Source: Rickettsiales bacterium (GTDB lineage Bacteria; Pseudomonadota; Alphaproteobacteria; Rickettsiales; JANQQO01). Taken from it: a stretch of DNA of 31,618 nucleotides. How positions within the stretch are numbered: the first letter of the stretch is position 1; each line of letters begins with the position of its first letter. A program made the translations under genes and the position numbers. The stretch is taken from the NCBI GenBank assembly GCA_028289305.1, contig JANQQO010000101.1, forward strand, positions 1 through 31,618, in the 5' to 3' direction. This document shows, piece after piece, positions 1-31,618 of the stretch. The notes beneath the pieces were generated by a model. It ran no database searches and was not told the origin of the DNA. It saw only the letters and a program-made list of their open reading frames with translations.

Positions 1-291
1 GTGAAGATATATACCAGCGGTAGTGTTGCGGTGAGCCGGGACATCACCAAACCAGTAGCTGGCACGGTGGATATCTATGTCGATTCAGTGTTGCAAACAA
101 GCGGCGTGAGCGTGGATACCACCACCGGCATGGTCAGCTTCATCGCTCCGCCAGCGGATGGCAGCACTGTTACGGCTGATTTTGAATTTGATGTGCCGGT
201 ACGTTTCGACACGGACGAACTACAATTTGCCATTGATAGTTTTGATGCTGGCAGTTGGAACAACATTCCCTTGATTGAGGTGCGTGTATGA
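1..291 (+). CDS. DUF2460 / TIGR02217 GTA-like distal tail protein, C-terminal part (5' truncated by window)
   Basis: Motifs 'RDITKPVAGTV' and 'TADFEFDVPVRFDTD...IPLIEVRV' typical of the family; stop overlaps the next ATG (ATGA). Confidence 0.85.
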   Translation: MKIYTSGSVAVSRDITKPVAGTVDIYVDSVLQTSGVSVDTTTGMVSFIAPPADGSTVTADFEFDVPVRFDTDELQFAIDSFDAGSWNNIPLIEVRV

Positions 292-1133
292 AAAACATTA
301 GCTCAGAACTAGCAGCCCATTTTGAGGGAGGCCTTACCACACTTGCCACATGCTGGCGAGTTACCCGGCAGGATGGGGTGGAGGTTGGCTTTACCGATCA
401 TGACGAGCTAATCATGTTTGATGGCCTGGATTACGATTCTATTGCCGGGTTCACGCCTACCACAGTGGAAAGCAAATCCAACATGAGCGTGGATAATATG
501 GAGATAGAGGGGCAAACCTTTCCTTCAAAGATTACCGAGGCAGATCTCTTGGCCGGGCTGTATGATTTTGCAGAGGTTGAAATATTCATCGTGAATTATG
601 AAGATCTTACCCAGGGCAGGCTTGTGGTAAAGCGTGGCTGGTTGGGTGAAGTCACGCTCAACAAACAGATGTTTCAAGCGGAAGTGCGCGGCCTCACGCA
701 GCACCTATCACAAACGATTGGTGAGGTATTCTCTCCCAGCTGCAGGGCTATATTAGGGGATAGCCGCTGCAAAGTAGCATTGGGTGGGCTTACCGTCTCT
801 GCCGCGGTAACAGAAGTTACCAATAACCAGACTTTCAAAGCCACTGTCCTCACAGAGGACGCCGGATGGTACACTGGTGGTGAGGTGATCTGGACATCTG
901 GCAATAACGAAGGTCGCCGCATGGAGGTGAAAGAATTTGCTGATAGCCAAGTGGTGCTGGCATTACCGATGGGTAAAAGCATTCAGGTAGGTGATGACTT
1001 CGACATCATCGCCGGATGCGATAAGACCCGCGAAACCTGTATTAATAAATTCAACAACATTATCAACTTTCGGGGTGAACCCGATGTACCGGGAGTAGAT
1101 AAGCTACTCACCACCGCTGGTACCCTTAACTAG
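288..1133 (+). CDS. DUF2163 / TIGR02218 phage baseplate hub protein (GTA g13-like)
   Basis: 'TTLATCWRVTRQDG..GFTDHD', 'CRAILGDSRCKV', 'AGCDKTRETCINKFNNIINFRGEP' cysteine motifs. Confidence 0.9.
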   Translation: MKNISSELAAHFEGGLTTLATCWRVTRQDGVEVGFTDHDELIMFDGLDYDSIAGFTPTTVESKSNMSVDNMEIEGQTFPSKITEADLLAGLYDFAEVEIFIVNYEDLTQGRLVVKRGWLGEVTLNKQMFQAEVRGLTQHLSQTIGEVFSPSCRAILGDSRCKVALGGLTVSAAVTEVTNNQTFKATVLTEDAGWYTGGEVIWTSGNNEGRRMEVKEFADSQVVLALPMGKSIQVGDDFDIIAGCDKTRETCINKFNNIINFRGEPDVPGVDKLLTTAGTLN

Positions 1134-1144
1134 GAAATTTCAAT

Positions 1145-1624
1145 ATGAGCACGATTAAACCAGAGCACATTGTGGCTCAGGCACGCACATGGCTGGGTAC
1201 TAAATATCATCACCAAGGAAGATTGAAGAAAAGTAGGAATGGCCCTGGTGGTGTAGATTGTGTTGGGCTGGTAGTAGGGGTAGTTCATGAGCTAGGCATA
1301 CACGATGGTAACGGAAATGTTTTGTCGCTTTATGACGAAACAAATTACTCGTTTTATCCGGAGGGAGAGCGATTAGTACGCAGTATCGAAAAACATCTCC
1401 GAAAAGTGCCTTATGAAGAAATGCAGATTGGAGACGTGCTATTATTCAAGTTTCACCGTGATCCACAGCATATTGGCCTGCTCACTGATTATCCTACCGG
1501 GGGAATTGGTGTGATTCATTGTAACTCCAGCGCGGGCAAGGTGGTGGAGCACCCTTTAAGCAAAACGTGGCTGAGATTGTTGGTAGATGTTTACCGTTTT
1601 CCGCCTGCGTCTTTGAAACGCTAG
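1145..1624 (+). CDS. NlpC/P60 phage cell-wall peptidase (TIGR02219, GTA g14-like)
   Basis: 'ARTWLGTKYHHQGR', catalytic 'GVDCVGLV', 'QHIGLL', 'IHC..SAGKVVEH'. Confidence 0.9.
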   Translation: MSTIKPEHIVAQARTWLGTKYHHQGRLKKSRNGPGGVDCVGLVVGVVHELGIHDGNGNVLSLYDETNYSFYPEGERLVRSIEKHLRKVPYEEMQIGDVLLFKFHRDPQHIGLLTDYPTGGIGVIHCNSSAGKVVEHPLSKTWLRLLVDVYRFPPASLKR

Positions 1625-1631
1625 ACTATTT

Positions 1632-1916
1632 TTAAAATAATTCTGAATGGGAACCAAGGCGCGCCAAATGTAGCGATGTATCGTCTAGACAGGCATAGAT
1701 GAGCAACCAATCCGGTTCAATATGGCATTCTAGAAATCCGCTCCAGTTGCCGGTTAAAGGGTGCGGACGATACTTATCAGGTAGTGGTTTGTCATGTCGT
1801 AATATCTCAAGGACACGATTCAGCTTGGCAATGTTTTTCCCTTGTCGGTGTGCTTTTTTAAGATCCCGCTTGAATGCGCTGGAAAGCTGTAATGTACGCG
1901 GCACGCTACGCGTCAT
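1632..1916 (-). CDS. yafQ: YafQ-family (RelE superfamily) mRNA interferase toxin
   Basis: 'FKRDLKK', 'HPLTGNWSGFLECHIEPDWLLIY', C-terminal 'RLGSHSELF'. Confidence 0.9.
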   Translation of the reverse strand: MTRSVPRTLQLSSAFKRDLKKAHRQGKNIAKLNRVLEILRHDKPLPDKYRPHPLTGNWSGFLECHIEPDWLLIYACLDDTSLHLARLGSHSELF

Positions 1917-2166
1917 CTATGTCGTCGAGTGCATCCTGCAAGCTATCATAGCGATGGCCTTTGCCTTCTTGAAGTTCACGCATCGCTGCAACGGTTTCTG
2001 CATTGGGAATGCGTATGTCAAAAGGCAACCCCTGATAGAGTGATACCTGTGTATAAAACAATGTTAGTGCCTCGCTTGGGGATAATCCAAGCGTAGCAAA
2101 CACCGCTTCTGCCTCTGCTTTCAAGCCAGGCTCTATACGCGAATTAATAGTGGCACTCTTTGTCAT
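1906..2166 (-). CDS. dinJ: DinJ/RelB-family antitoxin
   Basis: 'INSRIEPGLKAEAEAVFATLGLSPSEALTLF...GLPFDIRIPNAETVAAM'. Start placed at 2166 because GGAGG precedes it; overlaps the toxin start. Confidence 0.88.
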   Translation of the reverse strand: MTKSATINSRIEPGLKAEAEAVFATLGLSPSEALTLFYTQVSLYQGLPFDIRIPNAETVAAMRELQEGKGHRYDSLQDALDDIDDA

Positions 2167-2189
2167 AATAACATCCTCCATGTAAGCTT

Positions 2190-2218
2190 ATTGTACCACA
2201 TATGTCTTACATTAACAA
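2190..2218 (-). promoter_or_regulatory. sigma70-like promoter of the TA operon with overlapping palindromic operator
   Basis: Minus strand TTGTTA-N17-TACAAT (plus 2213-2218 and 2190-2195). The 20-bp imperfect palindrome TGTACCACATATGTCTTACA (2192-2211, 16/20 symmetric) covers the spacer and -10. Confidence 0.6.
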
Positions 2219-2235
2219 CTCTTAGTTTTTCATTT

Positions 2236-5200
2236 ATGACCGATGTTATCCTTCCAGTTGCCGGCGGCATTACAGGTTTTGTATTAGGTGGTCCTTCCGG
2301 TGCGATTTTAGGAGCGAATCTCGCAGGGGCGGCGGGTAGCTTGTTTCCTAGAAGTCAGCGTGTACAGCTTCCGACGCAGGAAGGCCCACGTTTAGCTGAC
2401 TTGCGAGCACAAACCTCTACCTACGGTAATATGGTGCCGAAAGTCTACGGGACCATGCGGTTGGCGGGTAATGTCATTTGGTCGACGGATCTAAAAGAAG
2501 TACAAACGGAAATAACAACATCGCAAACTTCTAGTGGTGGAGGGAAGGGCGGTGGTGGTTCGGTTACTACCAGTCAGACCTCTGTAACCTACCAATATTT
2601 CATCACCCTGGCGATTGCCATTTGTGAAGGGCCGATGGATGAAGTGATCCGCGCCTGGGCAGATAGTAAAGTGCTAACGGAAGATGTTCTCTCCTCAGCA
2701 GAGGGTAAATACAACATACACCTAGGCGATGAGGAGCAAGAGGTTGATGATATTATAGCCAAACATCTGCCTAGCGGCACTATACCGGCCTATCATGGTT
2801 TAACTTATGTGGTAATTGAGGATTTTCCCTTAGCGGATTATGGCAACCGGATTCCCAATTTTACCTTTGAAGTACGCAGGACAGTTAAATTTACTCCCAG
2901 TATTGAAGATAAGGTAAAAGATATCGTGATGATTCCCGGTGCTGGAGAGTTTGTATACGGCACTGATATCACGACTAAGCAAGATGGTGCGTTTCCTAAT
3001 GGGCAGTTCGTTCCTTCGGGTGGCAAAACCCTTATCAACATGCATAATTATACAGGGAAAGCCGATCCGCTAGTGGCGCTCGATCAATTGGAGAGCGTGT
3101 TTCCCAATCTGGAGTGGGTGGCCGTTGTGGTCACATGGTTTGCCACCAGCACGGATGCGGGTACCTGCAGAATTATCCCAAAGGTAGAATTTCAGGGCAA
3201 TACGCAAGTATTGCCTGAAGACTGGTTTGTTGCTGGGCTTGGGCGTAACGATGCTGAAACGGTATTTTTCTTTGATGAGGGTACGCCTACCTACGGTGGC
3301 ACGCCTTCTGATCATACAGTGGTACAGATTTGCCAGGAGCTGAAAAACCGTGGGCTTAATGTGATGCTGTATCCCATGCCTTTTGTGGATCAAATCACGC
3401 CGATACCAAAGCCCTGGCGCGGCAGAATAGAGCCCGCCAATGCTACGGATGCCAATAACTGGTTTACCAAAGTGGGCGGCTATAATGCGTTTATCATGCA
3501 TTATGCCAATTTGAGTGTTGGTGGCACCAATTTGAAGGATGTGATTGATGCCTTTGTGATTGGCAGTGAGTTGGTGGGTATGACAGGCTTCACTGATACA
3601 CCGGGAAATTATCCTACAGTGAATCAGCTGGTAAGTTTGGCTGCCTCAGTGAAAGCAGCAGTTGGCAGCGTGCTGGTTACCTACGCTGCCGATTGGAGTG
3701 AATATCACAGCACTGACGGCTGGTTTAATATGGACTCGCTATGGGCCAGCCCTAACATCGATTTTGTGGGTATTGATAGCTATTTCCCGCTCACGCCGGA
3801 TGTGCCGCAAATTCAAATTACCGAGGAGCTGATAAAGCAATATTGGGAAGAAGGTGAGGGTTGGGATTATTTCTGGAACGAAGATCGCACTGTGCAAACC
3901 AGCTATGGTGGCGATCCTACCTATGCCTGGAAGAATCTAGAATATTGGTGGGGCAATACGCACACCAATCCTGATTTGAACGGTACGGCCTGGACTGCCA
4001 AAATGAAGCCGGTGTGGTTTACCGAATTTGGCTTCCCAAGTGTCGATGGAGCGGCCAATCAGCCCAATGTGTTTTATGATCCTACCTCCAGTGAAAGTTT
4101 CTTCCCGCGCGGCAGTAAGGGCAGAATTGACTTTCAAGCCCAGCGTGAAGCGCTCAATGCCACTCTGGATTATCTGGAAGGGAGAAACCAGGAGCCGGGC
4201 AATTCTAACCTGGTGCCACGCCGGTTTATCTGGACATGGGACGGGAGGCCATTCTCCTTCTGGCCGGATCTTGAAAATGTATGGCAGGATTCCATTCTGT
4301 GGGCCACCGGCCATTGGGTGCAGGGAAAATTGGGCAACAGCACGCTGGGAGCGATTGTTGCAGAATTACTGCAGGAAGCTGGACTTACACCATCGGATTA
4401 TGATGTCACACGGCTGACGGATACGGTGGAAGGGTTTATCCTGCAGCAGCCCATTACAGTGCGGAGTGCCCTGGAATATCTGGCAAGTGCCTATTTCTTT
4501 GATTGTGTGGAAAGTGATGGGTTGCTCAAATTCGTGCCGCGTGGCAGTGAATCAGTGCTCTCCATCCCGGAAGATGATCTGATTCCCACTTCGAAGAATG
4601 AGATTGATGATATTTTGGGCATCAAATATGCGCAAGGATTAGAGTTACCACAGCGGGTGAATGTTACCTATATTGATCGGCCATTTAATTATGATCCGGT
4701 TACCCAAGCGTCGCAGCGCCAAACTACGGGAGCGGTGGATCAGGTTACCATGAATCTGCCTATCGTGATGAGTGCAACGTTAGCAAAGCAAATTGCCGAT
4801 ATCACGCTTTACAGTGCATGGAAAGAGCGGGTGAGCTTTGAACTTATCATTCCGCCCAAATATGTGCGTTTGGAGCCAACCGATGTGATAACCGTTACGG
4901 TCAGTGGCGTACCTCATGAAATGCGGGTGATTAAAACCGATATGGAAAAGTATGGCTTGATGAAAGTGGCGGCAATCGCTGAGGATATTTCGAGCTATGA
5001 TTTTTATACTCCTCCTGGCTCCACCGGTGGCACAGTCGAGCCACCGGTGCTGGTGCCGGATACGCTGATTCAGTTTGTGGATGCTCCGCCGTTACCCACG
5101 GATAGCACCAGCAATCAAGGTTTGCTTCGCCTGGGTGTGGCACCGGATGGGCCGGGTTGGAATGGTGCTGCCATTTACCGCTCCACTGATGGCGGTGAAG

Positions 5201-5988
5201 CGGGTGGCAATACATTTGATCTGCTGGCCGGGCTGGATGGCCCTGCAGTGTTTGGAGCAATCATCACCAATTTGGCTGATGGTGTATTCGAAACCTGGGA
5301 TGAGAATAACACGGTGGATGTCATTCTTACCTCCGGCTCACTTATCAGCGTGAATGAATTGGCCATGCTCAATGGATCAAACGCAGCACTGATAGGTAAT
5401 GAGCTGGTGCAATTTCAGAATGCCCAACTGATTGGTGAAAGCACCTATCGGCTTTCACGGCTATTGCGTGGAAGGCAAGGCACAGAATGGGCCATAGACA
5501 CACACCAGCTGGGAGATCGTTTTATACTGCTTTCTCCGGCGCTGTACACCACTACCATTGCCAACAATAACATTGGCAAATTGCTATATTATAAGGCTGT
5601 AACGGTGGGCAATACGCTTTCTACCACTGAGGAGAAAGCGTTTACCTATACCGGCAATAATTTACGGCCTTTTTCACCGGTGCACATCAAAGGCAGCCGG
5701 GATAGCGGTAATGATTTAACCGTTACCTGGATTCGGCGCACGCGGGTGGATGGAGATTGGCGCGATTTTGTTGGTGTGCCATTGGGTGAAGAAACAGAAA
5801 GCTACGAGGTGGATATCCTAGGGCGGGGCAATGTGGTGCGCATGCTCACTAGCACCAGCCCAACCGTTACCTATACCGAAGCCGATCAAATCACTGATTT
5901 TGGCAGTGCGCAAAGCTCTGTGGATGTGAAAATCTATCAGCTTTCGGCGGTGGTAGGCCGCGGCTATGCGGGCATAGCTACCATTTAA
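2236..5988 (+). CDS. GTA-type baseplate/tail 'megatron' protein (GTA_TIM glycoside-hydrolase-like domain plus phage tail domain, g15-like)
   Basis: 'EGPRLADLRAQTSTYG..VPKVYG.MRLAGNVIW', 'AFVIGSELVG', 'TYAADWSEY', 'KPVWFTEFGFP.VD...NQPNVFYDP.SSES', 'LSRLLRGRQGTE', 'WIRRTR..D.W'. Start at 2236 preferred over 2191, which lies in the TA promoter. Confidence 0.9.
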   Translation: MTDVILPVAGGITGFVLGGPSGAILGANLAGAAGSLFPRSQRVQLPTQEGPRLADLRAQTSTYGNMVPKVYGTMRLAGNVIWSTDLKEVQTEITTSQTSSGGGKGGGGSVTTSQTSVTYQYFITLAIAICEGPMDEVIRAWADSKVLTEDVLSSAEGKYNIHLGDEEQEVDDIIAKHLPSGTIPAYHGLTYVVIEDFPLADYGNRIPNFTFEVRRTVKFTPSIEDKVKDIVMIPGAGEFVYGTDITTKQDGAFPNGQFVPSGGKTLINMHNYTGKADPLVALDQLESVFPNLEWVAVVVTWFATSTDAGTCRIIPKVEFQGNTQVLPEDWFVAGLGRNDAETVFFFDEGTPTYGGTPSDHTVVQICQELKNRGLNVMLYPMPFVDQITPIPKPWRGRIEPANATDANNWFTKVGGYNAFIMHYANLSVGGTNLKDVIDAFVIGSELVGMTGFTDTPGNYPTVNQLVSLAASVKAAVGSVLVTYAADWSEYHSTDGWFNMDSLWASPNIDFVGIDSYFPLTPDVPQIQITEELIKQYWEEGEGWDYFWNEDRTVQTSYGGDPTYAWKNLEYWWGNTHTNPDLNGTAWTAKMKPVWFTEFGFPSVDGAANQPNVFYDPTSSESFFPRGSKGRIDFQAQREALNATLDYLEGRNQEPGNSNLVPRRFIWTWDGRPFSFWPDLENVWQDSILWATGHWVQGKLGNSTLGAIVAELLQEAGLTPSDYDVTRLTDTVEGFILQQPITVRSALEYLASAYFFDCVESDGLLKFVPRGSESVLSIPEDDLIPTSKNEIDDILGIKYAQGLELPQRVNVTYIDRPFNYDPVTQASQRQTTGAVDQVTMNLPIVMSATLAKQIADITLYSAWKERVSFELIIPPKYVRLEPTDVITVTVSGVPHEMRVIKTDMEKYGLMKVAAIAEDISSYDFYTPPGSTGGTVEPPVLVPDTLIQFVDAPPLPTDSTSNQGLLRLGVAPDGPGWNGAAIYRSTDGGEAGGNTFDLLAGLDGPAVFGAIITNLADGVFETWDENNTVDVILTSGSLISVNELAMLNGSNAALIGNELVQFQNAQLIGESTYRLSRLLRGRQGTEWAIDTHQLGDRFILLSPALYTTTIANNNIGKLLYYKAVTVGNTLSTTEEKAFTYTGNNLRPFSPVHIKGSRDSGNDLTVTWIRRTRVDGDWRDFVGVPLGEETESYEVDILGRGNVVRMLTSTSPTVTYTEADQITDFGSAQSSVDVKIYQLSAVVGRGYAGIATI

Positions 5989-6011
5989 CCTTGAACTAAC
6001 TGGAGAAGATC

Positions 6012-6722
6012 ATGACTTCAACAGCAAAACTGGGCTTGCCGTATATTATTACAGCGCAGGCTCAGAAAGAAGTAACTCATAATGAAGCATTGAATGCGCT
6101 GGATGTGTTTGTAACTCGTGTTGTCACTGATTTTACGAATACACCACCGGACAGTCCTGCCGAAGGTGATATACATATTGTTGGCACCTCACCTACCGGT
6201 ACGTTTGTTGGCCATGATAATGAGCTGGCTCAATATCTTACGGGTGGCTGGATATTTTACACGCCATATAAATGGCTGGATGTGGTGGTGGAAGCACGGG
6301 ATGAGCGCTACACATGGGATGGTTCTGCCTGGGTGCCATTTGGCCTGATCATGAAAGATACCGGTGAGTATCTCCGTATCCAGAGCTGGCAAGAAGATGT
6401 TGATCTGAGTATTTCCACACAGACCGTCAATGCCATTCCGAACCGAGCAACCGTATTGGCGGTGAATACACGGACGATCACCGTCGTAACAGGTAGTGTG
6501 ACTAGTTTTGGTGTAGGTGTGGAGGGAGATACAACGCGCTATGGTACCGGCATTGGGCTTGCGGTAGATGCTACCAATATTGGGATCACCTTTAATCCAA
6601 TTGGGTATTACGCAGATACTCCGATCGTTCTTACACCTGATAAGGGCGCATTTGCTACGGGATTAATACGTATCAACGTACAATATATTCAAGCAAAAGG
6701 CCCGTGGCCTTGGGAGGTATAG
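6012..6722 (+). CDS. DUF2793-domain phage structural protein (tail fibre/spike-like)
   Basis: 'LGLPYI..AQAQKEVTHNEALNALD', 'PP.SPAEGD..IVG..PTG.F.GHDNELA....GGW.F..P..W'; GGAG upstream. Confidence 0.85.
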   Translation: MTSTAKLGLPYIITAQAQKEVTHNEALNALDVFVTRVVTDFTNTPPDSPAEGDIHIVGTSPTGTFVGHDNELAQYLTGGWIFYTPYKWLDVVVEARDERYTWDGSAWVPFGLIMKDTGEYLRIQSWQEDVDLSISTQTVNAIPNRATVLAVNTRTITVVTGSVTSFGVGVEGDTTRYGTGIGLAVDATNIGITFNPIGYYADTPIVLTPDKGAFATGLIRINVQYIQAKGPWPWEV

Positions 6723-6724
6723 CA

Positions 6725-6973
6725 ATGGATCACGACACAAAAAATGCCATCCGTGAGGCGGTGAGAGAAGGTATAGAAGAGACGCTCACTAAATATGGCA
6801 TTGATACTTCTAACCCTACCGATATGCAGGCCGACATGGTCTATCTACGCAAATCTCGCACAGGTTCTGATGAAGTAATTAAATGGATTAAGCGTTCGGC
6901 AATCACCGCAGCGCTTACAGGAGCTTTGGTGGCGCTGTGGCAGGGTATTAAACATATTACGCAAGGAGGGTAG
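6725..6973 (+). CDS. small single-TM protein, holin-like/lysis accessory candidate
   Basis: GGAGG at 6713-6717; C-terminal hydrophobic stretch 'SAITAALTGALVALWQGI'; position before holin and lysin. Confidence 0.6.
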   Translation: MDHDTKNAIREAVREGIEETLTKYGIDTSNPTDMQADMVYLRKSRTGSDEVIKWIKRSAITAALTGALVALWQGIKHITQGG

Positions 6974-6974
6974 G

Positions 6975-7424
6975 ATGGTGACGTTATTTGGATCATTGTT
7001 AGGATTTGTGAGTGCCACATTTCCTGATTTAATAAAGCTGTGGAGGGATGCAGCGGACCGCAAACATGAACTCACCATTTTACGCTTGCAAATGGAGCAG
7101 CAAGCGCAAGGCCATGCGCAACGTTTAGAAGAGATTCACGCACAAGCCGATATTGCCGAATCAAAAGCGCTCTATAAGACCTATTATTCCGGCATCAAAT
7201 GGGTGGATGCACTTAATGGTACGGTAAGGCCTGTGCTCGCCTATGCCTTTTTCTTTCTCTACTTCACCATCAAATGCATGCAATTTGTTATGGTTGATCT
7301 AACCGCTCCATTACCGTGGCACGTAGATATATTATGGTCGCAAGAAGATCAGGCTATTTTTGCCGGTATTATCAGTTTTTATTTTGGACAACGTGCCATG
7401 AATAAAGTGAGAAATGGAAAGTGA
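6975..7424 (+). CDS. 3-TM holin-like protein (GTA_holin_3TM-like)
   Basis: N-terminal hydrophobic segment, coiled-coil, 'DALNGTVRPVLAYAFF' and two further TMs; directly upstream of the lysozyme. Confidence 0.65.
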   Translation: MVTLFGSLLGFVSATFPDLIKLWRDAADRKHELTILRLQMEQQAQGHAQRLEEIHAQADIAESKALYKTYYSGIKWVDALNGTVRPVLAYAFFFLYFTIKCMQFVMVDLTAPLPWHVDILWSQEDQAIFAGIISFYFGQRAMNKVRNGK

Positions 7425-7855
7425 GACATATTACACAAACGGGGCTTGGTCTCATTAAGCGGTTTGAAGGGTTTAGGGATGCAATATATCTGGATGCTGT
7501 GGGTTTGCCTACTATTGGCTATGGTCATTTGATACGCGTAGATGAGGATTTTAGCCAAGGGATCACTGAACAGGAAGCGGAGATTCTATTGGCAAAAGAT
7601 GTGCGTACTGCAGAATACGCCGTGGTGCGGTTAATTGACGTGCCGCTGACCGACGGGCAATTTGATGCGTTGGTATCCTTTACCTTCAACCTTGGTTCCG
7701 GCGCATTGCAGCGTTCCACACTCCGCCGTAAGGTGAATCGCGAAGAACACGCCGAAGTGCCGCGTGAGCTGCTGCGCTGGGTTTGGGCTGGCGGAAAGAG
7801 ATTGAGGGGGTTAATGCGACGGAGGACGGCAGAGGGGAAGTTGTATGTAGTTTAA
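7421..7855 (+). CDS. GH24 phage lysozyme (endolysin)
   Basis: Catalytic E-x8-D-x5-T in 'FEGFRDAIYLDAVGLPTIGYGH'; 'QFDALVSFTFNLG', 'GLMRRRTAE'. Confidence 0.93.
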   Translation: MRHITQTGLGLIKRFEGFRDAIYLDAVGLPTIGYGHLIRVDEDFSQGITEQEAEILLAKDVRTAEYAVVRLIDVPLTDGQFDALVSFTFNLGSGALQRSTLRRKVNREEHAEVPRELLRWVWAGGKRLRGLMRRRTAEGKLYVV

Positions 7856-7860
7856 TATTT

Positions 7861-7889
7861 TTGGACTTTTTGGAATTACCCGATATGTT
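7861..7889 (+). promoter_or_regulatory. putative sigma70 promoter of nfeD-slipin
   Basis: TTGGAC (7861-7866) N17 TATGTT (7884-7889). Confidence 0.45.
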
Positions 7890-7922
7890 AGCGCCATGAC
7901 AGCATAGGGCTAAAGGTGTTAG

Positions 7923-9236
7923 ATGCTTAGGGTATTTCTCTTCATAACGTTATGTATTGGTATTGTTTTTAGCGCTTCTGCACGCGTTGCCATTGCAGAA
8001 GATTCCCCTAGGATTCTTTCTACGAGTATAAAAGGGCCTATAGGTATAGGAGCGGAGAGACATTTATTTCAAGCTATTGAGAAAGCAGAACAAGACGGCT
8101 ATACACTTTTAATCATACAGCTTGATACACCGGGAGGGCTGTACGACACCACCAGAAATATGGTTCAAGCCATACTAAACTCTCCGGTACCTATCACTGT
8201 ATACGTTGCTCCATCTGGTGCACATGCAGCAAGTGCAGGTTTTTTTCTAGTATATGCGGCTGATATAGCCGCCATGGCTCCTGCTACCAATCTAGGCTCT
8301 GCCACACCTATCAGTTTAGGGGGTAACAGTGATGTGATGCCGCAAAGAAGCCATGGAAAATCGGTATTAGAAAAGAAAGCATTAAACGACTCCATAGCTT
8401 TTATTAAGAGCTTAGCAGAAGAAAATGGCCGTAATGTGCAATATGCGATTAAAGGAGTCTTGGAGGCTCTAAATCTCTCAGCACAAGAAGCGCTAAAGCA
8501 TAACGTCATAAACATTATTGCCGAATCAGAAGAAATCTTACTGCAGAAGATTAATGGTACAAAAATCCGCATGGGTGAAAAAGAGCACGTTATAAATACG
8601 AAAGATGTCAGTATTGACTACTTTGAGCCTGATATGAGAACCGAAATTATTAAGATTCTTACAGACCCCAATATTATCTACATACTTCTCATGCTTGGCT
8701 TTTATGGTCTGCTTCTGGAATTTTATGCTCCAGGCACTTTTGTGCCGGGGGTTGTGGGGGCTATTTCCTTATGCGTTGCTTTGTGGGCAATGTCTATACT
8801 ACCCACAAATTATTTTGGTGTTGCTCTTATAGTTTTAGGTTTGTCCTTCATGGTGGCTGAGCTACACATTCCAAGCTTCGGCGTTCTTGGTATTGGAGGG
8901 TTGGTATGTTTAGGCTTCGGCTCGTATATGCTTTTTGATGATCCTTATTTTAAGGTTGACCCTACGTTTCTAGGAACATTTTTAGTGACCACCGCAATCA
9001 TTGTTTTTTTATTGGCAGGATACCTTGTTAAGGTTAATACACGGGCGAAAAAAACAGGAAAGGAAACAATGATTGGCCAGAAAGTAACCGTGATAAGCTG
9101 GGAAGGTGGAAAAGGTCAAGTAAAGTATCATGGTGAAATTTGGCAAGCAGAAGCAGCCGCAATGGATAAAAGAAAAATTAAAAAAGGCATGAGGCTTGCG
9201 ATTAAAAATATACGTGGTTTAACAATAAAGGTGTAG
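7923..9236 (+). CDS. nfeD: NfeD-family membrane-bound ClpP-class serine protease (long form)
   Basis: Signal peptide; 'LDTPGG', 'VAPSGAHAASAG', 'MAPATNLGSATP'; multi-TM middle region; C-terminal OB-like 'VKYHGEIWQA'. Confidence 0.92.
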   Translation: MLRVFLFITLCIGIVFSASARVAIAEDSPRILSTSIKGPIGIGAERHLFQAIEKAEQDGYTLLIIQLDTPGGLYDTTRNMVQAILNSPVPITVYVAPSGAHAASAGFFLVYAADIAAMAPATNLGSATPISLGGNSDVMPQRSHGKSVLEKKALNDSIAFIKSLAEENGRNVQYAIKGVLEALNLSAQEALKHNVINIIAESEEILLQKINGTKIRMGEKEHVINTKDVSIDYFEPDMRTEIIKILTDPNIIYILLMLGFYGLLLEFYAPGTFVPGVVGAISLCVALWAMSILPTNYFGVALIVLGLSFMVAELHIPSFGVLGIGGLVCLGFGSYMLFDDPYFKVDPTFLGTFLVTTAIIVFLLAGYLVKVNTRAKKTGKETMIGQKVTVISWEGGKGQVKYHGEIWQAEAAAMDKRKIKKGMRLAIKNIRGLTIKV

Positions 9237-9246
9237 AGGAGAAAGA

Positions 9247-10017
9247 ATGGACGATCCACTAAATATATCCATGGGATTCTGGGGAATGGCGACTATTGCC
9301 GTTTTTGTATTTATATTCATCACCAGTGGTATCCGTATCATGAAAGAGTATGAACGTGCAGTGGTTTATACTCTCGGGCGTTTTACATCCATTAAAGGTC
9401 CAGGACTAATTATTATCATCCCTGTTCTACAACAGGCTGTTAAAGTTGACATGCGTGTTAACGTCTTAGATGTGCCTCCGCAGGATGTTATATCAAAAGA
9501 TAACGTCTCTGTACGCGTAAATGCTGTTGTATACTACAAAGTTGTAGATTCTTTTAAGGCCATAAATGAAATTTCACACTTTCATGAAGCAACTAGCCAG
9601 TTAGCACAGACCACGTTACGTTCAATCCTCGGACAACATGAATTAGATGAAATGCTGTCTGAGAGAGATAAAATGAATGCCGATCTGCAAAAGATCCTGG
9701 ATAGCCAAACAGAGAACTGGGGTGTAAAAATTTCTAATGTTGAAATAAAACAGGTAGATTTGGATGAGTCGATGATTCGTGCTATTGCGAAGCAAGCAGA
9801 AGCTGAGCGTATTCGGCGAGCTAGGGTCATTGATGCAGAAGGAGAGTTCCAGGCAGCAGAAAAATTGAAACAAGCTGCCGGATTATTCAAAGGTAACCCT
9901 GAAGCGATGCAATTGCGTTATTTGTCAACATTGAGCAGCATTGCCGATGAAAAAAGCAGCACTATTGTATTTCCCTTCCCAACAAAAGGGTTAGAGAAAA
10001 TATTCGGACAGTCATAA
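9247..10017 (+). CDS. slipin / stomatin-like SPFH (band 7) protein
   Basis: 'EYERAVVYTLGR', 'PPQDVISKDNVSVRVNAVVY', 'SQLAQTTLRSILGQHELDEMLSER', 'MQLRYL.TL'; classic nfeD partner. Confidence 0.93.
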   Translation: MDDPLNISMGFWGMATIAVFVFIFITSGIRIMKEYERAVVYTLGRFTSIKGPGLIIIIPVLQQAVKVDMRVNVLDVPPQDVISKDNVSVRVNAVVYYKVVDSFKAINEISHFHEATSQLAQTTLRSILGQHELDEMLSERDKMNADLQKILDSQTENWGVKISNVEIKQVDLDESMIRAIAKQAEAERIRRARVIDAEGEFQAAEKLKQAAGLFKGNPEAMQLRYLSTLSSIADEKSSTIVFPFPTKGLEKIFGQS

Positions 10018-10068
10018 CGTGATTGGCTCACAAGGTCGTTAAAAAGATCTGCTGGTTTTTTTACTTTC

Positions 10069-10101
10069 TTCATCGTTTCTTCATATGGCCTATGGTAGCT
10101 T
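10069..10101 (+). promoter_or_regulatory. OmpR-family tandem box TTCA-N7-TTCA plus extended -10, upstream of pepSY-RR-HK
   Basis: TTCATC gtttc TTCATA (10069-10085), 10 nt, TGG-TAGCTT (-10 at 10096-10101). Same geometry as 12459-12491. Confidence 0.65.
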
Positions 10102-10107
10102 GGGCAT

Positions 10108-10491
10108 ATGAAAGTCGTACATGTCACATGTATTATTTTGCTGCTTAGCCTTACAGTAAGCGCCCCTGTATCTGCTGCATGCGTAGGTAGTATATGCACA
10201 GGAGCAGGGCTCTCCGGTGGCATCATCTCTAATATCCAAGAACAATTTGATGGGCGTATTGTCGGCATCAATAAGCTGTTTGATGACGAAGAAAGCACGT
10301 GTGAACCTCGCACTTATGAAGTTATCATTGATGGGGATCCTCAAACTGCATACGGCGTTGCCTGCCTACAGCCTGACGGTACTTGGAAAATGCAGAATCA
10401 TTACGAGGTCCAGGTACTTAATGCTGAAGGCGAGATTTCTATTGTCACCGTAGATGGTAGTACGGGAAATATAGAAGAGGTGGAAGAGTGA
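10108..10491 (+). CDS. secreted PepSY-domain protein with a cysteine-bounded insert
   Basis: Signal peptide; PepSY halves 'NIQEQFDGRIVGINKL' and 'YEVQVLNAEGEISIVTVDGSTGNI'; PepSY genes commonly precede PhoPQ/FeuPQ-type pairs. Confidence 0.7.
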   Translation: MKVVHVTCIILLLSLTVSAPVSAACVGSICTGAGLSGGIISNIQEQFDGRIVGINKLFDDEESTCEPRTYEVIIDGDPQTAYGVACLQPDGTWKMQNHYEVQVLNAEGEISIVTVDGSTGNIEEVEE

Positions 10492-11153
10492 AGGTATTGA
10501 TTGTTGAAGACGATAAAGAAATAGCAAACCAGCTCTCAGACTACCTTACTGAACATGGTTTTGTTACCCAGACTTCCTATACAGGTGAAGATGGTCAGTT
10601 TGAAGGAAGTGCTGGTGAATATGATGCGGTCTTATTAGACATAGGGCTGCCAGAAATAGACGGACTCTCTATTTTGCGAGGATGGCGTGAAGATGGCATT
10701 AAAACGCCTGTTATTATTTTAACGGCGCGCACCAGTAAGATGGAAACAGTGCAGGGATTGGAGGCGGGTGCTGATGACTATATTCACAAACCATTTGATA
10801 TAGAAGAAGTTGTTGCCAGGCTGAGGGTTAATATTCGTCGATATAAAGGGCATACAGGCAATATACTAAAATACAAGAATGTTACACTGGATCATAATAC
10901 AGGTCGTATATCACGAGACGACCAATTCATAAAATTAACACGTACTGAATTTCTCATGACACAATATTTATTTTTGAACCAAGGGCGACCAATAAGTGCT
11001 AGTGAGCTTGCTGAACATGCCTATGATGATTTTGACAACGACTCTGGTATTATTGCTCGCCATATTGCGAATATACGAAAAAAACTAGGAACAGACGTTA
11101 TTAGAACGGAAACCAATCGAGGCTATTATGTTCCGTTGGATAAAGAATCCTAG
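10488..11153 (+). CDS. OmpR/PhoP-family response regulator (FeuP-like)
   Basis: 'VLIVEDD', phospho-Asp 'LLDIGLP', 'PVIILTAR', 'GADDYIHKPF', winged helix 'LTRTEF', 'TNRGY'. Confidence 0.95.
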   Translation: MKVLIVEDDKEIANQLSDYLTEHGFVTQTSYTGEDGQFEGSAGEYDAVLLDIGLPEIDGLSILRGWREDGIKTPVIILTARTSKMETVQGLEAGADDYIHKPFDIEEVVARLRVNIRRYKGHTGNILKYKNVTLDHNTGRISRDDQFIKLTRTEFLMTQYLFLNQGRPISASELAEHAYDDFDNDSGIIARHIANIRKKLGTDVIRTETNRGYYVPLDKES

Positions 11154-12450
11154 ATCACTCAAACAACACGTCGTTGTTATTTCCATCATTACTGCGCTGC
11201 TTCTTACCAGCCTCTCAGGTGTGGCAATTATCTGGTCGTTTCACCAATCGATGGATCGCTTATTATTAGGATACCTGACTGCATATAGTGATGTATTAAT
11301 AGCAGCAACCCGAATAGAAAATGGCAAGGTAATATTTAAAAATCCTCAGTCCCTTGCCAACTTACCGCGTTATTGGCAAGTCACCACCCCACAAAACCAT
11401 ATTGCAAAATCTCCTACGTTAAGCCGTTTTCTAGAGACAAAAAACAGAACGGCCTTTTTTACCTTTAAATCCCAAAATGGGGAGGAGATAGTGGCCATCA
11501 CAAAAACGGTTACTTTCCCAAGAAACGTAGAAGTTACCTATCTCTCAGGCATGCAGTCAGGCATTGCATTTGCGTTCCTCGAACAAGAAAAACAGGCATT
11601 TTACACCAAAATATCTATGGTATTAGGCGGGCTCATGATGGCGTTTATTCTGCTTTCTTTGCTTTACGTACACATTATCACAAGCCCATTTGAGCGCATA
11701 AAAAACGCCCTTAGTGATATACGTAGCAGCAAAAAGAAGCGTCTAGGGAAGGATTTTCCGAAAGAAATCCAGCCGATGGCCCATGAGATTAACATGCTGT
11801 TGGATTATAATAAGGGCATTATCGAACGCTATCAAACTTTTGCAGGCAATCTTTCTCATGCCCTTAAGACACCGCTTTCTGTACTGAAGAATGAAGCCTC
11901 TTCTTCAAAATCCACTTTGGCAAAAAAAGTACTAGAGAAGGTGGAAATCATGCAAAAACTTGTTGACCGCAATCTTGCACGAGTCAAAGCAACAGGTAAT
12001 ACAGGGATTTTAGGCGCTGATATTACGATATATCCCACCATCGCACGTATCGCAAAAAATTTTGGAAAACTACATAACAAAGTGGTCAAGACCGAAGGTG
12101 ATGAAAATCTGCGTTTTCAAGGAAATGACGGTGATCTATATGAAATGGTAGGCAATATCGTTGAAAACGCCTGCATATACGCATGCGAGTATGTGCACAT
12201 TACACTTACCGAAGAAGACGATGATATACATATTATTGTGGAAGATGATGGACCAGGCATACCAGAAGAAAAACAGTATGATATTTTGGGTCGTGGTACA
12301 CGTCTTGATGAAGCCACTCCTGGTACGGGTATCGGCCTGGCGATTACGCAAGACCTGGTAGAGCTATATGAAGGAAAGATAGTATTGGGAAAATCGACAT
12401 TAGGGGGATTGAAGGTAGCTGTGATTTTGCCTCAGTTGAATTTTGTATGA
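11128..12450 (+). CDS. sensor histidine kinase (PhoQ/FeuQ-like)
   Basis: Two TMs, HAMP 'FPKEIQPMAHEIN', H-box 'LSHALKTPL', N-box 'GNIVENA', G-boxes 'EDDGPGI', 'GTGIGL'. Confidence 0.95.
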   Translation: MFRWIKNPRSLKQHVVVISIITALLLTSLSGVAIIWSFHQSMDRLLLGYLTAYSDVLIAATRIENGKVIFKNPQSLANLPRYWQVTTPQNHIAKSPTLSRFLETKNRTAFFTFKSQNGEEIVAITKTVTFPRNVEVTYLSGMQSGIAFAFLEQEKQAFYTKISMVLGGLMMAFILLSLLYVHIITSPFERIKNALSDIRSSKKKRLGKDFPKEIQPMAHEINMLLDYNKGIIERYQTFAGNLSHALKTPLSVLKNEASSSKSTLAKKVLEKVEIMQKLVDRNLARVKATGNTGILGADITIYPTIARIAKNFGKLHNKVVKTEGDENLRFQGNDGDLYEMVGNIVENACIYACEYVHITLTEEDDDIHIIVEDDGPGIPEEKQYDILGRGTRLDEATPGTGIGLAITQDLVELYEGKIVLGKSTLGGLKVAVILPQLNFV

Positions 12451-12458
12451 ATTTTTTC

Positions 12459-12491
12459 TTCATCAAGCATTCAACCATGGGGTGGTATAAC
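12459..12491 (+). promoter_or_regulatory. second TTCA-N7-TTCA box plus extended -10, upstream of the OMP operon
   Basis: TTCATC aagca TTCAAC (12459-12475), 10 nt, TGG-TATAAC (-10 at 12486-12491). Confidence 0.65.
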
Positions 12492-12533
12492 TCAACATAA
12501 TTAGTTTTTTACTTAGTAACTTATGGAGAGTTT

Positions 12534-13130
12534 ATGCGTTTACGTTCTTATGGATTAGCAGCGGGAATAGTTGCACTCTGCTTCGCTTCAGATGTGCAAG
12601 CAGCCAACAATAATGAACAAGAAGGTGCATATATAGCATTTAATACATTTGGAGTTTCACTAGGAGATCAGGACTTCACTGTTTCAGGTGCGGGCACAAC
12701 AGAACTGAGCTATGATTTTGGTTACGGCTTGGGCGCTGCTCTTGGGTATAGCTTTGGTAACGGAGTGCGGGCAGAAGGCGAGTTCGCATGGCGATCTAAT
12801 GAGCTAGATTCTTCAATCGCCAGTGGGGATCTAGATTCATTTGCAGGAATGGTTAATGGGTACTACGACATCCATAATACTAGCAAGTGGACACCCTATG
12901 TTGGTGCCGGTATAGGGCTGGCGCATGTAACAGATAGTGATGTTGATGACAATGTCTTTGCTTATCAAGGTATGGCCGGTGTTGGCTATACCGTATCGGA
13001 AACAAGCGACCTAGTGCTTGGCTATCGTTACTTTGCTACAGAAGACCCTGAATATACTATTTCTGGTAGTACCGTAGAAACGTCATACGACACACACAAC
13101 ATTGAAATTGCTTGGCGTTATAGATTCTAG
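12534..13130 (+). CDS. 8-stranded outer-membrane beta-barrel protein (OmpA-like/Omp25/Msp4-type)
   Basis: Signal peptide; 'GAALGYSFGNGVRAEGE', 'MVNGYYD', 'TPYVGAGIG', 'FAYQGMAGVGY'; terminal Phe 'RYRF'. Confidence 0.9.
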   Translation: MRLRSYGLAAGIVALCFASDVQAANNNEQEGAYIAFNTFGVSLGDQDFTVSGAGTTELSYDFGYGLGAALGYSFGNGVRAEGEFAWRSNELDSSIASGDLDSFAGMVNGYYDIHNTSKWTPYVGAGIGLAHVTDSDVDDNVFAYQGMAGVGYTVSETSDLVLGYRYFATEDPEYTISGSTVETSYDTHNIEIAWRYRF

Positions 13131-13161
13131 ATAGTAATTTAAAAATTGGCCCCCTTAAGAA

Positions 13162-14403
13162 ATGCGACCCATTATCACCACATTAGCGCTACTGTTACTC
13201 TTACTCCTTGCTGGGTGTACGACAACACGGGATGTTAAGCCGCTCACGCATGTGGATCATGATTATGGGCAAACAGAAGATGAACAGCGCTTATTCAAAC
13301 GCTCACAGGAGACACATCAAGAACTCGAGAGAAAGGGATATATACTAAAAGACCCTGAGATAACGACGTATATTGAGCGTATCGCCCGTCCTTTAGTTCC
13401 TAAACAAGCAGCAAAAGCAGGCAATTTTAGGTTTTATGTGGTGCGCGACCCAACCGTTAATGCATTTGCTATGCCAAATGGGGGCATTTACTTACATCTT
13501 GGCTTACTCGCCCGTCTAGAAAATGAGCTACAACTTGCTCATTTATTAGCACATGAAATTACACATGTTGTCAAAAGACATGGCCTTAGAGGGTACGATG
13601 AAAGACGCTGGAAAACGACCACAGGAAACATCATGGGTGCATTTATAGGACCGACTCTAGGAGAGCTTCCTTTTGTGGCATCTATCGCTAGTCATAAGCG
13701 TGAATATGAAGAAGAGGCAGATGCTATGGCTTTAGATATACTTTCAAATAATGGATATAACATCACTAATGCGCCTGCGTTTTTTGATGTGCTAGAGGAG
13801 GTTAAAAACCCCGAACGTGTCGAGGGTTCTATCTGGAGCAGCCACCCAGACAGTAAAAAGCGTAAGGCAAGTGCTATAGCTATCGTACAAAGTGGTACCA
13901 TCGCCGTTAACCCAAAAGGAAGAGTGGGTAAGAAAGCATATGAGAAAGTGCGTACAAAATTGGTTAAGGCCAATCTTGATATGCAGCTGCTATCTAAACA
14001 CTATTCACTTGCATTGGAGGCGATAGATCGAGAACTTCGCTTCCACCCACAAGATGCCGAACTGTTCTACTATCGTGGCGAAGTATTTCACCGTATGTTT
14101 TCTGACCCTGAAGGTGCGGCACAAGAATATGCCTGGCTTTACGACAAAACCTTTGATGACGAGTTAAAGAAAAAGTTCACACAACGGAAGGGTGAGTTTT
14201 CTCGCGGTGCTCACCAAGCTTATAATAAAGCAATTAAGCTTAATGGTATAACAAACGCATATAGAGGTAAGGGGCTTTTGGCATATAAACAAAAACAATT
14301 TTCTGACGCCATTCCACTACTAGAGCATTATTTATCACACGGTAAAAATATTCGTGATCGTCGTTATATCACCCGTATTATTCAGGAGATGAGGAAGACA
14401 TGA
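13162..14403 (+). CDS. M48-family zinc metalloprotease lipoprotein with C-terminal TPR-like region (BepA-like)
   Basis: Lipobox LAGC; 'VNAFAMPNGGIY..GLL', HEXXH 'LAHEITH', 'EEEAD', 'SSHP'; helical repeats at the C-terminus. Confidence 0.88.
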   Translation: MRPIITTLALLLLLLLAGCTTTRDVKPLTHVDHDYGQTEDEQRLFKRSQETHQELERKGYILKDPEITTYIERIARPLVPKQAAKAGNFRFYVVRDPTVNAFAMPNGGIYLHLGLLARLENELQLAHLLAHEITHVVKRHGLRGYDERRWKTTTGNIMGAFIGPTLGELPFVASIASHKREYEEEADAMALDILSNNGYNITNAPAFFDVLEEVKNPERVEGSIWSSHPDSKKRKASAIAIVQSGTIAVNPKGRVGKKAYEKVRTKLVKANLDMQLLSKHYSLALEAIDRELRFHPQDAELFYYRGEVFHRMFSDPEGAAQEYAWLYDKTFDDELKKKFTQRKGEFSRGAHQAYNKAIKLNGITNAYRGKGLLAYKQKQFSDAIPLLEHYLSHGKNIRDRRYITRIIQEMRKT

Positions 14404-15149
14404 AAAAATATGCATATATCATTCTCTTACTATTCCTGACAACCGCATGCGGCACCGTAGAACGACGTCACCCTGCTTTTGATGATGCTTTTAAGAAATA
14501 TCATTCTGTTGCTATTTTACCGCCTGAAGTAACAGTAAAATACGTGCAGTTTGATGGAGATAACAAGCGTCTCTCAGAACTTGAAGGGCGTATTACACAG
14601 GAGTTGTTTCAAGAAACCGCAAAGCTATTACAAGAGAAAAAATATAGAGTGTTGCCATTTAACTTTGAGGAAGCGTTCCGACAGCACGACGGTTTAAGCT
14701 TTGAGTTCGAAAAACTAAAATCCATCCATACGTCTCTCATACAAGAAATATACCCCGACTATAGTGTGAGCTTACAAAAATCGGTTGAAGAGGCGTATGC
14801 AACAAAAAAGAGTGTAGGACCCATTGTGAACCAATTTGCCGATATGGCCAACGCCGATATGTTGCTAATAACTAATTATAACGGATTTGAGAAATCAAGT
14901 GGTCTGATTGCAAAGGACATAATTTTTCGTACTGTTCTGCACTCTGTTACAAATAGTTATGGTGGCCCCTCCGATATAGGAGGAGGAAGGCTCGTTGCTG
15001 CACTGCTAGATGGCACCACGGGCGATATATTATGGGTAAATATCGGTAGTGAGTTATACCATCCTCCCTTTACAGGAGAGCTTGGTGCAAAAGACGCCGT
15101 AGAAATGGCGTTAGAGCCCTTGCCAGAGAGAACACCACCACCCCGATAA
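14400..15149 (+). CDS. lipoprotein of unknown function (CsgG/LpoB-like fold suspected)
   Basis: Lipobox TTAC; 'SVAILPP', 'ADMLLIT', 'LLDGTTGDILW'; ATGA overlap with the M48 gene. Confidence 0.7.
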   Translation: MKKYAYIILLLFLTTACGTVERRHPAFDDAFKKYHSVAILPPEVTVKYVQFDGDNKRLSELEGRITQELFQETAKLLQEKKYRVLPFNFEEAFRQHDGLSFEFEKLKSIHTSLIQEIYPDYSVSLQKSVEEAYATKKSVGPIVNQFADMANADMLLITNYNGFEKSSGLIAKDIIFRTVLHSVTNSYGGPSDIGGGRLVAALLDGTTGDILWVNIGSELYHPPFTGELGAKDAVEMALEPLPERTPPPR

Positions 15150-15199
15150 AATAAAATCCATTATTATCAATGTGTTAATGGCAAACAAGGAGGATTACT

Positions 15200-17635
15200 A
15201 TGTCTATTATTAAAGGAACAAACACCAGTGAGACCCTGATAGGGAAAGATGGTGATGATATTATTTATGGCCTTGCTGGTGGAGATACCATTTTAGGCCA
15301 AGGTGGAAATGATCTTATTTATGGTGATGTGCTACCGACTTCTTTAATACTACAAAGCGATCTTTCGCGCTTCAAAGCAACTAATAATATCCAAGTAACC
15401 GATATAGATACCTCACGCTTTACCGAGGATAGCCTTGCTCCTGTTCCAGGGGCATTGTTTATGCCTGTATATGATGACTCTATTATGGGTGGCGATGGTG
15501 ATGATACCATTTATGGTAATCAAGGCGATGACTCGCTCGATGGTGGTACGGGTAACGATTCTATTATTGGTGGCACGGGAGCTGATGCGCTAATAAGCTC
15601 TGCTGGGGATGACACGTTGATAGGCGGTAATGGCGCTGACCTGTTCCGTGTTAGTTCTATATCTACTAATTCAGATAATGTGATTATTGCTGATTTCGTC
15701 AACGGTACAGATACACTAATCCTTGATAATGATGCGATAGATGATGCAAGTACGGCTGCCACAGATTTCTCAGTGACAATTAATAACGAAGCCGGCGGTG
15801 ATATTACCTTTAGTGCACCTGGTAAAAATGGCGACAACGTGGTCTTAACCGGCCTGGCAGGAGCTGGTGAAATAATCGAAGTGCGCGCTGATGATGGTAG
15901 CTTCATCAAGGTTAATACTGGTGGTACTGCAACGCTCTTAGGCAATGATGGCGCAAATCTATCCCTAGGTGCCGGCACGGATGACCTACTCATTGCTGGT
16001 ACAAGCGGCGATCTGCTTGCCGGTCTTGACGGCAACGACAAGCTGCTCGGCAATACCGGTAATGACAGCCTTTTTGGTGGTAGCGGTGATGATAGGCTGA
16101 TTGGTGCTGCAAGCGCTGATACCCTTTTCGGCGGTTCGGGTGTTGATACGCTCATTGGAGGTGATGGCGATGACATCATCGATGTGGGTGGCGATAGAAA
16201 CAATGATGTGGATGCGGGTGCGGGTGATGACCAAGTAACACTGGTTGCTGCAAACACCACACAAGAAATAGAAGGTGGCACAGGCAATGACACCTTGATC
16301 CTAACCGCAATTGCAGACACTACCTATGATTTTAACGGGGATATCGCTGCCAATGATATCCTTGGTTTTGAAACCATTGTGGCAAATGGTACGGATATCA
16401 CCACTATTAACTTTAATGGTAGCTATGTAACGGCTGGAGACATCATCTCCACCGATACCATTACCATTGATGCACGTAATATCACGGTGAACGCTGCTGC
16501 TGATGACTACCTGGTAGTAACCAGCCAGGCTGATGCGGTTGTAAAACTCAACATCACTGGTAGTGACGGTGACGACATCATTGATCTGACACAGACACGA
16601 AATCATACTACCGTCTCCGGTGGCGATGGCGAGGATAATGTGGTTGGTACTGCTTTCCGTGATTCCTTAACTGGGGGTGATGGTAACGATACTATTCATG
16701 GCCGCGGGAGCAACGACACCATAATAGGCGGTAGCGGACACGATATGCTGTATGGTGGTTTTGAAAATGACCTTCTTATCAGTGGTAGCGGCGCCGATAG
16801 CCTTTTTGGTGAGTTTGGCGTTGATACATTAGTGAGTACCGCCGGAGATGATATACTAACGGGCGGCGCGGGCAGTGATTTTATGCGTGTGCACACGGTG
16901 GCAAGCGATTCTGATATTATTGTTATTTCCGACTTCGAAAATGGTGGCGACACACTAATCCTCGATAATGATGCAATAGATGATGCAAGTGCCGCCGCAA
17001 CAGCGTTTACGGTAACTATCGATGATGTAGCGGGCAATGTTACATTTAGTACTTCTGGTGAGAATGCCGATAAGGTGGTTTTACAGGGTTTAGCGGAAAC
17101 CAATCAGATAATCGTGGTACGTGCGGATGACGGAAGCTTCATTAAAATCAACAATACGGATAGCTCAGTAGGTCTTGTGGGCAATGATGGTACAAATCTG
17201 TCACTTGGTGTTGGCAATGATGACCTGCTGATTGCGGGTGCGAGTGGTGATATTCTTTCTGGGATCGATGGAAACGATAAACTCATTAGCAATGACGGTA
17301 ATGATAGTCTATCTGGTGGTAGCGGTAATGATACATTGGTGGGCTCTGCTGGTAACGATACACTTGTCGGCAACACGGGAAGCGACATTTTTGAGTTTGT
17401 CAGAACATCTGCCAACAATGGTAACACTGTAATAGCCGACTTTACGCAAGGCCAGGATACATTATCGTTTAAGGATTATGGTTTTACCTCAATGGAAGAC
17501 CTATCCATAACACAGCAGGATGAAGGAGCGCGTATTACTCTATTCCTAGAGGAGTGGTCATCCGTAGCATCCATAACACTAGCAGGTGTGCATATAGACG
17601 CGTTAACTGAGGGTGATTTTGTCTTCACAAGCTAA
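15200..17635 (+). CDS. RTX / hemolysin-type calcium-binding repeat protein
   Basis: Many GGxGxDxLx nonapeptides; C-terminal 'IADFTQGQDTL' secretion-type tail; GGAGG upstream. Confidence 0.9.
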   Translation: MSIIKGTNTSETLIGKDGDDIIYGLAGGDTILGQGGNDLIYGDVLPTSLILQSDLSRFKATNNIQVTDIDTSRFTEDSLAPVPGALFMPVYDDSIMGGDGDDTIYGNQGDDSLDGGTGNDSIIGGTGADALISSAGDDTLIGGNGADLFRVSSISTNSDNVIIADFVNGTDTLILDNDAIDDASTAATDFSVTINNEAGGDITFSAPGKNGDNVVLTGLAGAGEIIEVRADDGSFIKVNTGGTATLLGNDGANLSLGAGTDDLLIAGTSGDLLAGLDGNDKLLGNTGNDSLFGGSGDDRLIGAASADTLFGGSGVDTLIGGDGDDIIDVGGDRNNDVDAGAGDDQVTLVAANTTQEIEGGTGNDTLILTAIADTTYDFNGDIAANDILGFETIVANGTDITTINFNGSYVTAGDIISTDTITIDARNITVNAAADDYLVVTSQADAVVKLNITGSDGDDIIDLTQTRNHTTVSGGDGEDNVVGTAFRDSLTGGDGNDTIHGRGSNDTIIGGSGHDMLYGGFENDLLISGSGADSLFGEFGVDTLVSTAGDDILTGGAGSDFMRVHTVASDSDIIVISDFENGGDTLILDNDAIDDASAAATAFTVTIDDVAGNVTFSTSGENADKVVLQGLAETNQIIVVRADDGSFIKINNTDSSVGLVGNDGTNLSLGVGNDDLLIAGASGDILSGIDGNDKLISNDGNDSLSGGSGNDTLVGSAGNDTLVGNTGSDIFEFVRTSANNGNTVIADFTQGQDTLSFKDYGFTSMEDLSITQQDEGARITLFLEEWSSVASITLAGVHIDALTEGDFVFTS
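15630..17330 (+). repeat. internal duplication in the RTX gene (two copies, offset 1239 bp)
   Basis: 'DTLILDNDAIDDAS.AAT.F.VTI' and 'VRADDGSFIK' occur twice; DNA 15710-15764 closely matches 16949-17003. Confidence 0.85.
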
Positions 17636-17658
17636 GTACTACCTACATACTTCCTGAA

Positions 17659-17690
17659 AGGGTGCTGCATTCGTGCGGCACCCTCTTTTC
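17659..17690 (+). terminator. intrinsic terminator after the RTX gene
   Basis: Stem AGGGTGCTGCA / TGCGGCACCCT with TTCG loop, followed by CTTTTC. Confidence 0.75.
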
Positions 17691-17871
17691 TCAGCTATTC
17701 CTTGCTAAGTGTACTGCTGTATGCTGATCCGGAATTATTATTTACTAAACTAGGATGGTTTGGTTTTGGGGCTGTAGTAGCTAAGACCTAAAAAGAAGGG
17801 TGAGTAACTGTTAACGAGCGTTTGTGAGTAGCGCAACCTCGGTGCGGTGAGGTTGGATGATGAGGTAGTAC

Positions 17872-18285
17872 TTATAGACTCTTAGTCTCAGCTTTGGCGA
17901 TTTCACGAATAAGTGTGAATAGGGCGTTCTGCAGCTGATGGTTTTGTATTCCATCCAGGCTACCTGCCACCTGAAGAGTCTTTTTATCAAAGGAGTAGAG
18001 GACACTGTGTAAAGTACTTTCGTAATCACCTATACCATCAAAGAAATCATCCAGTGAAACATCGAGCTGTTTACAGAGTGATAAAATGGCCTGAATAGGG
18101 ATGCGGTTATGCCCGCTCTCGTATTTTTGCACTTGCTGGTATGAGATATTGAGCATGGCAGCAACATCTTTCATGCTATACTTCTTCATGCGGCGTATTG
18201 CACGTACTCTCCCACCGAGCTCTTTATAGAAAGGCTCTACTTTTACTATTGGTTGTTTATATATATAAGAACCTCTTTGCTTCAT
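17872..18285 (-). CDS. XRE/HTH_3 transcriptional regulator
   Basis: 'LGGRVRAIRR..KYSMKDVAAML.ISYQQVQKYESGHNRI'; TAATG coupling to the upstream gene. Confidence 0.88.
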   Translation of the reverse strand: MKQRGSYIYKQPIVKVEPFYKELGGRVRAIRRMKKYSMKDVAAMLNISYQQVQKYESGHNRIPIQAILSLCKQLDVSLDDFFDGIGDYESTLHSVLYSFDKKTLQVAGSLDGIQNHQLQNALFTLIREIAKAETKSL

Positions 18286-18659
18286 TATAGTTTGGCCTTA
18301 CTGTTGGGTTGCCACCCTGCAGTGGTGCATGCTTTTTTGTGTTGCGGTAGTACAGTCTCCGGGCATGGAACATCGCTGCCCCAATTGCCGGTATTAATGG
18401 TAAGCACTTTGTGGCAATAGACCTGCTGCATCATGTCTTTGCAGGTGGTGACTTCGTCTTCATCTAGGCAGCGTGAGGCAAATACCTGACGCGCTTGTGC
18501 GGTTTCGGGCGGGCAGTACATGGAATAAGATACGCCACGTACGTCTTTATACCCCCCGTCTTTCTTGCCCCCGCTTTGTGCACATCCCACCAAAAGCAGC
18601 ATGAGAAGGCACCCTGCGAGCACACATTTTCTTGCTAAGTAATACGCTAGTTTTTTCAT
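18285..18659 (-). CDS. cysteine-rich lipoprotein
   Basis: Start reassigned to MKKLAYY (18659), giving a signal peptide with lipobox LVGC; six further Cys in the mature part. Confidence 0.65.
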   Translation of the reverse strand: MKKLAYYLARKCVLAGCLLMLLLVGCAQSGGKKDGGYKDVRGVSYSMYCPPETAQARQVFASRCLDEDEVTTCKDMMQQVYCHKVLTINTGNWGSDVPCPETVLPQHKKACTTAGWQPNSKAKL

Positions 18660-18847
18660 CTTCTTGTTCGTTTTTAGTTTGTACGTAACTTTTGTGGGCA
18701 TTCTAACCATAGGTTATGCCATTTGTAAACACAAAACGTCAGACTTTTTATAAAATTATTACGTTTTGTTGCTATTATAAGGGTATAAAAAGGGTGTTTT
18801 AGGCAGGTAAAAATGCCTATTATCAGTAAGATAGGGTATGGTGGAGG

Positions 18848-19045
18848 TTATTCTTCGGAGCGTGACTCTATTACTCTTTCGCGCCACATTTTTTGAGCAG
18901 TTTCTCTTCTTTCTTTGATCTGGCCACGAACACGCTGGCACCACGATAACGCTTCTTGACGTTTGCGTTCACTTTCTGTGTATACCGCCTTTGCGCGTTC
19001 GGTAGCAAGTTGAGCTATATCTTTTTCTTGATCGCTATCTGCCAA
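18848..19045 (-). CDS. small basic helical hypothetical protein
   Basis: AGAGAGGGG upstream; co-oriented between XRE and lipoprotein genes. Confidence 0.5.
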   Translation of the reverse strand: MADSDQEKDIAQLATERAKAVYTESERKRQEALSWCQRVRGQIKERRETAQKMWRERVIESRSEE

Positions 19046-19066
19046 TGTCCCCCCTCTTTCTTATGG

Positions 19067-19504
19067 TTATCGGCTTTTCTTGTGAGAAAGTGGCAGTGTT
19101 TCTACGAGGTGATCAATGAGATCGTTGCTGATGCTCTCTCCTGGTGATTTGTTGATTAGTGCTTTGTATAGATGGCCTGCAAGATAAGATTTTGCTTCTA
19201 TATCGCTTAAATCCAGCCCCCGCTCCGTAAAAATTTCTTCGGCTTTACGCATGGCAATGGCATGCACTTTGTCATCAAGTACCTTCGAACTATCTTGGGG
19301 CGTTCCTTTTCCTGTGTAAAGCCAGATCCAGTCTACATCCAGCAGATCTGCATAATGTCGAGCGACCGGCTCTTTGATACCGCGATACCCACCTTCATGC
19401 GCACGGTAAGTGCCGATGGGAACACCCGTTTCTTTGCAGAAATCACTTTGCGTTTTATATTTTTGTTTCCGCGCGTGCTTTAATCTGTCTTTGATTTCCA
19501 TCAT
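19067..19504 (-). CDS. phage repressor-like XRE HTH protein without an S24 peptidase domain
   Basis: 'KDRLKHARK...TQSDF...GVPIGTYRAHEGG.R', 'VDWIWLYTGKG'. Confidence 0.82.
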   Translation of the reverse strand: MMEIKDRLKHARKQKYKTQSDFCKETGVPIGTYRAHEGGYRGIKEPVARHYADLLDVDWIWLYTGKGTPQDSSKVLDDKVHAIAMRKAEEIFTERGLDLSDIEAKSYLAGHLYKALINKSPGESISNDLIDHLVETLPLSHKKSR

Positions 19505-19564
19505 GATATGAAGTGTATCATATTAAGCGAAAAACCACTACATTATGTCGATTGTAGTCAGGAA

Positions 19565-20443
19565 ATGTTACGTAATGAAAGAGCCTTCGCATCGATGACG
19601 CTACGTGATAAAAAAGTTGGCATTTTATGGATGGTTTTTACAGCATTCTGGACTGCAGTAATGCTTGTTTTGATTAAGCATTTATCTCATACGGGACTGA
19701 ATACCTTCATTGTTGTTGCGTTACGAAACGTCCTTTCGTTGCTCATTTTCATGTTATTTATAAGCAGGTTACGTATACCAAAAACCACCATGCAGATTCC
19801 TTATTTTTGGCGCGGGGTGGTGGGTATTAGCTCCATGTTGCTATGGACATATGCACTGACGCTTATTGCCGCTTCTGAGGTGACTGCGTTAAGCTATACC
19901 GTTCCCATATTCACGGCGCTGTTGGCAATTTCTGTGTTTAAGGAAAAGCTAAGGATGCACCATGTTATTGGGTTAGTATCGGGAATAATAGGTACGCTTA
20001 TCGTGCTACGACCTGGAACAGAGGCATTTCACTATGCGGGTCTATTGGTTTTAGCCTCCTCACTATTATGGGCGTTGGTAAACCTGATGATAAAGCGTTT
20101 TACTCAGACAGATTCAACCGCCACTATTGTGTTTTATACGTGGGTAATGCTTTCACTTTTATCGATACCAGTAGCAATAGTGACCTGGCAAACACCCACA
20201 TTGGAACAATGGTGCTGGATTGTAGCATTAGGAGTGGTTTCTAATTTAGCTATGTTTTCTTGGGCAAATGCCTATGCAAAAGCTGATTTGGTGGTGTTGA
20301 TGCCATTTGATTTTACGCGGTTGATCTTTGTATCGGTGTTGGCATACGCAGTTTTTAATGAGTCGGTTGACCTCTTGACGATCATAGGCGCTATCATCAT
20401 TTTGTGTAGCACCACCTATGCGGCAAAAAAAGAAGCCACTTAA
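19565..20443 (+). CDS. DMT/EamA-family transporter
   Basis: About 10 hydrophobic segments, 'ASEVTALSYTVPIF..LLA', 'KEKL', 'MPFDFTRLIF'. Start 19565 or 19595; 19508 is too close to the divergent gene. Confidence 0.9.
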   Translation: MLRNERAFASMTLRDKKVGILWMVFTAFWTAVMLVLIKHLSHTGLNTFIVVALRNVLSLLIFMLFISRLRIPKTTMQIPYFWRGVVGISSMLLWTYALTLIAASEVTALSYTVPIFTALLAISVFKEKLRMHHVIGLVSGIIGTLIVLRPGTEAFHYAGLLVLASSLLWALVNLMIKRFTQTDSTATIVFYTWVMLSLLSIPVAIVTWQTPTLEQWCWIVALGVVSNLAMFSWANAYAKADLVVLMPFDFTRLIFVSVLAYAVFNESVDLLTIIGAIIILCSTTYAAKKEAT

Positions 20444-20464
20444 AAACGTTTTTTCTCTGTTTCG

Positions 20465-20497
20465 TTAACCATTTATTAACCTTTCTTATGGTATAAT
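20465..20497 (+). promoter_or_regulatory. CtrA box TTAA-N7-TTAAC at the -35 position plus TATAAT
   Basis: TTAA CCATTTA TTAAC (20465-20480), including the TTAACCAT half-site; TGG-TATAAT at 20492-20497. Confidence 0.75.
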
Positions 20498-20536
20498 CCG
20501 CCATATATTAGGTAATAATGGGTAGGAAGATTAAGA

Positions 20537-20875
20537 ATGGCAGACTCCAGCACAAATATGGATGCTGTAAATAAGGAAAAACAGTTGTTTAACAAGCTGT
20601 TGCTCTTTTATGATATTGCCGAAAAGATGTTGGATGCTGTTGAGAGCGATACCGTAGAGAATGGTGAACAGCAGTTTGCTATTTCAGAATCGATGATGCA
20701 GCAAATACAGGACACAACGGATGCGCTGACAGAGGAATTCACACATTTTTGTGATAATGATCTGCAGCCAGACCCTCAAATTTCGAGGAAAATGGACGCT
20801 GCGATACGTCAATTCTTTGCTGAGATGGATCAGTTTAAAGAGAGGGTACAAAAACTTGCGGCAGAAGCGAATTAG
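20537..20875 (+). CDS. acidic all-helical hypothetical protein
   Basis: First ORF after the CtrA promoter, with a purine-rich RBS; no recognised family. Confidence 0.7.
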   Translation: MADSSTNMDAVNKEKQLFNKLLLFYDIAEKMLDAVESDTVENGEQQFAISESMMQQIQDTTDALTEEFTHFCDNDLQPDPQISRKMDAAIRQFFAEMDQFKERVQKLAAEAN

Positions 20876-20886
20876 GGGAGTAAGAA

Positions 20887-21156
20887 ATGGTACAAGGTGT
20901 AAAAAGTACTGAACCTCATGGCCCGCTGCGTAGAGGTATTGCAGAAGCAGGTGAACAGCTTGGTCCAGGGCGTGGCCAGGTTTTGTGCGACCTTGCTGTA
21001 GAGGCTATTACATTAATGGTAGAAATGGCAGAAAGACTTAGAAGCGACTATCGTCTTACAGATCCAAGTGCAGTACCAGATCGTGATTTGGCAAGAAAAC
21101 TTAATCGTGAGCAGATCACCAAAGAGCAGGGTGTTGGCACGCATAAGGAGCTTTAA
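20887..21156 (+). CDS. hypothetical protein
   Basis: GGGGAG RBS; TAATG coupling to the next gene. Confidence 0.6.
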   Translation: MVQGVKSTEPHGPLRRGIAEAGEQLGPGRGQVLCDLAVEAITLMVEMAERLRSDYRLTDPSAVPDRDLARKLNREQITKEQGVGTHKEL

Positions 21157-22676
21157 TGTCCACCTCCAGTTATGATTCTGTAAAGCAGCTCGTTGCTAGC
21201 AAGGAGTTGCGGATTATTGGGATTGAAGCACCTGCACGGACGAGTTCTACAACATTAGAAATTGCGCTGTCGGAAAGCCCAAGCGTACATACCCATTCTA
21301 GCCAACCTTTTCATATACCAAACGAGAATCCTGACGGTTCCACGCCTTCAGTGGATAACCCATATATCCCTATAGAGAACAGGGAAGAGAGGGCATATAG
21401 TCTGATATTGGAGACATTTGAACGCGGTAAGGCTACTAACAGTGATCGTCCTGTTGTTGTGGTGGTAAAGGAGATGTCTCGCAATTTGGGGATTGGTGAT
21501 CAATTTTCTCGCTGGGTAGAATTAACAGACAAAAATGTACTGATGGTGCGTGATCCACAGTTAAGTGTGGAATCGATTATCCGTTTGCAGCTTCATGATC
21601 TTGAGGAAAGACAGGCTGTGCTTACGCAGGACATTAATCAATATGCTAAAGATCGTGGTTTTGAAGATATTATCGGCGAGCAGCAGGGGTGGCGCGGAGG
21701 AGAGATTGGCTTAGGGCAACATTGGCGTAAAATGGTTCACATTCTTGTCGGTACGGAGAGCGAGATAGGAAAAAGAGAATACGGTGATTTTACAGATATC
21801 TTGCAAGAATTTTCCACCCATTGGGATTTAAACTCTCAGCAGGGTAGCGTGTTGGCAGATTTTATTACGCAGATAACAGATGAAGATGCACAAAAATTAG
21901 GCCACGCCTCGTTAAACGCTTTTGCCAAATCATCGGGACATGCGAATTGGGGAACCATGCTCGCGACAACCCTGCGTGCGGAGCAGATTAATGTAAGTGC
22001 ATTTCAGCCGTTCTTAGATCGTATATTTTCTGCGAGTTGTACCGGGTGGAGGCATACAGAAACTATCGCGCAGAAGATTGAGGGCCATGATTATGTGGTA
22101 GTAGATGCTTCTGTTTTGCGCACCCACCCGGAGGATATACTACAAGAATTAACGCAATTCCTGGATATTGACTATGTCCCCACCATGGCTAAAGGCTGGC
22201 AAAAAGCTAATAGACAACACTTTGATACCAGCGCATTTGAGCCAGGGTTTTTGTCGGCGTTTGCGCGTGCCAGAGGATCGGATGCGATAGAGCCACCAAG
22301 AGAATCACCCATTATATCCGCTGCTTTTCCACCACAATTCGCAGACCACCTGAAAGAGACAGCGTTTCCTACCTATATTGGTCTACTGAGCGACGAAAAA
22401 GCCGTTCGACCACATGGCAAAGAAGCGCTTAATACACTCTTTGATACGGCTATTGGTGGTGCTGCATTGAGAGATATTGACCCTGTATTCGCGTATAGTA
22501 TGGTTATTACGGATATGAATCTGGCAAAGGATGATAAATCTGCAATGCTGGCAGAGATCCGAACAAAATATGCTAAGGATTTTGGTGATGTGTTTGATCG
22601 TATTGATGAAATAGCAGCAGAACTAGAGATGGGAAATAGAATAGGGAGAAGGCAGGATGGGACTGTCGGAAGATAA
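21156..22676 (+). CDS. sulfotransferase-like P-loop protein (Sulfotransfer_5-like) with a large insertion
   Basis: 'PARTSSTTL...SQPF', 'VVKEM', 'LMVRDPQLSVES', 'VVVDASVLRTHPEDILQELTQFLDIDY' parallel the PSB-loop/RDP architecture. Confidence 0.6.
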   Translation: MSTSSYDSVKQLVASKELRIIGIEAPARTSSTTLEIALSESPSVHTHSSQPFHIPNENPDGSTPSVDNPYIPIENREERAYSLILETFERGKATNSDRPVVVVVKEMSRNLGIGDQFSRWVELTDKNVLMVRDPQLSVESIIRLQLHDLEERQAVLTQDINQYAKDRGFEDIIGEQQGWRGGEIGLGQHWRKMVHILVGTESEIGKREYGDFTDILQEFSTHWDLNSQQGSVLADFITQITDEDAQKLGHASLNAFAKSSGHANWGTMLATTLRAEQINVSAFQPFLDRIFSASCTGWRHTETIAQKIEGHDYVVVDASVLRTHPEDILQELTQFLDIDYVPTMAKGWQKANRQHFDTSAFEPGFLSAFARARGSDAIEPPRESPIISAAFPPQFADHLKETAFPTYIGLLSDEKAVRPHGKEALNTLFDTAIGGAALRDIDPVFAYSMVITDMNLAKDDKSAMLAEIRTKYAKDFGDVFDRIDEIAAELEMGNRIGRRQDGTVGR

Positions 22677-22932
22677 AATAGAAAAGATTGCACAGCGTAA
22701 AGTAGAAGACTACATGCAGGATGTGCTCGTGAAGCATGTGTTGCAGGCAGAAACAGATGCTTCAGTGGTAATGAAGGCAGTGCATGAGGATGCTTTAAAG
22801 AGCTGTGTCTTCAACGATTCTGATATCAGCAAAGAAGACCTTGCGGCGCTACAAAACGCCTTGAAGCAAGAGATTGACCGTTATTTCAAAGCTATTCTTC
22901 GCAAAGTAGAGGGAAAGACCGAGGAGTTTTAG
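22657..22932 (+). CDS. hypothetical helical protein
   Basis: Overlaps the 3' end of the preceding gene; purine-rich upstream region. Confidence 0.55.
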   Translation: MGLSEDKIEKIAQRKVEDYMQDVLVKHVLQAETDASVVMKAVHEDALKSCVFNDSDISKEDLAALQNALKQEIDRYFKAILRKVEGKTEEF

Positions 22933-23197
22933 TAAAAGCGGTGATTGCAGGGGCCACCATTATTGCCATAGCAATTATTTTTTCTTAGAAATCATCGATT
23001 ATCAGGTCATCTCTTCTCAGGCTGTATTTACTAGCACTGACCCTTTCTCTGCACCTTTGTGATGAGTTGCTCTAATTATTCCTACAACTCTTAGTTGGTT
23101 TTTTCTTGCATCTTGGTGTCGCAATTATGTATATATCATGTACATATAAATCTGCATGGGGTGCATATCATACAAGAAAGACTGAGAAGACGCTATT

Positions 23198-23929
23198 ATG
23201 CCTTTGCCAGAAAGGGAATATTTCGATTTGTCTGCGCTTGCAAAGCGGTGGCAAACAACCGTTCAAGATGTTCAGCATTATGCGGAAACGGGTAAATTGC
23301 GTTGTTCTGTATGGCTTGACCAAATATCAGTAGAAACAGGGGTATTTAAAAAACGGGCTAATGGCCAAAAGCTATTCGAACCACTTGAGAAGCTCTATAT
23401 TGAGGGTTTTGTAGGGATTAGACCAGAGGATTGTCGGCGTTTGTTCCGAAACGAGCGTGCTAGTACCACTGTTTTTGTCTCGCTCAAGCAGGAAAATCTC
23501 TATCTACATATCACTAGGGAAACCGAGGCCAAGATCGCTATTGAGCCAAAAGATTTAGTGGTGAGGGCTATTGATCGCGATCATTTTGAGCGTATCAATG
23601 GTCTAGGCACCGGCGTTTCATCCATTTTGGTAAATGGATTTTGTGAGAATGGGGGTGTTTTTGAGCGTTCTAAGAAATTCTCTCACAGCGCAGACTTTAC
23701 TACCGTGACTATTTCAGGAGAAATCTTTCGTTTTGGTATGATTCAAGCCAAAATTGTGAGTTTGCTTTATGGTGCTTATACGCGTGGTGATCCATGGGTG
23801 CACGGCAAAACGCTGCTTTATAATGCGGGGTCGCAAAGTGAGCGCATAAAAAGCATATTCCAGAGCAAACCTAGCTGGCGCAAGCTCATAAAATCCGATG
23901 GACGCGGTTATTACGCGCTTGATCTATAG
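23198..23929 (+). CDS. putative DNA-binding protein typical of alphaproteobacterial prophage-like elements
   Basis: N-terminal HTH-like 'YFDLSALAKRWQTTVQDV..YAETGKL'; C-terminal winged-helix-like 'FRFGMIQAKIV..L...PWVHGK.LL..AGS....IKSIF...W..LIKSDGRGYYAL'. Confidence 0.65.
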   Translation: MPLPEREYFDLSALAKRWQTTVQDVQHYAETGKLRCSVWLDQISVETGVFKKRANGQKLFEPLEKLYIEGFVGIRPEDCRRLFRNERASTTVFVSLKQENLYLHITRETEAKIAIEPKDLVVRAIDRDHFERINGLGTGVSSILVNGFCENGGVFERSKKFSHSADFTTVTISGEIFRFGMIQAKIVSLLYGAYTRGDPWVHGKTLLYNAGSQSERIKSIFQSKPSWRKLIKSDGRGYYALDL

Positions 23930-23944
23930 CGCGTGCGATGCCCG

Positions 23945-24090
23945 CAGACCACTCCACCACCACATATCCCCCACTCATCATCCAGTAAGATAGTTGACCT
24001 TATAGAAACATCCTTTTTCTCTTGGGGTGTGGGATGATGTGCATCGTCCAATAAACCGCCATCAGACCTCACGACATCCCCACCCATCAT
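23945..24090. repeat. CCCC-AC-CATCAT direct and inverted repeats
   Basis: ATCCCCCACTCATCAT (23966-23981), ATCCCCACCCATCAT (24076-24090), and related GGGGTGTGGGATGATG on the opposite strand (24024-24039); both direct copies are preceded by CAGACC. Confidence 0.7.
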
Positions 24091-24133
24091 TTGTCAGTCT
24101 TCCGTTCGAACAGTTCAAACAACGGAGGCAAAA

Positions 24134-24346
24134 ATGAACGATTCAAAACATCCAAGAATTACTCTGAAAGATATCCGGCATATATCTGTAGAAACGTTAA
24201 TCAAGCTTGATATTACCCAACTGCGAAGTCTTGAAGAAGAGGCCGATAAGGAACTCTATGCAGCAGGCACCCAATTGGAGTGGGTGCGCGGAATTATCAC
24301 AAAGAAGCTTCGCGATACGTCGATTTCCAAAAAATCCGCCTCTTGA
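24134..24346 (+). CDS. small hypothetical phage-element protein
   Basis: GGAGG RBS; 'RITLKDIR...LRSLEEEA...LEWVRG' resembles small early proteins of such elements. Confidence 0.65.
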   Translation: MNDSKHPRITLKDIRHISVETLIKLDITQLRSLEEEADKELYAAGTQLEWVRGIITKKLRDTSISKKSAS

Positions 24347-24354
24347 GGTTCATG

Positions 24355-25515
24355 ATGTCAATGGAATGGTACAGGGCGTATCACGGTATGCCACATGATC
24401 CCAAATTGCAGGTAGTAGCAAAGCGTAGCAAGCAGCCTATGGCTTTTGTGGTGGCAGTTTGGGTCTACATACTCGATGCTGCCTCACAGCATGATCCTCG
24501 CGGTATGGTCGAGATTGATCCAGAAGAGGTGGCGGTCATCCAGGACATCGATCTGGAGGTGGTGGAAACCATTCTGGATGTGCTCACATCCAAGAAGCTT
24601 ATCGACGACGAAGGCAATGTAGTGAACTGGCATAAGCGCCAGCACACCACATCCACCGAGCGCTCTAAGAAGAGCCGCGAGAAAAAGAAGCGCGATGCAG
24701 CGGCAAGCAACAGCAAACAGTGCCGTGCAACGACACACAGCGCAGAACGACGGAAAAAAGGTAAAAAACACCCAGATACAGATAAAGATACAGAAGCAGA
24801 TTTAGATACAGATCAGATTACACATACAGATTTAAAAAACAGAGCGAGAGAAGAAAAGAGGGAGTCACAGGGAGAAAAACAGCAAATCAGTGGAAAAGGT
24901 ACAGAGCAGAACAAAACACAAATTCTTCAACAAATGGCAGATATCTGGAATGAAAAGGTTCAGAGTAAGATCACACCAAGCCAAAATGTCATACTCACAC
25001 CTAAACGCAAAGAGCTGCTGGCAGCCAGATGGGTAGATGAATTTGCGGAGGATATAAGAGGTTGGCGCTATTTCTGTGAGGTTATCGGCACATCGGATTT
25101 TTGTCTCGGTAGGATTAAAGGTAAGGACTGGACGATTGACTTGACCTGGGCGATCCAGTCGCCCGATCGTGTAGCAAAAATCCTTGAAGGTGGTTTTTCC
25201 GGAGGCAAGCATCCTCCCAAGCCGCCATCATGTACTATCCCTGAATTCCAGGATGCATGGGATGAAGTCATCAAGCGGATGGTACATCACCACGGCTCCG
25301 CAGCTATCCGCAGCTGGTTTACGAGCACCGTTATCACAACCCCCATCGATACGCCGGATGGTGTGATGCTTACACTTGAATGTCCTCGTGAGTTTGTGTG
25401 TGGCTGGATTGAAGAACATTATCTCAACGATCTAAATTTCTACTGGTCTGAGCAATCGCAAATTTCTCACACAGTGGTCGGCATTCAGCTTGCAGTGCGG
25501 GGGAGTCGGACATGA
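24355..25515 (+). CDS. phage-type replication initiator with a C-terminal DnaA domain-I-like region
   Basis: N-terminal 'W.RAYHGMPHDPKL..VA', 'NWHKRQ....ERSKKSR' replisome-organiser-like; DTD repeats; C-terminal 'W..V..RM....G.AA.RSWF...LTLECPREFVCGWIEEHY'. Start 24355 (or 24352) follows GAGG. Confidence 0.75.
   Translation: MSMEWYRAYHGMPHDPKLQVVAKRSKQPMAFVVAVWVYILDAASQHDPRGMVEIDPEEVAVIQDIDLEVVETILDVLTSKKLIDDEGNVVNWHKRQHTTSTERSKKSREKKKRDAAASNSKQCRATTHSAERRKKGKKHPDTDKDTEADLDTDQITHTDLKNRAREEKRESQGEKQQISGKGTEQNKTQILQQMADIWNEKVQSKITPSQNVILTPKRKELLAARWVDEFAEDIRGWRYFCEVIGTSDFCLGRIKGKDWTIDLTWAIQSPDRVAKILEGGFSGGKHPPKPPSCTIPEFQDAWDEVIKRMVHHHGSAAIRSWFTSTVITTPIDTPDGVMLTLECPREFVCGWIEEHYLNDLNFYWSEQSQISHTVVGIQLAVRGSRT
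24774..24833 (+). repeat. AGATACAGA iteron-like repeats within the rep gene
   Basis: AGATACAGA at 24774, 24786 and 24804; ACATACAGA at 24822. Confidence 0.65.
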
Positions 25516-25916
25516 ATGATAATTTCAAAAAATGGACCGTGACTGACGTTGCTGACCGATTCGAGGAAGCAGCACTGACTCTAAAGCGTATGCCACCAGT
25601 GCGGATAAAAGGGTATTTCAGCACGTGGCCGGAGATCGTGCATACTACGATGGAAAAGCTGCAATGCGACCGGCGACCGCTGCGTATGGGGCCACCATCG
25701 CCAGATGCTATTAGTCGGATGGAAGAAACTATTCAGTGGATTTTCTGGCTCGATGGAGAGGAGGAGCGAAAGCTTATATGGCTTCGTGCGGCTCGCGTGC
25801 CCTGGAAATCGATATATTGGCGTCTTGGCTGCGGGCGTACCAAGGCATGGCAGATGTGGACATACGCGCTTCTGAAGATTGTTACTCGCCTTAATGCAAG
25901 GCAGGAAGGGCGTTAG
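25512..25916 (+). CDS. DUF6362-family protein (putative phage transcription regulator)
   Basis: 'W....VADRFEEAA.TLKRMP.VR.KGYFSTWPE', 'PPSP.AISRMEET..W', 'IWLRA....WK.I..RLG..R..AW..W..AL..I..RLN'. Confidence 0.8.
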   Translation: MNDNFKKWTVTDVADRFEEAALTLKRMPPVRIKGYFSTWPEIVHTTMEKLQCDRRPLRMGPPSPDAISRMEETIQWIFWLDGEEERKLIWLRAARVPWKSIYWRLGCGRTKAWQMWTYALLKIVTRLNARQEGR

Positions 25917-25917
25917 G

Positions 25918-26214
25918 ATGTTCGAACAAAAAAACACTAAACAGGGTGAACAAAAAACGTTATCTTCACTAATAGAGTCGCGAGAGGTGGATGCGAAACC
26001 TCTTTCAGCATACGATACGCTCGTAGAGGCGATTAGGCGTTCCCATCCGGAAAAATTATCAGAAAGAGAATCTCACACCATTGCCCGGCGTCTTATGGGG
26101 TTTTGTGAGCATGTAATGAGGGTTCATGATCGACTAGAACGGGAGAAACAGCAGAATCAACTTGATAAAGAGGGGGTTCATGGCAATGTGACAGATAAAA
26201 AGCGAGGTGAATGA
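25918..26214 (+). CDS. small helical protein coupled to the recombinase
   Basis: ATG 1 nt after the DUF6362 stop; ATGA overlap with the recombinase. Confidence 0.65.
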   Translation: MFEQKNTKQGEQKTLSSLIESREVDAKPLSAYDTLVEAIRRSHPEKLSERESHTIARRLMGFCEHVMRVHDRLEREKQQNQLDKEGVHGNVTDKKRGE

Positions 26215-27809
26215 TGTCACATGCCAGTAAAGCGGTTATACTTGTAAGGGTGTCGAGTGAGGAGCAGGAAGAGGGGCATTCGCTTGATGCTCAGAAAGCC
26301 AGGCTCATTGATTATTGTGAGCGGCGAAATCTAGAAGTCCTTAATACATATACTATTATCGAATCTTCAACGCGTGGTGATCGCAAGCAGTTCATGGCAA
26401 TGCTTGAGTTTGCCAAACAGCAGAAACAAACCATCGCCATTGTTGCGGATGCGGTAGACCGCGTGCAGCGAAGCTTTAAGGATTCAGTATACCTGGATGA
26501 TTTGATCCGCCAGGAAAAGATCGAGCTGCATTTTTATCGCGAAGGTATGATTATTAACAAAGATGCCAGTGCTTCGGACATTATGCGCTGGGATTTTTCG
26601 GTTATGGGCGCAAAGAGCTACGTATTACAGCTATCAGAGAACGTGAAGCGTAGCCTGGATTGGAAATTAAAGAAGGGAGAGTGTATCGGCAGCGCCCCAC
26701 TTGGTTACCTGAATGAAAGGGATGAGGATGGCAATAGCGCTGTGGTGGTTGACCCAGTGCGTGGGCCGCTCATTCGCCGCTTCTTTTATGAATACGCAAA
26801 AGGAACATACACACTTTCTGATATGACCAGAAAATGTAAGGAATGGGGATTGCGTAGCAAAAAGGACTGCTATGTGAGCAAAGCGGTACTACATAATCTT
26901 TCACAGAACCCGTTTTATTATGGTGAGATGTATGTCAAAGGTGACTACTACTCACACAAGTATGAGCCGTTGATCACTAAGGATGTTTTTTTAGATTGTC
27001 AGGCAGTCAGAGAAGGTTGGAACAAGAAACCATTCAGATATGGCGGAAAAGAATACTTGTTTCGTGGGTTGTTGACCTGCTCTGTAACGGGCAGAATGGT
27101 GACAGCCGACACAAAAACCAAAACCTATGCTAGCGGCAAAACTGCAGAATGGACATATCTCGGCACATGGAATCCTGATAATCCGAAGCGCAAAATGTGG
27201 ATGCGCGAGGAAAAGGTGATAGAAAAAATTGACGATATACTGAAAAATATTGGGTGTCGGAATCCAGAATTGCTCGACTTGGCTGCTGCTGCAGTGAAGG
27301 AAACAAACGAGTTCAAGCAACACTACCACGATCGTGAGGTGACGGCTCTAAAGAAAGAACATGCTGATATTCAGAAAAGACTGGATCGTATGTTAGATTT
27401 GCTGGCAGAGGGCGTTATTGATAGGGAGGATTTCAAGCATAAGAAAGACCTGATGAAAAATCGACAGCGTGAAATCCTGCAGTTGATATCGGCACATGAT
27501 GGGGCAGATGAAGCCTTTTCAAATACAATGATAAAACTGTTAAGATTTGCTTCAGCAGCCCATTATGGCTTTATGGGTTCGAACCTAGAAGAAAAACGGG
27601 AACTCTTGAATTTTGTGTTTTCGAACCTGCAATTAAAAGGGACAACTCTTTGTTATTCCTTGAATTTTCCATTTGATAGGTTTGAAAATTTGGCCGAAAC
27701 AGAAGAATGGCTGGGGCGGCAGGATTCGAACCTGCGCATGCCGATACCAAAAACCGGTGCCTTACCACTTGGCTACGCCCCAATCGTCCGAAAAGAGTGC
27801 GGAGTATAA
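26211..27809 (+). CDS. large serine recombinase (resolvase + recombinase + degenerate Zn-ribbon + coiled coil)
   Basis: Catalytic 'LVRVSSEEQ', 'DAVDRVQR', 'ENVKRSL..K...G......PLGY', 'NPFYYG', 'HEP-like YEPLIT..VF', 'LFRGLLTC'. The frame continues through the antisense of tRNA-Gln. Confidence 0.92.
   Translation: MMSHASKAVILVRVSSEEQEEGHSLDAQKARLIDYCERRNLEVLNTYTIIESSTRGDRKQFMAMLEFAKQQKQTIAIVADAVDRVQRSFKDSVYLDDLIRQEKIELHFYREGMIINKDASASDIMRWDFSVMGAKSYVLQLSENVKRSLDWKLKKGECIGSAPLGYLNERDEDGNSAVVVDPVRGPLIRRFFYEYAKGTYTLSDMTRKCKEWGLRSKKDCYVSKAVLHNLSQNPFYYGEMYVKGDYYSHKYEPLITKDVFLDCQAVREGWNKKPFRYGGKEYLFRGLLTCSVTGRMVTADTKTKTYASGKTAEWTYLGTWNPDNPKRKMWMREEKVIEKIDDILKNIGCRNPELLDLAAAAVKETNEFKQHYHDREVTALKKEHADIQKRLDRMLDLLAEGVIDREDFKHKKDLMKNRQREILQLISAHDGADEAFSNTMIKLLRFASAAHYGFMGSNLEEKRELLNFVFSNLQLKGTTLCYSLNFPFDRFENLAETEEWLGRQDSNLRMPIPKTGALPLGYAPIVRKECGV
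27708..27782 (-). tRNA. tRNA-Gln (anticodon UUG), 75 nt with encoded CCA
   Basis: Reverse complement TGGGGCGTAGCCAAGTGGTAAGGCACCGGTTTTTGGTATCGGCATGCGCAGGTTCGAATCCTGCCGCCCCAGCCA: D-arm, anticodon stem CCGGT/ATCGG with TTG, T-loop GGTTCGAATCC. Confidence 0.97.
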
Positions 27810-27830
27810 TAATAAAATGCGGCAGTGCAA
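27803..27830 (-). promoter_or_regulatory. putative tRNA promoter
   Basis: Minus strand TTGCAC-N16-TATACT followed by the GC-rich discriminator CCGCAC. Confidence 0.55.
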
Positions 27831-27835
27831 ATGAT

Positions 27836-28168
27836 TTACGCAGGCGTTTTGCCGCCGGTGTTTTCTGCATTCCACTCCAGAAATGCAGGATTTCCTTCGC
27901 TAATAGGCCAGGCGACCACACATGGGCAATCATAGGAATGCTCCGCCTTAACCTGGGCAATCACCTTTTCTACTAGTTCTTTCCTGGTTTTTGCGATGAG
28001 CACGCATTCCGCCGCCGCTTCAATCGCGCCTTCCCACCAATAAAGCGATTGCATCTGCGACAGAATATTCACGCACGCAACCAGCTTCGCCTCCAACAAA
28101 CTGCGGCCCAAGCGCGTGGCTTCCTCGTGGTCTTTTGTGGTGATATATACTAGGTAAGCATCAGACAT
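27836..28168 (-). CDS. cutA: divalent-cation tolerance protein CutA
   Basis: 'EA..LGR.LLEAKLVACVNI....SLYWWEG.I....E..LIAKT', 'HSYDCPCVV'. Confidence 0.93.
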   Translation of the reverse strand: MSDAYLVYITTKDHEEATRLGRSLLEAKLVACVNILSQMQSLYWWEGAIEAAAECVLIAKTRKELVEKVIAQVKAEHSYDCPCVVAWPISEGNPAFLEWNAENTGGKTPA

Positions 28169-28349
28169 GATGCCGCAGTATAGCGCTATCCCACAACATA
28201 ATGCAATAATCCGACTTTAACCGTTTACATTTCCTGCATATTTTGCTACACAGCCCCACGCTTAATAAATCGGGTGGTATAGCAGGGTAAAAACCACGCT
28301 ATCTCCTGCGGTAAGCAAAGAAACGGCGGCATTTAAGGAAGCACCATCG

Positions 28350-29291
28350 ATGAAAATCATTACCTGCAACAGTAACCGACCACTGGCAGAAAATATCTCA
28401 AAAGAGCTGGATGTCCCTTTGGTGAATGCAGAAGTGCACCGTTTTGCCGATCAAGAAGTGTTTGTAGAGATCAAAGAAAATGTTCGTGGTGAGGATGTAT
28501 TCCTGATTCAGTCTACCTCTTACCCGGCGAATGACCATATTATGGAATTATTGGTGTGCGCTGATGCGCTGCGCCGCGCCTCAGCAAAGCGTATCACTAC
28601 GGTGATCCCGTATTTCGGCTATGCGCGGCAAGACCGTAAACCAGGGCCCCGTACCCCGATTTCCGCCAAATTGGTTGCTAATCTCATCACTGTGGCAGGG
28701 GCTAATCGCGTATTAACCTTAGACCTTCACGCAGGGCAGATTCAGGGCTTTTTCGACATCCCGCTTGATAACCTCTATGCTGCGCCTGTCTTTGTATCAG
28801 ACATCAAGAAAAACTTTACTGCTGAGGATGTTACGGTGGTTTCTCCTGATGTTGGTGGCGTGGTGCGCGCCCGTGCGATTGCGAAGCGGCTCCATACCGA
28901 TCTGGCGATTGTTGATAAACGGCGTCCACGTGCAGGATCCTCGGAAGTCATGAATATTATTGGCGATGTGCATGATAGAGATTGCATTATTGTGGATGAT
29001 ATTGTAGATACGGCCGGCACATTGTGCAATGCGGCCGAGGCGTTGATGGAAAAAGGCGCCAAATCGGTGACTGCCTATATCACCCATGGGGTGCTATCGA
29101 ACAGTGCAGCGGAGCGGGTGGCGAAGTCTTCCCTTACCTCGCTGGTGGTAACCGATAGCATCGGGGTAACAGAGGCGGTAGAAGCCGCAAAGAATATTCG
29201 GGTGCTGACGATTGCTCCGCTGATGGCCGAAGCCATGCGGCGGATTTCAGAAGAATCGTCGGTATCAAGCTTGTTTGAAGATGTTGCATAA
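28350..29291 (+). CDS. prs: ribose-phosphate pyrophosphokinase
   Basis: '[13 protein letters not shown]', '[14 protein letters not shown]', '[12 protein letters not shown]', '[14 protein letters not shown]'. Confidence 0.98.
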
Positions 29292-29310
29292 GCATGAAGG
29301 AGTAAAGACA

Positions 29311-29985
29311 ATGGCAGATGCACATATATTAGAAGCAGAAACGCGTGATCGGGCTGGAAAAAGTGCCGCACGTGCTGCACGTAAAGAAGGAAAAGTGCCT
29401 GCAATCGTGTACGGCAATAAGCAGGATAACATCTCCGTGACGCTGAGCCTGCATGCATTGCGTAAGGAGCTCAACAAAGGCAGCTTCCAATCACGCGTGT
29501 TTGACATGAAGCTGGGCGATAAATCACTGCGTGTATTGCCGCGGGAGATACAGTGGCACCCCGTTACCGATATGCCAGAACATGTCGATTTCTTGAGCGT
29601 TACAGAAGGCACAACCATAGATGTGATGGTGCCGGTCATATTCCATAATCAGGAAAAATCTCCGGGTCTGAAGCGTGGTGGTGTGTTGAACGTTGTGCGC
29701 CACAAAGTCGGCGTTTCCTGTGCACCTGATGCCATTCCTGAGAAGCTGGAAGTGGATCTAACGGGTCTATCTATTGGCGATGCGGTACACGCAAGCCACA
29801 TCACCCTGCCAGAAAACGTTACCTTCACCATTTCTGATCGGGATTTCACCGTTGCGACTATCGCAGGCCGTCTCCGTAAGGAAGAAGATACGGTTGCAGC
29901 TGCTCCTGTTGAAGGAGGAGAAGCGGCTGAAGGTGAGGAGGCTGAAGGTGGTGATGAAGCAGCTGCTGAAGAGGGCGATAGCTAA
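29311..29985 (+). CDS. rplY: 50S ribosomal protein L25 / general stress protein Ctc
   Basis: 'GKSAARAARKEGKVPAIVYG', 'REIQWHPVTD...HVDF', 'PGLKRGGVL'; AAGGAG before ATG 29311. Confidence 0.96.
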   Translation: MADAHILEAETRDRAGKSAARAARKEGKVPAIVYGNKQDNISVTLSLHALRKELNKGSFQSRVFDMKLGDKSLRVLPREIQWHPVTDMPEHVDFLSVTEGTTIDVMVPVIFHNQEKSPGLKRGGVLNVVRHKVGVSCAPDAIPEKLEVDLTGLSIGDAVHASHITLPENVTFTISDRDFTVATIAGRLRKEEDTVAAAPVEGGEAAEGEEAEGGDEAAAEEGDS

Positions 29986-30007
29986 TATTTTCCCGGAAGG
30001 TAATGCC

Positions 30008-30619
30008 GTGCTACTCGTAGTGGGGCTAGGCAATCCTGAACCGCAGCACGCCAATACGCGCCATAATGCGGGTTTTATGGCGGCTGACCTAATTGCTGAG
30101 CAGTATGGTTTCTCTGCATTTAAGCAAAAATTTGATGGGCTGGTGGCCGATGGCCGCATTGGTGAGCAGAAAATCCTGCTACTCAAACCCATGACCTATA
30201 TGAATCTTTCCGGCAAATCAGTGCGCCAGGCGCTACAATTCTATAAAATCCCGTTAAGCCAGGTAATTGTCATTTATGATGAGCTAGATTTGCTGCCTGG
30301 GAAAGTACGCGTGAAAACCGGTGGGGGCAGTGGCGGACATAACGGTATTAAGGATATCGATAGCCATATCGGAAAGGAATATCACCGCGTGCGTGTGGGT
30401 ATCGGCCATCCAGGTCATAAAGATCAGGTCAGCAATTACGTGCTTAAGCCACCTAAAAAAGAGGAAAAAATAGCGATAGACGAGGCGCTACACGCGTTGG
30501 TACAGCATTTTCCGCTGATGCTGGCAGGTGATGCGGAAGCCTTCATGAGCAAGGTGGCGCTGGATACTGAGCCTCCCGCGCGCAAAAAACCTATAAAGGA
30601 GACATCGGATGGGGTTTAA
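30008..30619 (+). CDS. pth: peptidyl-tRNA hydrolase
   Basis: GTG start 'LLVVGLGNPE..HANTRHNAGF', 'KPMTYMNLSG', 'YDELDL', 'GGHNGIKDI'. Confidence 0.96.
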   Translation: MLLVVGLGNPEPQHANTRHNAGFMAADLIAEQYGFSAFKQKFDGLVADGRIGEQKILLLKPMTYMNLSGKSVRQALQFYKIPLSQVIVIYDELDLLPGKVRVKTGGGSGGHNGIKDIDSHIGKEYHRVRVGIGHPGHKDQVSNYVLKPPKKEEKIAIDEALHALVQHFPLMLAGDAEAFMSKVALDTEPPARKKPIKETSDGV

Positions 30620-31618
30620 ATGTGGTATTGTTGGCCTGCCGAATATCGGCAAATCCACGCTGTTCAACGCACTCACCAGCACAGCAGCCGCAGAAGCGGC
30701 GAATTACCCGTTTTGCACTATCGAACCCAATGTGGGCCGGGTAGCCGTGCCGGATGATCGCCTCACAAAGCTCGCAGAAATTGCTGCCTCCGCCAAAGTC
30801 ATACCCACCCAAATCGAATTTGTTGATATTGCAGGCCTGGTAAAAGGCGCGAGCAAGGGTGAGGGGCTTGGCAATCAGTTTCTATCGCATATTCGTGAGG
30901 TCGATGCGATTGTCCACGTATTGCGCTGTTTCGAAAGCGATGACGTCACCCATGTGGAAGGCAGTGTCGACCCGTTGCGCGACGCAGAAATCGTCGAAAT
31001 GGAGCTTATTCTCTCTGATCTAGAAAGCCTGGAGCGCCGCATCCCAAGCTTGGAAAAGCGCGTCGTCAGTGGCTATAAAGAAGGCAAAGATGAGCTGGAT
31101 CTGATGAAGCGCCTGCTTTCGGTGCTACAGGAAGGTAAAATGGGACGTATGGCCGAGCTCAAGAAGGGTGAGGAAAAAGCGCTGAACGCCTTACAGCTTA
31201 TTACCACCAAACCGGTGATGTATGTCTGCAATGTCGATGAAGATACGATGACTTCCGGCAATCAATACACCAATTTGGTGAAAGGCAAGGCAGAATCAGA
31301 AAATGCACCTTGCGTGGTGATCTGCGCGAAGATCGAAGAAGAAATCGCCAATCTCGAGAATGAGCAAGAAAAGCAGGATTTCTTGGAAACGCTCGGTCTT
31401 GATGAGTCAGGCTTAAGTAAAATCATCAGAGCGGGATATGGCCTGCTCAATCTCACCACCTTTTTTACCGTAGGGCCGAAAGAGGCGCGTGCTTGGACGG
31501 TGCGCTGTGGTGCCTTCGCGCCTGAGGCTGCCGGGGTCATTCATACTGATTTTGAGCGTGGATTTATCCGCGCTGAAACCATCACCTATGATGATTTTAT
31601 CACCTGCGGTGGGGAGCA
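30609..31618 (+). CDS. ychF: redox-regulated ATPase YchF (3' truncated by window; absent from the ORF track)
   Basis: ATG 30609 reads [23 protein letters not shown]...[13 protein letters not shown]...[22 protein letters not shown]. Confidence 0.97.

Follow-up and report, generated by a model that had tools for sequence, protein, structure and literature searches.

The two look-alike promoters that flank a two-component operon in the window (the whole 31,618-nucleotide stretch of DNA that was analyzed) are well supported, by sequence comparison, as real and conserved predicted boxes to which the response regulator encoded between the two would bind. The locus very probably encodes a FeuP/FeuQ-type two-component system (TCS) whose regulator would bind the TTCA boxes and activate its own operon and the adjacent operon for an outer-membrane protein (OMP); the binding, activation, start sites and cooperativity discussed below are predictions. 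Because it is a relative of the known rhizobial FeuP/FeuQ envelope sensor, the system counts as an ordinary, if well-supported, addition to known FeuP/FeuQ regulation and not as a new kind of regulation.

The features of the locus are collected in Table 1. The sensor operon has the order small secreted protein, regulator, kinase, and the GTG start codon of the regulator gene overlaps the stop codon of the small gene (GTGA). The RTX gene is possibly the last gene of the OMP-M48-lipoprotein transcription unit; the 50-nt gap that separates it from the lipoprotein gene contains no terminator, and the hairpin listed in Table 1 is the sole strong terminator-like hairpin. No terminator was found in the window between the kinase gene and the downstream OMP operon, so read-through may add to OMP-operon expression. 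Identification of the M48 protease as BepA was rejected, because it scored only 100 bits with the NCBIfam equivalog, for which the cut-off is 570; its common ground with BepA is limited to the M48-plus-TPR architecture. The DNA comes from an uncultured alphaproteobacterium and was assembled from a coral metagenome; the assembly is 91% complete and represents a 1.76-Mb genome. When the locus sequence was sought in sequencing runs, it was found only in the source coral metagenome and in no RNA runs.

Table 1. Predicted genes and regulatory features of the locus, in window coordinates
Feature	Position	Strand	Basis or remark
Box 1, direct TTCA half-sites 10069-10072 and 10080-10083	10065-10084	+	−35 position, sensor-operon promoter
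TGG 10093-10095 and −10 hexamer TAGCTT 10096-10101	10093-10101	+	12 nt past second TTCA
Small secreted protein, 127 aa, operon gene 1	10108-10491	+	Family alignment
FeuP-orthologous OmpR/PhoB-family response regulator	10488-11153	+	Pfam Response_reg and Trans_reg_C
FeuQ-orthologous sensor histidine kinase, PhoQ-type HAMP domain	11128-12450	+	Pfam
Distal inverted dimer site, minus-strand reading AAAAATTCAT ACAAAATTCA	12437-12456	-	Overlaps kinase stop codon
Box 2, TTCA 12459-12462 and 12470-12473, proximal weaker dimer site	12459-12473	+	−35 position, downstream promoter
Extended −10, TGG 12483-12485 and TATAAC 12486-12491	12483-12491	+	Spacing as in Sinorhizobium meliloti
Outer-membrane beta-barrel protein, 198 aa, target-operon gene 1	12534-13130	+	Pfam OMP_b-brl, Surface_Ag_2; signal peptide
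M48 metalloprotease with TPR repeats and lipobox, BepA-like architecture	13162-14403	+	Pfam
Probable lipoprotein, 249 aa, family unknown	14400-15149	+	Start overlaps M48 stop
RTX-repeat protein, 811 aa	15200-17635	+	Pfam HemolysinCabind
Terminator-like hairpin, 11 pairs, then T-rich tail	17659-17684	+	−20.7 kcal/mol

The earlier note had described an identical TTCATC-N5-TTCA geometry at both promoters, and this was borne out base for base: the sites at 10069-10101 and 12459-12491 both read TTCATC-N5-TTCA-N9-TGG-TA, and the exact 10-mer TTTCTTCATC is common to the two. Both also have the class II arrangement of OmpR/PhoB-type promoters, in which the −35 region is taken up by direct repeats of 10-11-bp period and the −10 follows after about 10 bp. 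A −35 hexamer 16-18 nt from the −10 was absent at both window promoters, which fits dependence on an activator, and a consensus scan detected no sigma-70-type promoter at either site. In most relatives AAAA stands before the first half-site; box 1 has no such AAAA. Because the ATG of the sensor operon (10108) lies 6 nt past the −10, the operon is predicted to start at the A of that ATG, and its mRNA looks leaderless. The OMP-gene ATG is at 12534, with GGAGAG at 12525-12530. In S. meliloti the motifs end 23-25 nt before mapped start sites (PMC3616915), and since the spacing at the downstream promoter is as in S. meliloti (start 23-25 nt past the 16-mer), its start is predicted near 12498, with a leader of about 36 nt; the S. 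meliloti offset gives 10084 + 24 = 10108 and 12474 + 24 = 12498.

Two inverted half-sites overlooked in the earlier note (TGAA at 12437 and 12448) are in exact 11-bp phase with box 2. The distal site and box 2 form a head-to-head four-half-site array at 12437-12473 with an 11-bp period. No −10 was found on the minus strand after the distal site, and a role of the minus-strand arm as an antisense promoter was rejected, as none of the eight arrays downstream of a kinase gene or its neighbor has TAnnnT at the right minus-strand distance.

The regulator and kinase had been called a FeuPQ-like pair. Comparison with the annotated S. meliloti chromosome, which served as the FeuP/FeuQ reference, settled the question of FeuP membership: each protein forms a reciprocal best-hit pair, the regulator with S. 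meliloti FeuP and the kinase with FeuQ, and both are judged orthologous from these searches. The regulator (domains PF00072 and PF00486, with phospho-acceptor D51 invariant in the alignment) is 47% identical to FeuP, which was its top match on the S. meliloti chromosome at 196 bits, the next being 115. In the reverse search of this genome, FeuP matched the window regulator best (192 bits) and a paralogue on contig C51 (the C51 regulator, below C51) at 180 bits. The window regulator and FeuP share the motif but have recognition helices that differ in several residues; C51 is 43% identical to FeuP with a recognition helix nearer to FeuP's, and it could conceivably cross-bind the boxes. FeuQ matched the window kinase best in this genome (162 bits over residues 4-458; next 72), and the kinase matched feuQ best in S. 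meliloti (141 bits; next 67). Their identity is 27-33%, and the BLASTP alignment covers the C-terminal two-thirds, residues 151-435. NCBIfam models scored below their cut-offs for both proteins (CreB 132, PmrA 169 and QseB 158 bits for the regulator; PhoQ, the best model, for the kinase). A Foldseek search of Swiss-Prot with the predicted regulator model returned QseB, CusR, CtrA and others at 32-39% with FeuP unlisted, and was uninformative for membership.

The 127-aa protein occupies the position of feuN and its gene overlaps the regulator start, but it is a positional analogue only: comparison with FeuN gave an E value of 0.66 by BLASTP and a probability of 0.1 by hhalign profile comparison. 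The PepSY label given to it earlier did not hold, the Pfam model PF03413 scoring 14.4 bits (E 0.047) against a cut-off of 24; within the small-protein family, 4 of 11 members gave sub-threshold matches to PF03413, with a best E value of 0.0023. The protein contains an inserted Cys hairpin that resembles the one in the C-termini of 17-kDa antigens; this hairpin has a counterpart in the lipoprotein whose gene lies downstream of feuQ.

Conservation upstream of orthologues, which the earlier note had proposed as a check, was found in 13 of 14 distinct orthologous loci (kinases 39-48% and regulators 60-68% identical), where the operon box is kept 12 nt before a TAnnnT −10. The operon consensus in these relatives is (AAAA)TTCAT-N6-TTC[A/C]-N12-TAnnnT with unconserved flanking bases, and the conserved ATGAATTTT pair is present in eight loci. 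By the weight matrix described below, box 1 is one of the weaker operon boxes (16.5 versus 22-29 for most relatives). The kinase query against the genome contigs gave an unrelated Bacteroidota match only, and the orthologues were found by other genome searches. In the orthologous locus of one relative (G142, L028) the operon has neither the small gene nor the box; that genome retains a single array, which stands upstream of a 17-kDa-type gene at a remote position.

The four-half-site array was present in 8 of the 401 genomes of the order, exactly the 8 with a kinase orthologue, and in none of the 393 others; the reversed-pattern controls had no matches. This pattern discriminates far better than the strict single box, for which the enrichment was only mild: 21 matches in 11.9 Mb of genomes that have the system versus 7 in 10.2 Mb of genomes without it. 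The −10 lies at a fixed 12 nt in 6 of 6 arrays. An extended −10, noted earlier for the window promoters, is indeed present as TGG at both; among relatives TG is common at downstream arrays (4/6) but uncommon at operon promoters (3/14). In relatives the array mostly drives a glycine-zipper 17-kDa-antigen-type lipoprotein gene, sometimes remote from the sensor genes, and the OMP-M48-lipoprotein operon is unlinked to the TCS, so the suggestion of a portable sensor-to-output module was not sustained.

TTCA-N7-TTCA by itself is not rare (3 matches in the window versus 1.7 expected; 69 in the genome). A genome-wide motif scan had also been proposed, and here the composite TTCA-N7-TTCA-N9-TGn-TA matched only twice in 1.76 Mb on both strands, at the two local promoters. 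When the intergenic regions were shuffled, a shared 10-mer plus 20/37 matches arose in 17 of 2000 trials, a result that is suggestive only. The decisive test against chance was an independently trained weight matrix, built from 27 sites from orthologous loci with the window sites left out of training. Over 3.5 million positions the best score was 25.0 at 12451 on the minus strand, within the distal site, and the next was 17.7; box 2 ranked fifth (16.6) and box 1 seventh (16.5). The distal site is thus the strongest predicted site in the genome. Among scores above 13, just box 1 and box 2 were intergenic, upstream of a same-strand gene and followed by a correctly spaced TAnnn[T/C] −10. Candidates for a third target were rejected: C139:98 has a correctly spaced −10 but is followed by a 6-codon frame, and the remainder, among them C115, C179, C265 and C276, are intragenic or have no −10. 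A 17-kDa-type lipoprotein gene does exist in this genome, on the minus strand at C77:3709-3374; its promoter is sigma-70-like and contains no box. From these scans, the regulon in the 91%-complete assembly appears to consist of two promoters.

At the level of sequence, it is established that the promoter geometry is real, that it is conserved and co-occurs strictly with the kinase, and that the pair is orthologous to FeuP/FeuQ. The following mechanism is proposed. The phosphorylated regulator would form head-to-tail dimers on direct TTCA half-sites spaced 11 bp. The half-site pair, with 12 nt between its end and the −10, would take the place of the −35, and regulator bound there would activate RNA polymerase. 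At promoter 1 (the box at 10069) this would produce autoregulation of the small protein-regulator-kinase operon, from an mRNA predicted to start at its own ATG. At promoter 2, directly past the kinase gene, a presumed high-affinity inverted site abuts the weaker box 2, and the distal dimer probably helps to load the proximal one. Transcription from about 12498 would then yield the outer-membrane barrel, the BepA-like M48 protease, the lipoprotein and perhaps the RTX protein.

The boxes might instead be real but bound by another OmpR-family regulator, either CtrA or the C51 FeuP-like paralogue, which we consider very unlikely. The CtrA half-sites are one base off, a perfect CtrA-type box stands at 20465 in the window within an identical promoter layout, and the recognition helix of C51 is more FeuP-like than that of the window regulator. 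CtrA, however, is a widespread alphaproteobacterial cell-cycle regulator, and it is a poor fit because its wide spread does not agree with the patchy distribution of the array; moreover, nearly all sites have C, not A, in both half-sites. Binding by any other regulator is also hard to reconcile with the perfect co-occurrence of the array with the window-type kinase over 401 genomes, with the presence of the box, in 13 of 14 loci, before the operon of the system itself, and with the finding that the motif marks FeuP-dependent genes in S. meliloti (PMC3616915).

Less likely still is that the regulator-bound sites mainly repress, or that the interrupted palindrome after the kinase gene is an RNA hairpin or roadblock that limits read-through. 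The array and the 3' end of the kinase gene do overlap, a weak hairpin could form between the inner arms, and the two operons have no terminator between them; but conservation is confined to the half-sites. The N7 spacers lack both conservation and complementarity, a pattern expected of a protein that touches one face of the DNA rather than of an RNA stem. No U-tract follows the array. These readings agree poorly with the fixed 12-nt distance to the −10 in 6/6 arrays without a usable −35, and S. meliloti genes with such a layout rise when FeuP is over-expressed (PMC3616915). It is scarcely credible that the promoters are a functionless chance likeness of two AT-rich intergenic regions or the remnant of a local duplication. 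The frequency of TTCA-N7-TTCA alone in the window is no different from chance, and the within-window shuffle (17/2000) is only moderately significant; yet this explanation is already contradicted, at the sequence level, by conservation across families with randomized flanks, by genome-wide ranks of 1, 5 and 7 from the independently trained matrix, and by co-occurrence of 8/8 versus 0/393.

The significance of these results is as follows. In S. meliloti itself the FeuP box is only a candidate site, a motif so far obtained by mining the promoters of a single species. In the present comparison, families whose kinases share only about 40% identity retain the box and its spacing before the system's operon, and the box tracks the kinase perfectly over 401 genomes, which provides independent comparative support for the candidate site. 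The operator is readable (AAAATTCAT half-sites, an 11-bp period and an optional head-to-head array), so FeuP regulons should be predictable in uncultured Alphaproteobacteria. The prediction for this genome is a very small envelope-stress circuit with an outer-membrane protein, a dedicated protease and a lipoprotein as its output. We regard as evenly balanced the case for a broader proposal: that the FeuP-type operator is more than a direct repeat, being a head-to-head four-half-site array in which a strong inverted distal site adjoins a weak proximal one at the −35, common to the Rhizobiales and this distant order and undescribed in the papers searched; and that genome reduction in this coral associate has left a regulon of only two promoters, the output has been rewired from the usual 17-kDa-antigen-type lipoprotein to a barrel with a BepA-like protease of its own, and the sensor mRNA is leaderless.

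The closest known system is FeuN-FeuP-FeuQ of S. meliloti. TTCA-N7-TTCA ("Motif 3") is the candidate FeuP box there and lies upstream of 12 genes, 5 of them FeuP-dependent; the autoregulated feuN-feuPQ promoter also bears it (PMC3616915, citing Griffitts 2008 and Carlyon 2010). The feuN promoter sequence, TTCAnn-N5-TTCAnn-N10-TAATGA, has a layout identical to that of the window promoters. The S. meliloti chromosome contains five four-half-site arrays at one mismatch or fewer versus none in the control, and one of them contains the listed SMc01557 site. The two systems are alike in gene order, in motif, 11-bp period, 12-nt distance to the −10 and box at the operon's own promoter, and in the occurrence of head-to-head arrays; moreover, the gene after feuQ encodes a 17-kDa-antigen-type lipoprotein, and most relatives have such a gene after that for the kinase. 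They differ in that the window small protein has no detectable FeuN homology, the window operon is predicted to be leaderless whereas feuN has a 28-nt leader, the predicted target operon encodes an outer-membrane barrel, an M48 protease and a lipoprotein, and the regulon appears to comprise two promoters.

Other OmpR-family systems are less similar. PhoB pho-box promoters are of the OmpR/PhoB class II type, in which two direct repeats of about 11-bp period stand in for the −35, leaving about 10 bp to the −10. The winged-helix regulator and direct-repeat class II layout are alike; the half-site (CTGTCAT versus TTCAT in the window) and the signal are different, and to our knowledge a head-to-head distal dimer site is not part of pho-box promoters. 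The CtrA box of Alphaproteobacteria, TTAA-N7-TTAA(C), has the same half-site spacing and class II layout, and the perfect example in the window is followed by TGG-TATAAT. It differs from the TTCA boxes by one base per half-site, A versus C, and the TTCA array occurs where the FeuQ-like kinase does, a pattern unlike that of a widespread regulator. The CreB "cre tag" of E. coli and Aeromonas, TTCACnnnnnnTTCAC (PMC3660660), has a near-identical TTCA core and 11-bp direct-repeat spacing; the window regulator, however, scores lower on the CreB model than on the PmrA and QseB models, and its best characterized relative is FeuP.

Both promoters had the sequence and the identical geometry that the earlier note described (see table): a direct repeat TTCA-N7-TTCA (the box) followed at the same distance by a −10 hexamer, with three overlapping genes for a small protein, a regulator and a kinase lying between them. 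The bare box was unremarkable, occurring three times in the window against 1.7 expected and 69 times in the 1.76-Mb genome. When the proposed genome-wide scan was run with the composite of box and TGn-TA at fixed distance, the only matches were the two local promoters. Shuffling of both intergenic regions (17/2000) gave moderate significance only; the strong evidence against chance is comparative, from the orthologous loci, the array described below, and the genome-wide tests.

Positions and descriptions of features in the window and of array-associated genes in related loci
Feature	Position	Description
Site 1, operon promoter	10069-10101	TTCATC-N5-TTCATA-N10-TAGCTT; TGG adjoining −10; sequence read
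127-aa secreted protein	10108-10491	operon gene 1, between sites
OmpR-family regulator	10488-11153	operon gene 2, between sites
Histidine kinase	11128-12450	operon gene 3, between sites
Site 2, downstream promoter	12459-12491	TTCATC-N5-TTCAAC-N10-TATAAC; TGG adjoining −10; sequence read
Outer-membrane barrel	12534-13130	after site 2
M48/TPR protease	13162-14403	after site 2
Probable lipoprotein	14400-15149	after site 2
RTX protein	15200-17635	after site 2
Terminator-like hairpin	17659-17684	sole strong one
Glycine-zipper gene	L046:282-872	behind array
Glycine-zipper gene	L047:296-787	behind array
Glycine-zipper gene	L022:8294-8887	behind array
Glycine-zipper gene	L048:2440-2937 (minus)	behind array
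Glycine-zipper gene	L023:7707-8318 (minus)	behind array

Among 400 scored genomes of the order, only 8 had a full-length relative of the kinase (39–48% identity); further relatives came from metagenome contigs. Across 14 distinct orthologous loci the regulator was 60–68% identical, and conservation upstream of the orthologues was borne out: (AAAA)TTCAT-N6-TTC[A/C] preceded the operon in 13, with TAnnnT exactly 12 nt after it, and the bases neighbouring the box had zero information content. The extended −10 claimed for both window operons is present there as TGG; however, its TG was kept at only 3 of the 14 orthologous operon promoters (4/6 downstream promoters). Because the small gene starts, at ATG(AAA), 6–7 nt past the −10 in 11 of 14 loci, the window alike, we infer that the transcript is leaderless.

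Products of the small first gene share the motif IQxQFxGRVVGV ... VQVLTxxGxVxIVTV (alignment A3) and occur in a short form of 77–95 aa (loci L023, L030, and L036) and a long form, as in the window. The long form carries an insert of about 35 aa with two Cys and a DGxW motif; this Cys-hairpin is optional in the family and resembles the C-terminus of 17-kDa-antigen-type lipoproteins. The label PepSY was not sustained, every PepSY match being below threshold.

Inverted half-sites TGAA at 12437 and 12448, missed in the earlier note, keep the 11-bp phase of site 2 and complete a four-half-site array, TGAA-N7-TGAA-N7-TTCA-N7-TTCA. This array followed the kinase gene in five relatives and was partial in two more loci; in a sixth relative it was displaced downstream by about 1.4 kb, past a gene for an outer-membrane protein. 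Its distal arms, two copies of AAAATTCAT on the minus strand, were the best-conserved portion. An antisense promoter was ruled out for these arms, because no −10 follows them on the minus strand. In L025 and L030 the array separates the operon from a divergent small gene; with one −10 for each arm, it serves both directions there. Conservation was confined to the half-sites and the spacers were not complementary, a pattern that speaks against an RNA hairpin and for a protein bound along a single face of the helix.

A weight matrix was built from 27 sites of relatives, the window's own sites being left out. The top score in the genome was 25.0, at 12451(−), with the next best at 17.7; site 2 ranked 5th and site 1 7th among 3.5 million positions. 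Among matches above 13, only these two lay between genes and had a −10 at the right spacing ahead of a gene. A putative two-promoter regulon is supported in this assembly, subject to its 91% completeness and 287 contigs. A screen of 401 genomes of the order detected the array in eight (G000, G034, G035, G037, G093, G141, G142, and G154; at least six families), exactly those with a kinase orthologue; the remaining 393 gave zero matches, as did a reversed-pattern control. The association is complete among these genomes, and since the eight are kin the co-occurrence is not a formal probability. Further strong-type boxes, TTCATnnAAAATTCAT, with a correctly spaced −10 were seen at L038:1234 and L039:932 (contigs C22 and C105 of G141), one preceding a 259-aa protein and the other a small secreted protein; additional targets are probable in this relative.

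The gene driven by the array in relatives is usually of the glycine-zipper, 17-kDa-antigen type; it lies directly after the kinase gene or at a distance and looks like the conserved core target. The product is a secreted protein or lipoprotein matching Rick_17kDa_Anti or 17kDa_Anti_2, and several genomes have its gene well away from the sensor genes. The window is an exception, its array preceding the barrel, M48 protease, and lipoprotein operon. The genome's own 17-kDa-antigen-type lipoprotein gene (contig C77:3374-3709, minus) has a sigma-70-like promoter, TTGGCA-N16-TATAAG, and no FeuP-type box before it, which suggests a rewiring of the regulon within this lineage. A barrel homologue was nearby in only one relative, before the array and not after it; with the barrel operon thus unlinked to the system in relatives, the idea of a portable module is unsupported.

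The window barrel protein matched Surface_Ag_2 and the Rickettsia Adr adhesin model, and TLC ATP/ADP translocase and ankyrin-repeat genes were present in relatives' loci (L037:8280-9341, L036:6047-7156). These features hint at a host-associated, Rickettsiales-like lifestyle of this coral-metagenome lineage. A sequencing-run search found the window sequence only in the source coral metagenome.

TTCA-N7-TTCA is Motif 3 of the Sinorhizobium meliloti transcription-start map, a proposed FeuP binding site that precedes FeuP-dependent genes and feuN, which encodes a small periplasmic modulator and shares a transcript with feuPQ (PMC3616915). Sequences of feuN, feuP, and feuQ came from an annotated chromosome filed among plasmids: L044 (CP090106.1, 3.7 Mb), labelled plasmid pSymB, carries feuNPQ, ccmI, and ccmE and is evidently the S. 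meliloti chromosome. The window regulator and FeuP (47% identity) were reciprocal best hits, as were the kinase and FeuQ (27–33%), in agreement with the earlier designation of a FeuPQ-like pair; no relationship of the 127-aa protein to FeuN was detectable. The recognition helix of the window regulator differs from that of FeuP at several positions. Contig C51 encodes a paralogous regulator with 43% identity to FeuP and a recognition helix nearer to FeuP's; it belongs to a second regulator-kinase pair (C51:1340-2996), before which no TTCA box was seen. At 20465-20500 of the window, a perfect CtrA-type box, TTAACCATTTATTAAC, precedes TGG-TATAAT in an identical class II arrangement; the sole difference from the FeuP-type box is A for C in each half-site.

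The observation of two matching promoters is confirmed, and its interpretation was largely right. As at PhoB-type class II promoters, transcription would be activated by phosphorylated regulator dimers that occupy the direct repeats at −35. The operon promoter would combine positive autoregulation with a leaderless mRNA; at site 2, the inverted high-affinity dimer site would probably load the weak proximal site cooperatively.

The S. meliloti feuN promoter, TTCATT-N5-TTCAGC-N10-TAATGA, has a geometry identical to that of the window sites. Same-strand class II sites in Table S17 (SMc00809, ndvA, SMc01586, and feuN) end 23–25 nt before the mapped start (PMC3616915); by analogy, the predicted window starts are 10108 (the A of ATG) and about 12498. 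A 17-kDa-antigen-type gene likewise follows feuQ. The S. meliloti chromosome contains five four-half-site arrays at one mismatch or fewer, against none in the control, and the listed site of SMc01557 falls within one of them. The array thus seems to be an older feature of FeuP regulons. The locus is an additional case of a known system, for which the box had been put forward in 2013. Modest additions are the head-to-head array and the completeness with which it accompanies the kinase, together with the inferred leaderless arrangement and a changed target.

Follow-up and report, generated by a model that had tools for sequence, protein, structure and literature searches.

The window, by which we mean the whole stretch of DNA that was analysed (31,618 nucleotides, or 31.6 kb), carries an open reading frame at 10108..10491 on the + strand that encodes a 127-amino-acid secreted protein, P0001. 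The gene lies directly 5' of a two-component system, and the central string quoted in the initial annotation corresponds to residues 65-95 of this real reading frame. The features discussed below are the following.

10069-10083, + strand: TTCA-N7-TTCA direct repeat (the box), within a promoter region that spans 10069..10101
10093-10101, + strand: TGG-TAGCTT extended -10-like element, 3' of the box
10108..10491, + strand: open reading frame of P0001, 127 amino acids
10108..10176, + strand: signal peptide, residues 1-23, ending in VSA (residues 21-23), read from the sequence
10180..10197, + strand: N-terminal cysteine pair CVGSIC (C25 and C30), residues 25-30, in a linker with pLDDT <60
10210..10281, + strand: N-terminal PepSY-like part, residues 35-58 (helix 37-47, β1 49-57), from hhalign, BLASTP and AF2
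10282..10398, + strand: inserted hairpin, residues ~59-97 (boundaries +/-4), from hhalign, BLASTP, the gap in the G037 orthologue and the deletion in P0020
10300-10302, + strand: C65, at the base of the hairpin
10363-10365, + strand: C86, at the base of the hairpin
10399..10491, + strand: C-terminal PepSY-like part, residues 98-127, plus the stop codon, from Pfam, hhalign and AF2
10488..11153, + strand: OmpR/PmrA-type response regulator gene (Pfam Response_reg and Trans_reg_C)
11128..12450, + strand: PhoQ-like sensor histidine kinase gene (Pfam HisKA and HATPase_c), overlapping the regulator gene
12459-12473, + strand: second TTCA-N7-TTCA box, 5' of the barrel gene
12534-13130, + strand: small outer-membrane beta-barrel gene (Pfam OMP_b-brl and Surface_Ag_2)

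In its strict form, the box occurs on the + strand of the window only at 10069 and 12459. No sigma-70 -35/-10 pair was found at the P0001 promoter. The ATG begins 6 nt past the -10-like element, so the P0001 transcript probably starts with a very short leader or none at all. The box is conserved along with the gene, lying 39-43 nt 5' of the true ATG in the genomes G034, G141 and G142 and in most of the nine metagenome loci checked; the exceptions are G035, where it has one mismatch, and L058, where it lies 165 nt upstream. The N-termini of three of these proteins had been over-extended by gene callers.

The stop codon of the P0001 gene (TGA) overlaps the GTG start of the regulator gene, as GTGA, and the regulator is translationally coupled to it. 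The best NCBIfam matches of the regulator are PmrA and QseB, both below their cut-offs. For the kinase, the NCBIfam PhoQ model matches residues 163-435; neither the kinase nor the regulator reaches its respective equivalog cut-off, PhoQ or PhoP. The kinase orthologues, which are found in only 4 of 41 relatives, carry HAMP_PhoQ, and the periplasmic sensor domain of the kinase, of ~125 amino acids (residues ~38-165), has no Pfam match.

The second box precedes the small barrel gene, which is probably a member of the regulon. A similar small barrel gene is the next co-oriented gene 3' of the kinase in G141, ~640 nt away and without a box. In four lineages (G034, G037, L062 and L064), the gene directly 3' of the kinase is instead that of a canonical 17-kDa antigen with its own box. 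The 17-kDa gene of the window genome lacks a box and lies on a different contig.

The operon is conserved. A response-regulator-type gene lies directly 3' of the P0001-family gene in G000, G034, G035 and G141 and in nine metagenome loci, and a kinase with a PhoQ-type HAMP domain comes next wherever the contig continues. G142 is arranged differently, in that the P0001-family gene is 88 kb from the regulator and kinase genes; it keeps the box and adjoins a DsbB-like gene. The window genome encodes DsbB and two DsbA-like proteins. Canonical PepSY genes precede a regulator and kinase in eight of nine other alphaproteobacterial loci, where seven of the regulators are 37-47% identical to that of the window and the eighth is 32% identical. 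Since canonical PepSY genes also precede a related regulator and kinase, the P0001 family is a lineage-specific version of a widespread module.

The leader of P0001 forms a hydrophobic helix at residues 4-15 in the AF2 model, and the homologues have N-terminal hydrophobic leaders of comparable type. The enzyme that cleaves the leader is more likely to be signal peptidase I. The SAAC that follows the leader fits only a permissive lipobox, and the homologues have no lipobox; from this we infer a soluble periplasmic protein. For the same reason, we considered C25 unlikely to be a lipoprotein cysteine. The second cysteine pair reported in the initial annotation, CVGSIC, is indeed present just after the signal peptide, at residues 25-30, and a C-x4-5-C pair is found at the same place in 7 of the 19 family members, including one that lacks the hairpin (P0020).

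The remainder of the mature protein was initially annotated as a PepSY fold split by a second domain. Pfam on its own gives weak, sub-threshold evidence for the PepSY half of this claim. Against the PepSY profile (PF03413; gathering threshold 24 bits), P0001 scores 14.4 bits (E 0.047), with residues 90-126 on profile positions 27-60, and the sub-threshold scores of Myco_19_kDa and CsgF are similar. None of the 19 members reaches the PepSY cut-off, ten match below it (best E 0.0015, ~19 bits), and the insert-free orthologue from G037 has no Pfam PepSY match.

Profile-profile comparison supports the claim. We divided an alignment of the 19 family sequences into flanks and insert, and as the PepSY reference for hhalign we used ten above-threshold PepSY domains from other Alphaproteobacteria. 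The mature region matches this reference at 97.5% (score 58.9) over positions 5-58 of 58, and the gaps in the match fall at residues 59-88 and 94-97 (30 plus 4 residues). On the N-terminal side, residues 35-58 align with PepSY positions 5-25, and BLASTP aligns the same residues with the insert-free G037 orthologue. The initial annotation had suggested scoring the segments separately, and they do part as it proposed, with the flanks alone matching PepSY at 97.7% and the insert at 0.8%. The flanks match the C-termini of 17-kDa antigens at 1.7%, and reversed and column-shuffled controls scored 16 or less. An HMM built from the flanks only ranked the family first among 1510 ORFs of the fetched loci, with the insert-free G037 orthologue at 8.6e-16; the family was followed by seven canonical PepSY ORFs at 1.4e-7 to 0.04, and noise began at E=2. 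Judged by these comparisons, the core of P0001 is best described as a divergent PepSY domain, with a helix plus four strands.

The insert has a different origin. Compared by hhalign with 27 Rickettsiales 17-kDa C-termini, it matches at 99.3% (score 90) over 36 columns that correspond to the final 36 antigen residues, whereas 30 column shuffles reached 14.7 at most. In BLASTP, residues 65-96 of P0001 pair with residues 132-163 of the canonical 17-kDa paralogue from its own genome (38% identity, E 1e-7). A further 254 Rickettsiales genomes match residues ~58-100 of the query only, at the C-termini of frames of 160-200 amino acids; 27 of these frames were read from fetched loci, and all are 17-kDa-type lipoproteins. 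The claim that P0001 contains a 17-kDa antigen hairpin thus stands, under a different family name. No NCBIfam model named RT0821/Lpp0805, as in the initial annotation, matched P0001, its residues 60-100 or the 17-kDa paralogues, and NCBIfam gave no relevant match to the whole protein, to the insert or to hairpin-only proteins. The curated family that covers the hairpin motif is Pfam PF16998 (17kDa_Anti_2; gathering threshold 26.6 bits, ~116 positions). P0001 itself has no PF16998 match in Pfam, and 7 of the 19 members match below threshold (best E 6.6e-4), at profile positions ~67-113 only.

What P0001 shares with the 17-kDa antigen is the C-terminal Cys...Cys-x3-DGxW hairpin, with the motif C-R-E-x4-I-x-I/V-G-x(5-7)-G-x-A-C-x3-D-G-x-W and equal spacing of the cysteines. 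Unlike the antigen, it covers no more than roughly the final third of PF16998, without the N-terminal half, and it lacks both the lipobox and the glycine zipper (PF05433), for which Pfam finds no match in P0001 or any other family member. The 17-kDa paralogue in the same genome has both a lipoprotein signal and a glycine zipper; the latter gave a weak match to SlyB in a search of PDB sequences. The hairpin of P0001 also differs from that of the antigen in being internal instead of C-terminal and in evolving much faster. We considered whether the N-terminal half of P0001 might be wholly a 17-kDa domain, as the hhalign match of the insert to the antigens reaches 13 columns into β1, and rejected this, given that the G037 orthologue keeps β1 without the hairpin and that the flanks score 1.7% against the antigens.

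The two hairpin cysteines co-vary: 18 of the 19 members have both Cys65 and Cys86, P0020 has neither, and the PepSY scaffold has no other cysteine. A Cys65-Cys86 disulfide is predicted to staple the base of the hairpin. Residue 65 would lie opposite residue 86 (i+j=151), a pairing taken from the strand limits and register rather than from coordinates.

The 17-kDa hairpin is a self-contained, portable module that turns up in several arrangements. The antigens end with it, P0009, P0010 and P0025 have tandem copies, in L005-type proteins it is all that follows a signal peptide, and the P0001 family carries it internally. A tree of the hairpins has too few columns to reject or prove a single origin of the inserted copies (p-AU 0.5).

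The initial annotation had looked to an AlphaFold model of the monomer as a check on the split fold. From the single sequence, the AF2 model was poor (pLDDT 59), but with the 19-sequence alignment the pLDDT rose to 84.7 and was >86 through the mature domain. The elements follow in the order helix, β1, long hairpin, short strand and three strands, an order that fits the PepSY fold, in which one helix packs on an antiparallel sheet of four strands. The hairpin strands, 65-74 and 77-87, enclose a D75-G76 turn and are followed by the short strand at 93-95, and the strands of the C-terminal part are 98-105, 110-116 and 122-126 (pLDDT 94-97).

In structure comparison with VIA-align, which does not depend on Foldseek, ranks 1-5 and 12 are PepSY/BLIP-like structures: 4fr9 (BF1215), 4exr (CD1622), 2gu3 (YpmB), 7atk (UipA), 3u1w and 5boi (YpeB). 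Between 54 and 59 residues align over model residues 30/34-127, which corresponds to both flanks minus ~37 residues, and the flanks superpose on YpmB, YpeB, UipA, BF1215 and CD1622 at 1.9-3.0 Å. The Z scores are modest (5.5-7.0), in a range that the tool calls common for unmatched models. None of these structures has an insertion in this loop, and the functions of the proteins differ, from spore germination and metal binding to protease propeptides. Among the matches listed from ESM-Atlas, PepSY clusters take the top row and several more (rmsd 2.1-2.2 Å, 55-60 residues), and a 17-kDa glycine-zipper cluster appears lower, over residues 36-102.

PepSY structures lead these lists over the flanks, but no Z score exceeds 7.0 and Foldseek against the PDB gave nothing significant (best E 0.17, with YpmB and a vibriolysin propeptide among the weak matches). 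An ESM-Atlas feature search gave weak leads only (scores 0.81 or less), and no meaningful match came from the PDB by sequence, whether the query was P0001, the family profile, the 17-kDa paralogue or the insert-free orthologue. The structure scores are thus modest; they agree with the sequence evidence and do not stand alone.

The family is small and diverged. A search of related genomes found full-length homologues in G034, G035, G141 and G142, at 33-38% identity. With the window genome included, the family occurs in 5 of 400 sampled Rickettsiales genomes; 400 genomes of other Alphaproteobacteria yielded no full-length match. An exhaustive phmmer search of 1.8 billion representatives yielded ~18 full-length relatives, which makes ~19 representatives in all, diverged to 22-42% identity with P0001; a word-indexed protein search returned only the query itself. 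Of ten relatives that we looked up, nine were nameless and one was a "hypothetical protein" from a Rickettsiaceae MAG; no database source gave the family a name.

Two natural variants bear on whether the hairpin is truly an insertion, as initially claimed, and both argue that it is. In G037, one of the four relatives with the kinase orthologue, a 95-amino-acid orthologue of P0001 lies 5' of the orthologous regulator and kinase genes and aligns to both flanks across a 38-residue gap, with a short turn at the position of the hairpin. The metagenomic P0020 keeps the flanks, is 17 residues shorter and lacks both hairpin cysteines. In a regulator tree, the regulators that accompany the hairpin-bearing, insert-free and Cys-less forms make up one clade with 100/100 support, separate from the regulators that follow canonical PepSY genes. 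The tree does not distinguish ancestral absence from secondary loss for the G037 insert-free and P0020 Cys-less forms.

The closest characterized system is that of Vibrio cholerae, in which the Sec-secreted single-PepSY protein DbfQ is encoded 5' of dbfRS, forms a 1:1 complex with the DbfS sensor domain (Kd 30 nM), and shifts the kinase to phosphatase activity (PMC12714742). The dbfQRS operon is positively autoregulated, and modules that combine PepSY proteins with two-component systems are widespread, as with PA2658/PA2659, which are encoded 5' of BqsRS in Pseudomonas aeruginosa (PMC12714742). Like DbfQ and PA2658/PA2659, P0001 is small, Sec-secreted, built on a single PepSY-type domain and encoded 5' of an OmpR-family regulator and a kinase, and like dbfQRS its operon is apparently autoregulated. 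Unlike DbfQ, P0001 has a PepSY domain too divergent for the Pfam cut-off and a disulfide hairpin of ~37 residues in the β1-β2 loop, and some members of its family add the N-terminal C-x4-5-C pair. Its kinase is PhoQ-like with a sensor domain of no known family, and whereas binding was measured for DbfQ, here we infer it.

On the precedent of DbfQ, we propose that P0001 is probably a secreted PepSY-type modulator of the adjacent kinase, with a 17-kDa-type hairpin inserted in its β1-β2 loop. Produced under the system's own TTCA-N7-TTCA promoter, it would act as a periplasmic accessory of the two-component system. Its PepSY core would most likely bind the periplasmic sensor domain of the PhoQ-like kinase and, by analogy with DbfQ, bias the enzyme between its kinase and phosphatase states. 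The initial annotation had read the protein in much the same way, as a kinase modulator; conserved synteny and the DbfQ-DbfS precedent (PMC12714742) favor that reading, and the binding step is taken from the analogy.

The hairpin, ~37 residues long and presumably stapled at its base by Cys65-Cys86, probably supplies the modulator with a second interaction surface. What this surface binds is more speculative, as is the earlier suggestion that the hairpin serves in ligand, redox or envelope sensing. Because the box precedes either a 17-kDa antigen gene or the gene of a small outer-membrane barrel, our favored guess is that the hairpin couples control of the kinase to the state of outer-membrane proteins that the system itself regulates.

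The alternative that fares best is that the hairpin is structural elaboration only: it would lengthen the PepSY sheet or enlarge the surface that contacts the kinase, without a partner of its own, and its link to the 17-kDa antigen would be one of common descent only. We regard this as a fair-sized minority possibility. The fusion hairpins evolve fast, and the positions they keep are mainly structural (the two cysteines, alternating isoleucines, the turn glycine and DGxW), whereas surface positions that are near-invariant in the 17-kDa antigens (Y, Q and QP) have drifted. This pattern favors a generic structural or interface role. Moreover, since insert-free and Cys-less forms are found in the same type of operon, the system evidently works without the hairpin. 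However, elaboration alone does not readily account for the retention of the hairpin and its cysteine pair in 18 of the 19 representatives despite 22-42% identity, and it leaves the boxed 17-kDa gene beside the operon in four lineages as coincidence.

That adjacency is instead the starting point for a second alternative, in which the hairpin mimics a product of the system. It might bind the partner of the 17-kDa C-terminal module or pair with that module itself, such that the amount or placement of the lipoprotein titrates the modulator on or off the kinase. Such a circuit would resemble lipoprotein-based envelope surveillance and the feedback of SlyB on PhoPQ. PhoP activates SlyB, which in turn can act back on PhoPQ, negatively in some bacteria (PMC11825808). 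The operon resembles PhoPQ-SlyB in having a PhoQ-like kinase beside a gene for a lipoprotein with a SlyB-type glycine zipper, preceded by the putative operator of the system. The resemblance has limits, as the kinase and regulator here fall short of the PhoQ/PhoP equivalog cut-offs, the enterobacterial circuit has no PepSY accessory protein, and feedback in our case is hypothetical.

The adjacency of the boxed 17-kDa genes and the parallel to PhoP-activated SlyB keep a feedback or mimicry role alive, and the behavior of the hairpin as a shuffled module, with tandem copies in other proteins, is in line with it. Against it, the fusion hairpins have drifted away from the antigens at surface positions, and the 17-kDa gene of the window genome is boxless and lies on a separate contig. 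G037, which has the adjacent boxed antigen gene and a modulator that lacks the hairpin, also speaks against any strict need for the hairpin. We consider mimicry rather unlikely, and marginally more so its more specific form, a product-mimicry feedback sensor in which the hairpin is a recognition module through which the modulator reads the abundance or placement of 17-kDa-type outer-membrane lipoproteins, themselves products of the modulator's regulon, and relays it to the kinase.

A third alternative is redox control, in which the modulator would be active only once DsbA/DsbB had formed Cys65-Cys86, and perhaps the N-terminal disulfide, so that kinase output would report the redox state of the periplasm. 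In its favor are the strict co-occurrence of the hairpin cysteines, the further C-x4-5-C pair in 7 of the 19 members, and the dsb genes noted above, including the DsbB-like neighbor in G142. Yet the same disulfide hairpin is found in hundreds of 17-kDa antigens, where it is apparently structural, most members lack the N-terminal pair, and P0020 and the G037 orthologue have no hairpin cysteines, which makes a sensor of oxidative folding quite improbable.

Least probable of all is that P0001 is no kinase modulator but an independent secreted or surface protein (an antigen or metal binder) that is merely co-transcribed, for although some PepSY proteins bind metals (UipA, lanpepsy), the G142 gene is separated from the regulator and kinase genes, and kinase binding comes by analogy, this reading is opposed by the translational coupling to the regulator gene in the window, by synteny that is near-universal across diverged members, with the G142 copy keeping its box, and by the experimental precedent of DbfQ (PMC12714742).

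Both parts of the chimera were already known, as was the module of PepSY protein plus two-component system; what is new is the insertion and its link to this operon. The initial annotation knew of no description of the fusion, and our literature searches at the title and abstract level, which combined PepSY with "17 kDa", the Pfam family name, and PepSY with domain insertion, likewise found none. PepSY accessory proteins have only recently been shown to control sensor kinases directly, and the origin of their signal specificity is at issue. Within one orthologous operon, the P0001 family offers a natural series of insert-free, Cys-less and disulfide-hairpin forms, which lends itself to reconstitution and side-by-side comparison at the bench.

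The finding also ties the C-terminal hairpin of the 17-kDa antigen to a two-component system that regulates the envelope. The antigen is widely used in Rickettsia diagnostics, and we know of no established molecular function for it; were the mimicry sensor true, it would be the first functional handle on this conserved hairpin. The family has few members and does not extend beyond uncultured Rickettsiales, so we see in it a helpful model case and not a general principle. The DNA of the window itself is of coral metagenome origin.

The strict TTCA-N7-TTCA box occurs on the + strand of the window at two promoters only, one ahead of the modulator gene and one ahead of the small outer-membrane beta-barrel gene.

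Window 10069-10101, + strand: TTCA-N7-TTCA box, then a -10-like element, before the modulator gene
Window 12459-12491, + strand: TTCA-N7-TTCA box promoter, the second of the two strict boxes

At most of the loci checked, the box at the modulator gene lies 39-43 nt ahead of the true ATG and is followed by a -10-like element (loci listed for this box are the window and fetched loci L066, L068, L019, L058-L065 and L075-L077). This spacing implies that the mRNAs would be leaderless or near-leaderless. For three family members, P0020 (L061), P0011 (L062) and P0015 (L075), the public gene calls begin too far upstream. The conserved box falls within, or just ahead of, the called ORF at these three loci, and a normal signal peptide is obtained from an internal ATG in each protein.

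The box is retained in G142, a relative in which 88 kb separate the modulator gene (L019 1384-1785) from the genes for its regulator and kinase; a DsbB-like gene (L019 2091-2612) follows the modulator gene by about 300 nt.

The gene immediately 3' of the kinase gene encodes a canonical 17-kDa antigen lipoprotein in four lineages, and in each of them it carries a TTCA-N7-TTCA box of its own.

L066 2794-3387: boxed 17-kDa antigen gene
L072 849-1460, - strand: boxed 17-kDa antigen gene
L062 4501-4980: boxed 17-kDa antigen gene
L064 3306-3794: boxed 17-kDa antigen gene

Repeated ATGAAT(T) motifs, which include the reverse complement of the TTCA half-site, are found upstream of this box in all but L064. 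No TTCA-N7-TTCA box accompanies the 17-kDa gene of the genome from which the window comes (L002 1498-1995, - strand).

As a shuffled module, the Cys hairpin also turns up outside the modulator: on its own after a signal peptide and followed by a His/Arg/Tyr-rich tail, repeated three times in tandem, or added in extra copies to a 17-kDa antigen (examples are L005 1414-1842; L012, L016 and L034; and proteins P0009, P0010 and P0025).

Directly 5' of the modulator gene (window 7421-10017) are a phage-type lysozyme-like ORF and then NfeD membrane protease and SPFH/Band-7 genes (Pfam NfeD_membrane and Band_7), which form a typical NfeD-stomatin pair. An M48 peptidase gene with TPR repeats lies 3' of the barrel gene (window 13162-15149), followed by a gene whose 249-aa product belongs to no Pfam family. 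Elsewhere, the 342-aa protein P0021 contains four near-identical tandem PepSY repeats; it matches the C-terminal half of the modulator query, and its repeats also yield many spurious-looking Pfam matches.

Follow-up and report, generated by a model that had tools for sequence, protein, structure and literature searches.

We analyzed a 31,618-nucleotide stretch of DNA from a Rickettsiales bacterium (the window), i.e., contig C7 in its full length, from an assembly of 287 contigs with 91% completeness. A large serine recombinase gene in the window runs through a tRNA-Gln gene in antisense, and its last conserved codon, a Trp codon, corresponds base for base to the CCA end of the tRNA. The same register was found at 56 related loci, which is far beyond chance. 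The recombinase is probably the integrase of a prophage of about 43 kb located at the tRNA-Gln 3′ end; it would share the architecture of its family, and the C-terminal tail that it exchanges upon integration would be a tolerated by-product. The wider finding, i.e., a family of serine integrases that targets tRNA 3′ ends with genes overlapping their own attP in a fixed register, is more interesting than the tail swap.

The integrase gene and the tRNA gene that it overlaps are located as follows:
26211–27809, plus strand: large serine recombinase (integrase) gene in its prophage form, 532 amino acids (open reading frame list, translation, Pfam); residues 1–499 encoded by the element, 500–505 by the att core and 506–532 by the host
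27708–27782, minus strand: tRNA-Gln(UUG), intact, CCA encoded (ARAGORN)
27803–27831, minus strand: sigma-70-like promoter match upstream of tRNA-Gln (TTTGCA-17-TATACT; consensus scan, not above shuffle expectation)

We assigned the open reading frame as a large serine recombinase because it carries both a Resolvase domain (PF00239, residues 8–157, E 1.7e-16) and a Recombinase domain (PF07508, residues 184–268, E 4.6e-8, above the gathering score). S15, the Ser of the RVSS motif, as well as Q19, D80, D83, R84 and R87 were invariant across 30 homologues. Among solved structures, the catalytic domain of the TP901-1 integrase is closest in sequence. An AlphaFold2 model calculated from a 30-sequence alignment was ordered to about residue 500, with a helix at 121–154 and a C-terminal part consisting of strands (298–332), long helices (352–456) and further strands (470–484). 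This layout would fit a C-terminal zinc-ribbon domain with a coiled-coil insert, with only two invariant cysteines (C263, C290) and no evident four-Cys zinc site. Like the phage-type large serine recombinases phiC31, Bxb1, TP901-1 and Listeria A118/LI, the protein has an N-terminal resolvase catalytic domain followed by the Recombinase domain and, in the model, a long helical, coiled-coil-like insert within a β-rich C-terminal domain. Its gene also takes the same position at one prophage end beside the att site.

ARAGORN found one tRNA within the window, tRNA-Gln(ttg) at 27708–27782 on the minus strand, which is the sole tRNA-Gln among the 36 tRNAs found in the 91%-complete assembly. Integrase codon 500 (TGG, 27708–27710) is the antisense of its CCA end. 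From there the codons read TGG CTG GGG CGG CAG GAT TCG AAC..., and codons 500–524 (WLGRQDSNLRMPIPKTGALPLGYAP) span all 75 nt of the tRNA in antisense. Eight further codons (IVRKECGV) follow past the tRNA, then the stop TAA at 27807–27809. A first-pass annotation had claimed that the frame has no stop before the tRNA and reads through its 75 nt, and translation and ARAGORN agree on this. The gene was also said to lie fully antisense to the host tRNA. This stands, with the tRNA being the only tRNA-Gln found in an incomplete assembly and no terminator-like site between, as none was detected in 27400–28400 on either strand. The further claim that the stop lies inside the tRNA promoter fared less well. 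The stop itself is at 27807–27809. Only one sigma-70-like match was found 5′ of tRNA-Gln, and the stop overlaps its −10 hexamer, but this match is no better than shuffles (one found, 2.0 expected); a location of the stop inside the promoter is plausible. Taken by themselves, 33 open codons are within chance, (61/64)^33 being about 0.2.

Sequence comparison within the assembly led to a second contig, C22, which together with the window provides both ends of the element:
27708–27725, no strand: 18-bp att core at attR (TGGCTGGGGCGGCAGGAT; exact copy at C22:15425–15442)
1–27707, plus strand: 27.7 kb forming the right-hand part of the prophage, which totals about 43.1 kb (Pfam, DUF2460 split)
C22:1–15424, reverse complement: left 15.4 kb of the prophage (Pfam, DUF2460 split)

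When the tRNA region was compared with the assembly by short-word BLAST, the 18 nt of the tRNA-Gln 3′ end (ATCCTGCCGCCCCAGCCA) recurred exactly at C22:15425–15442, where ARAGORN called no tRNA. The block corresponds to nt 59–76 of tRNA-Gln including the CCA and to integrase codons 500–505 (WLGRQD). attL and attR are identical over exactly 18 bp, and the identity breaks off sharply at either end. A trailer consisting of CCCGCTTTCGCTAATTT, a hairpin and AGCTACAGCGC begins at the first base past the CCA of the C22 copy. Such a trailer is found 3′ of 7 of the 36 tRNA genes in this genome, likewise starting at the first base beyond the CCA, and the exact trailer 13-mer occurs in the genome three times only, i.e., after tRNA-Val, after tRNA-Lys and at the C22 copy. 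The full tRNA-Gln in the window lacks this trailer. C22:1–15424 contains genes for a small terminase and a large one of gpA type, a lambda-type portal, a protease-capsid fusion, a tape measure protein, a ParB-methylase and a gpZ-like protein, and no integrase gene. Its last open reading frame matches DUF2460 profile positions 2–108 and the first one of the window positions 110–205. As these are consecutive halves of the profile, we place the two contigs next to each other within one DUF2460 tail gene. From the trailer, the packaging genes inside and the shared DUF2460 gene, we conclude that the C22 copy is the displaced native tRNA 3′ end, i.e., attL. The lengths of 15,424 (C22) and 27,707 (window) nucleotides hence add up to a prophage of about 43.1 kb.

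From attL to attR, the gene order starts with packaging, head and tail genes, of which the GTA-like tail genes lie in the window, and continues with holin and lysozyme. Next come low-GC cargo of about 15 kb, genes for HTH regulators and for a replication initiator that has a DnaA_N domain, then DUF6362, a small open reading frame at 25879–26214, a candidate directionality factor, and finally the integrase. Host-like cargo (two-component system, OMP, RTX, NfeD/SPFH) lies between the lysis and immunity modules at 7.9–23 kb of the window. Fifteen kilobases of host-like cargo are unusual for a phage, and the element could be composite or decayed; it is putatively active. With the contigs joined via the DUF2460 gene, the locus shows the Islander signature, i.e., the integrase gene lies between an intact tRNA-Gln and a displaced 3′ fragment of the same orientation. 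The same bracketing by a regenerated tRNA and a displaced fragment is found in tDNA islands and prophages with tyrosine integrases (Islander; anticodon-loop, T-loop and 3′-end sublocations). The identity block extends from inside the T loop to the CCA, again as in tyrosine-integrase tDNA elements.

The crossover would accordingly lie somewhere in, or at the edge of, the 18-bp block at 27708–27725, in line with the earlier proposal that places it in or next to the tRNA 3′ half. That proposal had also suggested searching the contig for attL and relatives for an empty site. The attL was found, on C22 and not on the window contig; an empty attB was not found among 30 relatives of the same order, in which tRNA-Gln and prs were present and the C22 flank genes were not syntenic. 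Relatives of the SEC-C protein encoded beside attL (L258, L259) did not share the arrangement. The junction word GCAGGATGTACTCGGCC gave 133 matches in metagenome and viral contigs, all by chance and none reaching into att context. Two related loci (L001, L002) have integrases that are 81–83% identical, located at the same CutA-flanked tRNA-Gln.

The predicted attP connects window position 27725 with the reverse complement of C22:15424, and the predicted attB would consist of the trailer from C22:15443, the 18-bp core and the window from 27726 onward. We reconstructed attP from the two junctions and translated the integrase gene across it:
27726–27809, plus strand: host-encoded integrase tail (SNLRMPIPKTGALPLGYAPIVRKECGV and stop), replaced by VLGLRPYVSIS and stop in the reconstructed attP form (attP reconstruction)

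The attP form has 516 amino acids and ends ...EEWLGRQD-VLGLRPYVSIS-stop, the prophage form has 532 and ends ...EEWLGRQD-SNLRMPIPKTGALPLGYAPIVRKECGV-stop. Both diverge from codon 506, with 27 host-encoded versus 11 phage-encoded residues, and the outcome is the same for any crossover position inside the 18-bp block. The central proposal of the first-pass annotation, that integrated and excised forms encode different recombinase tails, is thereby supported in silico, and the translation that it had called for yielded a distinct tail. In the reconstructed attP, the outer sequences GGCCGAA and TTCGGCC form an inverted repeat centred on the middle of the block. This is suggestive of a serine-integrase attP of about 52 bp; a symmetry scan did not fix the crossover dinucleotide. 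Neither isoform carries an ssrA-like -AA tag (excised ...RPYVSIS, prophage ...KECGV). In the AlphaFold2 model, residues 503–532 had pLDDT values below 50, which in part reflects that the tail has no alignable homologous sequence.

Integrase genes that extend across attP have been described for Mx8 and SSV (PMC4383910). In Mx8, attP lies within the integrase coding sequence; upon integration, the gene is recombined and receives a new 3′ end, so that an altered enzyme is made (PMC6070905; cited in PMC4383910). As for Mx8 IntP/IntX, the reading frame here crosses the crossover region and the C-termini of the free and integrated forms differ, in silico with 516 versus 532 amino acids. Mx8 also targets tRNA-Asp genes. 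However, the Mx8 integrase is a tyrosine recombinase and thus belongs to another superfamily with another mechanism than the serine recombinase described here. Moreover, a large C-terminal part is replaced in Mx8 and activity was reported to change, whereas here 11 or 27 residues past the folded body are concerned, known from sequence only. The comparison made initially was with mycobacteriophage BPs, in which the repressor gene spans attP and the viral form carries an ssrA-like degradation tag (PMC4557955). The resemblance holds in that an att site inside a reading frame gives viral and prophage isoforms with different C-termini, here in silico. It ends at the gene that is split, a repressor in BPs and the integrase here, and at the tag. 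BPs-type tag control was not found, since the excised form has no -AA end and -AA ends occurred only in other, non-tRNA clades. On these grounds, we regard the Mx8 integrase as a closer precedent than BPs.

A protein search with the integrase gave 946 homologues. In an alignment of C-termini, the conserved body ends ...NFPFDxFxNxxxCxEW, and the sequence beyond the Trp resembles the antisense of different tRNAs. Trp500 is conserved to at least 90% in the 30-sequence alignment and invariant in a 19-sequence C-terminal alignment. We collected loci from species genomes (80) and viral contigs (28), searched each for the Trp codon and examined all with ARAGORN. The viral contigs gave no match when scanned with the integrase as a single protein; an alignment-based scan gave matches. 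Hosts of the 80 genome loci were mostly Rickettsiales and other Alphaproteobacteria MAGs (e.g., Tisiphia, Megaera, Micavibrio), with single Legionellales- and Bdellovibrio-type MAGs. The Trp was kept in 73 of the 80 genome loci, and at 56 of these 73 a minus-strand tRNA started at the first base of the TGG. Between them, these tRNAs have 23 different anticodons and carry 14 amino acids (Ser, Arg, Asn, Gln, Trp, Asp, Pro, Glu, Leu, Ile, Ala, Val, His and Met). The integrase and tRNA genes were convergent in every tRNA-linked member.

At integrated loci, the tail after the Trp is antisense tRNA read to the first stop, and a DSN that recurs in the tails corresponds to the conserved T loop read in antisense in this frame. 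Tails had 2–170 amino acids, with a mean of 22.9 and a median of 15, compared with a geometric expectation of 20.3 without selection. The stop lay inside the tRNA in 39 and past the tRNA in 17 of the 56 loci. We also considered that the frame is kept open through the tRNA by selection for a long tail, and rejected this explanation since tail lengths in the family agree with the no-selection expectation.

In a few relatives, only a tRNA 3′ fragment follows the TGG, i.e., at loci L052, L056, L038 and L039 (Ser) and in viral contig L009 (Gln, CUG). The fragments share their sequence with integrated relatives (L054, L044, L035) as far as roughly the anticodon loop, beyond which they diverge; the identity block of these Ser and Gln(CUG) relatives would be about 45–57 nt long, compared with 18 nt here. 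In four of them (L052, L056, L038 and L009), the reading frame ends well within the fragment that the element carries, with a TGA in the T stem (Ser types) or 10 codons past the Trp (L009). The stop thus precedes the junction, and these integrases would therefore have the same tail in both states and could not swap it. Similarly, L054 (integrated) and L005 (a contig ending at the stop) both read WRKL-stop. Beyond the fragment, the two loci examined, L052 and L038, continue into cargo-like or host-like DNA, e.g., with TauE, MoaE, MobA and LigB; we hence read the fragment junctions as attP-like or tandem-array junctions and not as free phage. Phage proteins of C22 compared with the DNA downstream of the attP-like relatives gave one short unrelated match only. 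For L109 (Gln) and L048 (Asp), displaced tRNA fragments were not found by BLAST in their own genomes, perhaps because the block of identity is too short or because the elements have decayed.

Clades of the family without a tRNA have a conserved extension of about 20 amino acids past the Trp (W-x4-D-[ST]-L-R-T...), among them nine Bacteroidota genome loci (Spirosoma, Kordia, Pedobacter, others). About four groups of viral-contig members of such clades have -IAA, -LAA or -HLAA as their last residues, which resembles an ssrA tag.

We propose the following origin of the exchanged tail. The prophage would have inserted at the 3′ end of the sole tRNA-Gln gene found, and its integrase gene would have no stop of its own, the last conserved codon, Trp500, being the antisense of the CCA. 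As this codon is the first triplet of the 18-bp attP/attB block, attP would overlap the integrase gene 3′ end. Past the Trp, the sequence would be constrained by the tRNA, or by its copy in attP, and a stop could therefore occur only where the tRNA sequence supplies one. Translation would otherwise run into whatever adjoins across the junction, i.e., 27 codons of antisense tRNA and host spacer in the prophage and 11 codons from the other end of the element in the excised circle. The tail beyond the core would be a disordered, tolerated appendage, with a length set by the first chance stop. The tail-length statistics and the structure model suggest that it is most likely neutral. As some relatives cannot swap, a state-dependent tail is contingent on the position of the first stop and not a conserved feature of the family.

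The tail swap could instead be a regulatory device like Mx8 IntP/IntX or BPs, with isoforms differing in stability, directionality or partner binding, such that the enzyme senses integration. Such a device would draw on the divergence at codon 506 and on the position of the C-terminus directly past the last strands of the modelled DNA-binding domain, and it has tyrosine-recombinase precedents in Mx8 (PMC6070905) and the BPs repressor (PMC4557955). C-terminal tails can also matter in this family, because the non-tRNA clades keep their extension and some of their viral-contig forms have ssrA-like -IAA or -LAA ends. Neither ...RPYVSIS nor ...KECGV is ssrA-like, however, the integrated tails of 2–170 amino acids show no conservation other than that imposed by the tRNA, several relatives stop before the junction, and the tail region is of low model confidence. 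We consider a regulatory tail unlikely; the present data favour an architectural by-product over it. State dependence may also reside in RNA. The native trailer hairpin of the tRNA is displaced to C22, 43 kb away at attL; the tRNA promoter could hence drive an antisense transcript that dampens integrase expression in the prophage and is absent in the excised circle, and read-through of integrase mRNA could interfere with the tRNA promoter. The convergent arrangement in all tRNA-linked members would suit this mechanism, as would the region downstream of the tRNA on the minus strand, where there is no unusually stable fold (z = 0.12). The lack of a terminator-like site in 27400–28400 on both strands points the same way, but a missing consensus terminator is weak evidence for read-through, and tRNA 3′ processing may clear the trailer RNA fast. 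We hence view control by antisense RNA as rather unlikely.

The repeat on C22 might also not be the attL of this element. If it were the scar of another event, or if the integrase belonged to a satellite-like element of 4.6 kb (23198–27707), the tail of the excised form would be different or invariant. Serine integrases require a 2-bp overlap only, and a short, undetectable attL inside the window is thus conceivable; host-like genes across 7.9–23 kb of the window and the two relatives for which no attL fragment was found would agree with it. Yet the window contains no second copy of at least 13 nt of the tRNA-Gln region. The C22 copy, in contrast, is exact, ends at the CCA, continues with the tRNA trailer of this genome and encloses packaging genes that are contiguous with the tail genes of the window, and C22 encodes no other integrase. 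An attL elsewhere is therefore very unlikely. At the far end of the regulatory readings, the overlap of integrase C-terminus and attP might be a built-in sensor of the integration state in the whole family, acting via tail swap, tRNA-driven antisense or both, as a serine counterpart of Mx8 IntP/IntX and BPs, in a family naturally retargetable to almost any tRNA 3′ end. We regard this extended proposal as doubtful.

Compared with known integrases, the family differs in its target and in its gene layout. phiC31, Bxb1, TP901-1 and A118/LI use protein-coding genes or intergenic sites, whereas the target here is a tRNA 3′ end and the integrase gene itself overlaps with attP at its 3′ end. In classic serine integrases, attP and attB typically share a few bp, compared with 18 bp here. 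The difference from tyrosine-integrase tDNA elements is the serine recombinase, convergent and overlapping with the tRNA gene, with the Trp codon placed at the CCA in a fixed register across the family. According to Islander (2014), specification of tRNA genes was not known for serine integrases. The later surveys consulted stratified sites by integrase type and described no such family, and a tycheposon preprint counts 937 integrative elements (tycheposons together with cryptic elements), 27 of which are listed with a large serine recombinase, without detail. In an incomplete literature search, which leaves absence unproven, we found no paper describing the architecture with the Trp codon at the CCA. 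The tRNA-targeting serine-integrase family is thus apparently undescribed.

tRNA genes are usually seen as a preserve of tyrosine integrases; here they are used by a serine family with at least hundreds of members and 14 specificities. Island and prophage finders that pair tRNA fragments with tyrosine integrases alone will miss such elements. Moreover, the family illustrates how a single serine-integrase scaffold came to be retargeted across many related sites, which bears on the engineering of serine integrases as genome-writing tools. The family also offers a simple system for asking whether an integrase gene that spans attP uses its isoforms for control.

The integrase 3′ end contains further copies of a tRNA-like word:
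27578–27586 and 27620–27628, plus strand: T-arm-like word TTCGAACCT, present twice more within the integrase 3′ end (word count against shuffles)

The third copy, at 27725–27733, is the tRNA T arm itself. Three matches compare with 0.11 expected, a count reached in 0 of 100 shuffles. The codons of the FxF[S/A/Q]NL motif read xxG-AAC in all 51 homologues analyzed and TCG-AAC in all 24 that have Ser. TTCGAACC words are conserved in the integrase 3′ end.

The word TTCGAACCT occurs three times in the window, as compared with 0.11 occurrences expected:

27578-27586, 3' end of the integrase gene
27620-27628, 3' end of the integrase gene
27725-27733, T arm of the tRNA

The conserved FxF[S/A/Q]NL motif was encoded with xxG-AAC in all 51 homologues (51/51) and, where it contains Ser, with TCG-AAC in 24/24; overall in these genes, Ser is encoded by TCG at 17% of its positions and Asn by AAC at 42%. 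Codon choice in this motif, together with the TTCGAACCT copies, points to a constraint acting at the DNA or RNA level, at a distance of ~87 nt from the att core.

We found five homologue loci (L052:4000-4060, L056, L038, L039 and L009:4050-4120) in which only a 3' fragment of a tRNA follows the integrase gene; the fragment extends from the CCA roughly as far as the anticodon loop, and the DNA after it is not tRNA sequence. Beyond the fragment break L056 and L038 are alike in sequence, while their integrases differ. Such loci may represent junctions of an attP-like kind or tandem arrays. Their sequences suggest an identity block of ~45-57 nt in the fragment-bearing relatives, compared with 18 nt in the window prophage. 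Read-through was extreme at two further homologue loci: at L035:3895-4205 the integrase frame continues without a stop across a tRNA-Ser and enters another tRNA, for Phe, with a resulting tail of 98 aa, and at L044:3983-4498 the tail comprises 170 aa.

Integrase-family clades lacking a tRNA retained the near-invariant Trp together with an extension of conserved sequence (W-x4-D-[ST]-L-R-T...); the members are as follows:

Viral contigs: L006, L015/L020, L016/L021, L024-L026
Bacteroidota genomes: L066, L069, L073, L074, L081, L085, L086, L089, L110

The viral-contig forms terminate in -RIAA, -AIAA, -HLAA or -LLAA, i.e., they resemble ssrA tags; the C-terminal ends of the genome (integrated) forms are unrelated in sequence. 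Such termini would fit a tail swap by which a degradation tag is lost in these clades.

In the source genome (G000), 7/36 tRNA genes are followed, from the first base after the CCA onwards, by a trailer of conserved sequence: (C/T)C(C/T)GCTTTCGC-AT-rich hairpin-AGCTACAGCGC. Trailer sites lie on contigs C3, C43, C126, C178, C180, C261 and C117, and also at C22:15443-15500. The trailer may act in the termination or processing of tRNA transcripts; alternatively, its copies may make up a repeat family.

Inside the prophage, host-like cargo of low GC (0.40-0.44) lies between the lysis genes on one side and the immunity/replication module on the other. A small ORF precedes the integrase gene:

7923-23000, cargo (~15 kb): NfeD with an SPFH/Band-7 protein; PepSY/two-component system; OMP with M48 protease; 811-aa RTX-repeat protein; EamA transporter; HTH regulators
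25879-26214, ORF of 111 aa without Pfam family

This ORF overlaps the integrase start (ATGA), and two relatives have a small ORF at the equivalent position, of 98 aa in L001 and 56 aa in L002. The window ORF is a speculative candidate for a recombination directionality factor. A viral contig (L259:2337-6019) carries a homologue (46% identity) of the prophage's attL-adjoining SEC-C-motif protein beside a tRNA-Gln(UUG); directly upstream lies another, distinct serine recombinase, 506 aa in length.

Follow-up and report, generated by a model that had tools for sequence, protein, structure and literature searches.

The Element and Its Recombinase

The window analyzed here, a whole 31.6-kb contig from a 1.76-Mb alphaproteobacterial MAG, carries an integrative element whose genes (an HTH-like gene of 243 aa, a small ORF, a replication initiator, DUF6362, a further small ORF and a recombinase) lead up to a tRNA-Gln(UUG) gene (Table 1). 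The same gene order is found in the elements of three related genomes (G039, G019 and G023), where it is located at other tRNAs. The last gene of the row encodes a large serine recombinase (LSR), of which residues 1-500 are conserved in the family; as its ORF converges on the minus-strand tRNA-Gln gene, the last 32 residues (501-532) come from the antisense strand of the tRNA. The recombinase ORF overlaps the attachment site at its own 3′ end, running through a TGG triplet into the tRNA, and the same is seen across the family.

Table 1. Features of the element and of its attachment region in the window; distances are given relative to TGG.
Feature	Position	Strand	Basis
Integrative element body	23198..27710	+	Pfam and PHROG hits; gene order
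Tandem GTTCGAAC-A-GTTCAAAC, directly 5′ of the RBS of the first gene of the rep-to-recombinase row	24104..24120	+	Relatives L048, L049, L051
Large serine recombinase ORF, 532 aa, integrated-state reading	26211..27809	+	Pfam Resolvase and Recombinase; AF2
Inverted pair GTTCG-N40-CGAAC, 50 bp, centre 27601/27602; proposed accessory recombinase-binding site	27577..27626	.	Mirror variants; no indels
Site 1, core GTTCG, inside the GGTTCGAACC palindrome (27576-27585); codons G456-S457	27577..27581	+	88 homologues
Site 2, TTTTCGAACCT, core CGAAC at 27622-27626; codons F470-S471-N472-L473	27618..27628	+	88 homologues
GGTTTGAAAAT, T-loop-like motif in the P arm (element side)	27679..27689	+	GTT[CT] at -28
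TGG = W500 = antisense of the tRNA CCA end; probable crossover region	27708..27710	+	Invariant W500; tRNA 3′ end
tRNA-Gln(UUG) gene	27708..27782	-	ARAGORN
T-loop DNA GGATTCGAACC, outer motif of the B′ arm; CGAAC at +20..24	27722..27732	+	Family counts

Residues 8-157 of the LSR match PF00239 (E = 1.7e-16), the resolvase-type catalytic domain with its serine nucleophile, and R13, V14 and S15 are invariant among 48 LSR sequences; a match to PF07508 (Recombinase domain) is also present. The AF2 (AlphaFold) model (pLDDT 87.7) comprises a beta-rich domain (298-332), long helices (352-456) and a closing hairpin (470-484), and it predicts that a zinc-ribbon-type domain, interrupted by a coiled coil, comes after the recombinase domain. 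Foldseek comparison of this model with the SPbeta, Bxb1, PhiC31 and LI integrases gave full-length matches (E = 4e-19 to 2e-12), and by its modelled fold the protein is a full-length large serine recombinase. The four usual zinc-binding cysteines are not evident in the LSR family, in which only C263 and C290 are conserved. Pfam searches revealed no second ORF with a resolvase domain in the element, and no directionality factor was identified there. Note also that a C-rich stretch between the 243-aa gene and the rep operon (window 23960-24100) contains three CCCAC..CATCAT-like copies, one of them inverted; the G039, G019 and G023 elements have C-rich repeats of a comparable kind, at which two of these contigs stop, and the repeats in the window may be iterons of the replication initiator.

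A promoter-like site is located 5′ of tRNA-Gln on the minus strand (27831-27803), and promoter scans around 24100 and 27600 returned this tRNA promoter only. As no terminator-like hairpin was found after tRNA-Gln (27560-27707), transcription of the tRNA probably continues, in antisense orientation, into the 3′ part of the recombinase gene.

The tRNA Junction and the Attachment Site Arms

Homologues were collected in a survey of near relatives, covering 40 genomes of the same order with loci stacked on the tRNA end, and in a wider sample of 80 loci from named genomes and 53 IMG/VR contigs. The named-genome loci belong to Rickettsiales (including Tisiphia, Megaera and Rickettsia endosymbionts), Rhodospirillaceae, Micavibrio and several Bacteroidota, and the LSR family is a large one, distributed over Rickettsiales, other Alphaproteobacteria and Bacteroidota. 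In the 40 genomes, every full-length homologue or C-terminal remnant that was fetched adjoins a tRNA 3′ end in one register, and the stacked loci show no gap over the 150 nt counted from the tRNA end. In the wider sample the tRNA begins exactly at the T of TGG in approximately 53 of 68 loci, and at least 14 tRNA amino-acid identities adjoin family recombinases. The junction itself can be placed at the CCA end on the evidence of one genome that has identical recombinase ends at two targets, tRNA-Asp and tRNA-Ser, the two sequences diverging beyond TGGCGG. The crossover is bounded at or before +6 from TGG, is placed near T1/G2 by arm symmetry, and probably falls within or adjoining TGG; with a crossover at this triplet, every tRNA gene would offer identical central bases.

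On the attB side, 57 of 88 family members, each adjoining a tRNA, have CGAAC at +20, whereas a TTCGAAC-type motif with CGAAC at +25..29 is present in 12 non-redundant attP-type members lacking a tRNA (free or tandem-junction forms). In the case of the LI integrase, the motif of the zinc-ribbon domain occupies positions 16-24 of the attP half-site and lies 5 bp nearer the centre in attB (PMC3783163). The inward shift of 5 bp expected of a serine integrase is seen when the 57 tRNA-joined members are compared with the 12 tRNA-less ones, and this shift identifies the T-loop core as the probable arm motif of these enzymes. On the element side, GTT[CT] at -28, present in 18 of 56 core-clade members, mirrors the P′ CGAAC (+25..29) about TGG. 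The family enzyme appears to read the universal CCA end together with the T-loop at a fixed distance, and the arm-motif result would explain how one family uses almost any tRNA gene.

The other end of the element was sought in several ways. Neither a displaced 3′ fragment of tRNA-Gln nor a repeat of the tRNA end (attL) was found in the window or in the genome, and scanning for the attL signature, TGGCT with a T-loop-like motif beyond it at the spacing of P′, returned nothing convincing; the left end is thus unmapped, and the element may have become fixed at this locus. Three other candidates were examined and rejected. TTCGAACC at 23375 belongs to the 243-aa gene, and its spacing from a TGG does not suit an attachment arm, and GTTCGAACAGTTCAAAC at 24104 has no TGG at the right distance for a P′ arm, the homologue of the 243-aa gene being found further left in G039 too. 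In locus L048 (4494-4517), a small ORF of the G039 element has 12 nt in common with the 3′ end of the adjacent tRNA-Leu, followed by TTCGAA at the tRNA-type distance, but this match is missing from the G019 homologue.

Decayed C-terminal fragments of the recombinase adjoin many tRNA 3′ ends (G013, G017, G018, G022, G026, G033, G034 and G007; loci L031-L046) and have different upstream breakpoints, and these remnants indicate that in this order such elements have often been inserted and have then decayed. A tandem array is found on contig 1 of G034 (L040/L041, ~882-889 kb): one recombinase gene has an attP-type junction there, and a second copy of its 3′ end, on a fragment ~5 kb farther along, adjoins tRNA-Asn, which has tRNA-Asp and tRNA-Val as neighbours.

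Copies of the T-Loop Motif in the Window

The original prediction for this DNA described a tRNA T-arm sequence repeated in helical phase inside the 3′ end of the recombinase gene. TTCGAACC does occur on the + strand at 27578, 27620 and 27725, the last copy being the T-loop of tRNA-Gln, each in frame as S-N-L and with spacings of 42 and 105 bp, and the further TTCGAAC positions that had been listed (23375, 24105, 25921, 19284 and, on the minus strand, 14705) are likewise correct. The window contains 5 matches to TTCGAACC against 0.64 expected and 11 to TTCGAAC against 3.0 expected, numbers that were reached in none of 100 dinucleotide shuffles in either case. On the + strand, 5 TTCGAAC are found in the 4.5-kb element (23198-27707) compared with 1 in the other 27 kb. 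The codon-preserving shuffle suggested as a check of the prediction also revealed enrichment, the shuffled ORFs containing on average 0.14 TTCGAAC, with P(>=2 TTCGAAC) = 0.004 and P(>=2 TTCGAACC) = 0.00045.

The copies outside the recombinase gene are of different kinds. GTTCGAAC at 25920 forms the start of the next ORF (M-F-E-Q); it is kept in two relatives and absent from a third, and may be conserved at the protein level only. The tandem upstream of the rep-to-recombinase row is kept as GTTCGAAC-A-GTTCGAAC at the equal place in L048 (3059-3080), L049 and L051, and thus in four elements with four different tRNAs; it may be an operator.

Conservation of the Internal Sites at the DNA Level

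The three TTCGAACC copies are not equivalent. GTTCG is found at -131 from TGG in 52 of 88 non-redundant homologues, with GTTCT in 6 more, and CGAAC at -86 or -87 in 59 of the 88, with AGAAC in 9 more. On the basis of this family comparison, the conserved units are an inverted pair, GTTCG (site 1) and CGAAC (site 2), and not direct TTCGAACCT repeats: two copies do exist in the gene, as originally described, but the first "SNL" is particular to the window, homologues reading STI, SDI, SQM or SKT at this place. The proposed helical phasing also stands in part, the distance of 105 bp between site 2 and the T-loop being family-wide (110 bp in the attP form), whereas that of 42 bp is peculiar to the window. 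The cores of the pair lie 45 bp apart, start to start, its centre is ~106-110 bp (roughly ten helical turns) upstream of the crossover, and indels between the pair and TGG are absent across the family.

The codons that spell these motifs are conserved beyond the residues that they encode. Codon 456 (-44) is always NGT, although the residue may be S, R, G, C or N, and codon 471 (-29) is NCG in 13 of 13 members (residue S, A, T or P), to be compared with 23% G gene-wide. Among 18 non-redundant stacked members, the commonest third base at codons -44, -43, -30, -29 and -28 has a frequency of 1.00, 0.89, 0.83, 0.94 and 0.94, respectively, whereas the maximum elsewhere is usually 0.3-0.65, so that the conservation is confined to the motif codons. 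Four members spell CGAAC in another frame, shifted by one base (ATT-CGA-ACx, which gives I-R-T for F-S-N). When the last 200 nt were compared with the upstream 1200 nt, TCGAA and CGAAC were the top two of 512 pentamer pairs, with enrichments of 7.5x and 5.9x (p about 1e-22).

These patterns bear directly on the more trivial explanations, namely protein constraint, codon bias, chance or decaying integration scars. N472 and S457 are nearly invariant and F-x-N-L begins a conserved beta strand, as a protein constraint would require, yet residues 456 and 471 vary while their third bases are fixed. Codon bias and chance are at odds with the use of TCG, which makes up 15% of the Ser codons gene-wide but encodes Ser457 in 14 of 15 members, and with the synonymous shuffle (P = 0.0005-0.004). 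As to scars, a single register is kept beside at least 14 tRNA species, and the segment is well folded and conserved. Explanations of this group are largely refuted, and we regard them as highly improbable. The earlier caveat that FSNL may be constrained by the protein gives way to selection at the DNA level, protein constraint alone leaving the fixed third bases beside varying residues unaccounted for, and the suggestion that scars of repeated integrations built the tail does not fit a stretch that is conserved and confidently folded, with the crossover at the CCA end, ~86-131 bp downstream. Thus, judged by codon usage across the family, the internal motifs are under DNA-level selection. The homologues do retain TCG, AAC and the neighbouring third bases while residues vary, a point that the original prediction had proposed to check; the internal motifs do not track the T-stem of each element's own tRNA, with which they share only the universal T-loop core. 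The gene represents a clean case of dual coding, in which a DNA signal overrode synonymous drift over long evolutionary time.

A different account of the conserved stretch is that the terminal ~135 bp, reaching from site 1 as far as the crossover, constitute an exchangeable attP-side module, the motifs marking its border or having spread by recombination without being bound. Two loci agree with such an exchange, the identity between L019 (Leu) and L020 (Thr), ~72% upstream, being 95% over the interval that begins exactly at site 1 (-133) and ends at +6. However, this is the single clear case, as in other pairs identity rises only mildly, and the conservation of third bases among members that are 40-60% identical in protein would be left unexplained. 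We consider the module quite unlikely.

The two half-sites are mirror images of each other with lineage-specific variants, and they resemble the sense T-loop, (A/G)GTTCGAA(A/T). Some lineages have GTTCT/AGAAC at the internal pair and retain CGAAC in the tRNA T-loop. Other subclades place the copies differently, for instance as two direct CGAAC at -133 and -63, which indicates that no single geometry is universal. As sites 1 and 2 are reverse-complementary over 5-9 nt and the variants are changed on both sides, they could in principle pair as an RNA helix, either within the mRNA of the recombinase or within antisense transcripts that read through from the tRNA gene, and control stability or translation. 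The covariation score (0.183 vs 0.115) was reached in 0 of 500 column shuffles, and an antisense RNA is plausible with no terminator after the tRNA. However, the mirror-image covariation amounts to only 3 independent changes on the tree, too few to decide in a phylogeny-aware analysis, RNAalifold gave a consensus with 0 pairs, and single-sequence folds were no better than shuffles (z = 0.02 and -0.55). The helix would consist of only 5-7 bp closing a loop of 36-40 nt, and it would leave unexplained both the identity of the core with the att arm motif and the direct copies in other subclades; a role as RNA is therefore very unlikely in our judgment.

A Putative Accessory Recombinase-Binding Site

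The original prediction proposed that the repeats are accessory or decoy sites for the recombinase or a directionality factor. Of these, recombinase binding is the best reading, since the attachment sites of this very recombinase have the internal motif in their arms. Extra recombinase-binding sites are further suggested by the T-loop-like half-sites and their mirror variants, by the likeness of the flanks of site 2 to the P′ flanks of the same element (43 vs 34.9 identities, p = 0.012, uncorrected for relatedness), by a member that has TTTGAAC in its tRNA and P′ motif and at site 2 as well, and by the recombinase being the only gene common to all carriers, which belong to Alphaproteobacteria and Bacteroidota and extend in size from Rep elements of 4 kb to IMG/VR contigs of 30-50 kb. 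The motif also recurs as a conserved tandem 5′ of an operon whose last gene is the recombinase. Several points stand against an accessory site: the 50-bp span, the unlike inner core, the lineages with GTTCT/AGAAC and the subclades with direct copies. The span of 50 bp lies between the family spacings deduced for attB-type (~46-48 bp) and attP-type (~56-58 bp) sites, and the sequence between the internal cores is unlike the crossover core, so that the pair is not simply a second attP.

In the mechanism that we propose, the copy at 27725, as the T-loop of the host tRNA-Gln, would serve as the outer recognition motif of the chromosomal B′ half-site, at the position contacted by the zinc-ribbon domain in known serine integrases, and strand exchange would take place at or beside the CCA end (TGG, 27708). 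The copies at 27578 and 27620 would be element-borne versions of this recognition motif, written into the reading frame by constrained codon choice, and their inverted pair would bind additional recombinase subunits as an accessory site, with a role that may be likened to that of the res accessory sites for small resolvases. Such binding may tune recombination, through the architecture of the synapse or its direction, or the local concentration or expression of the enzyme. Comparison of family sequences establishes the DNA-level conservation of the cores, the fixed tRNA register, the correspondence of the core to the arm motif and the 5-bp offset between attP and attB; for the reading as a whole, with a B′ arm motif at 27725 and an accessory recombinase-binding site at the internal pair, we see about an even chance, binding and role being deduced from these patterns.

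The pair might alternatively be bound by another protein that recognizes a T-loop-like palindrome, such as a recombination directionality factor, a regulator of the element or a host factor. Site 1 is a perfect 10-bp palindrome in the window, GTTCGAAC palindromes are located 5′ of the operon, as for a small dimeric regulator, and the internal variant GTTCT/AGAAC differs from the tRNA motif. However, the recombinase is the sole gene present in all carriers, the core is the P′/B′ arm motif of the recombinase with partly matching flanks, and it is already largely seen that the sites are kept in elements with no accessory gene in common. Binding by another protein is accordingly rated as improbable, and recombinase binding is retained as the preferred reading.

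To our knowledge, known large serine recombinases need no accessory sites. Large serine integrases are prized for genome engineering because only two short sites, without accessory DNA, are believed to suffice for them. If the internal copies act in the control of recombination, this two-short-site picture would change, and a built-in means of regulating direction or activity would be indicated. A stronger version of the accessory reading, in which recombination depends on the pair as a genuine accessory recombinase-binding site or takes its direction from it, making this the first res-like multi-site locus of a large serine integrase, strikes us as rather doubtful. The internal pair could in this case sense the arm motif at 105 bp in attR, on the same helical face, or at 110 bp in attP, on the opposite face; the half helical turn between the integrated (105 bp) and free (110 bp) forms would be a purely geometric consideration.

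Comparison With Known Systems

Serine integrases act by a two-base staggered crossover at a non-palindromic central dinucleotide and use a directionality factor for excision. The phage-type integrases (Listeria A118/LI, Bxb1, PhiC31, SPbeta, TP901-1) have the same full-length fold as that predicted for the LSR, and likewise have outer arm motifs that lie 5 bp nearer the crossover in attB than in attP (PMC3783163). Differently from them, the LSR family targets the CCA end and T-loop of many tRNA genes, has its attP inside the enzyme's own gene, and carries extra arm-motif copies ~86 and 131 bp from the crossover, whereas the studied integrases use only simple 40-56-bp sites.

The layout that the internal pair most resembles is that of the res sites. 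In Tn3/gamma-delta (sites II and III) and Sin (site II), inverted or direct recombinase-binding repeats lie within ~100-130 bp of the crossover, no exchange takes place there, and in res-type loci such accessory sites are needed for synapsis or topological selectivity. The conserved arm-motif copies at -131 and -86, if bound by the recombinase, would be comparable to these; the present system differs from res in having a large serine recombinase, two different sites, and extra sites located within coding sequence.

The nearest published case found is the ssrA-specific large serine recombinase DsiB of Dehalococcoides, whose ORF invariably extends at its 3′ end over the attachment site and into the tmRNA gene, and whose islands stack in tandem (PMC3146451). 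The overlap of the recombinase ORF with the attachment site at its 3′ end is common to both systems. DsiB islands are inserted in the T-loop of the tmRNA with a direct repeat of ~20 bp, and a small recombinase, DsiA, is the partner of DsiB (PMC3146451). Unlike this arrangement, the junction in the window lies at the CCA end and not in the T-loop, and neither a repeat nor a second recombinase was found. In Myxophage Mx8 (intP/intX) and in mycobacteriophage BPs-type switches, the attachment site is located in the gene and integration changes its 3′ end. These enzymes differ from the LSR in being tyrosine integrases, and we know of no Mx8/BPs-type system with copies of a tRNA motif upstream within the gene. 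Our literature searches yielded no description of serine integrases that act at the tRNA CCA end and have internal copies of the motif; papers on tycheposons and on S. meliloti had no bearing on the subject.

Recombinase Genes Without an Adjoining tRNA

Several Bacteroidota loci (L128, L131, L139, L142, L143, L164 and L181, from Kordia, Pedobacter, Chitinophaga and Saprospiraceae, on contigs of 0.1-0.7 Mb) have a junction of the attP type, which carries GCGAAC at +24..29 and begins in imitation of a tRNA-Arg end. As no tRNA lies beside these homologues, they are not integrated via this site in those assemblies. The tRNA-less recombinase ORFs at a set of IMG/VR loci (L056, L067, L068, L072, L073, L076, L077 and L096) extend 27-42 residues past TGG. 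Their tail starts with W-x-x-L-x-D-x-L-R-T, in which R-T corresponds to CGA-AC of the P′ motif, and in proteobacterial phage-like contigs it ends with -IAA, -LAA or -LCA, like an ssrA-type degradation tag, whereas the Bacteroidota forms do not end in this way. Integration would remove the C-terminal tail of the tRNA-less form.
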